The notes beneath the pieces are model-generated. The model was not told the DNA's origin. It saw only the letters and a program-made list of their open reading frames with translations, and ran no database searches. Shown piece by piece: positions 1 to 64,000 of a DNA stretch of 64,000 bases (within the stretch, counting starts at the first letter, position 1; each line of letters starts with the position of its first letter). Both the position numbers and the translations under genes were made by a program. Source of the DNA: Cladosporium halotolerans (lineage: Eukaryota); NCBI RefSeq assembly GCF_011745625.1, contig NW_027191487.1, positions 1-64,000 of the forward strand. Reading direction: 5' to 3'.

Positions 1-97
1 CTGATTGCTGATTGATTTCTGATTGAGCGCCCACCTGACTGATTTGATTCCTGATTGAGCTTCACCTGATTCTGAATATTCAAGATTCAAGATCTAT
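1..97. repeat. Short-repeat array (CTGATT x6), candidate transposon terminus; runs off the window edge
   Basis: CTGATT occurs at 1, 8, 19, 39, 51 and 66. CTGATTGAGC..CACCTGA is duplicated and TTCAAGA is tandem at 79-92. The array directly abuts the point where permease homology stops. Confidence 0.6.
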
Positions 98-743
98 GTG
101 CCAAGGCTGGATAACATATTCCGGAGATCCAAGTACAGCGAGGCCAAGTATGAGTCCCGCCTTTCCAATATGATCAGAATAGAGGTAACGGACGTAACGG
201 TGCTTTGTCTGCTTACCACGGAGAATGAGACTCCTGCAAGGAAGGTCTGCCATCCGAGTGTAATGAGCCATCCGGTGACGTAGCTGAGGAACTTTTGCCA
301 TTTTGGGGGAGCCAACTCTGACACCCAATGATACTGTCCTGTTTTCTCGTCAGAGTCTTGAAGGTCCCTATCGTCTGGCACGGCCTTCGTTTACCTCCAG
401 CCGTGGGGCTCATCGACGAGACCTCTGCCAAGCTTGCATACACCGGCAGTAGTACGAACGGGCTGAGGAGAATCCCCCAGAAGACGGCAGGCGTGCCGCC
501 ATTGGTGAGTCCAAAGGGTGCAACGATCAGCACAAACTCCCAAGCAACCATGACAGTGCTGGCAAAGCCTAACATGGTGGAGAATCTGAATTGGCGTCTG
601 AGCACTTGCTTTTTTCCCAACATCCTCATGTCATGTCGATCATATTGGGTGCCTTCATAACGTTTGCCCACTCGGCTAGATTGAGCAGTGTGTCCGCTTG
701 GTGACTTCTCGGCCTCCATAGTTGAATGTGCATGGTTCGACAT
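80..743 (-). pseudogene. Amino-acid/GABA/choline permease (APC family), 5' part only, truncated
   Basis: ATG at 743. Three exons give LRRQFRFSTMLGF, ASLAEVSSMSPTAGG|QYHWVSELAP, GWLITLGWQ and YVIQPWH. The frame then enters the repeat and stops at 80-82, with no GT donor nearby. Confidence 0.7.
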
Positions 744-1915
744 GATGCGAAGGATTGGGGCACAGAAGCGCAATGAGAGAAAAACAGCCGTCGAGAGTGG
801 CTTGCGCAGAAGAATTGATGCATGCAACGATCGAAAAGGGACGTACACCACTCGCCAAGACTGAGGACAATCTTCAACGCATTCATGAAGGCGAGCGTGC
901 ACAGGCGTGGGCTCCGCTCGGGAGCGACACCCGAGGCGCCGTATGGCTCGCGACCAAATGGCATCACCTCGTTTGCAGTAGTGTCATGTATGACAAGCCC
1001 CGGCCTCCAGCGTCAGCGCGAGAGCTCGGTTGCCGATCAACTGCGTGGAAGGTGAATGACACCTTGGCTCCGAAAGTTGCGCTTCCCGCCCGGAGATGGC
1101 TTGCAATTATGTACGATCATGAGAGAGAGCAGCCTTTCGCCCAAGCCTGTAGCGATAGTTCGAATTTTCAAGGACGATACCTGATGCTGCCGCTACAGAT
1201 CAAGCTCGTTCAAGCATGCAGGCAGCATGCGGACGCGAGATTGCGCCATATCTGGTAGACCCACATTTCGACCGGCTTCTTTCAAGCGAGCACAAGGCCA
1301 GCGTCGTCTCTGAACGATCAGGGCGGCTGCAAGCGCTAATGAGGAGCGAACGAGCGAAGGATTAGGCAAAGTGAACTAAAGCGACATGGGGCTGCGTTCA
1401 GATCCCGCGAGGAAGACGGCGACGCCCCGTGCCGAACGTCCGCCCTCCTGACGGCTCTTTTCCACAAATGTAGACACTCGTCCGAGCGAAATTCATTCTC
1501 ACGTCTAGCGCCCATCTTTCCGCTTCATTGGTTCCGATGCAGCATTGTATAACTACCAAAACTTGTCCACGGTCCAGCTACATCATTTATGCTTGGCTCC
1601 ACAAGGACTTCCGAGGTCTGTCTGTCTGTCTGTCGGGAGGATCAGCGGCTCAACGGGCAAGGGTCCCGCGCGAGCAAGGATGCCCACTAGCGATATTGTT
1701 CAAGACCCTCTCCACCAGACGCGCGATGCCATATGTGGTGTCACACGACTTGGCTACTCATCACGTCTTGACAGACCACAGCGCCGCCTCCTAGAAAATC
1801 GATCTCTGGGCGATGTTGCTGCTCACCGCGGATCTAAACATGCCTTCTTTCGTCCCAATAGGTTTTGACACACTTTTTCGTGGTTCCCCGCCTACTAAGT
1901 GCTCACAAATCGTTG

Positions 1916-3243
1916 ATGAGTGCCCTCCAAATTATGCAAGAAGTGCCACCGGGACAAGCGGCACCGTTTGTGCATGCTAGCGAAGAAGACCATCGCGATC
2001 GAGTCATCATATCAGCTGCAATCGGTGTCTCGTTCGTGCTTTTGGCTCTGGTGTCGAGGGTCATTGTGAGAAAATCAATCGTGCTGAGATGGGGGCTGGA
2101 AGACAGCGCTATTGTGCTTTCGAGTGTGAGCAATTGACATAGGCGCAAGTCTTTCGGCATAAGCTGATGCACAGGACAGGTCCTTCACTTGATTCAGTCG
2201 TCTCTGGTGATGATAGCTAGTGCCAACGGTCTGGGTGCTTCGGTCACATCTTATGCACCAGAGCAGACGAAGTTTCTACAGAAGGTGAGCTTAGAACGCT
2301 TCCCGCACGAGTTCATCTGATTGAAATTTTCAAGACCTATTACGCCAGTAACATCCTTTACGTCTTGGCTCTTGATATGTCGAAGATAGCAAGCGCTTTG
2401 CTCATACACCGTTTGACAACGCGCGACAGCCACGTGCGGCGATATAGCAGTCTGGTAGTAATCATACTCCCAGTGTTAACCATCGCTTTCACTCTTTCGA
2501 CTTCATTGCAATGCAACCTTGCAAGGCCTTGGCTTTTCGTAGGACAAACTTGCCCGCATTGGGTGTGTTTCTTCAGAACAATTTGTAATGTGGCATTGCT
2601 GACCGAACACAGTTTCTCCGTTGGAAATTCCATGCCGCCATTGCCTGCATCGCGGAATTTGCAATATTCATTGGTCCGCTGTGGATAGTGTGGCATCTTC
2701 AAGTTCCAATGCCGGTTAAGACAGACATCGTCACGCCATTCGCTCTTCGCTTGCTGTACGCTCGCTTGTTTCCCGTCAGAACTTCCGAAGATCATTGACC
2801 AACACATTCGCAGAATCATAGTACTCACTGGTCTCCGCATGCAAAGTTTCGATCAACAAGGCTTTGCGACAAAGCCTACTTTGGCTGAAGCCGAGTACGT
2901 GGCCTGGACGCAATGGGAACTCACGTTCTCGGTACTTGCCACTATCTTCCCCTCCACACGCAAGTCGTTTCTGAACCTGGTGACATACTACAACAGTGGA
3001 CACTATGCACAGAAAACAGCTTCCACAATGCCGTATGGACCCGCAGATGAGAGCATTCCCATGAAGACGTTCACGGACAGAGGTGCAAGCAGCGGTAGGA
3101 TTCTTCAACAAATTGGTGAGGATGAAGAGGATGATCATGGAAGCGAGACTTTGATCATCCAGCGAAGGAGGTCGTTTGCAGTGACAATCGATGATCCGGG
3201 TGAAAGTGACCTGGCTGTTCTTGGACCCCGTGTGGATCCGTGA
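1916..3243 (+). CDS. PTH11-like (rhodopsin-domain) integral membrane protein without a CFEM domain, multi-exon
   Basis: Spliced hydrophobic segments read VSRVIVRK..WGLEDSAIVLS, ANGLG, YYASNILYVLALDMSK, LQCNLARPW, IVWHLQVP and WTQWELTFSVLAT. This pattern is typical of the PTH11-like 7TM family. Confidence 0.75.
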
Positions 3244-3417
3244 CAGGCACTTGAAACTGACGGCATTTGAAATGCTTGACTGCAAGGACTACTTTTACTT
3301 GTACTGTAAATGACAACCTTCCCTTCCTAGCACCAAGCGTTGCATCATTCCCAATTATAATCGACCTGTCTTTCCACCAAGCTCCAAAACTTGCGACACC
3401 AAGACTTCTCTGCTTTC

Positions 3418-5565
3418 TTAAAAAAGAAGTTCTTGGTGAGGGTAGTTATGCTCCTGCTCATGCGCACGCAGCACTTGGTCAGTCTTGTCTTGACTCGCAT
3501 CGAGATGCTTTTTCGGCGTGATCAAGATGGTCTTTGCAATACTTGGCGTGCCAAACTCATCCATGACAAAGAACATCCAGTGGCCGGGAATGAGGACGCC
3601 CGGATCTTTCGGCAGCGTCACTTCGGCGATGGGGTAGGGCGCGTCAAAGAACTTATCTTCAACCTCAAGGGGAACGCGACGCTGGTCCGTATTGACGGTA
3701 TGGCTTGCACTGGAAATTCGAACCAGAGAAGCGGTCTCGACTCGATTGGTTGTCATGAACCGGATGGTACCCCCAGGGCTTGCTTTTCGAGGTATGCTCG
3801 ATCGGAAAGTAGGCCTCTTCCGCTCCTGACCCGTCTCGGTCAATAGGTAAGGAGGGGTATAGATCTGAGCGTCATAATGGTTCGCTGAGCAATTGCCGCA
3901 GAGACCGCCGCCTCCAGTCAGAACTCGGCCATCAGGCACCAAAATAGAGACGGAGTGGTAGACTCGGATCATGTTGTTTTTCTGTAGCTGCTGGAAAGTG
4001 TTTGTTTCAGGATCGTACAGCTCCGGCGTGAACTGTACATTTTCCTCGTTGAAGGCAATTCCGAATGTTTGCCCACCGTGGATGAACACTTTCCCATCTG
4101 GAAGGACCACGGACGTGTGAAAGACTCGATCAACGTGCATCTGGCCATCTTTGCCTGCCGGTTGCACGTCCGGCTTCCCTAGAGCGTCGCCCAAGGTAAT
4201 CACATGAGCGTTGGCGTGTGCCGGAGATTTATCGTAATCCGGAGAGCCACCGAACGTAAGAATCTTTCCTTCCACAGCATCAAACATGACGGCATTTCCC
4301 GACATTGAATCTTCATCTTCCAAGCGGATGCCGGCAGAGTGAACGTCACCCTCGCCTTCCACGGTGTACCAGTTCATGCTCACGCTGCGACCTGCCTGGA
4401 AGACGGTGTTATTCTTCCATCCAAAGAGCCAGCCATGATTGTCTGCCCTCCATGGGCCCTCCATGTCGTCAGTAAGCATCGGTCCAACCTTAGCACCAGG
4501 CAGAGGTGTCCACCTCTTGCTGCTCGGGTCATAAACCTCTCCGTTCTTCTCAATATTGGAGCCACCTGCCCAGGAGCCACCGATGACAAAAACGCGGCCA
4601 TCGGACAACGTCGTCTGAGCCTGGTACCCTCTCTCCGTATTCATAGCCTCAGCTGGCTCCCAAAGATCGCTTGTCGCGTTGAAAAGGCTCGTTTGGGCTG
4701 CGTCGTTGCCACCTGTGACAACCATATTGCCCGTGCCGTCAATCGCAATGCCAGGGCAAAACATGTCGTGGTGAGTATCGGTCACCACCCTTTTTGAGAC
4801 CGTGTTGGTCCTGAAGTCCCAGCGAGACATAGCCGTCTTTCCGCCAGGCGTGGAGTGGAATTCGTCTTCGTCCCATGAAGACCACAGCATTACCTGGCCC
4901 GTTGCCTCTTGCGCGCCGGCTGCAGGCACAACGGGAAGGTCCAGCGTAGGGCCCCATGCTCCTAATTTGGGATCCTGCGCAATGGTGTAGAGGTTTGCGT
5001 ACACATTGAGCTCAGAGATTCCGACCCAGGAAGAATGTTCCTCATTAGACCGAGCCACAAGACGCATGTATCGAGCTGAGGTAGGCTCGAAGGCTGCAAC
5101 ACGCTGCCTGTTGGTGGTGGGCCACATACCGTATGCAACGGGCTGGCCCCAGTGCTCAGCGTCGTTGCTGAGGTAGATCTCATGCTCAGTTATAAGGCCG
5201 CATTCGCTCTTCAAATCGATAGGCGGGAGCACAACCACTGCGCCTACAGCGTAATGATCACGGAGGTCGACGGTTATGTTTTGAGTATCCGAGAAGCCCT
5301 CGCTCTTCCATGCGGTGGTGTTGGTCCCATCGATGGCGTTCTGGCAAGTATTCTCGCCGCTGCTGCAGGTCAGAAGCCATTTTTCACGGCCCACGCGGAT
5401 GCCATTGACAGGTCTGGACTGGTCGTTGAAAATTGGCTCCCAGGAGGGTTTGTCATAGACACCATAGCCAGAAACAACACGCTCACCGCGCATTGCCTCT
5501 TTCAAGTAGGTATGCCCCGCGCTTGCGGACCCGACAAGGGCTGCATTGGCCCATCGCATCCTCAT
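3418..5565 (-). CDS. Galactose oxidase-like copper radical oxidase (CAZy AA5_2) with N-terminal CBM32/F5-8 type C domain
   Basis: The likely ATG is at 5565 (MRMRWANAALVGSASAG, signal-like). Motifs: NAIDG..TAW (CBM32), HDMFCPG (Cys of the Cys-Tyr cofactor), RGYQ (Tyr), GGSW, RVYHS (Tyr/His ligands), GGGGLCGNC and HTVNTDQRR (His ligand). The gene is intronless. Confidence 0.93.
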   Translation of the reverse strand: MRMRWANAALVGSASAGHTYLKEAMRGERVVSGYGVYDKPSWEPIFNDQSRPVNGIRVGREKWLLTCSSGENTCQNAIDGTNTTAWKSEGFSDTQNITVDLRDHYAVGAVVVLPPIDLKSECGLITEHEIYLSNDAEHWGQPVAYGMWPTTNRQRVAAFEPTSARYMRLVARSNEEHSSWVGISELNVYANLYTIAQDPKLGAWGPTLDLPVVPAAGAQEATGQVMLWSSWDEDEFHSTPGGKTAMSRWDFRTNTVSKRVVTDTHHDMFCPGIAIDGTGNMVVTGGNDAAQTSLFNATSDLWEPAEAMNTERGYQAQTTLSDGRVFVIGGSWAGGSNIEKNGEVYDPSSKRWTPLPGAKVGPMLTDDMEGPWRADNHGWLFGWKNNTVFQAGRSVSMNWYTVEGEGDVHSAGIRLEDEDSMSGNAVMFDAVEGKILTFGGSPDYDKSPAHANAHVITLGDALGKPDVQPAGKDGQMHVDRVFHTSVVLPDGKVFIHGGQTFGIAFNEENVQFTPELYDPETNTFQQLQKNNMIRVYHSVSILVPDGRVLTGGGGLCGNCSANHYDAQIYTPPYLLTETGQERKRPTFRSSIPRKASPGGTIRFMTTNRVETASLVRISSASHTVNTDQRRVPLEVEDKFFDAPYPIAEVTLPKDPGVLIPGHWMFFVMDEFGTPSIAKTILITPKKHLDASQDKTDQVLRAHEQEHNYPHQELLF

Positions 5566-7007
5566 GGTGCAGTCGAAGATTATGAGTTCACCTCCTGGCT
5601 GAAAAGAAAATCGGAAGGGTAAATGGGCAAGACGAGTCCCGAATCTTTGACTGTAGGGCACCGCATCTTTTTGGTGCACGCCGATAGCTCTCTATATACC
5701 CTTCGCTCCCGCCAGACACGGGAACGATGGTCTAAGAGCATGCTGCCCACATGACGTGCCAAAAGATCAAGCAACATGGACGGGGCCCCATCTTGTGTGT
5801 TGTCTTCTTTGGGAAAGTGGAGGCTCGAGGGCTCATGATCGCTGAGACCGTGGGGCAGGGTGACATGAGTGTATCCCAAGATCGACCCAGGCGGTGGAAC
5901 GGAAGGTATATTAGACTGCAAAGACAAGACTGCAGGATCTTAGGTACGGGCCATGGGACGGGCCTTACTTCGGCATGCCGGCACGTCCGGCGCGCGCGGC
6001 AGGTGGGTCTGCGACCTGCCAGACCCACCACCAAGGAGCACAGCCGGGTCCACTTGCAACCCAAGTTGCGGATTGATCGCCAGTGCTTACCACGCATTGC
6101 ACGCTGCGATAGCATCCGCCATGACATTGTCGCTCATACTCTGCCAAGTCCCCGGTACGGATGGCAACCAGAAGCCACCACCGCTACTTTTGTCGTTCTG
6201 CGAACGCTGCAATACGATGTGAAGACCCCGCTGGCCAGGAGCACGCATGGAACTCCCAAGGTGATTGTAGCAGCTGTGGAATGCAAAGCCCAAGTCGCGG
6301 AGCAAACTCTCAGATCGCGACTCGTTACCAATCGGTGGGTGATGTGCTGTCAACCCAGATCAACCTCTCGCAGGCAAAAAGTGGAAGGTGCGCCCCTATA
6401 CCAGCGCTTCGGCTTGCCGCCGCTACCTTGTGCATAGGTCCCCCGACCGAAGGTGGGTCGAGAGATCACCAAGGCCCAAGCGCATCTCCTCATTGAGGTA
6501 ATTCCACTTTCGAGAGCATGCCCACGCACAAGGCCGTCACCAACGTCAATCATACCATCCAGGCCAGTGAGAGACAGTGGGAACCGCGGACGTACCCCAC
6601 TATACTATCCATGTTCTGGCTGCTTTCACATATCACCCTCGATTATGATATGAAGATATAGACAGCGACGGAAAACAAGGAACGTGAGAAACATCAGATG
6701 ACGTCGGTAGCCACTCGGACCACAGTCCCTCTGAGCGGTCTGTGACATTGCTGCAAGGTGGGTATACCAGACCGGACTAGTAGCGTCAGTGATCAGCCAG
6801 ACGGACATTGAGCAACGAAGCTGTTGCATGCTAGCCGAGCCACTGGACGCGCACATGATCGGATGCGACACAAGTTCCCCTAACGCGCGACGAGGTGGGA
6901 GGCCTTTGGTCAATTTAAGGGAGAGCTCCCTTTTACTTTGTCATCTTTTCCTTGTCTCGAGTACCAGGCTTTGCAGTCTAAGGTGCTTGAGTGGCATTGT
7001 TCGCAGC

Positions 7008-8927
7008 ATGGCATCTTCAATCATCAGGAAGGCAAACATCCAGGGCGACATCTGGTAAGTCAATGCCCGTTGAATGCAATTCTCGCCCTTCCAAGAAGCG
7101 CTGATACTGACTCCACACGAAACCAGGCCCGGGCTTCCCAAACGATTCCAGTCGTTCCTATTCTTCAACATACTCAAGCCGCAGGAGTTCAAAGATCGTC
7201 TGAAGAAGTTCGCCGTAGAAGGCAACATCACATCGGCCGCACAAGCATGTGAGATGAAAGACAAGATAGCGGCGGAGAAGAAGAAGAACGAGGCTAGCGG
7301 GAGCAAAGCACCATTGTTACCTCTCCCTGGCGTGAACATCGCCTTCTCATCCACTGGACTATACAAGGTAGGACCGTCGCATCAGCGCTTGACTGGTATA
7401 GCACTGACACCATGTTGCAATATCCAGCTTGGAAAGTTTGTGCAGTTCTCCGACCAAGAAGCCGTCAAAAGGGACCGTAAATTGTCAAAGCTCTTCCGGC
7501 AGCAGCAATTGCGCGGCGGGTTGTTCGAGAAAGGCATGTTCGACGACCTCGTAAACGAGGGTTGGGACAATCCGCAAGACATCCGGGAGCAGTACCACCC
7601 TGCAGGCCCGGATGGCAAAACGCGACTTATCGACGGCGTTCTCACGGTCACTTCCAGCGTTGAATCAGACATAGCAGAGCAGATTGAGCGCGTGAGCAAC
7701 ACGTTCGTCGAAGATGGTGTCGTCTCCTTGCCCTTGAAAAGGCATGGAAAGGTGCGTCCCGAGCCCTTCAAGGGCAAAGAACAGTAAGTTGAGCAACCCT
7801 TCGATTGAGAAAAGGCCCGCGCACTGATGCGCTCTCTCTCCCACAGCTTCGGGTTTGAAGACGGGATCAGCCAACCCCAAATCAAAGGTCTAGATGATCA
7901 AGGCACTCATAGCAAAAAGCTTGGAGAAAAGGAACCGAAGCACAGCGAGCCCGGGTAAGTTGAAAGCCTGCAACCACTGCTTTCCTAGCAGGCGATTGAC
8001 TTTTGCGATCGGCAGCTTGATCTTGTGCGGTCACCAAGGCGACCCAATGAACCAACCCAAATGGGCACAAGACGGCAGCTTCCTAGTCGTGCGGGATCTC
8101 CAGCAGATGGTTCCGGAGTTTGACTCGTAAGTGCACTCCACACCGGCTTTTCCCCAAAGATGCGATCTAACTAGCCGTCCAGATGGCTCGAGACCAATGC
8201 CAGCAATGCTCCTTTTACAGAAGGACACCCCAAGCCTGCCGAAAAGCTGGCCGCCTACCTGATGGGACGTTGGAAAAACGGCACGCCGGTCGACGAGAGC
8301 CCGCACAAAGACGACGACCCAGCCTTGTACAAGTCGAACAATTTCGACTACGAGCCTCGGGACAAGCACGATCGATGCCCGTTCGCCGCGCACACGCGGA
8401 AGATGAGGCCCAGGGCGGACCTCAGCCACGACCACGCAGTGATCATTCGGCGCGGCATCCCGTACGGCCCAGAAGTATCGGAGACGGAGAGATTGGAGAA
8501 GAAGTCGGAGGAGGACCGCGGGCTGCTGTTCACTTGCTACCAGAGCGACATCCGCAATGGCTTTAACTTCTTGACGACCCGTAAGAGCAACCTCAGCCAA
8601 ACATTAGCGCATCTCGTACCGGTACACAACTGACCGCAGGTATCTTCAGGCTGGGCAAGCAACCACCATTTTCCCGACCGCAAGCACAAATTCGTCGGCG
8701 CCGCAGGCCCAGGCATCGACGCCATCGTCGGGCAAAGACTCGACCACCACCCTCCGCGCTCTATTGGGTTGCCAGACGGCAAAGACCCGACGGAGCACCG
8801 CATGGAATTGGAGAGCTGGGTCGTCCACAAGGGTGGGGAGTATTTCTTTGCGCCATCGCTCGACGCAATCACGACCTACCTCACCGGGCCAGATGATTAC
8901 GATTTTGCGCCGTCGGCGAGACTTTAG
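7008..8927 (+). CDS. Dye-decolorizing (DyP-type) heme peroxidase, multi-exon
   Basis: Spliced product: NIQGDIW|PGLPK, EH|FGFEDGISQP (GXXDG), DGSFLVVRDLQQMVPEF, GRWKNGTP, CPFAAHTRKMRPR (proximal His), IIRRGIPYGPE (distal Arg), RGLLFTCYQS and GGEYFFAPS. It ends PSARL-TAG at 8925-8927. Confidence 0.92.
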
Positions 8928-9683
8928 AATAGTGCTAGGGGGCATCAAGCTTGCCACGATTCGATTGTAGCGCGCATTGCTCGAGACAGAATTTCTTATA
9001 CTAGAATGTATGTTGAATTGGACCTGCGAAAAGGGCCGCGCATCAGTGAATCTGCAAGCCAGGAGTTGCAGGTCCTTCGAGGATCCGAGCTTTGAAGCGG
9101 AGGTCGCGGTCCGTGCAGCCGCTGCGCAACGCGCTCCATCACCGGAGGCTACTGTAGTAGGTACCTAGGTAACATCGAATGGATGCACGTTTTGCTCAAT
9201 CGTCTGTCGTTTCTCACCTCAGTTACATTGACAACGAGCAGCTTTGATGGCGACATCATGTGTCATCAGTGGCCATCCGTTGGATTTGCTGAACACCAAC
9301 GGCTGCGGCGTGGTGTCGCCAAGGGGTTTTCGCGAAGTTTCCGATACTCGAAGCCTGGAGGCTCTAAACCTCAATGAGTAAACAAATGCATCACGGGCTC
9401 ATGGGAGACAAAAGACGAATTTGTTCAACAAGGTTCTTTTGGTTCTCGTGAGGTACATAAATTCAAGCCAAGCAGAAAGCTGACTAAAAAAAAGCAGAGG
9501 CTGGTGGCTCTGTTGTTATCATAAACCATGACCCCATCGTAAGCAAGATCAGCGAAGCAGCGACCAGCCGTCAAATCTCCAGGATAGATTGCTTCTCTGG
9601 ATTGAAAAAAGGTGTCTCCAAAAAAAAAGCGTGATCAAAAGAGATCAGAAGAGAAGTGAAGTGAAAGAAGTTTGCCAGCCAGT

Positions 9684-10265
9684 TCAAGGGCAGAAGACAA
9701 CCTTGAAGTCGGCCTTGCCTTTATAGCAGACGGTGTCAGCGGGCGAGCCGTCGGCAGTCTGGTCAGGGTTGGTCCAGCCCTGGGAGAGAGCACAGTCGCC
9801 AGGCGAGCAGACCTTGCTGGGGCACTCGTCATTGGGCTCGCCGTTGACGGTCGGGTAAACTGCGAGGCCGACATCCTCCTCGGAGCCCTCCATGAGAGAA
9901 AGGTTGTAAGCGGTGCCGTCCTGGCCGGCGTACTGGGAGTAGCCGAACTCGAAGAGAGCCTGGTTCTTCCACTGGCCGGCGGTGCCCCACTCGGCGTGGC
10001 CGGAGATGCGCATGCCAATGGCCTTGAAGTCGGCGGAGACGGTCTGGGTTCCGTTGCCGGGAATGCTGACGGGACTCATCTTCTCGAGCATTTGAAAGTC
10101 GCCAGTGATCTGGTACATGCCAAAGTGCTTCTCGGAGGAGCACTGGTTGCAGATCTCGATGTTGAAGGTATCGGAGCCGGAGCTGCGCTCAACGAACCTG
10201 TTGATGGGAGAGGCTGTTGCCGTCAAGGCGAACAGAGAGCTGAGGAGCCAGCCTGCGGTGTACAT
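9684..10265 (-). CDS. Small secreted thaumatin/osmotin-like protein
   Basis: Signal peptide MYTAGWLLSSLFALTATA. The motifs ICNQC, LFEF..AYNLSLMEG and terminal FKVVFCP resemble thaumatin-fold motifs. The protein has 7 Cys, and a TATAAG lies about 200 nt upstream. Confidence 0.7.
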   Translation of the reverse strand: MYTAGWLLSSLFALTATASPINRFVERSSGSDTFNIEICNQCSSEKHFGMYQITGDFQMLEKMSPVSIPGNGTQTVSADFKAIGMRISGHAEWGTAGQWKNQALFEFGYSQYAGQDGTAYNLSLMEGSEEDVGLAVYPTVNGEPNDECPSKVCSPGDCALSQGWTNPDQTADGSPADTVCYKGKADFKVVFCP

Positions 10266-11480
10266 TTTGGTGGTAGTGAATGTGGTGGTACTGTAAAGTG
10301 GTGGTGAAAGATCGTGTGGCGGTTGCCTTTTGCAGTACAACGGTGTCTAAAGAGTGACGATGCTCAAAAAAGAGTGACTAAAACGAGAAAACGAGTATAC
10401 CTTGGTCTCTGGATCAAAGCAGAAAGCATCCTGGCAGGGAGGCAGCGAGACGACAGTTCTTATAAGGCGGGAGGCGCGAACTCCCGGAGACGGGAAACGG
10501 CGTGTGAGCCACGCGTTGCCTTTTGCAAAGAGCAAACATCGGGTACCTGAGCGGATGTGTGCCTACTAGTCGAGCATAATTGCGACGGGCCAATTGAGGA
10601 TGGAGAGTGAAGCTGCCCTCGTGGGGCCTGCCGCTGTCAACACGCCTGTCGGAGAATTTACAGCTGACGTTGAGACGAGGCGTAGTCGGATTCGGCGGCA
10701 GAGCCACGCCATCAGCGGTACGCAGGCACGTTAGCACCTGTGAATTTTCGGGGCCGCTCCTCACGTGGAAGTTCTGGACCGGGGCAAAATCGGCAGGGGA
10801 AATGATCGAGACGGGAGAGAGTTCTTGGACCCTTCGGGACTGTCGCGTGCGCTGTGTGTGGCAGTAAGGTACGAAGAGCAGAAAAGAAGCCGGAAAAAAG
10901 ATGATATTTTCGACTTGCGCCGTCCCTCCCGTGAACCAGTGTTCTCTCTTGTTTCACCTCGTCGCACTTTGCGCAAGGCTGGCGTGATGCGCAACGGCGG
11001 TGCTCGCGTGAGCGCCAACGGGCGGGTACCTGGGCTAGCACCGCAGACCGAACCATTGCCTTGGCGAGCTGGGCGGCAGTCGAGTGGTGCGGAAGGTCTC
11101 GATGAGTGGAGTCGGGTGTTTGAGGTTGAGAGGTTCCAGACTTTCCAGACCACACATACGCGCGTCTGCCGCTCTGCCGCTGTCGACGGCCCCGCGTCGC
11201 CGTTCTGCCGCCCAGCCGGATCCCCCTCCAACGGCCGCCGCGAACGTTGATGGGCTGGAACGGCCGTGGCGGCACGTTTCACGACTGTTAGCATCCCATC
11301 GCTATCCGTGGTACGAAGGAAGCAAAAGAACCTTGAGGATCCGGGTCACTGGTAACCGACCACAAGGAAGGCCATTAATAAAAGAGTCACCGCACCTTAG
11401 TCGGGGTAGCGATGCGCATGTGGTCGACTTGTGTGGTCTTCCACGAGACGATCGCACGCCGGCGCTCTTTTGTTAATCTC

Positions 11481-11489
11481 TATTATAAA
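11481..11489 (+). promoter_or_regulatory. TATA-like element about 25-30 nt upstream of the 5S rRNA gene
   Basis: TATTATAAA at -30 to -22 relative to 11511. This is the position known for upstream TATA elements of dispersed 5S genes in filamentous ascomycetes. Confidence 0.55.
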
Positions 11490-11510
11490 CCCTACAATCT
11501 CGATCCTTTC

Positions 11511-11628
11511 ACATACGACCATAGGTCAGTGAAAACTGGGCATCCCGTCCGCTCTGCCATACATAAGCACTGAACCGGGCGACTAGTACTAGAGTGGGTG
11601 ACCATCTGGGAATCCCGCCTGTTGTATG
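11511..11628 (+). rRNA. Dispersed 5S rRNA gene
   Basis: Begins ACATACGACCATAGG, contains CATCCCGTCCGCTC, TAAGC and TAGTA..GTGGGTGACCA..GAATCCC, and ends CTGTTGTATG. It is 118 nt long, its ends are complementary (helix I), and an oligo-T follows. Confidence 0.95.
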
Positions 11629-11633
11629 TTTTT
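11629..11633 (+). terminator. Pol III oligo-T terminator of 5S gene
   Basis: TTTTT immediately follows the 5S 3' end. Confidence 0.75.
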
Positions 11634-11895
11634 GATTTTCCCAGTCTTTTTGGCAATCCATTGGAACGCAAGGATCACTGCCTCTCCGTCAAGCTCTGCG
11701 CAGCGTTACAACGAGAACTTCACCATGAGAGCTTCACGGCTGTCTGCTCCACGACGCAGCACCATGTATGGAACGGAGAATTTGGTCGTGCCAAAGTACA
11801 TGGACACCCAATTCGAGACTACAACGCGCTCCAATCCAACTTTCGCCTCATCCACTACAATACACGACTTCATCTACCCAGACTTTTCATCCAGC

Positions 11896-12830
11896 TCAGA
11901 CGTTGATCTCATGCATCCAGACCTCTTGCTCCGCCCTCGCACTAAATGTACTGATCCTCAAGATATCCTGCATCTGCGCATTGCTCACAAATAGCACATT
12001 CCTGGCAATGAAGAACCGGATCCCCTCGCGACAAGGCGGGCTGGTAAGGCTGCCACGATAAGTCCACATCTCGCGGAAATCGCCCGCCTCTCGCAACGCT
12101 GCTGCCGGAGTGGACATGCCGGTCATGCGGGTGTCGGTGTTGTTGAAGTTGGGGAAGAGCTGGCTTCCACCGGTGGTGTCGCTGTTGGAGCTGTTGAAGG
12201 GAGCCTGGGCGAAAAAGTCCGAATAGCTCAGGATGCCCGGGTCGATACGGATAGCGAGGACGGCGCGTTCCAGGCCATTACGGTCGAGGTGAACGAGGTG
12301 GAGTTCAGCCTTGGAGCGGTCCTGCTGAACGGAGTGGTCGGCGGGGGTGTGGACGTGCCATCCTTGGAGGTAGACGGTCTCGTTGATGCCGTTCTCGTCG
12401 AAGGTGAAGTTGGGAGCGTTGAAGTCGACAGTGCAGTTGACGGCCGTGGAGCCTTGGAGGCAGTTCTCATTGTCCAGGCGGAAAGCTGGGCCATAGCCCC
12501 AGTTGTAGTATTGTCCACTGATCTCGCCGGAGTAGTTGAGTCGAGGGATGTGCGCGGTTGATAAGCCTTGCTGTAGATTCAGAGGGATCGGAGCCTGCTG
12601 CATGCCCGTCTGACATAGCTCGTAGTCTTCGGAGAGTTTGCCCCAGTCTTGGCTTTCATCGTAGGACCAAACTGTCACCGATCAGAAACATGGACCGGTA
12701 TCCACATTGCTCCTCCGTAAGTCTTACCAGCACCCCCCGTGGCTCTCTTGTGCAGCTGGTAGGTAGGACCTTCGCATGCAAGCGCCGCTGCTCCGAACAG
12801 GGCGACGCGCTTGAGAGAACTGACAGCCAT
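11896..12830 (-). CDS. Secreted alpha-class carbonic anhydrase (1 intron)
   Basis: Exon 1 is MAVSSLKRVALFGAAALAC..KRATGGA, spliced to VWSY. Motifs: CQTGMQQAPI, WHVHTPADH and ELHLVH (Zn ligands), and YRGSLTSPPCREG. Confidence 0.9.
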
Positions 12831-14310
12831 TGAGTGTGATTGTGATTCAGCAGTTGGTGCTGCTCCGTGTTGGTAGGTCGGAGAGAGCTCAAGTGGCAGG
12901 AATAGAAGTGCCCAGTGAATATGGATTCAACAAACCAAACTGGCGGCACTTTATAGAGCTGCGGTATTTTGAGGTCGTCTGCTACAGCGTGTACCAAGGC
13001 TCCGACCCCAAGGTCGATGCGGTACTTCATTCTGGACAAGCAGACCAGGCGGCCTTGGAACAACTGCGCCTCGCGGTGCTTGCCGGGTGCACAGTGTTGA
13101 TTTGTATGGTGCGAGTCAGCCGTGTTGGAAATTCCGGGAGGGCTCATTACTTAGCCTTCGCGCATAAAGACTGCAGCGGCAGCTAGGAAGAGTAGCGGAA
13201 TGAAGCGGGACCTGTATAAGTCACGCCCCGATCTCCATTCCTTGTTCACGGGCAGCATAGCAATCGGGATGGATTGGATCCATTTCGACCAAGCTGGTAG
13301 GTAATCACAAACTTCCTTCACTTGATAACGTTCATCCAAGAAGAAACGTCTTTTCGGCGTGCACGTAACAGCATCGCCATCCGAGCAAGAAGCCTGGCCT
13401 ACCAGTGACCATGCCCAAGCCTTGAAACATGCTCAGGCTACGCACAAGATTCTCTAGCACATGAGAACGACGCCCAACTGCTCATAGCGGCGGTATGTGA
13501 CGGGATGAAGTCTGCTTGGCAAAAGTGCGGAGCGTGAAGGCACGCGCCAGTTCCCGTGGCGGAGCAGCTTTCCAAGGCACTTCCCCAGACACATTCGCGT
13601 CTTGGCCTCAAACTCCTTCCGCCCGGCGTGCCTGGATCCTTGATCCGGGCGCGTTCGCAATGATGGCTTTCACTTGGCGTTCGAAGACTCCAGAGCCATG
13701 AAAAACGCTCCGCCGGTGGCTGAATGCATTGCGAGAATGTTTCCGGCTCTTTGAAGTCGCCACAATACGTCCTCGCGCCAGGTGCCGAGGTCTGTCGCAG
13801 GCCTGATCCCGCTCGTCTGCAGCGCCTCGCACCGGAAGGTCAGACAGGCCATCAAAAAAGTAGAGCATCTATCTAGATCTCTCCAGGAACGCATGTCGTT
13901 GCCTTGTGATGTTTGACATGCAAGGCTTTGACTGTAATGTAAACCGTTTCCGTCTCTACCGCCGTATCATTGACACTTGCCCACGATATATAGTCTATTA
14001 CAGATCAGCAATGGCCTCAGCAGTGGGAGAATCAATTTCTTAGGGGAGCCGTTACGGCCTGTGTTTCAACGACGAGCAGGCAAAAAATGCGCTCGCTACT
14101 AAAGGCAGCGCACTTCGTGGCCATGCATCAGGCTTCGCCGCAGCTCACGCCGCAATCCCACCAGTTACGCCACCATCGACCATTTTCAGGTGAGGCTGAA
14201 GCAGCCTTGTCATCACTATATGAACATCAGAATACCGACGTGGGTCTACGCCTCTAGTCCACGCAAGACACGCCAGACAAAATCTCCGCCTTAACGGCAA
14301 CCTGCGATCG

Positions 14311-15948
14311 ATGGGCATTTGGAGCACAACCATGGCACCTGCCCAGAACTTCACTATACCATCCGGATGGACTGACCACGGAGTGAAAGGTCTTGTTTGC
14401 AGGCCAACGGATTGGACGACAATGGCAAGCTTTTTCATCTCGAACTACATCGCTCATGCGTTTACCATCAAGAAGACGCCAGGTCAATCTACCGCCAATT
14501 ATGTGGCAGCCATGTTCATAGCATTTTGTTATCCTTCGTTTGGTGTCTCACGTGCGTTGGAAACGCTGATCTATTGCACCGTATTGCCTTTTTGCGACAA
14601 GCCTGATGGACTGCAACAAGCGCGAGAAGACGATGCGCTGTGCATGCTCGTCCGGTCTAGGACCTGGAAGCCCCGACAAGGAGATATACTACTGCAACTG
14701 GTTGATAATGCAAGGTATGACCTTGGCATCCCAGTGCAAGCCCGAGAAACCGGTGCCTCCAAGTACAAAATCTATAGTCCGGACTACCTTCACCGAGCGG
14801 CCAAAGGTTCGGGCTCATTCGATTCGATCAAGGTCTCCCTAGCCCCTGTTGGGCGTGGGCGCTCGATACATGGCATACATGAACTACCACCGGGCGGGGA
14901 GTACGAATTTCTCATCGTTCCGGTCAATGCAGAAGTTCATCCCCTTCATACCCAAGCGGGTGATCTCGGTGGGCCATGCAAGCCGATGGCGGCTTCGAAG
15001 ACTGCCCTGCCGGTCTTAATCGCGCTCTACCAAATCTGCTATGGAAGTGTCTCTCTTTATCGTGCTCGAGGAGATCAAGTCGATCTATATGGATATGCCG
15101 CTTTCGGTCTGACGGTAATTCCGTACGTCCTCATGGCAGTCATCAATCTGCTAGTGCAGCTGTTGTCGAACGATTACCCCGACCTGTACATGATCCACAC
15201 ACTGGAAATGGATGAAGCTATAAAGCGCGGCGGGCGCTTTGAAGGAGTTGTGGGAACCGTGCATCCACCTGAAACCCAAGATCCGGATGACAACGATGTG
15301 TTAGAAGAGAGAGAAGACATCCCCGTACAATGGTGGAAGGTAATGTCTACTTCAGTGGCTGACAACCGGGAGCTTTTCACGCTTGAGAGAAGCGGCGGGC
15401 GATATGAAATTGGTCCAGAAACGATTACTATTACCCAAGAGACGGGCAATGGCAATGTTCGACAGCTCAGTGCCCCAGACCTCACCATTCCCTGCTTCTC
15501 GGACTTCCCTCGGCGACGCCACCGGAGAAACGGACCTCTGTTCTGCAACGATGCTTACGAATCGTTTAACGGTGAACCTAGCGCCAGGCTTGTCGGCTTC
15601 CTGGGCCAAGTATATGGCTCCATTCTCATCAATGGTATATCAATCGCCATAAATGCCGCTGTCAGCCGTTTCCGAAACGGTACCGATTCGATTCGATTAC
15701 AACGCGTATTCATTTTGACCTGGATAGTTTGGAATTGCATCTACGGCCAATTCGGAGATCTCATCTTGAGGTTATGGACGGTCTATTCTCATGCGTACTC
15801 GCGGTCGAGCTCAATCCTGGACAAGACGTTTGTTCTGTCACGAGCCTTGCTTTTCCACGCGGTTTGGTTCTTACCCGCCATAGGCGGTATGGTGATCGCA
15901 GGCCTTGAAATGGGAGATTACGGATCTTGCATCCGCATCGCGACATAA
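14311..15948 (+). CDS. Uncharacterised multi-pass membrane protein (start may be 14332)
   Basis: 545-aa intronless ORF. Hydrophobic segments include FFISNYIAHAFT, YVAAMFIAFCYP, GYAAFGLTVIPYVLMAVINLL and FLPAIGGMVIAG, separated by long soluble loops. No family recognised. Confidence 0.75.
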   Translation: MGIWSTTMAPAQNFTIPSGWTDHGVKGLVCRPTDWTTMASFFISNYIAHAFTIKKTPGQSTANYVAAMFIAFCYPSFGVSRALETLIYCTVLPFCDKPDGLQQAREDDALCMLVRSRTWKPRQGDILLQLVDNARYDLGIPVQARETGASKYKIYSPDYLHRAAKGSGSFDSIKVSLAPVGRGRSIHGIHELPPGGEYEFLIVPVNAEVHPLHTQAGDLGGPCKPMAASKTALPVLIALYQICYGSVSLYRARGDQVDLYGYAAFGLTVIPYVLMAVINLLVQLLSNDYPDLYMIHTLEMDEAIKRGGRFEGVVGTVHPPETQDPDDNDVLEEREDIPVQWWKVMSTSVADNRELFTLERSGGRYEIGPETITITQETGNGNVRQLSAPDLTIPCFSDFPRRRHRRNGPLFCNDAYESFNGEPSARLVGFLGQVYGSILINGISIAINAAVSRFRNGTDSIRLQRVFILTWIVWNCIYGQFGDLILRLWTVYSHAYSRSSSILDKTFVLSRALLFHAVWFLPAIGGMVIAGLEMGDYGSCIRIAT

Positions 15949-16311
15949 ATTAGGCGGTCGCCAGAATTGTCACAAGAGAAGCTATCAAAATTTCTTGCTT
16001 GTCCCGCGAAGATTCTCAGCGGCTCACTGACCAAATTTAGACGTTGGCCTGAGAAATAGTAGCTCTCTATACTTTGACTACGCACGAGATGAGTCTGATC
16101 TGCGGCGAAGCAGCGTGCTAAACGCACGCAATGTATGATGAAATATGTGAGCATTCCTCATATTGATTCGTATAAATCCCATCTTGCAGAGCCACCTCGC
16201 TCGTCATCGCCCTCGTAATGACTTTTTGGGTGCTTCTTGGTCAGATACAGAATGCTAAGAAGCGACATAGATGGATGCACATGCCCAATCAGTAGATGCT
16301 TGTTCACCTTA

Positions 16312-17850
16312 TCACCTCTCTTCATCGCCAACCACCTTGATCTTATGATGCAAATCTCCCTCCGCTCTCTCCGGGAGCCACCTAACACTCACATTCAGCA
16401 TCACCGCCATAGCTATTAAGATGATCCAGCCGAGTTGACCATGCAACCAACCGCCTTTGATGCCAAGAGCGTACAAGCTCGTCATGCCGACAGGAGCCAC
16501 AGCTCTCAAACCACTGTTGACGGTCAAAGCAACAGCATTCAGCGTGGCAAGTGTTCCAGGGCTCGGCGCAACATCGTTGAGACAAAGCTGCACGCAGGCA
16601 AACGACATCGCAACTCCGCTGCCGAAGAACGTGCAGACGGCACCCAGAGTCCAGAAAGCGGCCTGCAGATCGGCGCGACGCAGCTCATTGAGGATAGGAT
16701 AGCAGGCCATCATGAAGGGCCACGCGATACAGCAGCCGCGGAGGACGGTGCCGGTGCTGGTGCGCCGCTGCAGGTATGGGAAAGCCAGCAGCATCCACAG
16801 CGCCTGGCTCGCGCCGGCTAGAGCAAGAGCGAGAGAGATAAGTTTCGGTGAAAAGCCCAAACCGCCCAGGTGGATAGGGGTGTATTGCGCGACGGGGTTG
16901 ACGGCAGTGTAAGCAAGGGCCTGCAGCATCACGTGGCTGTATATATATATGACGATTGCGATGCCCGGTGCCTTAAGCAGCTCCCGGGTGGTCGTTTCCG
17001 GCGGTGGCGGTCCCGCAGCAGAACTCCTGCTCGGCAATGTCTCGTCAAGACAGAAGTAGCTTACGATTGCCGTGCTGAGGCAAAACGCGCCAGATACAAA
17101 GCCGGGTAAAGCGTATGGATATTTTTCAAAGAAACGGACATCCTGGAAGATACTGTACTGAGAAGCTGGGTTCGCCAGAGCACCACCGAGAGCAGGTCCG
17201 AAGAATATGCCGAGATTCCTCGCGAACATGAACCACCCGAAAGACTTCGCTTGCGTCGCCTTGGTGCTGTTTTCGCTCAGCATTGCACGTATGGTGACTG
17301 AGCTTCCGGCGAATAGACCAGCCAGGCATCGGAAAACGATCATTTGCCAAAGAGTGGAGCTCAAGCCGAACAGCGCTGACGCGACCGCAATGCCAGCCAA
17401 GGAAAATACCAAGACTGGCTTGCGACCGAGACGGTCAGCTATCCGGCCATACACTATGATCAGCAGCATCTGGACGAGCGAGAAAAGGGATTCGATGGTG
17501 CCCGTCCAGAACCCGACGTTCTGGGGAAGCTGGTGACCAACCCGCTCGACCATTTCGTTGATGTATGGGAAGATGATGAAAAAGGCCACAGGCTCGACAA
17601 CGCTGGCATAGCATAGCGTTAGGATCTGCCAGTGTGGAAAGTCTTTTTCCTCGTCGATGCTGTTGCTGGCTCTATGCGATGGAAGTTCCGCTGATGATGA
17701 AGACTTTGCACCATCCCCATCTTCTGATGTGGCCGAAACCGTTTTGCTGCTAGATGGCCTGTCCGAGGTGGACAACAGGGGCGCTCTCTCGTCTGCAACA
17801 TCCTCTGAGGCTGTCCTTCTCTGAGCTCGTGGATGGTTGTGCGTGGACAT
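16312..17850 (-). CDS. MFS transporter (ZIFL/tetracycline-exporter-like)
   Basis: About 12 TM segments, MFS motif A (YGRIADRLGRKPV), FRCLAGLFAG, and an N-terminal ERAPLL dileucine-like sorting motif. The first ATG is at 17850; 17868 is TTG. Confidence 0.88.
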   Translation of the reverse strand: MSTHNHPRAQRRTASEDVADERAPLLSTSDRPSSSKTVSATSEDGDGAKSSSSAELPSHRASNSIDEEKDFPHWQILTLCYASVVEPVAFFIIFPYINEMVERVGHQLPQNVGFWTGTIESLFSLVQMLLIIVYGRIADRLGRKPVLVFSLAGIAVASALFGLSSTLWQMIVFRCLAGLFAGSSVTIRAMLSENSTKATQAKSFGWFMFARNLGIFFGPALGGALANPASQYSIFQDVRFFEKYPYALPGFVSGAFCLSTAIVSYFCLDETLPSRSSAAGPPPPETTTRELLKAPGIAIVIYIYSHVMLQALAYTAVNPVAQYTPIHLGGLGFSPKLISLALALAGASQALWMLLAFPYLQRRTSTGTVLRGCCIAWPFMMACYPILNELRRADLQAAFWTLGAVCTFFGSGVAMSFACVQLCLNDVAPSPGTLATLNAVALTVNSGLRAVAPVGMTSLYALGIKGGWLHGQLGWIILIAMAVMLNVSVRWLPERAEGDLHHKIKVVGDEER

Positions 17851-18400
17851 CTCACGAGAAAGCGGCAACGAGTTCTGGATCCGCTCGCACAGGTCCCGAG
17901 GACATGGATTTGAGCCCAGAAATGAGATTCGTAGCGATGGGACTTAGTTATGCCTCGAAAGAGTGGCTGTGCCAGACAGGAAGGGTCGGTTGTCAATGGC
18001 TGGGTGGGCTGTCGCGGCACGCAAGCGAGCAATCAATGTAAGCCACGGCCACGGCAGTGCATGAGAGACGGCGAAATCACTGGAAGCACTTCCTGCTGCG
18101 GTGGAACAAGGACATAGACTCCCGTCGGAGGATTTTGTCTGGAACTTGCCCCCGGAGAAACTCCCCATTCAGGCGCAGTTTTGCGGGTTCGAAGACAACT
18201 GCACGCAAAGATTGCGGCCTCACATTCCAGGTTTCCACCTTCCTTGTTGGGAAAGAGACGGATGCCGCAACGGGCCCTGGCTGCCTGAGGCCCAAATATC
18301 TGGAGAAGGGCCGACGGCCGAGCCTGAGCCTGGAATTTTAGGAACTCGCCTAGCGCGCTACCTGAATGGAACAAATCAAACCTGCCCAACAGAACACAAG

Positions 18401-19294
18401 ATGTCTGAAGACGCAGCACCCACGATCTCGCGAAAGGAGAAGCGCGCTCAGCGCGATGCCGAGCGTGCCAGCAAATTCCAGCGCAGTAAGAAGAGAAAGG
18501 TCGAGGACGAGCCCGCACAGAATGAAGATGGCGCCGAAGTGAAGGACGACCTGCAAAAGGACTTCATAGCACTCCCCGAAGCCGATGCCGATGCGACTGG
18601 AACGGAAGCTCCCTCGGAATCCAAGAAGCGGAAAAGGTCGCAGCAGGAGCCCGCCGCAGAGCAGGAAGAGACGACAGCATCGACAACGGCGACTGCGCCC
18701 GCTCCCAAAAAGAAGCGCAAGGCGAAGTCTGAAGGAGCAGACGGCGAGAAACAGCCTCCCGCGAACCAACGCTTTATCGTTTTCGTAGGAAATCTTCCAT
18801 ACAGCACGACAGACGATTCGCTGCAGATTCACTTCAAGAGCTTACAACCCTTCACGCTGCGACACCGCACAGATCCTAAGACGAAGAAGAGCAAAGGCTT
18901 CGCATTTCTGGAATTCGAGGGCTACGATCGCATGAAGACCGCACTGAAGCTCTTCCATCACTCATATTTTGACCCCGAAGCACCGGAAGGCCTGAAGGCG
19001 CAGGAGCCTGAGCCGCAACCCAAGGGTTTTGGCAGAGGAAGGGCGAAGAAGCCGCAAGGCCGGAAAATCAACGTGGAGCTCACGGCCGGTGGAGGTGGAG
19101 GCAAAGACAATAGAAAGGAGAAGATCAGGGTGAAAAACGTGCGACTGGAGGAGCAGAGAGAACGTCGGGCTGATTTTGAGAAGAAAGAGAAGATGAGGCA
19201 GGAACGTAAGGAAGGCAAACAGAAGGGCGAGGCGGCGCCAGCGGCTGCAGAGATGGAAGGCATACATCCTAGTCGTCTGGCAAACATGCGATGA
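18401..19294 (+). CDS. Nucleolar RRM protein (Nop6-like)
   Basis: RNP2 (FIVFVGNLPY), RNP1 (KGFAFLEF), RKINVELTAGGGG, K/E-rich tails and terminal GIHPSRL. The ATG at 18401 is the likely start. Confidence 0.85.
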   Translation: MSEDAAPTISRKEKRAQRDAERASKFQRSKKRKVEDEPAQNEDGAEVKDDLQKDFIALPEADADATGTEAPSESKKRKRSQQEPAAEQEETTASTTATAPAPKKKRKAKSEGADGEKQPPANQRFIVFVGNLPYSTTDDSLQIHFKSLQPFTLRHRTDPKTKKSKGFAFLEFEGYDRMKTALKLFHHSYFDPEAPEGLKAQEPEPQPKGFGRGRAKKPQGRKINVELTAGGGGGKDNRKEKIRVKNVRLEEQRERRADFEKKEKMRQERKEGKQKGEAAPAAAEMEGIHPSRLANMR

Positions 19295-19556
19295 TGTGAG
19301 GATACTGAGTGGTGATGAGAAGCGAGGTTTTGGTATTGTGTACATTGCCCTTTTCAAGGCTTGTAATATTGCGCGAGAAATGCGCGCTGAGATTTACGCA
19401 CTTCACACCGCCATTGTCATGGAAGCGGATATCTCCACTGCATATCCTAACCCTACTTTACAGTGCAACAACTCTCGTAACTCTCGTGCCCTCGGGTATG
19501 CATCGTCCACCAGAATGCCTTGAAAACATTATCGTACAGTGTGCCTCTCTATTCAA

Positions 19557-20096
19557 TTAGTCCCAGCTGCGGCCCCGTTAGCTCCAAGTCTGCGAAATCA
19601 GATATGTTGGGAAAGATAGTTCATACCCGTGCTCGGTCTGCCTCACAATACCGCCGCGGTTTCCTGTCTGCTTTCCGGTCTTGCCGCCTTCAACGACTAA
19701 CCGGTCAAGCTGGAAGAATTGTGACACCACTGTCTGTCTCTGCGCGCAAAGAAACGTCAGCATTGAGCTCGATAACTCATCCTGCCGGAGGTCGTCGGGA
19801 AAGAAGGCAGATGGACAGGGCCAAGTCGTCAGATTCGGCTCAATCGTTGTGCCTCCTCCAGACGGTCGTTCAAGGTTCCCACAAAAAATAGATCGTCAAC
19901 CCACCTTCATGCCTTGCAGCTCCTTCAGACCCTTCTGCATCAGCTCCTGCACTTTGCGCCCATCGCTCTCGCCGATGTGTTCCCTGAAAGCGTCCCGTGT
20001 CCTCCTCTTGGCGTACTCGCGGAAGTTATAGGCGGCGAACTGGTTGCTCTGGCGCAGGAGGGAGCGAAAGAGGGAGCGGGCTTCGAAGGCGGACAT
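19557..20096 (-). CDS. ISD11: LYR-motif protein Isd11/LYRM4 (Fe-S cluster biogenesis, Nfs1 partner); 3 exons
   Basis: Exons 20096-19905, 19739-19627 and 19566-19557 give [55 protein letters not shown]. Confidence 0.9.
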
Positions 20097-20589
20097 GGCG
20101 GGCTGTGTGGTTGCCCTGGCGGGAGCTCTGGGTAGTGTCGGTGTTATTTGAGATGAGGTCCAGAAACTTAGACGATCCAGATATTAACCCAAGGCCGGTC
20201 CGGATTCCCGTCAAAAGTGTGCGGTGGGCGTTTGGAGGTGGAAGATGGGATGCGGCGTTGGCTTGATGTCACCACGGCAGAAGCGACAAATCTGAAGGTC
20301 GGATCTGGGGCGGCTGGCGTAGGGTCGCACGGGCCGATGCGTCCACGGCGCAAGGCCCCCGGTCAGCGCAGCCCGACCTCACGTCGCGCGAGGCGCACGC
20401 GTTGCTCTGGCAGAACCGTCATCGGGGAACCGCATCTGCTTGACTACGGCATCCATTGCTCTTGAGCCAGACCACAATTTATCGCAGGACGAATCTGCTT
20501 ACCATCCCAGCGGTAGACCGCGGAGATACCGTTCGACACAGCTCGCAAACCGCCTCGGCGCATCTTGCGAGCGCCTCCATTCCGGGAAC

Positions 20590-22684
20590 ATGGCCGCGGT
20601 ATGTCATTCTTTAGCCCTTCTTTGCGCATGAAATCATTGGACTGCGGCATCCAAGTCTCGTACAGCAATTTATCTGATGTAAACGCGCTGCGCATTCGCA
20701 AGTGCATTGTCATCTCAACCTCGGTCCATCAAGCGCGACGCCATCGAGTCCACCACAGAATCGGCGATCTTTCTAACACGCGATTCTCCAGTACCGACCC
20801 CCAGGTCGTTCAGGCCGATCGGGACGCACTCAAGCAGACAACGATATCTTTGAAGGCCTACCTGTGAAGCAATGGTCCAGCGCGCCCAGCCGCATTTCTC
20901 TTGCGCCTCCGCCCACCGAAGCGGAAATCGAGAAGGCGCACGACAAGTGGGCCGACCCTGCAATGCCCGAGAACTTCCAATTGCTACTCCCTCACACTCA
21001 GCAGCTTCTGCGCATCGCTCGGAGCGGAAGGTATGGCACCAAGCGCAAGACGGCGCCGGACGCCGAACCGGATGCGGACGACTTCAACGCACGCGATGAG
21101 GAAGCGCTTCCTGACGACATTCTCGCAAAGCCCACGCAGACGGAGGAGAAGGGCTTCGTCGCGAGGAAGTGGCGACAGGTGCCTGAGGCCGCCCTTGTGC
21201 CGGAGCATCTGCACTGGGAATTCCTGGCGAAGCGACGAAAAGGCCTGTCCAACTTTTATCACGGAGGCGGCACTGAGATCTCCAGCGGCGGCATGCCGCA
21301 GATCGCCAAGCGCAAGACCCGCGTGCAGAGAGTCCTCGACCCTGCCACCGGCGAGAGCGTAATCTACGAGGTATTAGCTCTTGAAGGTCAGGTGCTCGAG
21401 AACGAGCTTCCGGCAGATTCGCAGATGCAGGCCGTGCGCTTGGAGCCAGGGACGACGGTCGAGGGGCTCGGAACTGCCGACGATGAGGGTCTCATTAGTC
21501 TCGTCCCTGCTAACCCAGCTGCTGCTTCACGGCGGAATAGGCCTCCCCCGAAGAAGAAAGGTGGGCCTGGTAGAGGCAAGAAGCGCGTCACATTCACGAA
21601 CCCGGACGGCAGCACTTATACCACCATTGTGCCAAATGCGACCAAGATTGTGCCTCAGCCCGGGCAGACTGTCAAGCACGTTGCCAAAGGCGAAGACGCT
21701 GGTAGGGATGTCTCGATGGAGGAAGCTGCGAGGCTGGCGCATGAAAATGGTGGAGAAGTTGGGGAAGGTGACGATGAAGGTGACGATGACGACGAAGGGG
21801 ACGAGGGTGATGAGGATGACGACAGGGAGGACGGCGAAATCCCCGATGACGATGCTGAAGTTGCCACTACTCCTGCGAAGAAGGCGTCAGCTGAGCCGAA
21901 AACTGTCGCACCCGAAGCTGTTCCCGTTTCAACTGAGCCAGTCGAGGCTCCGCCTGCACCGATGGACCTTACACAGCCGAGTCAGACTACACACGACAGC
22001 GCACCCGCGACCGTGCCACATGCCGACACTGACATCGAGATGGAAGATCGTCCATCGGAAGCCCAACCGCCACAACCGGAGGTCGAGGACGAGCTATTGG
22101 AGAAGTCTGTACCTGAGGAAGCCATTGCGAAAGAGCCTTCTCAACCAGCCGAGGGTCCTCTTCCCGTTCCTGAACCGGAGTCCATGGAAGGCATCACAGA
22201 GAGCGGACCCGCGCCCGAGTCTGAGTCTGCTTCGAAGGAGGACGAGCCTGAGGAGTCTGTGAAGAAGGAGTCGCCAGTGGATGAGCCTCTCTCACATGAT
22301 GCTACTCAAGAAGTCCCCTTGTCGGAGAAACCTGCACCGGAAGGGCTGGCGCAACATGAGCCGACAGCACCGGAGCCTGCAGAGAGGCCTGCCGTCGAGG
22401 CAGTTGCGCCTCAGGCAGAAGAGACGACACCTGAGCCAAAAGTTGAACAGCCAGCTTCTATTGATGCCGAACAAGAGTCAGAGAGCGTAGAGCAACCTGC
22501 GGTCGCAGAGGCCGCCGTCTCAGAAGATGTGGCGCAATCTGGATTGCAAGACAACGAGAAGCAAGCAGAAGAAACTGAAGCGGCAAGTGAAGAAACCGAG
22601 AAAAAGCAGACGGGAGCGGAGGAAAAGCCAAAAGAAGGCGACGAGGATTTGCTAGGTAGTCTGGAGAGATCTTTGGAAGGGTAG
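20590..22684 (+). CDS. Uncharacterised fungal protein with basic N-terminal region and long acidic/Pro-rich disordered tail
   Basis: A 9-nt exon 1 (ATGGCCGCG|GTATGT) and intron 20599-20791 lead into the in-frame exon YRPPGRSGR..DIFEGLPVKQW. It has an NLS-like RRNRPPPKKKGGPGRGKKR and D/E tracts. Confidence 0.75.
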
Positions 22685-23251
22685 CCGTTATCAAAAGGCC
22701 TAGGGTCAACGAGAGATGTTATCTGTACAATACCATGAAACAGCTGTATATTGCAAAGATTGAGATAATCACATGAGGAACTCTTGCAACATCATCCGCA
22801 ATTGCATCGCCTTCATTACCGGTAGGTCGTCAAAGCACCAACGCATGCTTCAGTGGACAGAGGGCGAACGGACCAGGTCCGGCTCCAGAAAGCGGCGCAG
22901 TGACGTGTGGAGGAGAGTGGACGGAAACGCCTCAGGCCCGCAAGTCGCCCCCCAGTTCGTCACAGCCACTGAAGACGCGAAGCTCCGAGGCGACAGCTTT
23001 GAGTGCAGCTCCCGCGGGTTGCGATCTTGCTATATTTCTCGCCCACTTGACATATACTGCTCTTTCGCTTTCTGTATACCGGTGGCGCACGGCTCGACCA
23101 CCTTTACAACTGCCAGCGCAGCGCGTCTCCAGTGACTGAGGTGGTCAGACTCCGCCGTTCGGCCATTGGGCACCGCTTCCCGCCCTAATCGCACGACTCC
23201 CTCCGTCCACAACTCTCGACAACGACACCGTCAACACTTTGATTGCCCAAC

Positions 23252-26200
23252 ATGGCGCTCGCATATAATGCTACGCGCAATGTCGACCTCAGCAAGTCCG
23301 AGACGGAGCTGTCGACCAACATCCGCAAAGCCACCTCCATCGACGAGACCGCACCGAAGCGCAAACATGTTCGCGCCTGCATCGTCTACACCTGGGATCA
23401 TAAATCCAGCCAGTCCTTCTGGAATGGCATGAAGGTTCAGCCAATCCAGGCCGACGAGGTGCAGACCTTCAAGGCTCTCATCACCGTACACAAGGTCTTG
23501 CAGGAGGGACACCCGGTCGCGCTCAAAGAGGCCCAGGCCAACGTTAGCTGGCTCGAGAGTCTGATGCGCGGATCTGCCGGAGGCTTGGGTGATGGCATGA
23601 AGGGATACGCACCGATGATCCAGGAGTACATCTTCTACCTGGTCTCGAAGCTCAACTTCCACCGCAACCATCCGGAGTTCAACGGCACCTTCGAATACGA
23701 GGAGTACATCTCCTTGAAGAGCATCAACGACCCCAACGAGGGTTACGAGACCATCAGTGACCTCGCGAACCTCCAAGACCAGATCGACAGCTTCCAAAAG
23801 CTCATCTTCTCACACTTCCGGACTGGCGCGAACAACGAGTGCAGGATCTCGGCGCTGGTGCCCCTCGTGCAGGAGAGCTATGGAATCTACAAGTTCATTA
23901 CTAGCATGCTGCGTGCTATGCACACGACTCTGGGAGACGACGAGGCCCTGTCTCCTCTAAGGGGCCGCTACGATGCACAGCACTACCGACTCGTTCGCTT
24001 CTACTACGAATGCTCGAACTTGCGCTACCTCACTTCCTTGATCACAGTGCCGAAGCTCCCTCAAGACCCGCCTAGCTTGCTCAGCGAGGACGAGTCAGCA
24101 CCCGCTCTACCCGCACGACCCAAGAACGAGGCCGCAACGAAGCCCAGGGACACACCGCCGCCTACGCAGTCCACTGACCCTGAACCGATCAACGAATTTT
24201 GGAAGAACGAACAACAGAGGGCGCAGGATGAATTCGCAGCCGAGCAGGCACGTTTGCAGGCGCAGTGGGAAGAAGCGCAAAGGCTTCAGCAACAGCAGGC
24301 GTTGCAAGCACAGCGGGATTTCGAGGAGCAGCAACGTCTGCAGGCGGAGCAGCAGAGACTCCAGCTCGAGCAGCTGCAGAGGCAGCAATACGCTGAGCAG
24401 ACACAGGGTCGTATGGCAGAGCTGGAGCAGGAGAACCTGAACGCGAGAGCCCAGTACGAGCGCGATCAGCTCATGCTCGAGCAGTATGACCGCAGGATGA
24501 AGGCGCTGGAGCAGGAGCTCGGACAGCTGAACGCCAACTTCCAACAGCAGACCAGCAGCAAAGACGACCAGATCCGTTCCCTTCAAGAGCAGGTTAACAC
24601 TTGGCGGACAAAGTACGAGGCGCTGGCCAAGCTATACAGTCAGCTTCGCCACGAACACCTGGAGCTTCTGCAGAAATTCAAGGGCGTACAGCTCAAGGCA
24701 GCGAGCGCGCAAGAGGCGATTGACAGGCGAGAGAAGCTCGAGCGTGAGCTCAAGACGAAGAACTTGGAATTGGCGGACATGATCCGCGAGCGCGATCGCG
24801 CAATGCACGACAAGGACCGTAGCACCGGTGGTCACAAAGACGAAGTGGAGAAGCTCAAGCGCGAATTGCGCATGGCAATTGACCGTGCAGACAACGCTGA
24901 GAGAGGGAAGGGTTCAGAACTCAGTGCTATGCTGTCCAGGCACAACCGTGAGATCGCAGACTTGGAGGAGGCGTTGCGCAACAAGACCAGGGCTCTCGAC
25001 GATGTGCACTTCAAGCTCGGTGAGGGATCATCCGACCTTGAGCGCCAGCTACGCGACAAAGAGGAGGAGCTGGAGATCTACAAGCAGGGCATGGATCAGA
25101 CTTTGCTGGAGCTGAACGAGCTCCGCCAAGGTGGCGGAGATAATGACAAAGCCATGGACGAGCAGATCGACGTGATGCTGCTGGACAACATTCGCAAGAT
25201 CAACGACATCATTGACTCCGTTCTGCAATCTGGCGTGCAACGTGTAGACGACGCTCTCTACGAGCTCGACAGCAGCATGCAAGCTGGCAACCAAAGCGCG
25301 AGCGGCCCCTACGTTCTTTCGCAGATCGAGAAGGCGCAGTCGAGTGCCATGGAGTTCAGCACTGCCTTCAACAACTTCATCGCTGACGGCCCCAATTCCA
25401 CCCATGCGGAAGTGATCAGGACTGTGCACACCTTCTCCAACGCTATCGCGGATGTCTTGTCGAACACCAAGGGTCTGACTCGATTTGCTTCTGACGACAA
25501 GAAGGCTGATCAACTCGTCAACGCCGCACGCCGAAGTGCGTCTTCCTCAGTCGACTTCTTCCGTGGCATCATGTCTTACCGCCTGGACGGGCTCGAGGAC
25601 CTCCAGAAGACTGACGTCGTCATCAACAAGAACAACGACGTGCAGGTCGCTCTCAACAACCTCTCTAAGGTCGCCGATGCATTCGCACCCAAGACCAAGG
25701 TCACCAACCAGAGCGGTGACCTCGGCGAGCTTGTCGACCGCGAAATGACCAACGCCGCCAAAGCCATCGACGATGCGACCGAGCGCCTCACCAAGCTGAT
25801 GAACAAGCCTCGCGACCAATACAGCACCTACGAGCTCAAGATCCACGACTCGATCCTGGAAGCTGCCATCGCGGTCACCAATGCCATCGCTCGCCTGATC
25901 AAGGCCGCCGCGTCATCACAGCAAGAAATCGTGCAGCAAGGCCGCGGCACCAGCATGAGCAAGACGCAATTCTACAAGAAGAACAACAGGTGGACGGAAG
26001 GCCTCATCTCCGCGGCCAAGGCCGTCGCGCGCTCGACCAACATGCTCATCGAGACAGCCGACGGCGTCATCTCTGGCCGCAACTCGCCGGAGCAGCTCAT
26101 CGTCGCCTCCAACGACGTCGCCGCCTCGACCGCCCAGCTCGTCGCCGCCAGCAGAGTCAAGGCCAGCTTCATGTCCAAGACGCAGGAGAAGCTGGAGGAC

Positions 26201-26504
26201 GCCAGCAAGGCCGTCACCGGCGCCTGCAGGGGCTTGGTCAAGCAGGTGCAGGCCATCATCGAGAGCCGGAACAGGGACGACGGCGAAGACATGGATTACT
26301 CCAAGCTGTCGGGCCACGACTTCAAGGTCCGGCAGATGGAGCAGCAGGTGCGTTTTTGTCCTTTCAGCCGTCGGGCAGTCACAAAATCTAGGTTACTGAC
26401 GTACTTCCTCACAGGTCGAGATTCTGCAACTCGAGAACGCGCTGTCTTCCGCCCGCCATCGTCTGGGCGAGATGAGGAAGATTTCGTACCAGGAGGAGGA
26501 CTAA
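23252..26504 (+). CDS. SLA2: Endocytic actin adaptor Sla2/End4 (ANTH, coiled coil, I/LWEQ)
   Basis: ATSIDETAPKRKHVRACIVYTWDH (ANTH) and FYKKNNRWTEGLISAAKAVA..VAASTAQLVAASRVKA (I/LWEQ). Intron 26348-26414 is followed by VEILQLENALSSARHRLGEMRKISYQEED*. Confidence 0.96.
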
Positions 26505-27203
26505 GCAAGAGTATCCCTTGTCACGCAGGATGTCACGTGATGATTGTGGAGGCCGGTTTAAATAGATACCAGTTGTATAGCAAATACCTCATTGCAGTCT
26601 TACCTGTCATCTTATGTGCTTGTGTACTACAATTGCCCACGCGAGAGTCTCTTTGCCATTTATACATCGCCGGCTTCGAAGGAGCTGACTCGTGATAGGT
26701 GATTTACTCGCCATGGCTGCGACAGCCTGAAAGGCTTGAGTGTGCTTCTTCCGGCGGCCGTTGGTCTCTCTTTCGGTTACGTGTAGACTATCCGTCTCAA
26801 GCAAAAGATATTCTTGAGTCAATCCCTCTTGCAACAGCAGCGGATATAATCCATTCATAGACGAGGCTGGACTCCATCACAGCCGCAATGAACCAAGAAA
26901 AGTAAGAGCAACTCGGAACAATTCCTTCAATTCTTCACTCCTCTCAGCTAATACAAAACGAACCCAAAAAGAAAAAGGGGGTATATCTGAATCAGAAACT
27001 AAACAAAAAAACGAAGTCAGAAAGACACTCTTGTCCCTTCCCCGCACGAACCACGTGGAGCCAAAGCAAAGCAAGGGATGCATGCCGGAGGTGAGGGATG
27101 CAGCATCTCGCTCGGACGACATTAACACTCTCCGCCTTGATTCGTCTTTTTTCCAAAACCAATGCATCACATTACCCAACTTCACCCAACTACCTCCACT
27201 TCC

Positions 27204-29595
27204 TCAAAAAGCAGTCGCGACACCACCAACCGCCGTCCCCACCAGAGCCGCACTCCCGTTCCCATTTCCATTTGCCACACTCCCCTGCGCGTTCGAAACG
27301 CTCCTGCTCACGCCCGGGCCGGAGAAATTCCTGACCTCGCCTCTGCCCTCCTTGGGCACACTGGCCACAGGCGTGACGCCGCCCTTGACGCGCATTTTTG
27401 TGCCGGGGACGTTCCTGAGCCGAGAAGTGCGCCACTGCTCGTACCAGCGGGAGCGGCTCAGCTCGCGGAGGTCGGTGCGCCATTCGCTAAAGACTGAGTC
27501 GCGGAGACGCGGGAAGTCGCAGTGGGCTGGGTTGAGAGGGGAGGCGGAGCCCCAGGGGAAGATGCGGGAGAGCTGCTGTTCGGTGGCGGGGCCGGAGGTG
27601 GGGAGGGTGTAGGGGTCCGGGGAGATGACGGACATCGGGAGGTAGGGTTCTTCGTCCTGGGCGGGAGAGGTGGATAGGGAGGGCTGGCGGGCATGGGAGG
27701 CGCGCTTGGAGAGGCGTTTGGATTTTGCGGTTTGCGAGACAGGAGAGGATTCGGAGGAAGAGCTTGGGAGAAGGTTGTCGATTGGGGTTTGGGGTTGTTT
27801 TTCGTCGAAGTTTTGCGTGGGGAGGTCGAGGTCGAGTTCTGCTTCGTCTTCCTCGCGGAGGACGTTAGGATCGTCGTATTGGTCGTCATCGTCGTCGTCT
27901 TCGAGTTCGAGAGCATCCAATGGGTTTAGGGAGTTGTTAATGATACTCTGCCAGACAGCGCGCTTCAAGTGGGTCAGATGGCTGACTGTCAGTGTGTCTG
28001 CCTTGGCGATTACTGGAACCACGACGGTTTTCTCCCAGAGCGCACGGAGAACTTGCACCTCGACATCATCGTCAAGACCGTTTTTCTGAGCAACCAGAGC
28101 ACCATGTTGGAATTGCGAGAGAGCGGCGATGTTGGCATCGAGCTTGAGAGGGTCCAAAACAAGGAAGACGCAGTGTATGTGGGTGTCTCTAAAACCCGGG
28201 CTACGCATCACCTTCTGTTCCTCTGCAAATGTCTCTTCGAACTTGGATTCGATGAAGCCGGTCATCTCTCGGAGTTGCAAGTCGACTATGTTCTTTTCCA
28301 AGCCAGCCGAGTCCCAGAGCGTGAGGCCGACGCGCTCGCCATCCATCTCGGTCTCGAGGTATGAAGATGTAAAGTTTCCTTTGGTTTGCGGGGCTGGAGA
28401 CTCGGTTTCGTGCTTGGAGGAGGACGTGGCGAGGGAGTGGTTCAAGAGTGAGATGAAGGAGCTTTTGCCGCTGTTCTTCGTGCCGACTACAAGCACACTG
28501 TTCGACAGGTCAGTCAGAGCCCTAGAGGTGGAGAAAACTGACGTGCTATACTCACTTGAACGGTGTAGGATCCTTCCGCCTGCGCATTCTTCTCGGACTG
28601 TTAACATGACCCGTCTGAGCACTAGTGGGTGCGTAACTGTACCGGCCACGATTGGTCATGCTCCCGGTCCTCTCGTGCGGCTCGTCTCCATTGGCTGTGG
28701 CAACATTGGCCGGCGGCGGGCTGGCGGAGGCCGACGCACCGCGAAGCACATACGATGGAGAGCTGGAGTTGTCCCTGTGAGCGGCGGCCATGGCTACATT
28801 GCCCGGCCTGGAGAAATTGGCAGTCGTCTGCACTGGAGCATGAGCCTGTACGTGGCCAGATTGAGGCGCAAGACGAGCTGCGTGCGAGTTCTGATTGAAC
28901 ATGGCGATGCTGTCAGGGCGTGCATCTTCGCCGCCGAAGCTGGGCATGCCAGGAAGAGGGTTGTGACTGGGCAGGCGAGGCGGCTGCTTGGGCAGCATCT
29001 GGGCCTCGCGCTGCTGGCGCTCGAGCTCAGCCTGCTGCTGTTGCTGCTGCTGCTTCGCCTTGGAGCCTCTGCGCAGCATGCTGGGCTTGCGTTCTCGCGA
29101 CTTGGAGCGTGAGCGGAAGATGCTGGTGCTGGAGCGGCCGGGCTCGTCGTCGGCGGACTGTCGCGGCGGGTGGTCGCTGGGAGGGGTCGGGTATGCGGTG
29201 CTCGTGACGGTGGCGGCCTCGCCGTAGTGGAAGTGCTTGTTCGGGTCGGTGTGGAGGAAGGCCGGCGGCTGGGCGAGGGTGGGCGGAGGAGGAAGCGGCG
29301 GCGCGGTGAGCGGGTCGGCGTAGGCAGTCGCGTGCGGCGGGGGCGAGTGCAGTTGGCGCGAGGAGTTGCCGCGCAGCAGGCCGCCCAGGCTGTTCTTTCT
29401 CGGCCGGCCCTTCAAGATGCTGCCGCTGCCCGAGCTCTTCTGGCGCTGGTGGTGCGGCAGGTAGTGGTGGGCGAGGTCGGGCGAGCGACTGGGGCTGGCG
29501 GAGGCGTTGGAGGGAGGCGCGGGCGGAGGGCGGTGCGGGATGGAGTAGTCAATGCCGTCCTGCAGCCTGCCGGCGCCGGAGATTCCTGAGGCCAT
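27204..29595 (-). CDS. Non-core septin (AspE/group 5-like) with long disordered N-terminus; 1 intron
   Basis: Intron 28555-28498 joins RRRKDPTPFN to VLVVGTKNSGKSSF (G1). Other motifs: LTLWDSAG (G3), HIHCVFLVLDP, VPVIAKAD (G4) and RIFPWGSASPLNPAHCDF. Confidence 0.88.
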
Positions 29596-29653
29596 GGTGG
29601 TGCCGCGCGGTGCAGCAGCGCCTAACCTGGAGCGATGTCCCTGGGCCTCGCGG

Positions 29654-29683
29654 CAGCAGCAGCAGCAGCAGCAGCGGCGGCGG
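29654..29683. repeat. (CAG)n-(CGG)n microsatellite upstream of septin ATG
   Basis: About seven GCA/CAG units followed by CGG units, read directly. Confidence 0.8.
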
Positions 29684-30594
29684 TAGCAGTCGCCGCACAG
29701 GCCGCGCGAGGTGCGACCAGGATGCCGATGGTGCGACAAGGATGCAATGCGCCGGCGGAGATTGCGCCTGCCCCGTCTGCCACACTCGGGCGCGAGTCAC
29801 GTCTCCTGGAGGGTCGCGGGGAGTTTGAGACGCGTGCAGGTCGGTCGCGGCAGGCAGCGTCGCGAGGCAGCGGCGTGGTAGGTAAGTGAATGATCGGTGA
29901 GCTCTCGCACGTGAAAGCGTGGCCGCGCCGGTTGTTGTCTGCACGGCTGCAGCGATCGTCGCCGCGTCCCGCGCCCCCCTCAGCCACCAGGCGCGCCAGG
30001 GTCTGGGGCTCATGGGGTTCGTCAGGCTCTCGGACGACATCTACCGCCCGCGCCCAAGCCGTTGCGCTAATCTGCCCGCCCACCACGACTGCCCTTGTGC
30101 CTTATTCCCTTTTCGTGCCACCCTCCGTGATTGATGCCTTGCGCATTCTAGATCCTTATCGGTGGAGTGCTCGTGAAATTGCGAGGGGAGTCAGCATGTA
30201 TATTGCCAACCAGATCCAATGCATGAGGAAACATCCTGAATAATCATCCTCTCGGGATCACCACCGCTGCAGCTCACCTCTCAACACGTCATGCAAAACG
30301 CTCATGCCGCCGGGCCTCATGCACACAGTCTTCGTTGCTCCGATGTACATAGAGTATGGCAAGAAGATATATCCGCCTACCTCAGGGCTCTTTTTCGGGT
30401 CCACCCGTCGCTCGTATGCATCGAAAAGCAATTCTCAGCCTTGCGACATTCGCCGATGCAGTCCCTCGCGATAAGGCTCAAAATAGCCTTTGACGCACAC
30501 AATGTACCTGAACGAGCGAAACCTTGTCGCGTGAACCGGCGTTCTTATTATACGTTGCTGCTATTCGTCAGCCCAGACGATAGTAATAGTGACT

Positions 30595-30618
30595 CTAGGG
30601 TTAGGGTTAGGGCAAGGG
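30595..30618 (+). repeat. Interstitial telomere-like repeat (CTAGGG TTAGGG TTAGGG CAAGGG)
   Basis: Two perfect and two degenerate TTAGGG units in an intergenic region, read directly. Confidence 0.65.
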
Positions 30619-32509
30619 TGACCACAATACTCTTTCCCGTCAATCATTACGATGATCAACATAATTGTGAAGGTTCAGATTGTCATCTTGCTCAAAACTG
30701 ATATGGATTTGTGACTTAATCTATGAACACATCAATTGAACGTTGGAGCAATTGGTGCATTGTGCCCTTCTCTGCACAGAAGCGATGTTGTCAAACAAGA
30801 TTATCCCGCTAGAGCAGATGAAAACGCAGTGGTTCTTGCATGCAAAATCCCGAAGGTCTTCATGACAGTCTTCTCTTCGTAAAGTGAGGAAGACTAATAA
30901 CGATTAGGCAGCCGGCTGCGAATCCTCAGCGGACATTGACTCTAGACACACCCTGTGGACGGCGTCAAGCTGAGCTGTGCAACCTTGTCAGATGTCTATA
31001 GCTGAGAGCAGTCAAGCACGCAGTCAAGACATCAAATCCTTTGGTGTCATCAAGATCGGCACATAGAGTGTACTGACTGCCTTGTCAGAACCTGCGCTGC
31101 AACATCGATTAACGGGGATTATTGAGCCCCCCTTCGCTGGCGTCACCGTTCAAAGAGAATGGGAAGACAGGCGAACCTTTACGTACTCATTCCGACTGGT
31201 ACTTTGAATATGGTTTCACTTACTAATATTCCTCGATCACGACTCAGAGTGACTAAAGCGTCATGCACTCACCAATCGCCAGTTTGACGGCCTCTGACAA
31301 GCAAGCTCCGAGAAGCACGTGTCGATCGCCAACTTGTCGGGACGATTGTTAAAGTTCCCCGAGGTGTCCGAAAACAGATCTGTCTCAAACCTTGCAGGAC
31401 CAGATCGAGGCTGCTGCAGCTTACACTTGGCGCAACGTTGCGTCCAATTGAAGTCCAGGCTGAAGTCGCTTGCAGACGCAAGGCCTCGTGTACGACGCCC
31501 CGCCATACAGTACATCTGCGTGGCGCAAAACAGCCGTTCCGAAGATGGTGAGCAACCCTCCCGAAACGCATCCACCACAGAACTTTCATGACGGCGCGTC
31601 GCTGTGGTCTTGAACACATGTTAGCAACCTTGTGTCAACATGTGAGCGTTGATCTCGAGGACAAAACAGCCATGCTTGTATGGGCCATGCTTGTATGGAC
31701 ACGGTCATACCAGACCCTTGGTTGAGAGAGCGTCGCTGCAGCTTACACGTACTTCTCAAAGGTTGCACGACTTCACGTCCTTCCGGACCGCGGGTCACAG
31801 AGAGATTGCTTTTATACCCTGACCGCTCTTGCCCTAACCCCCGTACTCACTTCACGTCGCGATATTGTTGTCCGCAAGCAATGATCTTCTTTCATGTGAT
31901 CACCGTGATTAACTCAAGCCATCCTTCCATATCGTGAAGATGATTGTTCGATGACGATCGTGAAGAGCCAGGATCATGACAACCGAGAGCTTGCTTTAGG
32001 GCCGCGCTATCGAGGCGCGTTTGAGGCGATTATTGAAGACGAATACAGCTTTGAGAGGTTGTTGCCTGTTGCATAGCTTCAAGTGTTGGGCTGCATTCGG
32101 AGGAGCTGGAGGCTCGGAGCGTCCAGGCGGAGGCGCTTATTATGAGCGAGCCAACGTAACGAAGTTGTTATTGACGTTGAGCATGTGATGCGGCCCTAGA
32201 GGCCCGGCATCTCGAGAAATAATCGAAGGTACGAAATAGGCGGGTTTTCGTGATCGTCGAATGCTGTCGCCATAGGAGACCATGCGAATCAACAAACCGC
32301 GACTTCAATTTGACCTCACTTCACCCTGAACACGACAAGCGCATCAGCAAAGCATTTCATCTTCACTGCAAGAGTTGTCGTGCCAGCAATATTTTCATTG
32401 ACCGACGGCGACAATAACAGGGGAGCATCTTCGGTCGAGTGCACGACAAAACTGTCCGCAGAATCTATCCTTGGACAACGACATATCGCGACTGTCGACT
32501 GTCTTCGCC

Positions 32510-33889
32510 ATGGCATCAACATCTTCTGGTGCCAACATCACCAATCAATCAAAATATTTCGCACCTCCGCACAGCATCGATGAACTCCCACTCACAATCC
32601 GCTACGGCCTCATCGCCGTCGGCATTTGCGGCCTCGCCTCCTTCTTGTCGACCCTCAGTCTCTTCAGCACTCTTGTTTATCGCCTCTTCACCTGGCGCGC
32701 ACACTACAAGTCCTTCCTCGGCTACAACCAATACGTCATGCTCTTCATGAACCTCATCCTCGCCGACCTCTGCCAAGCGACCGCGTTCGTGATCTCTTTT
32801 TACTGGCTGGGCAAAAACGCCATACTAGCCCCGACAGCCACCTGCACCGCGCAAGGCTTCCTCCTGCACTTCGGCGACGTCTCCTCCGCCTTCTTCGTCC
32901 TCTGCATCGCCCTGCACACTTTCATCACCGCCGCCCGCGGCATCCGCCTCGCCTACTCCATCTTCACCCTTGCGATCAGTTTCGCCTGGCTCGCCGCGCT
33001 CCTCCTGACAATCGTCGGCCTCGCGATCCACAAAGAAACCTACTTCGTGCGCGCCGGCGCCTGGTGCTGGGTGAGCAACGACTACGAACCCGAACGACTC
33101 GGGCTGCACTACTTCTGGCTGTTCCTGTCCGAGTTCGGACTCCTCGTCATCTACGCCGTGATCTTCTTCACGCTGCGGCAGAAGACGGCCTCGCTGTTCG
33201 CGGGCCAGCAGCGCGGCGACGCCGGCCCGGCCAACAAGAACACCGTCAAAGCGGTCAACCGCATCACGAAGCTGATGATGCTGTACCCGCTCTGCTACGC
33301 GATGCTGACGCTGCCGATCAGCGCGGTGCGGATGTGGAGCATGGCGAACGACGGGCGGGCGCCGAGCGACGCGACGCAGTGCGTGATGGGGGCGCTGCTG
33401 GCGAGCTGCGGCTGGGTGGACTGCCTGCTGTACTCGCTGACGCGCAAGAGGCTGATGCGCGAGACGATGGGCGGAACGGGCAGCAGCGGCAACGGGTCGA
33501 GGCTGGCGCACGAGTTCAAGCAGCTCGGGTGTCGAAATCCGAACAATGCGATTTTGCAGACGAGGACGTTCGAGGTGACGAGCGAGAGCGTTGATGCGTC
33601 GGTGGACGAGGAGGTTCCGGCTACGGGGGGTTACAGCGAGATTTCGTCCGGGCTTGGGTCGCGGGTGAGGAGACAGAAGAAAGTGCCGGCGTTGGAGAAG
33701 GTGTATGAGCTTGGGTCCGGAAACGAAGAAGTTGTGACACCGGCCACGCCGGCCAATGCGAAGACTGCAAGGGTCAGCGAGGATAGTGGCGAGGGTGAAT
33801 CATCGCCGGCCAACCAGTTGCGCAGGAAGAAGGCGTTCGACGTCTTGCCGAAAACGCCGCCGACGAAACACTCTACGCCGCCCGAGTGA
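32510..33889 (+). CDS. G protein-coupled receptor, Git3/Gpr1-type (GprC/GprD-like)
   Basis: Seven TM segments with NLILADLCQA, CTAQGFLLHFGD, FVRAGAWCWV, RLGLHYFWLF, KLMMLYP and GWVDCLLYSLTR. ATG at 32510. Confidence 0.87.
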   Translation: MASTSSGANITNQSKYFAPPHSIDELPLTIRYGLIAVGICGLASFLSTLSLFSTLVYRLFTWRAHYKSFLGYNQYVMLFMNLILADLCQATAFVISFYWLGKNAILAPTATCTAQGFLLHFGDVSSAFFVLCIALHTFITAARGIRLAYSIFTLAISFAWLAALLLTIVGLAIHKETYFVRAGAWCWVSNDYEPERLGLHYFWLFLSEFGLLVIYAVIFFTLRQKTASLFAGQQRGDAGPANKNTVKAVNRITKLMMLYPLCYAMLTLPISAVRMWSMANDGRAPSDATQCVMGALLASCGWVDCLLYSLTRKRLMRETMGGTGSSGNGSRLAHEFKQLGCRNPNNAILQTRTFEVTSESVDASVDEEVPATGGYSEISSGLGSRVRRQKKVPALEKVYELGSGNEEVVTPATPANAKTARVSEDSGEGESSPANQLRRKKAFDVLPKTPPTKHSTPPE

Positions 33890-34341
33890 ATTGGTCTCTT
33901 TGATAGGCAGCGGCCATTGGCGTTCGAAGGAGCTGTGAAAGCTTTTGGGTAGGCGATCAGGCATGGGTTTGTTTTGGCGTTCGGCGAGCAATCGGGTTTG
34001 AAAGGGTGCATGGGTATAAAGGGTTGGGCGCATGGCCTTATTGGGGCAAAACCCAGTGGCATTGGAATCAAGCCTCCAGTCTTGCGAATGAGTCGTTGTA
34101 CGATGACGAGCATCTGGTCTTCAGTTTTGCCTTTGCAGGGAACGACGCTGCTGTTCCCGACTTCTGCGTAAGCCCATAGGGTGAGAAACGAGAGTATGCT
34201 CAGCAGTGTCACAGCTTGTCCTTCGAACCGTCCAGATCACTGAGCATGTCAAACCATTCGCATTCAGGGGTATCATAACAGAGAGAAACCTAAAACAAAC
34301 CAAACCAAAGCCCCCAACCGTTCAACTCCACAACCCACCCC

Positions 34342-34921
34342 TCACTGAAAAGCCATACTCTTCCTCAACTGCCTCTCCCTCTGCCCCGCCTGCAACTCCA
34401 GCCTGCCCACAGCATAACTCAGCCTCTCCTTCTTCTGCCTCAACTGGCTAACCTTCAACTGCTCCAAACTACTCAGCCCGCCAGCCCCAGCGGTGCTCTG
34501 TCTCGCAGCCGATGTCGAGCTCTTCCTGGCGCCACCCTGTGATGGATTCGACAGCCTACCCTCCTGTAGATCTGCTTTGGCGATAAGCGACTGTTCGCGA
34601 CGGGCCATTTTGTCCAATTGCGCTTCGACGCGGGCGAGGAGGGTGTTGAGCTCGGGTTCGAGGGAGGAGAGGAGGGTTTGTTGGGCGGTTTGGAGGGAGG
34701 GCTCGGAGACTAGTTCGAAGTGCTGTGATTTGATTGTCAGCATTCGCCAAAACTGCTAAAGTAAGAAAGCAACGTACGCGTGTAGTCTGCAGTACTTTGC
34801 TCAATCGCGGGTAGTCGTGGACGCCAGCGTCGAGGGTGTTGATGCTGGACTCGAGGAGCTGCATGCTGGTGCGGAGGGACGACACGCAGCCCTGCAGGGC
34901 TGTAGAAGCGCTTGAGTCCAT
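34342..34921 (-). CDS. SPC19: DASH/Dam1 complex subunit Spc19 (1 intron)
   Basis: LQGCVSSLRTSMQLLESSINTLDAGVHDYPRLSKVLQTTR|HFELVSEP..LRQKKERLSYAVGRLELQ. Confidence 0.9.
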
Positions 34922-35205
34922 GATCGTTCTATTGGAATTTATTTCAATCGGTTCAATCGTTGTCCAACCATCGTCCCAAGCGCATACGCGCGCAGCGTGG
35001 TAAACATCAAGTCGCAAGCCCGGCAAAACCCCGGCCCAGCCCTCCTCCGACGCTTTCTCGTTCCCGCCAAGCCCCGGGCCTCAGCGAGCGAAGCTGCCCG
35101 TCCCAGCCGGGGGCAAGCAGCGAAGGACCGCGAGAACAGACAGAGCAACCGCACCGCCATCCAACCCCCCCATCCACCACCGACACATCACCATCGCCCG
35201 CAACA

Positions 35206-35802
35206 ATGTCTCTCCTCGGCAAGAAGTTCCCCGTCAAAGTCGGTGAGTAGGCCTGCTGTCGGCATCCGCGCTGCTGCGCCCGGTCGCGCGCGCGCAGAGC
35301 GCAGGATGGAGATCATTGGAAGCCGACGAGCAGAGAGCTGACGGTTTCTTTCAATTCACAGTCCAGCCCATGTGGCCGTTCTACTCCGCCGGTACGATGA
35401 CCCGATGAACAGCGAGCGCCAGCGATGTAGCGCGCGAGGAGGAAACCTTGGAGCTATACCTGGGAAGAAAGACATGAAAGAGACCAGGAGCTGAAGCGAA
35501 TTTTTGTCACAGGCCTCATCATTGCGTACGGCATCAACTCTCTCGCGACCTCTCTTGCGCAAAGTACGTTCTACCCGTTTCTATGGCTTGAGGAGGATAA
35601 AATGGAAGGACGCAAGAGGAGGCGGCTGGAATGGGGAATCGGATGGCTTGAGGGAGTGGAAGGAATCATCTCCCTTGGAAGCAGATATTTGAGGGCATAT
35701 GATGATTATAGGACGGATGACTAACATGATTTCACCACAGGCGACGAGTACAAGAACGACCCGCGCAACCCCGCGCTCAAGAACACCACCAAGGGCCACT
35801 AA
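35206..35802 (+). CDS. ATP18: Mitochondrial ATP synthase subunit j (59 aa, 4 exons)
   Basis: Splicing gives MSLLGKKFPVKVVQPMWPFYSAGLIIAYGINSLATSLAQSDEYKNDPRNPALKNTTKGH*. KKFP, PMWPF and DPRNP are family motifs. The ORF track misses this gene. Confidence 0.9.
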
Positions 35803-38445
35803 GCGTGGTTCGCATACCCCGAAGCTGGATGTGAATTGAGCTGGAGACAGGATGATGATGTGACATTTGGTGGAGTAAGCATGTGTGAAGGAAAGAAGAG
35901 CGGCCCCTCTAGCTCGGTAGAGGAGGCTTGACCGGACAGCAGGTGTTGCAAGCTCTTTGTATATATATCGTATCAAAGCTGTCACAAGCGAAAGGTGTAT
36001 GTTGTATGCCGTGAGATAAATTTACCAGTCTCGTGTGAGATGGGGATACGAGAAAGAGTGGCAAGTGACTGTTTTCTAGCTACCTTGGCCAGGTGCCATT
36101 GATTGACTCGTGTAGACAAACAACGCAGAAGCATCTGCTATCAGTGAACCTCGGACATCGCCTCTTGCCACCAAAAGACGCATTGGCTTCGCTTGACAAA
36201 ACTATCTTATCAATGTAGGCACATACTGATGGTGATGTAAACAAACAAGCATCTTCACCGCGCAAGTTGCATCGTCCGATGAAGCGGAGTTCTCCAAAGT
36301 CACGCGAGCCCATCCGCCATCACCGCCTTTTCAACCCCGTGCGAGAGCGTTACCTCCTCACCGTCGATCTGCCAGAGGTACCTAGTACATTGCGGCATTT
36401 ACGTTTTCGTAGCAAACTTACAAGAGTCAGAGTTGTATTCAACCAGTCGGTAGCAGGTGTTACGAGCGAGAGCCAGCCGGGAGTGTTTGTTTCATGGATG
36501 GAAGCGAGCATTGAAGAGAGTAGCTACCCACGCCAGTCGTGCGCTGACCTGGTATACAGCTCGAACGGGAACATGTGCAGGGTGTGGTGCAACGTGTTAA
36601 TAATATCCCGTTTAGCATGTGCATTGCTATCGTTGGACAGACAAATCACAGTTTATTGTCTAAATATTTCCACGTCGCAGCAAACACGACAGCAAGCATT
36701 GCTACCTTCACTTGCTTGCACGATCGTCATATACGTGAGCAAGGTAAGGTAGGTCGCTCATGAGGGGAAATGGACACGCGAGCAGCCAAGGCCGGTACCA
36801 GGCTGTTCGGCATCGGAAGGGCTTCCACCGCTCTTTTGCAGCCCAAAGAAGGAGGCAGGCAATCATCATGCGAAAGCGGGAGAAGCGGGCGTTTGGGGTC
36901 TGCCGCAGGCGTGGAAGCGTGGCGCCAGGCGAGAGCTATTTTCGGGCCTGAGGTGGATATGGGTCGGGAAGCCGACGGGATGGATTTACTAAACATCATG
37001 TAACGAGAAGTGCTGTGGAGTTACCGTATGCACCTGGACGCTTGACAAGGTGCACACATGACAGTCTACATATCGGATCTCACATGAGGAGGTAGCTAGC
37101 GTGGGGAAGGTGCAAGATCGACCTGTCTGTCGGACAAGATGCCAAAACCCCCTCACGCAGGCAGATACACACCGGATCTTCGATTGCCTGGAGCCTTGGC
37201 CGATGTTCGATATAGGGCGCGGGGGCGAGAGTCCTCAGGCGATCCGTGGGCTGGGCTTGGAGGTTTGATGAGGGGCGAAGCGGAGAATTGGAGATGTTGG
37301 GCGCCGCAGTAGCCAGCGACGGAACCTGAAAGCAAACGTTCAAGCGTGCAAGCGCCTGGCGTTTGCTGCAGGGAACAAGGGGACATGGGAGCAAGCATGT
37401 GCGTTCGGATTATTGACATGTGGTGAGTCGTGACACGGTATTATGGTTGACGGGCGCCAGCGAAGCGAAGCGCTTGCTGGAGAGGAATCTGCTTCTTTGC
37501 GCAGCTGGATGTGGCAGTGAATTTAAAGCCGTCGGGTATCTCATGACGAGATTTTCGATGATCGACGAGTTGAGGTACAAGCGAGGATCGGCAGAGACTG
37601 TCAGAAACAGTCGGCCCTATCGGTACACCCACCGCGTCCGGTGAGCTGTACTGTAGAGACACAGGGTGCGGTGTGGCGATGCAGGCAATTGGAGTGATGG
37701 AGGCGAGGCGTGTGGTGAGGCGTGATGCCGTTGCGTGGCAGGCAGCGAGGCAAGCAAAGGCAGGCATCGCAGGCAAGCCAGGCAGAGTCAGCGGCGCATG
37801 GGCTTATGCGCCAGGCGGCGTCACGAGGCAGCGATGCAGGGCGCGAGATAGGCTCAGAGCTGAGCTTCGCTGCTGACGGCGATAGCCCTGCTTGCGTATG
37901 ATATGAGCTGCTGCTGTATACCGAGTGAATTGGCCGGCGTCAGTCGGTAGTGAGTATAACAATAAGGTATTCAGTGAGCAGACGGTGTGCTGTGACGTGA
38001 CGGCACCTGGCTGATCATCGGCGCAGCCTCCCGACCCTCCCTCTCCCCCCAGCCCGCCCGGCCTTCCTGCCTCGCCTGTCCGACGCCTGCCTCACCCGCC
38101 AAGCACACCGCTCGCCCGCTGCTCCCGCCCTGCCTTGCCGCTGGAGCAGCCTCGCCTTGCCGCCCGCCGCCCGCCGCCAGTCTCCTCCCAGAGCCCGCAG
38201 CCGCGCTCGCTGACTGCCACCGCCTGCAACGCCAGCGTCTCGACACCAACACCACTCCCTCCCTCCCTCCCTCCCTCCGCAACACACACCACCCGCCCAC
38301 CTCGCCGTCCACCACCACCACGGCTGCGGCTCTCCCACACTCCGCTCAGCATACCTACTGAGCACGCCGGAGTCCGCCGAGGACACGACACGACAAACCC
38401 ACCACCAAACACCACACCCGGTCTCCACGGAGCCCTATTCCAAAC

Positions 38446-39915
38446 ATGACGACCATGGTGCGTGCACACCCTCCCTCCCACACGCGACCGCACCCGCCGT
38501 GCACCGCAATATCATACACACGCATACACAACCAAGGATAGCCCACTGACAGCATGCAGGACCTCCGCGTGGGCAACAAGTACCGCATTGGCCGCAAGAT
38601 CGGTAGCGGCAGTTTCGGCGACATCTACCTTGGTAGGACCACACCAGCGAGCACTCACAGCACCGCCCAGACTGACCCTCCGCGCAGGCACCAACATCAT
38701 CTCCGGTGAGGAGATCGCCATCAAGCTTGAGTCCGTCAAGGCCAAGCACCCTCAGCTCGAGTATGAGGCTCGCGTCTACAAGTCCCTCGCCGGCGGCGTT
38801 GGCATTCCCTTCGTCAGATGGTTCGGCACCGAGTGCGACTACAATGCCATGGTCCTCGACCTGCTCGGCCCTTCCCTCGAGGACCTCTTCAACTTCTGCA
38901 ACCGCAAATTCTCCCTCAAGACCGTCCTCCTGCTCGCCGACCAGCTCATCAGCCGCATCGAGTACATCCACGCCAAGAGCTTCATTCACCGCGACATCAA
39001 GCCCGACAACTTCCTCATGGGCATTGGCAAGAGAGGCAACCAGGTCAACGTGATCGATTTCGGTCTGGCCAAGAAGTACAGGGACCCCAAGACCCACTTC
39101 CACATTCCCTACCGTGAGAACAAGAACCTGACGGGTACCGCTCGTTACGCCTCCATCAACACCCACTTGGGTGTCGGTAAGTCTTCACTGCATCGAGACA
39201 GCAAGTTTGAGCAAATCTCGCTAACACTTCACCCGCAGAGCAGTCTCGCCGTGATGACATGGAGTCTCTTGGTTATGTCATGCTTTACTTCTGCCGTGGC
39301 AGCCTTCCTTGGCAGGGCCTTAAGGCGGCTACCAAGAAGCAGAAGTACGACCGCATCATGGAGAAGAAGATGACCACCCCCACCGAGGTTCTTTGCCGTG
39401 GCTTCCCCAACGAGTTCGCCATCTATCTCAACTACACCCGCTCTCTTCGTTTCGACGACAAGCCGGACTACTCCTACCTCCGCAAGATCTTCCGTGATCT
39501 CTTCGTTCGCGAGGGCTTCCAGTACGACTACGTCTTCGACTGGACTGTGTACAAGTACCAGAAGAACGCTCAGGCGATTGCTCAGCAGAACCAGCAGGGT
39601 CAGGTCGCTGGAGACGACGGCGACGACAAGACTGGTGCTCGTCGCACCAACCAGGCTACCGCTGGTCAGACTGCCGGCCTCACGGACAAGCGTCGCGGCC
39701 CTGTCAACCCGAGAGCCGAGGGCACCGGAATGTGAGTTGCCGAAAGCACCAGACTCTGCCCTTCTCCGCTCTTGTAAGCCCCTTCCTCTCTGCGTTCGAA
39801 CGTTGCTTTGGCGCGAGGGGACAAAGAAGACTTTCGCTAACGACCGCTTCCCCTCTGCAGGCAACTTCGTTCCAGCAAGCGCGGTGCTGATCAGCCTGGC
39901 TACAACGGTTACTGA
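38446..39915 (+). CDS. HRR25: Casein kinase I (Hrr25/Hhp1/CK-1a type), 5 exons
   Basis: [75 protein letters not shown] and EQSRRDD. The last intron is 39732-39860. Confidence 0.95.
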
Positions 39916-41199
39916 ATGAGCCTATGATCAAGGGCAGGGTTGCTGGCATCGGCTCGCACACCTCTGACATTCAACTCAACTTTGGCGGCTCATCCCGCTC
40001 GATGTTTCGGCACGTCTCCTAGACGGCCGGACGTCAAATCAACTTTCATATCGGTATCGACTGCGTAATACATGGCTGAGGCTCGTTCTTCGTTCGACCG
40101 CTCGCAGCTCAAAGAAACGACTACAATCGCGGATGCTCTCCTGTTGGACTTGACTGGAGAACTCCGACAACATTACGACTTGTATCGTGCAGCAGCGGCA
40201 ACGACGAGCTCAACAGCATGATTGAGCAGCATCCTGGCGTGTCACTCGGCAGGGCTTTCGGTTTACGATTTCTTCACGGACATCAAACTGGATTCATCTG
40301 CAGGCCACCTGGGCCAAACCGAGACATGTTTGCTTGTTCAGGCTTTCCTTGCGCAAGTATCGATTGCAACAAAAATAACAAAATCCAAAAAAAAAAAAAA
40401 AGGTCATCCCGGGGCGGAAGCACACACACTGGACATTGAGCAACACGGATTGGAATTCTCGGCTTCTGATTCGTCTTTCCTCCCGAGATTGCAACACTTG
40501 TGATCCTGATGGTGCTTCTCTTCTATGGTGGCACGATTGTGCACGCCTGGGGAGGCAGTCGCGTCAATGAAAACTTGACGTCGGCTAGAGCAGTGGATGC
40601 AAACAGACTGGAAACGAAGATGCAAGAGCGTTTCGCGAGGACGACGGACTCGACGAAATGGCTGGTCGGCACTAAATTGTAGTGGTTTTGCTTTTGTGTT
40701 GGTTTTCTTTGGCTTTCTTTCTTTTCTCTTCTCCTGCCTGCTTGGTATCTTGCTTCTATGCTAGGATGTCTGGTAGTTTTTCTTAATGCAAACATGTTGC
40801 TCAAAACTTGCTGAATTGTGGTGACGACTAGATCATCCACTGGGCAGACTGTCAGCAACGACGACAAAGCCATACCGGCAGGAAAGCTACCTCATGCGCA
40901 CCAGTGAGGTAAGGTCACTGGGATCCACATCTTTCCGCATCCACCATGCCTCATCTGGCAAATCACATTGTTGCAATTCGATGGCATTTGCATGGCAGTT
41001 CACGACAGCCATGACTAGTTTGACTTTACCAATCGTCTGGACCTGCCAACCGTCTGACTTGTCGGATTACGCAGCGTATGGTTTTTGGCCATGTCTTGAA
41101 AATGTGGACGTACATTCGCGCCTCGTAGCAGTCGTGACATTTGCAATCGACACCCTACGCAACGCTCAGCTTGTACCGAGGTAGTAGTTTTGATCGTTC

Positions 41200-41822
41200 A
41201 CCTAGACCTTCAACCGACAAGATATCAAGCACTTCACCCTGCCCCAAAAACGACCAATGCACAATCTGCAAAACAGAGACCGGTCTCAACAAATGCCAAA
41301 GCTGCCTCATGACCTTTTCCCGTGGCCGGTAGCACCAAAAAGCCCACTGGCCCCGGAGTGCAAGGTCGCCAAAACAAGCAACGAAAGCCTCTGAGACTCA
41401 ATTGACGACGTCAAGCTCAGCCTCCAACAGAGCCCGCGTGCTCAATGACCTTCGCGTGATGAACGATGCGGATGAGTTCTTGGGAGGCAAAATGCCCGCA
41501 GAGTTGTTTAATCAGGTCCGATCGTACAAGATCGTGCCCGCGAAGGCGCTGGATCCAGGCCGGGTCAAAGCGATTGAGGGAAGATCTCAGCACGTTTCAG
41601 GGGCAGATTGAGAGGGAGCTGCAGCAGCTGAAAGACCGCATGAGTGCGCTGAACGAGGATAACCGATCTGCCATAGCGGATCCGGAGAGGAGCAAAGCGA
41701 GGTATCAGCCTGAGGTGCCGATTGTGGAGTTGTTGGCGCAAATGTATAAAGCGTGGGCGGAGACGCCCGGAGCGTTGGAGGTTTGGAAGGTGTTGTGCAA
41801 GGGCAGAGAGGATGTTGATTAG
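41200..41822 (+). pseudogene. Degenerate MYND zinc-finger protein
   Basis: CTIC..KCQSC..FSRGR*HQKAHWP, then a frameshift to ECK. There is an in-frame TAG at 41330-41332 and no ATG. A C-terminal fragment, YKAWAETPGA, lies in another frame. Confidence 0.6.
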
Positions 41823-41908
41823 AGTGGCCGGATTTGATCTGAGGATATATGCCGCCTGCAATACTCCCATGTGGCATTGTGCTGGGCGAGCATACTTCTG
41901 AGTGAGAA

Positions 41909-44413
41909 CTAGCCAGGGGTCCGGCTTCGACTCCGTGATGGGAGCAATTTCGCGAACAGACCGCCCTGGAGATACCGTGACTTCAACGATCTCCGCTCTG
42001 CTGTGGAAGCTTCTGGCGGGCGTGTTGGAGTCTGCAAATCCGCATTGGCTGTTTCCAATAGCGAAACGGCATCTTCAGCATGTATCTGCAACATCCGTGC
42101 CTTTAGACATCGACACTCTTGCACCCGCCTGCCTCCACAGCAATAATCGCCAACAAGCTCTTGAATAGCTTCCAATGCCGTGTATGATATTAATATACGC
42201 CGAACGCGCATGGTGCTACATTTGTGCAGATCTGGGGCCTTTCGAGCGAACAGCCCTAGGAGGCGGAGAGCTGCAGCTGTTCTGTCCATTTTTGTTCCAG
42301 GAATCCACGGCGTCAATTGTGATGATTTTGGTCGTTCGACAATCTCCTTCAAAAGAATACTCCAAGGACACCACTCGCCGCAAAAATGCGCAGGATCCGC
42401 ACCATTTTCGAGCAATATTGTCGGGGTACCCGTGTAGTCGTCTGGAATGATGAAAGGGCCAGATTCCGGGAGTGCGTAAGGTAACGTTGCGAAGAGCAGT
42501 AAGAGCGACATGTTCTCTGCGCCCGAGATCTCACGCTTCCGGATGGCCTCTTTGAGATAGAGCGTTCCATCCATGAACACTGCTAACGCAAGCAGGCCAT
42601 TCTTCGGTTCCGTAATGCTGGCGGCAATGCCGCCGAACATTCTGAAACCGTCTGCGTTTGACCAATGCGGGTTTACGTTTTTCGAGACTCTGCCGACTGT
42701 GGGATTCTCCTTTGCCATGATCCGATCAAAAGTCTCGACCAAGCTGCTTCTATGCTCACCAGAAGAGCGTTCTGCGAGCTTATTGAAGCGGAAGAAAGCT
42801 TGCACCAAGCTGGCTTTGGGGAATATAGATATGAAGCGCCTGCGACCACAGATAAGGCCTGCCATGATCGCTGTGTTGACTTCGAACGCCTCGCCGGCCT
42901 CTGGCTTCAATAGAGACTTCTCCCGGGATTCTTGGTTAAGATAGTCGAACAATGATCGATGTAAAAAGTTCACCCGAGACTCATCGCATTCGAGAAGCCC
43001 ATGGCATCTTCGAATCACCCGATCTTGGAAGTTCATGCCGGTAGCCTCGCGCTTTGACAGATCGGATGTCGCGAGCTCACAAGCTATTCCATAGCTAGAA
43101 GCCTCCTGTGCCGCAACCATAACATCGGCAAGCATGGGCCTGCTGTCCAAGCTGGCCACACACTGTCGTGCAATGAGGAGATACCTGAAAGCCTCTTGTC
43201 TGTAACGCTCTTCGATTCGCTCCATCAGAATGTGATTGAACATCTCATTGAGCTCCCGCGGTAGGAGCATGATTCGGTCGTGTATTGCTAAGGGCTCTTC
43301 GTGATCATTCACGCCATCGAGGGTCAGCCTGACGACAAGAGCGACCCACAAGAAGACACCGTGCGCATTGTCGATGATAAAGTTAGCGATTTCTTTGATC
43401 CCGTCTCGCTCATGGTCGAAGATGTCTCTCAAGCGTGGGTTTGCCGATAATTCCGTGTCGACGTATTCACGAATGTCGGGCTTCGTCAGAGTTTCTAAGC
43501 AAAGTGACCGGCAACTTCGAAATGCTGTCTTGAAATGTGCTTCGGGACGGCTGGATATCACCCATTTGACTCTGGATGAGTCCGCCATATCCAGCATCAA
43601 CCACGCAAGGTCGGCTTTCCCCATACTGTCACTTTCATACTCGTCCATGCCGTCTACGACGAATAAAAATCTGGTGCCCGTTTCTTCATAACGGAGGACT
43701 TCACGCATCGCAGCGGTCACCCTCTCCATCGTAGGCTCCCTTGCTCTGAACCTAGATTGCCAGCGTGGAAATGCGATGCGGCACAGCGAACTGTCCGCTT
43801 CGAGTATGTGCAACAGCAATGTTCGATATAGCCCGAGTAAAGAGCGCTGTAGTCGCGATCCAGCGGCCCAAAACCAGAAAGGTGCGATTACCAGTCTTGT
43901 ATTATCAGCCCAGTCCTTGGAAAGATGTTCGAGCATAGAGCTTCGATTCCCATTCGGATCCTCCGGACCATTTTCTTGCGTGATGAACTTCATCAACGTA
44001 GATTTTCCCGAGGCAGGTTTGCCATTGATCCAGAAAATCCCCTTGCCGTCACGCAGCCAATCAACGAAGCCCAGGTCATTGTCTTCCTCAAATATCCATT
44101 TGAAGGTCGTTCCATGAGCTTTGGGGACTTGCTCACGCCGGTCCTCAATCTCCGCGAACGTCAGCCATTCAAGCAACGCCTTGATCCAGACCTTCTCCTC
44201 ACTCTCTTGACTCGCTTCGCCATCTGTCTCCCGCGGATAATTGTGAATCACATCTGGAACAAAGCGTCAGTAACAGAGACCCCACTGCTTCGCGAGCCGA
44301 CTGAGACCCTGTAGAACACTCATACTGTAGTTATCACCAGCGTGCACTCTGGCACTGTCACTGGCGTGGATGTGTGCCCAGCGCTTCCAGGCTGGTGGAT
44401 CTTTGTCAGGCAT
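41909..44413 (-). CDS. NACHT-domain NLR-like protein with N-terminal HET-s-like amyloid motif; 2 exons
   Basis: Exon 1 is 44413-44326. Intron 44325-44254 (GTATGA..CTGAC..CAG) is in frame with the 780-aa ORF. Motifs: AHGTTFKWIF, Walker A FWINGKPASGKSTLMK, Walker B FLFVVDGMDE, WVISSRP, AHGVFLWVALV and VNFLHRS. Confidence 0.9.
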
Positions 44414-45093
44414 AATGTCGCGGTGACCAGCAATGGACAGACAGTGAGCCCAAATATAGTCTCGGCTTCAGCCTGCCCACGGACGCAGACTGTACGCACA
44501 ATGTCATGCTACGGTGAACAACCGCTATGGAAACCAGCCTGAGCTGAATTGGCAGCTCTTGTACCAGCGCCCCGCTCAGCAGAGTGGCGTCTGCACATGC
44601 ATGGCGTGAGGTCTGGGCTTGATTCGAGGCACTTGCATTGTGACTATCGCCGCTGGGTAAAACTCTTTTTTAGCAACGACCTACATGCTCGTATTGCAAT
44701 TGTCGTGCTGGTTTCAAACCGGGCATTGACTGTGTATTTGGGTGAACCGGAAGAGCCAGCTATGGCAGCATTGCTCTCATATGTATGCGACCTTTCTGGC
44801 TGCCGGAGCAACGCTGTCGCTGGAGTGAGAGCATTTTAGCATCATGCAGTAGGTCATCGAAGGCATTAGCATGCCGTCCCACCGTGAAGTGAGGCCGCCG
44901 CTCGCCACCCTCTAAAGCTCGCCGCTCAGCCAATCACAGCGCAGGAATTCTACGTTATTGGAGAGATCTACTTCTAGCCGCCCATCCCGACTTTCTCAGA
45001 ACGCTTAACACCACTTCTAATTTTCCTTTGCGTTTGTTTTGCTAACTTGAGTCTGAGAGGAGGATTTTCTCGGCTCCAAGGGCCAACTCAAGA

Positions 45094-47580
45094 ATGCTAT
45101 CGCGTTCGTTTGCCCGCTCCGCATGCGCCTCCTGCCGCTTGCGCCAATCCATCGCCGCCAAACAGCTTGCGAGGACAAGACTGCCAGTCCAAACGCAGGC
45201 CCAGGCACGAGTACATACACAGGGCTCTAGAGCATTCTCCGCGACTGCCAATGTGCAAGTACGAGATCGCAGTAGGAGGCCTGCGGCGAGGAATGCCACC
45301 CGGAGAGTAGAAGAGGAAGAGCAATTAGAGCAAGATGAGGATGTGGATACAAGTCTGTCAGCGGAAGCCGAGAGGTTGGGTATATCCGATGAGCAAGCAC
45401 GGCTGTCGAAGCTGCTGTACCTTTCAAGTTTGAAGGTCGGCATGAGCACTGAGCGGCTGGTGGATCTGGTCGGCGAACTACAGAAAGAGACTTTGACAGC
45501 TCAGCAGCGCGCTCTGGAGGTGCGAAATGCATTTGGGGATGTGTTGCCCGAGGGTCTGCTTGGCGATGAGGAAGAGAAGATCTACTTGATGTTGTATGGG
45601 GAACCGCGAGAGAGGCTGTTGGAGCAGGATTTGGAGGCTTTAGAGGAGGAGGTTGCGGGAGAGTTGGAGGCTGCGGAGGAGGAGGCATTGGAAGAGGAAG
45701 GCACGGGCGTGGCAAAGAGAGGGCCAGATGGGCAATTCGAAGAGGTGGAATTTGAGGACGATGAAGCGTTGGTTGAAGAAGAGGTGGAGGACGACGAAGA
45801 GATTGGTCTGGAGGATGCGGATGCGAGACTGGCTGAGGATATGCGTGAAGCGGCAGAAAGGGGAGAAGATGGTGTAGAGGTGGAGGAAGGAGAAGAGAGC
45901 GATCCGACTCTGCGCGCACATCCGTTGACCGCTGAAGGACGATTTTCTACATCGCCTTCGAGCGTTCAGCTGCCTAAAGACAGCTTCGTGGATCCTATTC
46001 AGCAACTCATTTCCGGCACGCCACCTGTCCATCTAAAGGACTCGGCACACATGGCTTTTGGCGGCATTGGCCTACCTTACAGTACCTCGACTCCATCTTT
46101 GGCGAAAACGATGCAGCAGAAGCCGATGCCTTTCGATGCGACTCAGGGCAGAATGGCCGATATCGATGCGAACATCTTTCTTGCAGTTCTCATGCCAGCC
46201 ATGTATGCTACGACAATGAGCGCTCTCGTAGAATCGAGGAAACGCTTAGGAACTGCCTGGGCAGAGAGCTTGGTCCGCAAAGCCGAAGCTGGAGACTTGA
46301 AAATCTTGGATGCGGGAGGTGCAGGTGCCGGTGTTATGGCCGTCCGCGATATGCTCAAGGCTGAGTGGCAGCGCATGCACGAAGATGATCTGGAGACCAG
46401 CTCTAACACTGGTGTGGCGGAGGCCAGTGGTAAGACCGGCGGAGAATCGTTACAAGCGCCGCTTGGTAATGCTACGGTCCTCACAGGATCTGATGCGTTG
46501 AGAAGGCGCTCCTCCGCTCTTTTGGAAAACACTACATTCATCCCGCGCCTTCCCGATTATTTCCACACCGAGACTGCGAAGGAGACTGGAAAATTCGACC
46601 TGGTCATCGCACCCCACAACCTGTTTTCCATTCGGGAGGATTGGGCTCGCAAGAACCACGTCGACAACCTCTGGTCGCTTGTCAGCGCAGAGGGTGGCCT
46701 GTTGGTCATGCTGGAGAAAGGCATTGCTCGTGGATTCGAAGCCATCGCGCTGGCTCGTGAGCACATTCTGAACACGTACATCGCCTCCCCCAGCACAGAA
46801 GAGACAGCCGAAGACACCGAAGAAGGGGACATCATGTGGGAGGAGGGCGAGGAACCTCTTAGAGAGACAGGTATGATCGTTGCTCCCTGCACTAATCACA
46901 CCGCTTGTCCCATGTACTCCGGCAAGAACAAGGGCGTGATCAAGGGCCGCAAGGACATCTGCCACTTCGAGCAACGCTACACTCGCCCGCCGTTCCTACA
47001 AAAGATCTTGAACGCGAGGGACAAGAACTTCGAAGATGTCAAGTTCTCCTATGTAGCGCTCATGCGTGGCCGCGATCTCCGCATCCCGGCAACAGAGCGC
47101 ACCGATCCCAACTTTGAGAAACAAGCGACGGTCGTTCAGGGCGAGGAAGCCACCGACCGCGCCTTTGCAGGCTACGAGAACCTCGACCTGGCTTCCGGAC
47201 CCAATCTATCGTCTCTATCTCTGCCTCGCCAGATCCTCCATCCGCTGAAGCGCCGTGGCCACGTCATTCTCGACCTGTGCACCCCGGCGGGCAGCTTGGA
47301 GCGCTGGACCGTGCCGCGAAGCTTCAGCAAGCGTGCCTTCCGCGACGCACGAAAGAGCTCTTGGGGCGACCTCTGGGCTTTGGGCGCGAAGACTCGTGTT
47401 ATGAGGACGGCGAGGGTCGGCGACAAGAAGCGAGATCGCAAGGCGGAGAAGGAGAGCGAGGACGAGAAGCCTGAAAGGAGGACGCTCAGCAAGCGGATGG
47501 CAAAGGAGAAGAGGAGAGTCAAGGAGCGGAAGGCGGGGAAGAAAGGTAGATTGCTGAAGGGAGAGATTGAGGTCGACTAG
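45094..47580 (+). CDS. RSM22: Mitoribosomal small-subunit factor Rsm22/METTL17 (methyltransferase-like)
   Basis: Arg/Ser-rich mitochondrial presequence. Motifs: ILDAGGAGAG, LEKGIARGFEAIALAR, IVAPCTNHTACP, ICHFEQRY, KRRGHVILDLCT and RDARKSSWGDLW. Confidence 0.92.
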   Translation: MLSRSFARSACASCRLRQSIAAKQLARTRLPVQTQAQARVHTQGSRAFSATANVQVRDRSRRPAARNATRRVEEEEQLEQDEDVDTSLSAEAERLGISDEQARLSKLLYLSSLKVGMSTERLVDLVGELQKETLTAQQRALEVRNAFGDVLPEGLLGDEEEKIYLMLYGEPRERLLEQDLEALEEEVAGELEAAEEEALEEEGTGVAKRGPDGQFEEVEFEDDEALVEEEVEDDEEIGLEDADARLAEDMREAAERGEDGVEVEEGEESDPTLRAHPLTAEGRFSTSPSSVQLPKDSFVDPIQQLISGTPPVHLKDSAHMAFGGIGLPYSTSTPSLAKTMQQKPMPFDATQGRMADIDANIFLAVLMPAMYATTMSALVESRKRLGTAWAESLVRKAEAGDLKILDAGGAGAGVMAVRDMLKAEWQRMHEDDLETSSNTGVAEASGKTGGESLQAPLGNATVLTGSDALRRRSSALLENTTFIPRLPDYFHTETAKETGKFDLVIAPHNLFSIREDWARKNHVDNLWSLVSAEGGLLVMLEKGIARGFEAIALAREHILNTYIASPSTEETAEDTEEGDIMWEEGEEPLRETGMIVAPCTNHTACPMYSGKNKGVIKGRKDICHFEQRYTRPPFLQKILNARDKNFEDVKFSYVALMRGRDLRIPATERTDPNFEKQATVVQGEEATDRAFAGYENLDLASGPNLSSLSLPRQILHPLKRRGHVILDLCTPAGSLERWTVPRSFSKRAFRDARKSSWGDLWALGAKTRVMRTARVGDKKRDRKAEKESEDEKPERRTLSKRMAKEKRRVKERKAGKKGRLLKGEIEVD

Positions 47581-48357
47581 ATGTCTCGGGAGATGATTTT
47601 GTAAGAATAGCGTGTATCATGACAACCATGTACTATACCACTCCATCAACCCAGTAGCGACGTTTCCCTTCAACATGGCACACGAAAGAACAAGGTGCGA
47701 ACCGTGCATTGATTAGCAAGTCGTTGGCGCAGAAGGGCCACAGGGCGACATCATTCACGCTAAGCAACATGACGGAAGTCGGAAGATCTGCCTTATCTCG
47801 ACGGATGGTTTGCTCGCCTTTCTCGGCTTTTGGGCTCAAAAGCTTCGATGCCGCCAGCCGTCAATGAATTCATCAACAAATCCAATTCTGAGGACACGTC
47901 CTCGGATGGCCTCCCAAACTTTCGCAAGCCATCAACATCGAGGTAGACGATAGTATCAAACGCTTTTGTCCGCCCTATCCGAGCTTGGTGTGCTGGTGTG
48001 GGGCTGTCTGGAACTGTGTGCGCGTCCAGCGTCGTGGCGTTCGTCAACACTCTGCCCTTCCCGCAACCTTCTGCCACCGGGCTATCACAAGCCAGTTGCC
48101 ATGCTAACAATAGCCATGTCGACGTGTTGCTCCAATTTTTTCGCCATGAGCGAGCCCTGCCATAGGCCGCGTGGATTCTGGCCCGCGAACCCAGGCGCCT
48201 CGATGACTGCGTAGGCCTGTCTTCAACGTTCTTTCTCGTTCACCCGCCACTGACTGTGTCTTGTCTTTGCGCTGCTCGACTGCTAAGGACCACATACATG
48301 TAGCTTTGACAGCCCAGTAATTCTCAGGTTCTAGCTTCTCCCAAAAAGTTCATCAAA

Positions 48358-49541
48358 ATGCATTCATCACAACACAATGGCGCGTTCCACCCGGACGACT
48401 ACGGCATGGCGCCACCTTCATATGAGAAAGCCACTCAGCCGACGTCAAATCTGAATCCCAAAGGCTGGACAAAGAAGAAAAAGATCCTCGTGGGCGCGGC
48501 GCTCGCCATTGTAATCCTCATCGCCATCATCGTGGGCGCCGTCGTGGGCACCCGGGACAATGCATATCCAGACTACAGCCAGGTCACCTACCGCTTGGCC
48601 GACACTTACAGCGGAGCGAACTTCTTCGATGATTTCGACTTCTACAACAAGGCTGATCCGACCGGTGGATTTCTGCATTACGTCCTCGAGGATGCTGCGA
48701 CGCAACCTGCGCACAACCTGACATACGCCACGGAGAACTCGGCTATTGTCCGCGTCGACACCTCGTCCGGTGAATACGACACCGAAACCGGTCGCTGGTC
48801 CATCCGTATCTCATCAAAGAAGCAATACAACTCCGGATTGTTCCTTTTCGACGTCATGCATGTGCCCTACGGCTGTGCTACCTGGCCCGCTATATGGCTC
48901 TCGGACGCCGACAACTGGCCTAATCATGGTAAGTCGATCCCGAGTTTTCGAGGAAAAGTCCCCAACTAACATTCCCTGCAGGTGAGATCGATGTAATGGA
49001 GTCCGTCAACCGCGCCACGACAGGCACCCAAATGACCCTGCACACCAGCGAAGGTTGCAAAGTGAATGGCAAGCGAAAGGAATCCGGCAAATCCCTCGCC
49101 AACAATTGCCTCTTCTCCGCGAACGATAACCAAGGCTGCGGCGTGAAAGGCCCCAAGAACAGCGCCGGCGAAGCCTTCAACAGCATCGGCGGCGGCGTCT
49201 ACGCCACTGAGTGGCGCGACGAAGGCATTCGAATGTGGTTTTTCGAGCGCAGCGAGCTGCCGGACGACATTACGAACAGCAGCGCCACACCTGACCCGTC
49301 GACTTGGGGAGAGGCGGTCGCGGACTTTCCGAGCACTCACTGCGACATTGGGAGCCACTTCAAGAACGCCAGCATCATCGTCAACATTGCTCTTTGCGGT
49401 GACTGGGCAGGGCAAGACGCAATTTACAATGGCCAAGCGCATTGCCCCGGCACGTGCCACAACTATGTCGCCAACAATGCGACTGCCTTCGACGATGCGT
49501 ACTTCGAGATCAAGAGCTTTAAGGTGTATTCGGCTGAGTGA
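48358..49541 (+). CDS. GH16 endo-1,3(4)-beta-glucanase, membrane-anchored (1 intron)
   Basis: N-terminal TM after KKKK. Motifs: DPTGGF, PYGCATWPAIW, catalytic GEIDVME across intron 48929-48981, GGGVYATEW and LCGDWAG. Confidence 0.92.
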
Positions 49542-49761
49542 GATGCTGCATGGGAAAGGCGTTCTTACGGATCACGATTAAAACGGACAGCAAGTTTGGC
49601 GTTTAGGAGTTTCATCGCCCCAATGGGGTAAGTCCTTGCTTTGAATTCCCTCCATACAGGATTGACCACATAGAGCGGTGCAATACAAGATACAAACAGC
49701 ATCACGATACAGCCCGGTCTCATCTTGCGTATTCCATTGCCATCTCCATCGCCACAACCTT

Positions 49762-50786
49762 TTACACGGTCGGCCAGCCGTTGTTCCAGGAGATCTTGTT
49801 CCAACCGAACTGCTTCTGGCCATCCCCAAAGCCAATGTCAGTGTTGACATAGTGGTAGTACAGGACCCAACCGTTGACAGGGTCGTTGTAGACACCCTGA
49901 CCACCGGGTCCGTAGACGTTGCCGTGGGACTCGAGGACGACAGTGCCACCGCCGTTGGTGCACGACACGCCTTGGGCATCAACCTTCCTGATGTTAGCTC
50001 CTGTCTCATGCCTGACAACGTTTCCGGAGAACCCACAAAGCCGCCAGTCGGCGAAGAGGACCTGCAGATCTTGATCTTGTACTCCTCATTCGGCGCCGGG
50101 CGCGAAGTATCGTATCCGCAGCACTTGCCAGCCGAGTAGAACAGGTAGTAGAAGTTGCCGTTCTTGACCATAAACGGTGCCTCCTCCGCATGCGTTCCGG
50201 CCGGCTGGAAAGCGAGCTGACGATCGGAACCAGTCTTCCTCAATGGCGGGCTGCCCATGTCGACGTTGTAAAGATCTGTCCAGAAGGAGCCGAAAGCGAA
50301 GTAGTTCTTGCCGCCATCCTGCAGGAGGTTGCCATCGATGGCGTTGTAGGGGCTACCGGCGCGGGACTCTACGCCAGTGCTGCCACGGTCGACGAAGCTG
50401 CCGCAGTCCATCGTCGCGCTCGTCGCGACGCCAATGGCGCTATCCTGCACGCCGAAGGACGATACGGTGTAGTAGACATAGTACTCATTGCCGACCTGCG
50501 CGACGTCCGGCGCCCAAAGGTCCTGGTTTCCCTTCAGGTTGATGCTGGAGCCGCCGGGCAGCATGGCGCACTTGTAAGTCCATGGTCCAGAGAGCGAGGG
50601 CGCGGTGTGGATGGCAATTTTGCCGCCGGTCGAGAAACGGAAGTAGGTGCCGTCGGACTGGCGGCGGATGACAGCTGGGTCGTGGGCATTGACGCAGACG
50701 CCGGAGCAGGGGCCGGGGTTGGCGTAGGCAGAAGCGAGAGAGGCCGTGGCCGCGAGGGAAAGGGAAAGGGAGTTGAAGAGATGCAT
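49762..50786 (-). CDS. GH43 endo-1,5-alpha-L-arabinanase (AbnA-like), secreted (1 intron)
   Basis: Signal peptide, [36 protein letters not shown] and GKCCGYD. The final exon is [14 protein letters not shown]. Confidence 0.92.
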
Positions 50787-52702
50787 GATTGCGGATGAGA
50801 AGACTGGTAGAAGGCGATTGCTGTGCAATGATCGCTTGGGTGGGTTATGTTCGCGTTTCAGCGCCTCGCGCGGGCCTTATATATATCTTACATCGCTCGC
50901 AGCGATGCCCCTGTCCGCATGAAGAACCGCTTCCGACCAGGTGGAAAGACCACTCTATCTCGTTTCCGTGTAAATGCTATACGCTATACCGCCTCCACGT
51001 CGGGCTTGGTACAGAGGATCGCCGTTTCATGCAGGTTCAAGCGGATGATTTGCCGCCAATGGCGTTGGTCTGCGCTTTCTGCCTAGACCAAGCACTATAT
51101 GGCTTGACTTCACAGGTGCATTAATGATGCTTCAGGATAGCTAAGCGAGCTGCCTTACCTCGGTCTGTCTATAGGCGAATCTCGTCGTTAGCTGTCCGAC
51201 CTTTCCGGGGATGTGAGAACCTATTGCACATCAAAGACTGCCAGAAATAGAAGGACGGATCCACGACTTCCTCAAATAAGACTGCGGCACCCATGCATTT
51301 CTCGCAAGAAGACTATCTGTCGCAGTATATGACATTTGCAGTGCTATGCGAATTGAGTTCAGTGCCGTTCGACCATGCTCTAGAGCATCAAACCTTTCAA
51401 AATGTGCACAAGCGACAAAAGCCACCTCCACCTTGAGGCGCCGACAAACTCTTGACGACGTCCGTTTAGCGCAGGAATAGACTGATGATCGTCATGCTCC
51501 CTGCTACTACATGATACATGCAGTATATCATCCGCGAGAGGAGTATTTCCACGGCCGCTGACGGCCTGGATGCGGACTGCACAATCGAAAGTTCAGGTCG
51601 GCTTCAGCCGTCGCGATGCGTTGTGATCGTCATCTTTCGGCCGCTTGCTACAACAGGCAGCTCGAGTTTCCTCCGCGACAAGTACATTCGGGCCGAGGTG
51701 GGAATTCCGAGATGCCATATCTCGACATAACTTCAAAACTAAATGTTGTTGCCAGCAAAATGCTGCGTCGAATGATAATGACATGTGCCTCGTACGAGCG
51801 GCTGACGTGCAACTTCAGAAATCCACTGTAATAAATACCATTACCTGTCTCATCGTTGCAAGATTGCCATATGCTCGACAGCAGTAAGACCGCGGCTCTA
51901 CTTTGCAGCGCGTATAGTAGAAGCCAAAGAATTCAGAGTTCGAAATAGAGTTAAGGTAGCAGCAGACGGACACGTGAGCCCTTTTCGGCTCCACAAGTAT
52001 GATCTGCCTAAAAACCTCCGGTTCATACGTCAGGTGTTTAGCGCAGCGTGTCATCCACATATCACTTCTATTGCCTTTGGACTACTTTGTTCCCGCCTCT
52101 CCTTTTGTAGTAGCCAGACCGTCCAAGCCAAGAGCTTCTTGGGTAGAGGTTCACAGCGCGTGCCTTCGCATGTTCTATTGCCCGACCGATATAAGAGCGA
52201 GCGCTGATTAATCAATAATCTGTCTGCGTCGTGTTGTTTGTTGCGAGCTCCAAGGTCTCACGACACAGATGGGATGCCTCCAATCATGCAAGCCTTTGAT
52301 AACGTTTCTTCCATGCAGGCGACACGCGGAGGTTGCAATGCGAATCCCTGTGTCAGACCGATGACTTGAGCAGTCATGGAAGAAGCTTTTGTTAATAGCG
52401 TTTGGTCTCATCATACTATGATAGACAGGCGGGAGCAAGAACGCCTCAGCAGAGGCGGCGCATTCTCCGGGTGAAACAGAGGACGCTGATTGGTCAATGA
52501 GCAACGGGAGCTAGCGGATGGCCGCATCTGATGGAATCTCGAGTCCCAATTTCTGGAATTAATTAAAGAAGAGAAAACTTGAGATATCGCATATGCAAGT
52601 TATGCATTTTATAAAGATCGGAGCGAATAATCAGCAGATTTGTCTCGCTGAGGATTTGAAGATAATTATATCATTACTATCGTTGCCCATATTTCGGTTT
52701 CC

Positions 52703-54251
52703 TTACCAGTGACCATTCCCCCGAAGGAAAGCAGCGATCTCAAGCTGCTGGCGATGCACAATGTTCATAGCTTCGTCAGTGTCGTACAGATCATACCAGC
52801 CCGGCGACTCGTGCGGAGGGTCTCCGGCCCAAACATCGCCAAATTCATTCGCATGTTGCGTCTCGGGTCGGTAGATGCCGCCGTATGCCCAAGGGCAGGA
52901 TCCGGTGTACGAGCCTGCAGGATCCTTGAACTTCTCCATCGCGGCCCCAATGATAGTCTGCGTTTCGGATTGTCAGTGACTTGATTCAATCCGTTCGGGA
53001 TGGGGTATTGCTTACCTCAAAGTATTCATCCTTGTTGCTCGTGCCAGCGGAGCTCAAGTAAGTATACTCCTTGTCCTCGTTCTCCCAATTGTTCCTAGCC
53101 ATGCCGAACTCTTCGAGGAAAACGGGCTTGCCAATCTCTGCCGACCACTCGGAAGAGTTGGCGATGAAACCCTTCGCGAACGTCTTTGCGGCTTCAAGGT
53201 TGGCCTCGCTGGAATTGAGCATGTCGTAGATGCCCCAATTTTGCACCCAGCAGTGTGTCGTACCGTAGTCGATGGTGCTGTAGTTGTGGACCTTTTGGTA
53301 ATACCATTTGCCTTGCTTGCCTTCGAAACCAACGTTGACAAGTTGATGCGGTGCAGCAGCCTTGATATAGGCAGAGGTGGACTCTACCCAAGCGAACAGC
53401 GGGTCAGAGGGTGCGGGAGGGAGCTCGAGGCTGTACTCTCCAAGGAACTCGTCCGGTACGATGGCATTCTGAGGTTCATTCGCCAATTGCCAGGTCATGA
53501 TCGTGGCGTCTTCCTTGTACTTCCGACCATTGACTGTATTGACTCGGTTCAAGACCTTGTCGATATGACAGCGGTACCACTCTTGAGCCTGTTCGTTGGT
53601 ATAGAAGCGATTGGCATACTCGGTGAAGTTGTCGTAAGGCGCTGCGTCCACACCTTCGACCGTGCAGTTGCCCCAACCAGTGCCGGGAACCTCACGCTGC
53701 GGCGGAGCAGAGAGGTTCCAAGAAGAAGGATAAGGAATTTCGGAATTGTCGTTCGCCCAGGAGACGTACTGCGCAAAGCCGCCGGACCATTGCCACTCAT
53801 TGTTGAGAGTCATAGTCGCGCGCATGCCTCGCTTTGACATCTCCGCGAGGCAACGGTCCAGACCAACGAAAATGTCCTCGTTGTAATCGCCAGGGGATTG
53901 CATGAGCGCCGGGTGCATACGGAAAGGCTGCCAAGTGGGGGCTCCTTCAGATGCGGCCATGATGCGAAGATGGTTTACGCCTTTGGCGGCCATCTGGTCC
54001 AGCTCGGTGATGAAGCGAGTGTGGTTGCCGCCTGCGGAGTCGTCGGCAGCCAAGTTTAGGCAAGACCAGTAGTTGAGGCCGGTCAAGTAGACGGTACCTG
54101 CGTTGTCCTTCAAGCGCAAGCCATCAGTTTCCACAAAATCATCGGCCGCAATTTCATGGTGTTTTCCATGATGAGGGCCCCAACCATAAGGTGCTGCGCT
54201 GGCCACAGCGAAGGCCGTGGCGAGTAGTCTTGCCGACTTTGAGAACATCAT
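52703..54251 (-). CDS. GH5 (subfamily 7-like) beta-mannanase/beta-mannosidase, secreted (1 intron)
   Basis: Signal peptide MMFSKSARLL. Motifs: GLNYW, NNEWQWSGGFAQY, WQLANEP (acid/base), VFLEEFG (nucleophile) and GDPPHE. Confidence 0.9.
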
Positions 54252-54847
54252 GGTGCTAGCTGCACGCACGCACGAGGCCAGAAGGTTGAAAGGGAGACAG
54301 AGAGGGTGAAAAGAGAGCCATTGCGCATCTTTGTAACATCTTACTTGCGATGCCCGCGGAGGGACAAGTCGACTTTACCCGACGGTGTAACGTACGTCAG
54401 TGTTTTGTGGTGATCGTCTACATCCACCCCGCGCCGCATTCGGCTGCGTGGTGCGGAGTTGTTAGGGTTTGAGTATGCCTGGCAAACGAGCTGGAAGTTT
54501 GTCGTCTCGTGCCAGCTTCAATCGCCGAAGCCGCACGCTCGGGCGAAAAGCTTCCGAAATCGCCAGCGACCGACGCTGCCAGGTACTGTAATTCTTCCGC
54601 CGCCACCTGATGTCAATGAAAATCAACCAACGACATCTCTTCCCACGACTCATGGGCCCACAGGCCATCTTTCACGCACATGCGATGCAGTCCCTCCCGT
54701 GTGGTGGCTGACATGCCGAGCAGAAGCGAGAAAGCTTGGTAGCCCACCAATGCTTGTCAAGGCCACGGCTACTGTAATGGTTGGCACGAGAACTTCACAT
54801 GTGCGCACTGCGAGCTGATGATCACCGCCATTGTCTACCATCTCCTG

Positions 54848-56310
54848 CTATATCCGACTTCGAATGCGCGTCCCAGCTCGCAAGACTCTTGTACTCCCAG
54901 TAGCAACAGCACATGCTAGCACCAGACAAGCGCACCACAGTTGCAGACCTAGCCAGTCGTGTCCGCGGAATATCTGGCCACCAAGCGGGTTGCCGAGCAA
55001 AAGACCTGTCGAGGAAAAGAGGCTTCCCATGCCAACCCATGTGCCGACCAGATTGGCCTCAGAGCATAGCGAAGCCAGCACAGCAGGCTGGAGCGCCGCC
55101 GCACATCCGGCGAAGAATCCATAGATGATGGCGAAAGCGATGATACCTCCCATATTCCGGCAAGCAATCCAGGCAAATGCAAGAATGGTTGCTCCGACCG
55201 TCGAAGCAGTATACGTGTTGAGCAGCCCGACCTGATCAGCGATGAAACCTGGAACAACGCGCCCGATGACACTTCCCGCGTTCAAGATTGCCAAGGTGTA
55301 GAAAGCCAGATCGCTATTTGCACCAGCATGATGAGTTGTGTACTGCTGGATATAGAAAAAGGGAATGTAGAGTCCCATGAAGCCAGTGAAGGAAGCCAGA
55401 GCGAAGGCGTTGAAGGGCTTGTTCTTGAACGCTCGTGCATCGAAGACATTGCGAGGTTTCTCCAGCTTGTGCGGCCTCAATAGAGCTCTTGCAAGGCTCA
55501 GTGTTGCAAGTGCAATCTACGCGGTATCAGCGACCGAAAATGCAATGCTGTATTGCTGGACAGCTTCAACGTACGAATCCGACTGCTCTGGTTGCCCATG
55601 GTGCACCTGCTCGAGGTTGGATCTCCCTGAAGATGATGCTATAGACGATGGCACCTAGACGTATGAGTCAGGCTTGAATCAGACATACCTTTCTTGGGAA
55701 CTCACCGACACTCCCTCCGCTCTGCGCGAGACCCATCGCCATCCATCTTCTCCTCTTGAAGGTCAAGGATACTTGCCCAACAACCACGATGAAAAGGCAG
55801 CCATGTCCGAAGCCAATACAAAAGCCTTGACTCAACAGAAGTTGCCAGTATCTGCGAGCCAGGCTCGTCATCATCATGCCAAACACGACTAGGAACGATC
55901 CAAAGTAGCTCAGACTGCGGGCGTACCCTCGGTCGAAGAGAGGGCCGGTGACAATAAGCGTCACCAAGATCAGGAAGGCCTGCACCGAACCTATCCATGA
56001 CAACTGGCTCTGTGTAACATCACCAAGCACGCCAGAGGTGGCATAATATGTCTGGTAGACACCGTAGCTATTCACCAGACCCCTGTTGTCTTCGTTAGCC
56101 TCAACAATTGAGGTTGGAAGTGGGACAACCATACCATGTGTTGAACGCGAGAAGAAAAGACACTAGAATCTGGGAAAGACTCTTCCAGTCGGATTCTGTT
56201 GCTGGTTTTCGACTTTTCTGCTGGAACTCGTCTTTCGATTCCGCTTCCGAAGGGGTCCTCGTTGCCTCTTTAGATGGCATCGACGGAGACTCTTTGTCTT
56301 TCTGAGACAT
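54848..56310 (-). CDS. MFS monocarboxylate transporter (Mch/MCT-like), 3 introns
   Basis: FNTW|GLVNSYGVYQTYY, SWIGSVQAF, GPLFDRGY, LLSQGFCIGFG, GLYIPFFY, LNAGSVIGRVVPG and GLLLGNPLGG. Confidence 0.88.
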
Positions 56311-57224
56311 GTCGGCTTTGATCCCACGAAGATACAGATGATGGACCCAAAGGAAAGCTCGGTCAAGGATAACACCGCGTATAAGTCTCCCTTGGTCGGC
56401 GAGCCAGGTCCCTGACCGCTTCCACGATCATGGTGGACCGTTTACGTGGTCTGAGTAAGAGTTCCACGCTCGTGCGTTGGCTAGCATTATCAGAGGGGTC
56501 TCCCAACCGTGGGCTCACTTATATTGGGGATTTGACCTTGCGGACTTCGGACCGACAACGCTCGAGAGATCCATCGCCCCCGAAATGCATTCTGTCCACG
56601 TCGCAAAGAGACTCGTGGCTTTCCTGGAAAGCCACGCAATGACTACATCGAAGAAAAGCATGCGCCGATTTCGATGACCAGATTCTCCATTTTCTATAGG
56701 CAGACGACGGCCGTGCCAATCGAAAACATTGAGATCTCTCGCTCGATCAGGCAATCGCATTAGTCGTCGATCTTAGCGCGGTGATCTTCCCGTCCGGCCG
56801 TTGAGTCCCGTCCCGACCGCAAAGCTTCGAAGCTTCCGAGTCGATGGTCCTCTTGGTCCCACATTGCTGCATGATCCGCTTGTGGGCGCAGCTTTGCACG
56901 GTCTGTTCCGTGGATCCATCCTCTCATGGAAGCTGTTCCTACCGCTCACAGCTCAACGCAACGTGCCGTGGGACGGGATACCCGAACGCTTGACTATCAG
57001 CAAAAAGTTGCATGTGCACGTGACGTGACATTTCCAGCACCATTCTCTGGTAAAAGGTGATGATCCTCCAATGACTTCCGCAATCAAGCCTCTGCACCAG
57101 ATGCATGTGCGACTATATGTATGTACGAACAAGAATGATTTGAATTTCCATGAAGTAAGAGATTGACATACAAGTTCTATTCGCTACGAGGCCTTAATTG
57201 ACTGCATTCTATCGCATAACCACG

Positions 57225-58202
57225 CTAGTGTCCGTTCATCACGGCCTTTGTCAACTTCGCTGATCGGACCGCGGCGTGGATCTCCTCCTCAGCACCATCC
57301 GGAAGAGGGAGAAGCGGCGACCTTACGGTGGCGTGCGTCAGGATGCCTCTCGCTACAAGGGCGTGCTTCAGAGCAACGGTGCCCTCCATATGCGAGCCGC
57401 GGTGGTAGATGCTCTTTGTGACAGGAAGGAGCTTGTCGTGGACCGCGCGAGCTCTCTTGTAGTCTCTAGCCTTGCCAGCGTCGATCAAATCAAGCAAGGC
57501 TTCGGGCGCGACGTTGCCGTAGCCGACCAGCATGCCGTCGACATCGAAAGCTGTGTGCAAAAGGTACTCATCGTGGCAAGTCAAAATCTGGAGGTCCGGA
57601 CGTTGCTCGCGGATGACAGGAATCTCAGTGTCCCAACGGCGCATGTTGCGGACGCCGTTCTTCATGGCAAACACACCAGGCTGAGCGGAGATGTCGAGCA
57701 TGGTCTGCAGGTTGTAGGTCGCATGGGTGTTGTCGGGGTACTGGAACAAAATGAGGGGAAGGCCGCTGGTTTCATAGACAACCTTGTACCTGTCCTGGGG
57801 AGCGCCAGGCTGGTATCCGAAGCGGAGCCAGCCGTGAGATGGGTAGAGAAGACCAGCCTTAGCGCCAGCAGCTTTGGCGCGCTTTGCCTCGAGAGCGGCT
57901 ACCTCAGTGCCCTCGCCAGTGATGCCGGCAATGATGGGAATACGGTCGTTGACTGACTTCACGAAAGCTCGAATGACATCTTCTTGCTCCGCTTGGGTGA
58001 GGAAGGTTCCTTCGCCAGCATGACCCAGAACGACGAGGCCTTTGACACCATCAATGCTGCCGAGCCATGATCCCAGACGTTGAATGGCTTCGTAGTCGAC
58101 GCGGCCGTCCTCTGTGAATGGCGTGACCGGAGCAGGGACAAGCCCGCTGACGTCGAAGCCAACAACGTTGCCGTTCACGTGGCCGTTGGTGTGACCGTTC
58201 AT
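57225..58202 (-). CDS. DHDPS/NAL-family class I aldolase-like protein
   Basis: PAPVTPFTEDGRVDY, VVLGHAGEG (at the GTTGE position), PIIAGI, Schiff-base Lys in AMKNG and VRSPLLPL. Intronless. Confidence 0.88.
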   Translation of the reverse strand: MNGHTNGHVNGNVVGFDVSGLVPAPVTPFTEDGRVDYEAIQRLGSWLGSIDGVKGLVVLGHAGEGTFLTQAEQEDVIRAFVKSVNDRIPIIAGITGEGTEVAALEAKRAKAAGAKAGLLYPSHGWLRFGYQPGAPQDRYKVVYETSGLPLILFQYPDNTHATYNLQTMLDISAQPGVFAMKNGVRNMRRWDTEIPVIREQRPDLQILTCHDEYLLHTAFDVDGMLVGYGNVAPEALLDLIDAGKARDYKRARAVHDKLLPVTKSIYHRGSHMEGTVALKHALVARGILTHATVRSPLLPLPDGAEEEIHAAVRSAKLTKAVMNGH

Positions 58203-58884
58203 CTTTGCGACTGATTTAAACGAAGGTGAATGTTTGCAATGCGTGATTGTAGTGACTTGATGTTCAGTGTGCCGATTGCAGTTTGTATGATGTGGAACGA
58301 TGAGTGATGTGGATGATGATTATGGGTTGAGAACGATGTTGAGCTCGTACTCTATATATGCAGTGCATTGTGTCGACAACTTGTCTGTTCGGTGTTTCGT
58401 GTGCTGATCTGGGGCCGAGTTTCTGAGAGAGGTCGTCAGGTGACGGTTCTCTGGACGAGCTGTCACACCAAGGGCTTCTCCGGTCCGCTTTGGGACAAAT
58501 CCGGCCGGACTCACGACCGAAGCAGAATATCCGCTGGCTCTTTCAGGATTCCGAGGCATCTGGCAAATGCCGACCCTGCCGTGACCTCGGACTATTCGCT
58601 GGTGTTCAATATCCGAGTTTTCATCCCCATACCCCACAGAATCTTCCCCAGAGCGGAGCCCCAGGCATGTCTCATGGAAGCCACATTATGCACCATTGGC
58701 CGATTGCCGGACAATGACCGTGCGAAGGTCATCAACAGGACTGAACACCTCGATCGATGGCTTGTACAAAAGCGCTCTGTCGACGCTCTCGGTTCTGGCG
58801 AAGATCGATCCATGAAGTGACTTTCGTTACGCTGACTACCTACTCAACCTTGTTCTCAAATCCCTTAGACTTCTCGAGAGCACC

Positions 58885-60707
58885 ATGCGGTCTCAGTCGA
58901 GACAAAACGGCGACGACCGAAACTATGATGCAGAGGTCGGACTACAGAAAGACAGTGCTGTCCAGACCGAGCATGTTGTGAATGGACACATCAGTTCCGA
59001 AGAAGCGGCCTTCCTCGCTAGCTTCTCTGATGAGCAGAGGAAAAGGGTTCTTCGAAAGATCGACTGGAGACTCGTCCCAATGCTATTGATTTTATATCTG
59101 ATCAGTTTCATTGATCGAGCTAACATTGGTTAGTCTTTTCTTCGAACAGTGAAAGACCAGGTGCTAAGATCTTGTAGGTAACGCAAAGATCGAAGGTCTT
59201 CTTCCTGACCTGAACATGACTGGCACCCAATACAACATTGCACTTGCCATTTTCTTCATCCCTTACACACTTGCTGGTGAGTTCGAATCGCTTCCTACAT
59301 CTACACTTCATTGCTAATGTTCCTGGTAGAGGTACCCAGCAATGCAATTCTCAACCTCTTCGACCGACCGTCATTGTTCATGGGGGGAATAGTTACTCTG
59401 TGGGGGCTTGTGATGATGTGTCACGGGTTTGTCCACAACTTCGCAGAGCTCTGTGGTGTCAGGATACTGCTAGGCCTTTTTGAGTAAGTGATCTCTCATT
59501 GCATGGATGCTAGTCTGAGTGAGCTTATAATCTGTACAGGGCCGGCTTCTTCCCTGGTGCCATTCTGATCATCAGTAAATGGTATATGCCACACGAAAGT
59601 CAAACTCGCATTGCCATCTTCTTCACAGCTAGTGCCATCGCTGGTGCGTTCTCAGGCCTATTGGCATTTGGTATCGCGAAGATGGACGGCACAGCTGGCT
59701 ACGAAGGCTGGCGTTGGGTAAGTCTGCGAGCACTCCGGCAACTATGAATTTACTAATGAGACCAGATTTTCATCTTGGAGGGAATCGCGTCGGTACTAGC
59801 TGGGATTGCTTGTTTCTGGCTGCTCGTCGACACGCCGAAGCATTCGAGTCGTTGGCTCACTCCGGACGAAATTCGTTATCTCGAATTGCGACAGACAGCA
59901 GCTGGACGCTTCAAGCCCAAGGGCCATAAAGAGAAGGCTTTCGATTGGCGCATCTTTTGGTCAGTGATATCTGACTGGAAGATTTACCTCTTGATCTTGA
60001 TGTTCTGGTCCAACGTGACTCCAAACTACGGTCTGAAGTTCACGATGCCTCAAATCATCAAAAACATGGGATACACATCGTCGAATGCTCAGCTACTCAC
60101 GATTCCGTGCTATACAGTCGGTGCAGTCGCTGCTTATGGCTTCTCTGTGATCTCTGATCACTTCAAATGGAGAATGCCTACGATCGTGTTTCCGCAGCTC
60201 TGCGTTGTCACGGCGTATGCGATTCTCTGCGCAAAGGCAGCGGACATCCAGAACAACATTCCTGCATGCTATTTCGCAATCTGTCTTGCTTGCTTTGGGT
60301 GAGTCTAAATCTTCTCATCGATCACACAGTCTACATACCCAGGCTGACCTTGCTATAGGCTTTACCCCATTGGACCAGGTGTTCAAGCGTGGAACATGAA
60401 CAACCTCGCCGGCCCCGCGAAACGCGCCATGGGAATTGGATGGATGACCGGCGTCGGAAATATGGGTGGCATTACTGGCAGCTTCATCTTCATTGAGAAA
60501 GAGGCACCTACTTATCCCACAGGGTTTGGCGCTTCGTTGGGATTTGCTGCTGGAGGTGTTGCTGCAGCTTTGCTGCTTGAATTCCTGCTCTGGTCAATCA
60601 ACAAGAAGAACGACAAGCTATCTGAAGAGGACGTCCATGCGCAGTTCTCAGAGGAGGACTTGGACCGCATGGGGGACAAGAGTCCCTTGTTCAAATATAC
60701 TTTGTAG
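58885..60707 (+). CDS. MFS anion:cation symporter (Tna1/Dal5-like), multi-exon
   Basis: RKIDWRLVPML..FIDRANI|GNAKI, EVPSN, GFFPGA, AGAFSGLLAFGIAKMDG, GWRW|IFILEG and DKSPLFKYTL. Confidence 0.9.
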
Positions 60708-61082
60708 ATATTGTAGGCTGTTGTGCTTTGTTGATGCTCACATCGCGCAAGCAACACTGGCCTCTTGTATATTCAGTGTACTCCCCAACGACCTGACGTG
60801 GGACCAAACATCTTTTAGATCATCAAATCTTTCGGATCGTACGGCAATTAATTGCCGGCTATGCACGTTACATAGCAGTGGGATGATCTCAACGAGTTCG
60901 CCGACTCCGCACCAGACCCCACATCGGGTCCATTTTTGTCCGCACCCTCATTGCCGCTTTTGTCACGTCTGTCCGGATATCAGACAACATGATGACCATC
61001 CCCGCGCGTGCTAATCTTTCTAGCCTGCAAAGGTGCTGGAACATGGGAAGGTGACCAGATATACGCCCTGCATCTTCGTCTG

Positions 61083-63340
61083 ATGTATAGCACGTGGAGT
61101 GTCAGTGAGAGCACTGCATCTCCCAGCGCTTCAAAGCGACGTCGCACTTCGGACACAGCACGAGGTCGTCGCGCCTCAAAGGCCACTCGGGCTTGCGACG
61201 CTTGCAAGGTATGTGGAATTATTCGTTTGGGTGTCAATGGTAAGAACATGCATGCTGAGGTCTTGGAAACAGGCAAAGAAGGCTCGGTGCTCGGGAGTAA
61301 GACCATGTGCTACGTGCGAAGAGAAGGGTGCAAACTGCACATATGACACTCAATACCTTCGCGGGCGGCCTCCAACGCCCCCGTCTTCAACGCCGGGTGC
61401 GCAATCTGGTGACCATCAAGTTGAAGATCATGCAGAGCGCAGAGGCATAAGCACGAGCCTCGATCCCTGCGAGCACCCTCAGAGTCTTTCACGAAGCTCG
61501 CCTGAGCTGGATGCAACGGAGATCAATGGCCAATACGTGGATCGTACTTCCGGCTTGTCTTTTCTGCAGCGAGCGCGATATCGATTGAAGCGTCACAGCG
61601 CACCGGACCCCGAGCACCTCACACAGTCGGACCAGCCGCTCACTGCAGCAGGGGATAAACCTCTCTTGGGATCCACATTAGATGGCTTCGCTTCACAGCC
61701 TGCTATACTTCCAAGCATCCCTGACAGCATCCAAGCCACTGAGCTACTCGATCTGTATTTCGAAGTCTGCGTGGCCACATACAAGCCTCTCCATAGGCCA
61801 ACTGTCGACGGGTGGTATCGCAATGTGACCGAAAACATCAGCTTAGGGCTGCCCATAACAAAGGGCTTGGGTAACGCTCGAGTGTCAACGTTACTCAGTG
61901 TCTTTGCTGTTGCGACTTTTCATCGTCAGAAGTCAAGAGGGTATTCCGACGACGTGTCTTCGTTATCTGACAGCGACTCGTTTTTCCGCTATGCCATAGC
62001 GCTCACAGATACAGAGACCGGATTGCCGCATCTCGAATCGGCTCAAGCACGACTTCTGCAGGTCTTCTATCTCCTGATGACTTCCCGGATGAACAGGTCG
62101 TGGTTCATCTTCGGCAATCTCCTACAGATTATCTCCGCTCTAGGCATGCACCGAAGAGACCGGAAGAACATCCTGTCTGCAAGCTCTTCACGGGACTACA
62201 TTCATGGTCAATGCAGAAGGCGAACTTTCTGGAGTGCCTATATCCTTGACAAGTATGTTGGCGTCGTCATGGGAAGGCCTCGTCACTTCCACGACAAGGA
62301 CATCGACCAAGAGTACCCTGACAGAGTGAACGATGACAACATGACTCCCAGTGGCAGGATGATGGGCGACAATGCAGACACTGATGACTGCCATCTCGAC
62401 GGATTTATCTGGAACATCAAACTAGCCCGGCTTGTGGGTGAGATATCCGACGGACTCTACTCAATCGCCCCATCATCCGAGGCTTCGCGTGTTTCAGAGG
62501 CTCGCGTACTAGCGGACAAGCTCAAGGAATGGCAAGACTCTCTACCACCACTGTTAAAGGCGACGCCAACGAACCTCGTCCGAGGGTTCCGTCGTCAAGG
62601 CGTTGCCCTCAGATTAGCCTACAAGCATGCGGTGGTCCATCTCCACAGACCTTTCCTTCTGAGCCGATCGAATGGTGAGAAAGACTCCAGCTCAATCTCA
62701 GAATTCCGCCAAGAGAGCGTGCGTCTCTGCATAAGTGCGGCTCGAGATGCGCTTCGGTCCATTGATGCCCTGGCGCAAGAGGGCCCGCTCTTTCACGCAT
62801 TCTGGTGGACACACTACATCACCTTCTGTGCATTGACGGTCACATATGTCTGGAACATGCAACGGAACAGCGGCCTCGAAGGAATTGACCGCGAGTCGCT
62901 GATGGCTTTAGCCGACCGCTGCCAAATACATCTCGCCAACGCCACAGCGACAAATTCTCCCAGCCGGCGATATAGTATTATCCTTGAGGAGCTAAGAGGT
63001 GATACAATCGCCCCTAGGCCAACTGATGCTCAGATGTCTACGCATGACAGCAACCCTGGCCTGAGTCAAGCTGCATACGCTTATAACACAAGCAGCGAGG
63101 TGGTAGCTGGGTCGCATTCGTTTCAAGCAGGGGCAATGAGTGGCACTGAGCTAACGGGAGCAATCTCTGACATGTTCTACGATCCGTTTATGGATTGGCA
63201 AACCTCTGATTGGCTGGATCTTGACGCTTCGGTAAGCGTGTATTTGACGATATCTTGACACTCGGCGTACTGACAATGTACAGGCCTACGGAGTAATTCC
63301 TGGATTGAGCCCTGACATGCAATTTTTCACGGAGAATTGA
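61083..63340 (+). CDS. Zn(II)2Cys6 transcription factor with Fungal_trans domain (start uncertain)
   Basis: RACDACK|AKKARCSGVRPCATCEEKGANCTY across intron 61209-61272. Also ALGMHR, RRRTFWSAYILDK, MGRP and LHRPFL. A short last exon ends at TGA 63338-63340. Confidence 0.9.
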
Positions 63341-64000
63341 GATGGCGCCGGCAGTTCGACGACCAACAGAGCGACTTCTCGGACATTTGCTATCTCAGAA
63401 CCGGGAATGCACTCCTCTGAAAATGCAAGCGCGTCATGGCTTTCCGCGATCCGTTATCCTAATACGTTGTAAGATAAAGATGCTTCGACTGGTGTAGATC
63501 TTCAGAAATGATAATGTTCGTTTCCGAAAACGAGCTTGCGAAGAGGACAAAGATCATGTAAGGGAACTGCAAATGATAATCACTTTTTCCTGTAAGATGT
63601 TCGAAGGACGGTCAGTTTCGACGATGCCAGCTAAACTCGAACACCTATTAAAATAATTGTACAAAAGCACGATTTCCGATCGTTCGGAGCCAGAATCGTT
63701 CTATGATGAATTTCTTTGCTTCCGCGTCTTCGTCGAAATACCATACAGCAATTTGGTCAGGAGTGGTGCCGTCTTGATACGGATTCCTCTAGAGTGCGAC
63801 GAGGTGCCTCAGCCTCATGCATGGCGGGATGTTAAGCGAGATTCTTAGCCTTGGGTCCAGCCGCACGTCACCTTCTCCCAGAAAGTGGCCCTCTTTCGAG
63901 GTGGCGCGCAACATAAAGACTTATTTTGGTTGGACCAGCTCCAGACTGGAACTTCCATCCGTCAAAGACCGCCGCCAGCTGAGAAATCTCTCCATCGTTG

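Follow-up and report, generated by a model that had tools for sequence, protein, structure and literature searches.

The stretch of DNA analysed here (the window) comprises 64,000 nucleotides of the Cladosporium halotolerans contig NW_027191487.1. It contains a copper radical oxidase (CRO) gene on the minus strand and a DyP peroxidase gene on the plus strand, which diverge head-to-head with a distance of 1442 bp between their starts (5566-7007). A sequence-only reading of the window had described an intact CRO and an intact DyP diverging from about 1.44 kb, and the open reading frames, the exon model and the RNA contigs all bear this out. Both genes are intact and transcribed, and the DyP gene is spliced. 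RNA contigs matching both genes were present in each of the four metatranscriptome runs (four studies); it should be underlined that these runs consist of contigs, whose depth has no value for ranking expression and whose lack of coverage at 5653-6962 proves nothing. The flanking genes within the window encode an alpha-carbonic anhydrase, an MFS transporter and an RRM protein. The features of the pair are the following:

3418..5565, minus strand: coding sequence of the CRO, AA5_2, 715 aa, intronless (ORF, Pfam, PDB match, RNA contig)
3517..4965, minus strand: Kelch propeller and E-set catalytic region, CRO residues 201-683 (alignment to 1t2x and 6xlt)
5008..5361, minus strand: CBM32 (F5/8 type C), CRO residues 69-186 (Pfam PF00754, E 1.3e-17)
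5515..5565, minus strand: signal-peptide-like N-terminus, CRO residues 1-17 (orthologue pattern, hydrophobicity)
5566..7007, no strand: shared divergent upstream region, 1442 bp between the two ATGs, of which 1310 bp (5653-6962) separate the mapped mRNA 5' ends
6963..7054, plus strand: DyP 5' UTR (6963-7007) and exon 1 (7008-7054), joint 7053/7126 in 2 runs
7127..7367, plus strand: DyP exon 2 (RNA joints; Pfam DyP_N)
7428..7783, plus strand: DyP exon 3 (RNA joints)
7847..7954, plus strand: DyP exon 4 with the GXXDG motif FGFEDG, residues 216-221, nt 7848-7865 (RNA joints)
8016..8126, plus strand: DyP exon 5 (RNA joints)
8183..8580, plus strand: DyP exon 6 with H358 (8391-8393) and R377 (8448-8450) (Pfam Dyp_perox_C)
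8650..8927, plus strand: DyP exon 7 with the C-terminal ARL (8916-8924) and the stop TAG (8925-8927), joint 8580/8650 in 4 runs

The CRO consists, according to Pfam, of an F5/8 type C domain (CBM32, PF00754), Kelch repeats and a GO-like E-set domain (PF09118). Among solved structures it matches Fusarium galactose oxidase best (E about 1e-200), and it aligns over its full length to 1gof, with the seven-bladed Kelch propeller and C-terminal E-set of AA5_2 enzymes, in which CBM32 is optional. C270, Y314, W332, Y536, H537 and H622 correspond to C228, Y272, W290, Y495, H496 and H581 of galactose oxidase (GalOx), and these six cofactor, copper and stacking residues, likewise a mark of AA5_2, are invariant across 13 clade members (alignment A1). 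The substrate pocket retains the counterparts of F194, R330 and F464 but carries E369, W372 and D445 at the GalOx positions Q326, Y329 and Q406, respectively, a combination that is absent among the characterised enzymes tabulated in the accessible part of PMC11267884. One unspliced RNA contig spans 3300-5652 and stops at 5652 with adapter-like loose letters beyond, giving an mRNA 5' end 87 nt upstream of the ATG; the leader has no ATG between 5652 and 5565. Orthologues begin with M-K-L/V-x-W, followed by a hydrophobic run with a small-residue end, and from such a signal-peptide-like N-terminus the CRO looks secreted, that is, it is predicted to enter the secretory pathway. The weak hydrophobic core of the window CRO is a counterpoint to this prediction: on the Kyte-Doolittle scale its best 8-residue stretch scores 1.43, whereas the median of 71 homologues is 1.99 and 64 of them reach at least 1.6. 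By eye we found no PTS2-like motif in the N-terminus, and the idea that the CRO is carried into peroxisomes piggy-back was rejected on account of the invariant cysteine pairs of its orthologues (alignment A1) and the CBM32.

The DyP gene runs on the plus strand from the ATG at 7008 to the TAG at 8925-8927 in seven exons (1539 nt, 512 aa, a single terminal stop). Each of the six introns is supported by GT..AG joints in the RNA contigs: three of them are seen in all four runs, two in three runs and the first in two. A spliced contig of X15 that begins at 6963, next to adapter-like loose letters, places the mRNA 5' end 45 nt upstream of the ATG, and a match of the X15 contig to 8650-8987 with 0 differences extends the 3' UTR to 8987 or beyond. 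The profile matches the D-type structure 7anv at E 2.7e-120, with further matches to 2d3q and 4au9, and the protein has the features of a fungal class D DyP, namely FGFEDG at 216, H358, R377 and, for the two alpha+beta barrel domains of this class, the Pfam domains DyP_N and Dyp_perox_C. The columns of H358 and R377 are invariant in the DyP alignments A3 and A4. We take the Asp of the GXXDG motif to be the catalytic Asp, H358 the proximal His and R377 the distal Arg. Judged from alignments and motif positions, the catalytic residues are retained in CRO and DyP alike.

With regard to other genomes, a head-to-head DyP was found at all ten assessable metagenome loci whose CRO is at least 60% identical, with gaps of 860-1940 bp, or at seven of seven loci once apparent duplicates had been collapsed. 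Thirteen named species from three ascomycete classes (Leotiomycetes, Sordariomycetes and Eurotiomycetes) also have the CRO and the DyP under consecutive locus tags or accessions; the nearest named relatives of the window are Dothideomycetes. The linkage check proposed by the sequence-only reading was thus borne out, the pairing being kept across species. For Cercospora kikuchii and Pseudocercospora fuligena, whose CRO orthologues are P0007 and P0010, the matches included no DyP counterpart, which may reflect loss or an annotation gap. Against the 13 linked loci only 3459-8941 of the window is conserved; a wider conserved cluster was rejected, as the flanking genes all differ. In phylogenies built with FastTree only, all 33 DyP-linked CRO rows belong to one clade of 117 with a support of 84, and a DyP is lacking at all 21 loci beyond this clade that could be assessed. 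The paired DyPs likewise make up one clade of 69 rows in the DyP tree (115 rows, support 99). Both trees divide into corresponding A and B lineages, and P. verhagenii possesses one A pair and one B pair. These results clearly demonstrate that the pairing is far beyond chance; an adjacency that is accidental or peculiar to one assembly is refuted by the ten close loci and 13 named species, set against none of 21 loci in other CRO clades, and its probability is practically nil.

In the region between the two genes, comparison with 13 related loci by tblastx and blastn detected no conservation, and a 233-aa ORF within 5566..7007 gave no Pfam match. The 7-mer GATCGAC, lying 320-620 bp upstream of the CRO start, occurs in seven of eight core intergenic regions, but 12% of shuffles also reach seven, and it was therefore rejected as a shared promoter motif.

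The predicted locations of the two proteins differ. For the window DyP no signal peptide was seen: nine residues precede the NIQGD motif and the mRNA has no upstream exon. The median offset of NIQGD from the N-terminus is eight residues in clade A, and 33-73 in the five basidiomycete DyPs of the tree. NIQGD could be located in 63 of the 69 clade-A and clade-B rows; none of these 63 has a leader before it, the largest offset being 16 residues. The C-terminus -ARL, unchanged in the RNA contig, fits the PTS1 pattern [SAC][KRH][LM]. PTS1-like ends occur in 13 of 46 clade-A DyPs, in none of 23 in clade B and in none of 46 elsewhere in the tree; since the remaining 33 clade-A DyPs, those of Neurospora and Sclerotinia among them, have no PTS1, the peroxisome is not a general address. 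The DyP thus looks intracellular and, in C. halotolerans, is predicted to be peroxisomal through -ARL. We found no description of such an intracellular, partly peroxisomal site of this DyP clade in the literature searched. The Neurospora crassa CRO (NCU09209) is listed as a conidia-specific cell-wall protein in the available text of PMC7355564, which cites Ao et al. 2016, and the DyP (NCU09210) appears in a table of whole-cell protein measurements in the accessible part of PMC5117620. A wall-side oxidase opposite an intracellular DyP makes a clear topological puzzle.

Expression data exist for orthologous pairs. N. crassa gao-1 (NCU09209) and dyp (NCU09210) correlate with a log2 r of 0.976 over eight RPKM conditions, in a table of genes preselected as differentially expressed (from the available part of PMC6468284), and the same source gives both as induced at conidiation. 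The check on co-expression called for by the sequence-only reading accordingly gave a positive result in these orthologues. In Sclerotinia sclerotiorum, the text at hand of PMC13610856 reports that infection and old mycelium raise both genes and that either knockout is less virulent, while short compound appressoria are seen in the peroxidase knockout only. The S. sclerotiorum time courses, as far as their sources were available, differ, with DyP up at 6-12 hpi in chickpea and CRO at 48 hpi in B. napus.

It is likely that CRO and DyP form a functional module. The explanation we favour, with a confidence a little short of even, is an old Pezizomycotina redox module of a CBM32-bearing, galactose-oxidase-type CRO and a class D DyP that are divergently transcribed, inherited and duplicated as a unit, and coupled across compartments rather than by contact between secreted proteins. 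The two genes would be transcribed from the shared region of about 1.3 kb; the CRO would enter the secretory pathway, act at the cell wall or on host glycans, and turn galactose-type primary alcohols into aldehydes with release of H2O2. The DyP would remain inside the cell, in the peroxisome in C. halotolerans given its -ARL end, so that coupling would run through co-expression together with diffusible H2O2, which the DyP would consume or protect the cell from, or else by way of a small oxidised product. Induction at Neurospora conidiation and during Sclerotinia infection points to a role in the maturation of spore walls or infection structures. The retention of a DyP beside each CRO paralogue also fits a specific protein partnership and is a counterpoint to the cross-compartment model. 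A complex prediction for the N. crassa pair (CRO residues 204-686 with the full DyP), gave no answer (score 0.00) and weighs neither way on binding.

Such a partnership is the core of a rival explanation, in which the DyP is the natural activating peroxidase. Both proteins would then share a compartment, where the DyP would directly oxidise the Cys-Tyr-Cu site by one electron and use up the H2O2 made by the CRO. Next to Perox-AlcOx in Colletotrichum and DtpA-GlxA in Streptomyces, such a system would be the third of its kind to have arisen by convergence, and it would require an unconventional route to the wall for a DyP that has no leader. Head-to-head order, conservation and co-duplication with partner fidelity all agree with it, as do the co-expression in N. 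crassa and the loss of virulence in both S. sclerotiorum knockouts, and according to the available part of PMC12951238 the activation of the Colletotrichum CRO by its natural peroxidase requires protein contact. The absence of PTS1 from the Neurospora and Sclerotinia DyPs is a further point in its favour. It is opposed by the want of a leader throughout the clade-A and clade-B DyPs with the motif, by the window mRNA without upstream exon, by -ARL and the PTS1-like ends of its relatives, and by the unlike appressorium phenotypes of the two knockouts; we regard it as possible but doubtful. That the DyP activates the CRO directly outside the cell is unproven and conflicts with the predicted locations, and a co-secreted activator of the Colletotrichum or Streptomyces kind is at odds with the sequences, the DyP bearing no signal peptide and terminating in -ARL.

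Alternatively, CRO and DyP might share nothing but a bidirectional developmental promoter that is hard to break, with no biochemical coupling. Differing predicted compartments and differing knockout phenotypes would suit this, and so would an intergenic region with no detected conservation and just one weak shared 7-mer. It accounts poorly, however, for a pair kept in three named classes and at Dothideomycete-like loci among flanking genes that are all different, for the retention of both genes in each copy after duplication, and for an H2O2 maker adjoining an H2O2 user as in two other CRO-peroxidase systems, and we consider it unlikely.

Galactose-oxidase-type enzymes are a textbook case and an industrial catalyst. 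In the question of their physiological role and natural activator, a DyP neighbour that has persisted over hundreds of millions of years and been co-duplicated with the oxidase is a concrete candidate partner, and the candidate pair is testable in Neurospora, a tractable non-pathogen. In its widest form, which we offer only tentatively, the proposal is that, across Pezizomycotina, galactose-oxidase-type CROs have in the DyP their dedicated and natural redox partner. The unit would predate the split of four ascomycete classes, duplicate as a whole and be convergent with the Colletotrichum AA2-type partner and with Streptomyces DtpA. Its action would either span compartments, with H2O2 linking a wall oxidase to a peroxisomal or cytosolic DyP, or depend on unconventional export of the leaderless DyP, and would serve conidial-wall maturation as well as infection.

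The Perox-AlcOx pair of Colletotrichum and Magnaporthe (Bissaro et al. 2022, PMC9770985, as far as its text was available) is also an AA5_2 CRO with a haem peroxidase, arranged head-to-head, conserved, co-expressed and linked to infection. The present pair shares the conserved head-to-head order and the co-expression, but its neighbour is a DyP, whereas theirs belongs to the plant-peroxidase superfamily (hybrid B/AA2-like). Their CRO is an AlcOx (W290F, F194W) without CBM32, whereas the window CRO keeps W332, F236 and CBM32. The same text states that hybrid B/AA2-like peroxidases are never found beside other CRO types, and both partners of that system carry secretion signals, whereas the DyP here shows none, as judged by sequence. 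The likening of the window CRO to the Colletotrichum alcohol oxidase thus does not hold; it belongs instead to a CBM32-bearing sister clade of Fusarium galactose oxidase.

Fusarium graminearum GaoA (1gof/1k3i) has the same three-domain architecture and all the copper and cofactor residues, and the window CRO is about 50% identical to Fusarium homologues. GaoA lies in the sister clade, however, and in the window CRO, unlike GaoA, signal peptide and CBM32 are separated by some 33 conserved residues. At seven pocket positions the window CRO reads W F E W R D F and FgrGalOx W F Q Y R Q F (available part of PMC11267884). The 18 Fusarium and Ilyonectria rows lie outside the DyP-linked clade, and no Fusarium DyP was among the 121 matches of the DyP search.

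In Streptomyces lividans the galactose-oxidase-like CRO GlxA depends on the DyP-type DtpA and is tied to hyphal or aerial morphogenesis. The conidiation induction of the N. crassa orthologues resembles this link, but DtpA and the window DyP belong to different DyP classes, the fungal one being D-type (7anv). According to the accessible part of PMC6519835, GlxA is membrane-associated and has no CBM32, which the window CRO has. DtpA is Tat-exported, as the title of a work cited there says, whereas the fungal DyP carries no export signal; in that part of the source DyP is mentioned only within a reference.

The closest system is SsAA5d/SsPX1 of S. sclerotiorum (sscle_15g102370/sscle_15g102360), an orthologous head-to-head pair described in August 2026 (PMC13610856, available in part). 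It was the only report of a fungal CRO-DyP pair found in our literature searches; the pairing, of which the sequence-only reading knew no description in fungi, is thus no longer undescribed. SsAA5d (P0048) is 62% identical to the window CRO, and an S. sclerotiorum DyP (P0152), 60% identical to the window DyP, has the accession directly before that of the CRO (APA15466/APA15467, SS1G_13391/SS1G_13392), from which we infer that SsPX1 is this DyP. Its C-terminus is -PLI, which is not a PTS1, against -ARL in the window. In the paper SsPX1 goes under the name "predicted peroxidase" and is compared with the tandem peroxidase of Colletotrichum; the available text has no cross-species survey, no statement on SsPX1 secretion and no occurrence of DyP, dye-decolor or heme, so the DyP family is left unnamed. 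Our comparison relabels this peroxidase as a DyP and, if SsPX1 is indeed one, CRO-peroxidase pairing would have arisen at least three times, with unrelated peroxidases.

The copper radical oxidase (CRO, AA5_2) gene is an intronless open reading frame of 715 codons at 3418-5565 on the minus strand. The divergent haem peroxidase (DyP) gene starts with the ATG at 7008 on the plus strand, and a seven-exon model yields 512 amino acids with a single terminal stop. RNA-derived contigs from four metatranscriptome runs (four studies) show the CRO transcript unspliced and all six DyP introns as GT..AG joints at exactly the modelled borders, with no hidden upstream exon for either gene. ORF scan, exon model and RNA contigs together show that the sequence-only reading had placed both genes, and their 1.44 kb spacing, correctly. 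In one run the CRO contig stops at 5652 and the DyP contig at 6963, with adapter-like letters beyond both points, which puts the mRNA 5' end 87 nt ahead of the CRO ATG and 45 nt ahead of the DyP ATG.

Features of the locus and its surroundings (DyP exons from the exon model; their borders match RNA-contig joints)
5416-5514, minus strand: CRO residues 18-50 (about 33 residues), a conserved segment that follows the signal-peptide-like start and precedes CBM32
5880-5890, intergenic: GATCGAC / GTCGATC element, also in homologous loci L001, L002, L005-L008 and L019
7008-7054, plus strand: DyP exon 1
7127-7367, plus strand: DyP exon 2
7428-7783, plus strand: DyP exon 3
7847-7954, plus strand: DyP exon 4
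8016-8126, plus strand: DyP exon 5
8183-8580, plus strand: DyP exon 6
8650-8927, plus strand: DyP exon 7
9684-10265, minus strand: 193-aa ORF, hydrophobic N-terminus, several cysteines, no Pfam family
11896-12681, minus strand: eukaryotic-type carbonic anhydrase ORF (Pfam)
16312-17943, minus strand: MFS transporter ORF (Pfam)
18065-19294, plus strand: RRM protein ORF (Pfam)

On five lines of evidence the pairing is more than chance, and chance adjacency is excluded. CRO and DyP carry consecutive locus tags or accessions in 13 named species from homologue lists and cluster look-ups (Monilinia laxa, Sclerotinia nivalis, S. sclerotiorum, Cadophora gregata, Neurospora crassa, Geosmithia morbida, many strains of Paecilomyces variotii, Penicillium malachiteum, P. 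thymicola, P. verrucosum, P. verhagenii, Aspergillus alliaceus and A. avenaceus), covering Leotiomycetes, Sordariomycetes and Eurotiomycetes. About ten further species have the two on equal-sized contigs, an indirect sign of linkage. The nearest named relatives of the window proteins are from Dothideomycetes (Cladosporium DyP, 74% identity; Cercospora CRO, 72%). A metagenome scan gave 80 loci with CRO relatives, 11 of them with a CRO at least 60% identical; in ten, a DyP gene lies upstream in the opposite orientation, 860-1940 bp away, and the eleventh has no upstream DNA, so that all ten assessable loci are paired (7/7 head-to-head once apparent duplicates were collapsed). Four more distinct lineages, at 44-48% CRO identity, also have the DyP, three head-to-head and one co-directional. 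Linkage in other species, on which the proposal of a tandem metalloenzyme module had been staked, is thus conserved. When window positions 1-20000 were compared by tblastx with 13 linked loci, conservation was confined to 3459-8941, indicating that the conserved unit is the two genes and not a syntenic block or larger cluster. The 193-aa ORF, which may encode a small secreted protein, is not kept beside the pair in those loci, and the carbonic anhydrase, MFS and RRM neighbours are unrelated to it and lack synteny in relatives. In 7/8 core loci plus L019 the GATCGAC element, which often reads TGATCGACAT, is situated 320-620 bp before the CRO start; it is statistically weak, as 12% of shuffles reach 7/8.

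FastTree phylogenies, the only kind built, place all 33 DyP-linked rows among 194 CROs in one clade of 117 (support 84), which has three unlinked assessable members. Its sister group is the Fusarium / Ilyonectria galactose-oxidase clade. Outside the linked clade, none of the 21 assessable loci, all from CRO groups other than that sister, has a DyP beside the CRO. Among 115 DyPs, the CRO-linked ones fall in one clade of 69 rows (99*), dividing into lineages A (46 rows) and B (23 rows); the CRO tree divides likewise (A, 88; B, 22), and both pair types are present in P. verhagenii, once each. To judge from these mirrored trees, the two genes have evidently duplicated, or co-diverged, together.

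With regard to the CRO protein, Pfam finds F5/8 type C (CBM32), Kelch and GO-like E-set domains, and Fusarium galactose oxidase structures align over its whole length (E about 1e-200). The Cys-Tyr cofactor, copper ligands and stacking Trp are kept (C270, Y314, Y536, H537, H622, W332) and invariant across 13 clade members. Its seven pocket positions (W F E W R D F) match none of the characterised enzymes in the compared parts of the table in PMC11267884. Orthologues have a short signal-peptide-like N-terminal segment (hydrophobic core at least 1.6 in 64/71; weaker, 1.43, in the window CRO) and invariant cysteine pairs. Residues 18-50, among which A24, R29, S32, G33, D38, P40, W42, P44, F46 and S50 are invariant in the clade, match nothing in the alignment with the Fusarium precursor and may form a propeptide peculiar to this clade. 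C-terminal tails beyond the E-set domain differ among lineages.

The DyP has intact GXXDG, proximal His and distal Arg motifs, and its family profile matches D-type fungal DyPs (7anv, 2.7e-120). Nine residues precede its NIQGD motif; the median offset is 8 in clade A and 12.5 in clade B (maximum 16), and five basidiomycete DyPs in the DyP tree have offsets of 33-73. The window DyP ends in -ARL, also in the RNA contig. PTS1-like ends (AKL, SKL, SKM, SKI and ARL counted) occur in 13/46 clade-A DyPs, spread over several subclades, and in two of nine distinct metagenome loci, but in 0/23 clade-B and 0/46 other DyPs. The clade-B proteins P0225, P0227, P0231-P0233, P0235, P0239 and P0242, partners of B-type CROs, retain His and Arg, have GXXDH for GXXDG and, directly after the proximal-His motif, an inserted acidic segment of about 30 to 45 residues, and show DyP_N only in precomputed Pfam; some of them carry extensions of more than 200 residues (722-760 aa in total). 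Taken together, N-terminal segments, cysteine pairs, NIQGD offset and PTS1-like ends predict that the CRO is exported and the DyP cytosolic or peroxisomal.

Published data on orthologues bear on function. In a preselected table of ADA-6-dependent, conidiation-induced N. crassa genes (PMC6468284), NCU09209 (gao-1) and NCU09210 (dyp-type peroxidase) stand next to each other and are correlated at r = 0.976 (log scale, eight RPKM values), a figure made optimistic by the preselection; the expected co-expression was thus borne out there. Deletion of pac-3 is reported to affect both (PMC6738131, PMC7355564). NCU09209 is reported to belong to a set of 19 cell-wall proteins specific to conidia and to have a conidiation-specific promoter (PMC7355564, citing Ao et al. 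2016). NCU09210 is included in tabulated whole-cell protein measurements (PMC5117620) and is listed, under the label 'iron/lead transporter', among genes up under phosphate starvation (bioRxiv 10.1101/2025.04.07.647663). That label is transferred and not evidence of transport. It presumably originates from the bacterial EfeB-type DyP classification. In S. sclerotiorum, a "predicted peroxidase", sscle_15g102360 (SsPX1), is described in head-to-head orientation to sscle_15g102370 (SsAA5d); knocking out either gene lowers virulence, the SsPX1 knockout also has shorter compound appressoria, and expression of the two is raised in infection and old mycelium (PMC13610856, August 2026). The text of that paper contains none of "DyP", "dye-decolor" or "heme"; SsAA5d is our CRO homologue P0048 and the DyP P0152 bears the preceding accession, so SsPX1 is probably the DyP orthologue. 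Separate studies report the S. sclerotiorum DyP up at 6-12 hpi on chickpea and the CRO at 48 hpi on B. napus.

We tentatively favour, at somewhat below even confidence, a conserved, co-regulated oxidase-peroxidase module, in which a wall-directed CRO would produce aldehyde and H2O2 and the co-expressed intracellular DyP would use or remove the peroxide. That the DyP directly activates the CRO, which would require unconventional DyP export, is less likely but stays a serious rival because each CRO paralogue kept its own DyP. Promoter sharing alone, with no biochemical coupling of the two enzymes, we rank next, as an unlikely account.

The sequence-only reading knew of no such fungal pairing, which no longer holds: a CRO with an adjoining peroxidase was a known concept, and PMC13610856 has described the orthologous pair genetically in one species. 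New here are that the partner is identified as a DyP, how widespread and old the pairing is, that the two genes co-duplicated, that the pairing is restricted, as far as the assessed outside loci show, to a CBM32 clade that is sister to classical galactose oxidase, and the predicted compartment mismatch, PTS1 included; a limited literature search found no description of fungal peroxisomal DyPs. Several features argue against a secreted tandem of the Colletotrichum type: the DyP has no leader before NIQGD and a C-terminal -ARL, its orthologue NCU09210 is among the proteins measured in whole cells, and the CRO does not belong to the alcohol oxidases. In contrast to the Colletotrichum alcohol oxidase, the window CRO retains W290 and F194 (galactose oxidase numbering) and has a CBM32.

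Follow-up and report, generated by a model that had tools for sequence, protein, structure and literature searches.

A two-exon NACHT receptor gene of Cladosporium halotolerans with a predicted HET-s-related motif at its N-terminus

Among the closest described systems is the NWD2/HET-S pair of Podospora anserina, in which the receptor has one HET-s-type motif (r0) a few residues inside its N-terminus, ahead of a NACHT domain, and this motif templates the prion-forming domain of HET-S. Position rules for motifs of this class (HRAMs) are given in the available parts of Daskalov, Dyrka and Saupe 2015 (PMC4518210): glycine at position 19 is perfectly conserved, positions 5, 8, 10, 16 and 18 are hydrophobic, and R or K is preferred at position 15, while the r0 copies borne by NLRs contain less D/E/K and more S/H. 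The same parts describe r0-bearing NLRs of Capnodiales (Baudoinia compniacensis and Cladosporium fulvum) that adjoin HeLo-related effector genes, and count 98 of 155 HeLo-type effectors as adjoining an r0-bearing NLR, so that unlinked pairs are common. The available parts of Wojciechowski et al. 2022 (PMC9815663) place the beginning of HRAMs in NLR N-termini at 'positions 5-9', suspect cases of unlinked NLR and effector genes, and report that NLR-side motifs can outnumber effector-side motifs. The word 'Cladosporium' is absent from the supplement files of PMC4518210, where 'Clafu' in supplement file 2 returned two C. fulvum rows only, and it has 0 occurrences in the main text of PMC9815663. 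Cladosporium halotolerans and the gene described here came up in neither of the two motif catalogues in these searches.

We analysed a minus-strand gene of Cladosporium halotolerans within a window of 64,000 nucleotides (64 kb), the whole stretch of DNA under study. Like NWD2, its predicted product has a single HET-s-type motif near the N-terminus, with a NACHT domain behind it. The reading that we favour, and consider fairly likely, is that two exons encode a fungal NACHT NLR of 810 residues whose first 35 residues carry one HRAM r0, which would signal to an effector encoded elsewhere in the genome. Within this reading, assignment to the class of NLRs with a HET-s-related r0 motif has good support. 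The features of the gene are summarized in Table 1.

Table 1. Features of the NACHT gene and of its predicted product in the 64-kb window
Feature	Position in window	Strand	Evidence
5' untranslated leader, at least 87 nt	44414..44500	-	spliced contig of run X2 reaches 44500; no ATG seen on reading
Exon 1 (88 nt; ATG 44413-44411; 29 codons and 1 base)	44326..44413	-	sequence reading, exon join, X2 contig, P0175
Core 21-residue motif, predicted HRAM-type r0, residues 8-28, AWKRWAHIHASDSARVHAGDN	44330..44392	-	HRAM rules, profile, shuffles, PF17108 partial match
Intron 1 (72 nt, phase 1, GTATGA...TACTGAC...CAG)	44254..44325	-	sequence reading; skipped in X2 contig
Motif tail (N)VIHNY, residues 30-35, on exon 2	44237..44253	-	NV[VIT].[HN]NY in orthologs
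Exon 2 (2345 nt, remaining coding sequence to TAG 41911-41909)	41909..44253	-	ORF list, exon join
NACHT-type NTPase, residues 79-300 of 810 aa, P-loop GKPASGKS	43442..44107	-	Pfam
DUF7791 region, residues 375-498	42848..43219	-	PF25053, 40.5 bits
C-terminal region, residues 499-810	41912..42847	-	without Pfam match

The minus-strand ORF list (genetic code table 1) opened the gene at GTG 44251 and gave a product of 780 aa (41909..44251). The first-pass annotation had proposed an 88-nt ATG exon upstream of this start, joined to the ORF in the correct phase across a 72-nt intron, and sequence reading, a scripted exon join and the joint in a sequencing contig all confirmed the model. The join gave 2433 nt, in phase and with a single terminal stop, and its 810-aa product begins with MPDKDPPAWKRWAHIHASDSARVHAGDNYNVIHNY..., of which exon 1 codes for MPDKDPPAWKRWAHIHASDSARVHAGDNY and the first base of N30. 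The branch A of the intron (TACTGAC) lies 13 nt from the 3' end. Read-through of the intron meets an in-frame TGA, which explains why the ORF track misses exon 1.

Contigs from four sequencing runs, whose kinds were guessed and none of which is on record as RNA, were aligned to the window. A contig of run X2 (3277 nt, depth 136), derived from a close relative and approximately 94% identical (143 differences over 2351 bases), covered 41903-44253 and 44326-44500. Its sole joint omitted exactly 44254-44325, a stretch bounded by CT..AC on the plus strand and hence by GT..AG in the direction of the gene. One end of the contig lay approximately 170 bases ahead of the ATG and the other 663 bases beyond 41903, as would be seen in a transcript, the kind of the run (RNA) being guessed. 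A contig of run X1 retained intron 1 in unspliced form. The exon junction was seen in a close relative and not in C. halotolerans itself.

Exon 1 might alternatively be foreign to the gene, with translation beginning within the long ORF, which GTG 44251 can open; the stretch was moreover found in no run on record as RNA. We regard this as very improbable, since one contig unites both exons precisely at the predicted GT..AG, the first in-frame ATG of the long ORF falls beyond the P-loop (GKPASGKSTLM), and the motif is present in all four close eukaryote-style gene models. Five ORF-called relatives also have DV[TI][NH][NH][YH] at the site where read-through of the window gives DVIHNY, as expected from a shared intron phase, and this agreement hints that the phase is indeed shared with them.

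The spliced 810-aa product was identical, letter for letter, to P0175, the exon 1 product forming the N-terminus of both. P0175 is an NCBI/UniRef entry of 810 residues named 'hypothetical protein WHR41_08019 [Cladosporium halotolerans]' or 'NACHT domain-containing protein', so the exon, which had been called hidden, is already included in public eukaryote-style annotation. The closest database protein, P0002 (91% identical and in the same cluster as P0175), is an ORF call starting within exon 2, and ten relatives (P0008, P0010, P0011, P0012, P0014, P0015, P0016, P0020, P0022 and P0025) are contig ORF calls beginning MFAEIDDR. The first-pass annotation had further suggested that automated annotation could miss the receptor. 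This does not apply to the NCBI model, which has the exon, but it does describe the prokaryote-style ORF calls made on contigs of relatives, which lose the first exon; the public record holds no name for the motif.

Pfam analysis of the product revealed PF24883 (NPHP3_N; 69.9 bits, residues 79-265) and PF05729 (NACHT; 29.4 bits, residues 134-300), followed by DUF7791, which is common behind fungal NACHT domains. For residues 499-810 (the last 310 or so), Pfam showed no family at E<=1 and no WD40. Leads from a protein atlas for this C-terminal region pointed to ankyrin clusters, with feature scores of 0.79-0.86 and a structure TM of 0.31-0.41, and the region is probably a helical repeat (weak ankyrin/HEAT-like leads) and not WD40. 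The architecture is motif-NACHT-DUF7791-(helical?), unlike the NACHT-WD40 of NWD2. The designation 'NWD2-type' in the first-pass annotation therefore holds for the HRAM-class motif before the NACHT domain and not in the strict sense, which includes WD40. The C. halotolerans gene also differs from the P. anserina system in having no adjoining HET-S/HeLo gene and in having K, not N, at HRAM position 3, and its function is predicted from sequence.

The candidate motif begins at residue 8, inside the 'positions 5-9' given in the available text of PMC9815663. HRAM position 19 corresponds to G26, positions 5/8/10/16/18 correspond to W12/I15/A17/V23/A25, all of them hydrophobic, and position 15 corresponds to R22. 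As a predicted HRAM, residues 8-28 agree with every position rule of the scheme in the available parts of PMC4518210. The composition of the motif (3 H, 2 S and few charges) is in line with the trend among r0 copies. The published subfamilies have N, Q or H at position 3 (or Q at 16/18), whereas C. halotolerans has K at position 3 and its orthologs vary between Q, H and G, which gives no subfamily assignment.

Identities to residues 8-28 were counted by eye against the columns of the PMC4518210 supplement, as far as it was available. The r0 listed beside P. anserina HET-S (the NWD2 side) showed 8/21 identities, the shared core being ..IHA...ARVH.G.., while a Fusarium r0 showed 9/21 and the Cladosporium fulvum r0 8/21; the values for HET-s r1 and r2 were 5/21 and 3/21, respectively. 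Published NLR r0 motifs are thus a better comparison for this motif than HET-s r1/r2, the segments with which the first-pass annotation had compared it; the versions of those segments that it gave agree with the 2RNM sequence in the same supplement. The r0 motifs of Baudoinia compniacensis and C. fulvum, as given there, share the flavour [AS]-S/D-G/D-x-[AS]-R/H-x-H-x-G-[ND] and the same position on the NLR. Those NLRs adjoin HeLo-related effector genes, whereas the C. halotolerans NLR has no adjacent effector.

The curated Pfam model PF17108 ('HET-S', 23 positions) reached 21.8 bits (E 1.8e-4) when run on residues 1-50, with model positions 9-22 aligned to residues 17-30, compared with 20.4 bits for exon 1 by itself and 17.6 bits for the full-length protein; even the best of these scores falls under the gathering cut-off of 24.3 bits. 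The N-termini (45-46 residues) of three orthologs gave no PF17108 match at E<=10, and Pfam analysis of whole orthologs likewise gave no match to this model. PF11558 (HET-s_218-289) did not match the protein, as expected because the motif is a single repeat. A phmmer search of exon 1 against PDB sequences returned 0 matches at E<=10, the peptide being too short to inform.

We also built a HeLo-repeat HMM that contained no NLR sequence, taking 46 C-terminal repeats from 23 HeLo proteins (four from the NLR-profile search described below and 19 relatives); P0198 was left out for lack of a C-terminal repeat. Exon 1 had been part of the profiles by which these HeLo proteins were found, so the sample is biased toward this motif flavour. 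The HMM aligned to the N-terminus with the glycine in register (profile positions 9-22 to residues 16-29) and a score of 18.8 bits, and each of nine other NLR N-termini also gave a score, in the range 11.7-27.4 bits. The exon-1 piece ranked first (19.6 bits, E 6.9e-5) of the 1838 six-frame pieces of the window, with the runner-up at 4.9 bits. In a shuffle control on residues 1-40, the real sequence scored 20.5 bits and none of 5000 shuffles reached this value, the best scoring 9.7 bits. Despite the sampling bias, the comparison shows that the flavour of the predicted motif occurs as paired C-terminal repeats of HeLo proteins, the HRAM-defining trait.

These results uphold the earlier claim of a HET-s-like N-terminal motif before the NACHT domain, in the sense of a motif that is assigned to the HRAM class by its agreement with the position rules and that stands far above chance in profile and shuffle comparisons. 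Scoring against HET-s profiles, which the first-pass annotation had named as a check, gave a divided outcome, with PF17108 below its cut-off, PF11558 without a match and the HeLo-repeat HMM in register.

To find what else carries the motif, a profile of the NLR side was made from nine motif-bearing sequences and searched exhaustively against 1.84 billion representative proteins, which yielded 51 proteins at E<=1e-3. By Pfam, these comprised six NLRs (three of them seeds), four HeLo-domain proteins that bear the motif twice at the C-terminus (P0141, P0149, P0165 and P0170; HeLo at 41-146 bits), four ULD_2 proteins (one a seed), five ankyrin proteins (motif N-terminal in four, plus the seed P0123), two DUF6590 proteins, one protein with PF17108 only, one protein (P0140) with no family and two internal motif copies, one unrelated repeat protein (P0134) and 27 short pieces without a domain. 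P0134 was rejected as a true motif carrier because its seven 'KDHLGN.Y' stretches and its phage- or bacterial-type Pfam matches mark it as a false positive. A word-indexed search with the motif alignment gave eight matches, six of which were seeds. A word-indexed search with the HeLo profile gave 22 proteins, none of them named from C. halotolerans among the 8000 candidates sharing most words.

P0141 is a Zymoseptoria tritici protein annotated as 'HeLo domain-containing protein' (MYCGRDRAFT_95227; P0171/P0141). Its repeats, ...ARAHNGDNY and ...SRTHLGNNY, match the NLR motif profile with a library-wide E of 2.8e-5. Unlike the C. halotolerans protein, it stands on the effector side, with two C-terminal copies behind a HeLo domain, and as it comes from another species no pairing is implied.

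The score under the PF17108 cut-off and the occurrence of the motif at the head of proteins other than NLRs and classical effectors (the ankyrin, ULD_2 and DUF6590 proteins among the 51) would also fit a short conserved N-terminal peptide that is not an amyloid signalling motif, serving for example in binding or targeting, with a superficial likeness to HET-s, amyloid formation being predicted from sequence. Against this explanation, which we hold to be quite improbable, the six HRAM position rules all agree in register, the HMM restricted to HeLo C-terminal repeats picks out the motif with a score that 0/5000 shuffles equal, and the available parts of PMC4518210 show r0 motifs of this type on NLRs adjoining HeLo genes in Baudoinia and C. 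fulvum. With the motif read as an r0, its presence on ankyrin-only, ULD_2 and DUF6590 proteins, together with a conserved lineage of WD40-less NACHT NLRs whose effector would be unlinked, allows a broader and speculative suggestion: the r0 might join a wider amyloid-templating network than the described NLR-to-HeLo pairs, in which one activated NLR would template several unlinked partners of new kinds, or these NOD-less proteins would feed the same effector. We offer it as a long shot.

The motif was present at the N-terminus of six of the 120 listed relatives (P0004, P0013, P0018, P0024, P0038 and P0090), among them all four close NCBI gene models, which are from Cladosporium inversicolor, C. 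fusiforme (two models) and Venturia nashicola. P0038 and P0090 are more distant NLRs. In HRAM numbering, R15, H17 and G19 were invariant in 9/9 aligned sequences, while positions 16 and 18 varied in orthologs, being Q, N or S in some; the tail NV..NY was preserved in close orthologs. The first-pass annotation had made its reading depend on conservation of the motif in orthologs, and in those of Cladosporium and Venturia the motif is kept. The source name of the Venturia nashicola model is 'small s protein'.

The search for a partner effector covered the 64-kb window. Three motif-specific regex patterns and two profiles revealed no second motif copy in the 64 kb; the matches of the two loosest regex patterns, at 47574 and 49923, were dismissed as unrelated. 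The window has 184 ORFs with 110 aa or more. A Pfam scan of 43 of them, namely all those of approximately 200 residues or longer and all those adjoining the gene, found no HeLo, SesA, PNP_UDP or patatin domain. The flanking genes encode a protein kinase and Rsm22, and no effector partner with matching C-terminal motifs was present within the 64-kb window.

As a positive control, the HeLo-repeat profile was applied to 16 metagenome loci around HeLo genes. At locus L006, an r0 was found on a NACHT-WD40 gene divergent to the HeLo gene, beside a canonical HET-S homolog (PF11558, 75.8 bits). Locus L005 also showed an r0 on a NACHT-WD40 gene divergent to the HeLo gene, here too on a small first exon, with GTAAGT after it. 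At locus L004, a HET-S homolog lay beside a decayed r0 remnant in which W takes the place of the glycine and which no NLR follows.

The r0 of C. halotolerans might be orphan or repurposed, that is, a true HRAM by descent whose effector partner is gone, and which persists as a relic or serves only to stabilise the NLR oligomer. The lack of a partner within 64 kb and the decay of such a pair at locus L004 speak for this explanation, as do two statements in the available parts of PMC9815663, namely that NLR-side motifs outnumber effector-side motifs in one HRAM class by a mean of 5.7:1 and that the HRAM-like class NLR40 has no effector matches. We nevertheless consider it rather unlikely. R15, H17 and G19 do not vary, and the hydrophobic pattern persists, across Cladosporium and Venturia orthologs whose overall identity is only 37-45%, which argues for selection on the motif. 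Related Dothideomycetes have HeLo proteins with matching double repeats (P0141 of Z. tritici), and the published proportion of effectors with an adjacent NLR (98/155, in the available parts of PMC4518210) leaves ample room for an unlinked pair.

For the favoured reading, a receptor signalling through its r0 to an unlinked effector, a course of events can be proposed by analogy with NWD2/HET-S. Oligomerisation of the NACHT protein, induced by a ligand, would bring the N-terminal motifs together, and the gathered r0 motifs would form a beta-solenoid-like amyloid nucleus. This nucleus would then serve as the template for the r1/r2 pair with which a cell-death effector ends. The effector would be the product of an unlinked gene and would most likely be a HeLo-domain pore former. 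That amyloid forms, that such an effector exists and which protein it is, and that the receptor acts in immunity or cell death are inferences from family resemblance.

The gene adds a conserved Dothideomycete NACHT lineage, represented in Cladosporium and Venturia, to the fungal NLRs with a predicted HET-s-type motif. The curated Pfam model misses this lineage, and its receptors thus remain labelled 'hypothetical protein'. No new principle is involved, as hundreds of such NLR N-termini are catalogued in the available parts of PMC4518210 and PMC9815663. What would be gained is improved annotation of these receptors, together with a candidate for an unlinked NLR/effector amyloid pair.

At a metagenome locus around a HeLo gene (L005), a NACHT-WD40 gene carries an r0-like motif, the single HET-s-related amyloid motif of the NLR N-terminus, on a small first exon, which ends at a GTAAGT site a few codons past the motif. 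Its exon layout is like that of the window NLR. At a second such locus (L004), the r0-like exon is divergent, with the conserved glycine replaced by W (..SSRVQIWNSY..), and is followed by a CrcB-like gene in place of an NLR; it looks like a decayed NLR partner of the adjacent HET-S homolog. The features are listed in the table.

Features at the metagenome loci and around the window NLR
Sequence	Position	Strand	Feature
L004	2195-3208	+	canonical HET-S homolog, HeLo and PF11558 (72.4 bits)
L004	1859-2251	-	divergent r0-like exon beside the HET-S homolog
L005	7165-7296	-	r0-like motif on small first exon of NACHT-WD40 gene
window	38450-39735	+	protein kinase gene, intron-split
window	45094-47580	+	Rsm22-like mitochondrial methyltransferase gene, in divergent orientation to the NLR gene

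P0018 of Cladosporium fusiforme (1074 aa; a paralog or ortholog model) combines the r0 motif with NACHT. Its C-terminus carries zinc-binding dehydrogenase domains (ADH_zinc_N and ADH_zinc_N_2), and it is probably two gene models merged.

Among matches and seeds of the motif profile, the same R-x-H-x-G motif as in the window NLR stands at the head of ankyrin proteins (P0123, P0138, P0159, P0161, and P0162) and DUF6590 proteins (P0164 and P0166), and ahead of the ULD_2 domain in P0122, P0124, P0137, and P0167. In P0123, a Q/N-rich repeat also separates the motif from the ankyrin repeats. These domains are neither NLR NTPases nor classical effectors, and the proteins may be gene calls that were cut short, or amyloid-signalling partners that have gone unrecognised. 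The motif can be mimicked by short G-N-x-Y repeats, as in P0134 (458 aa; E 7e-6 with the profile), which has seven repeats containing KDHLGN.Y and Pfam matches of phage or bacterial type.

In the ~2 kb at 39900-41900 that separates the kinase gene from the NLR 3' end, all ORFs are short and lack Pfam matches; a T-rich run lies near 40390-40405. The spliced X2 contig, from a presumed RNA run of a ~94%-identical relative, extends 663 bases beyond 41903 into this interval. This points to an extended 3' UTR or to convergent transcription. Both genes flanking the NLR are of housekeeping types, and its setting differs from the variable, effector-rich surroundings often seen for NLR genes.
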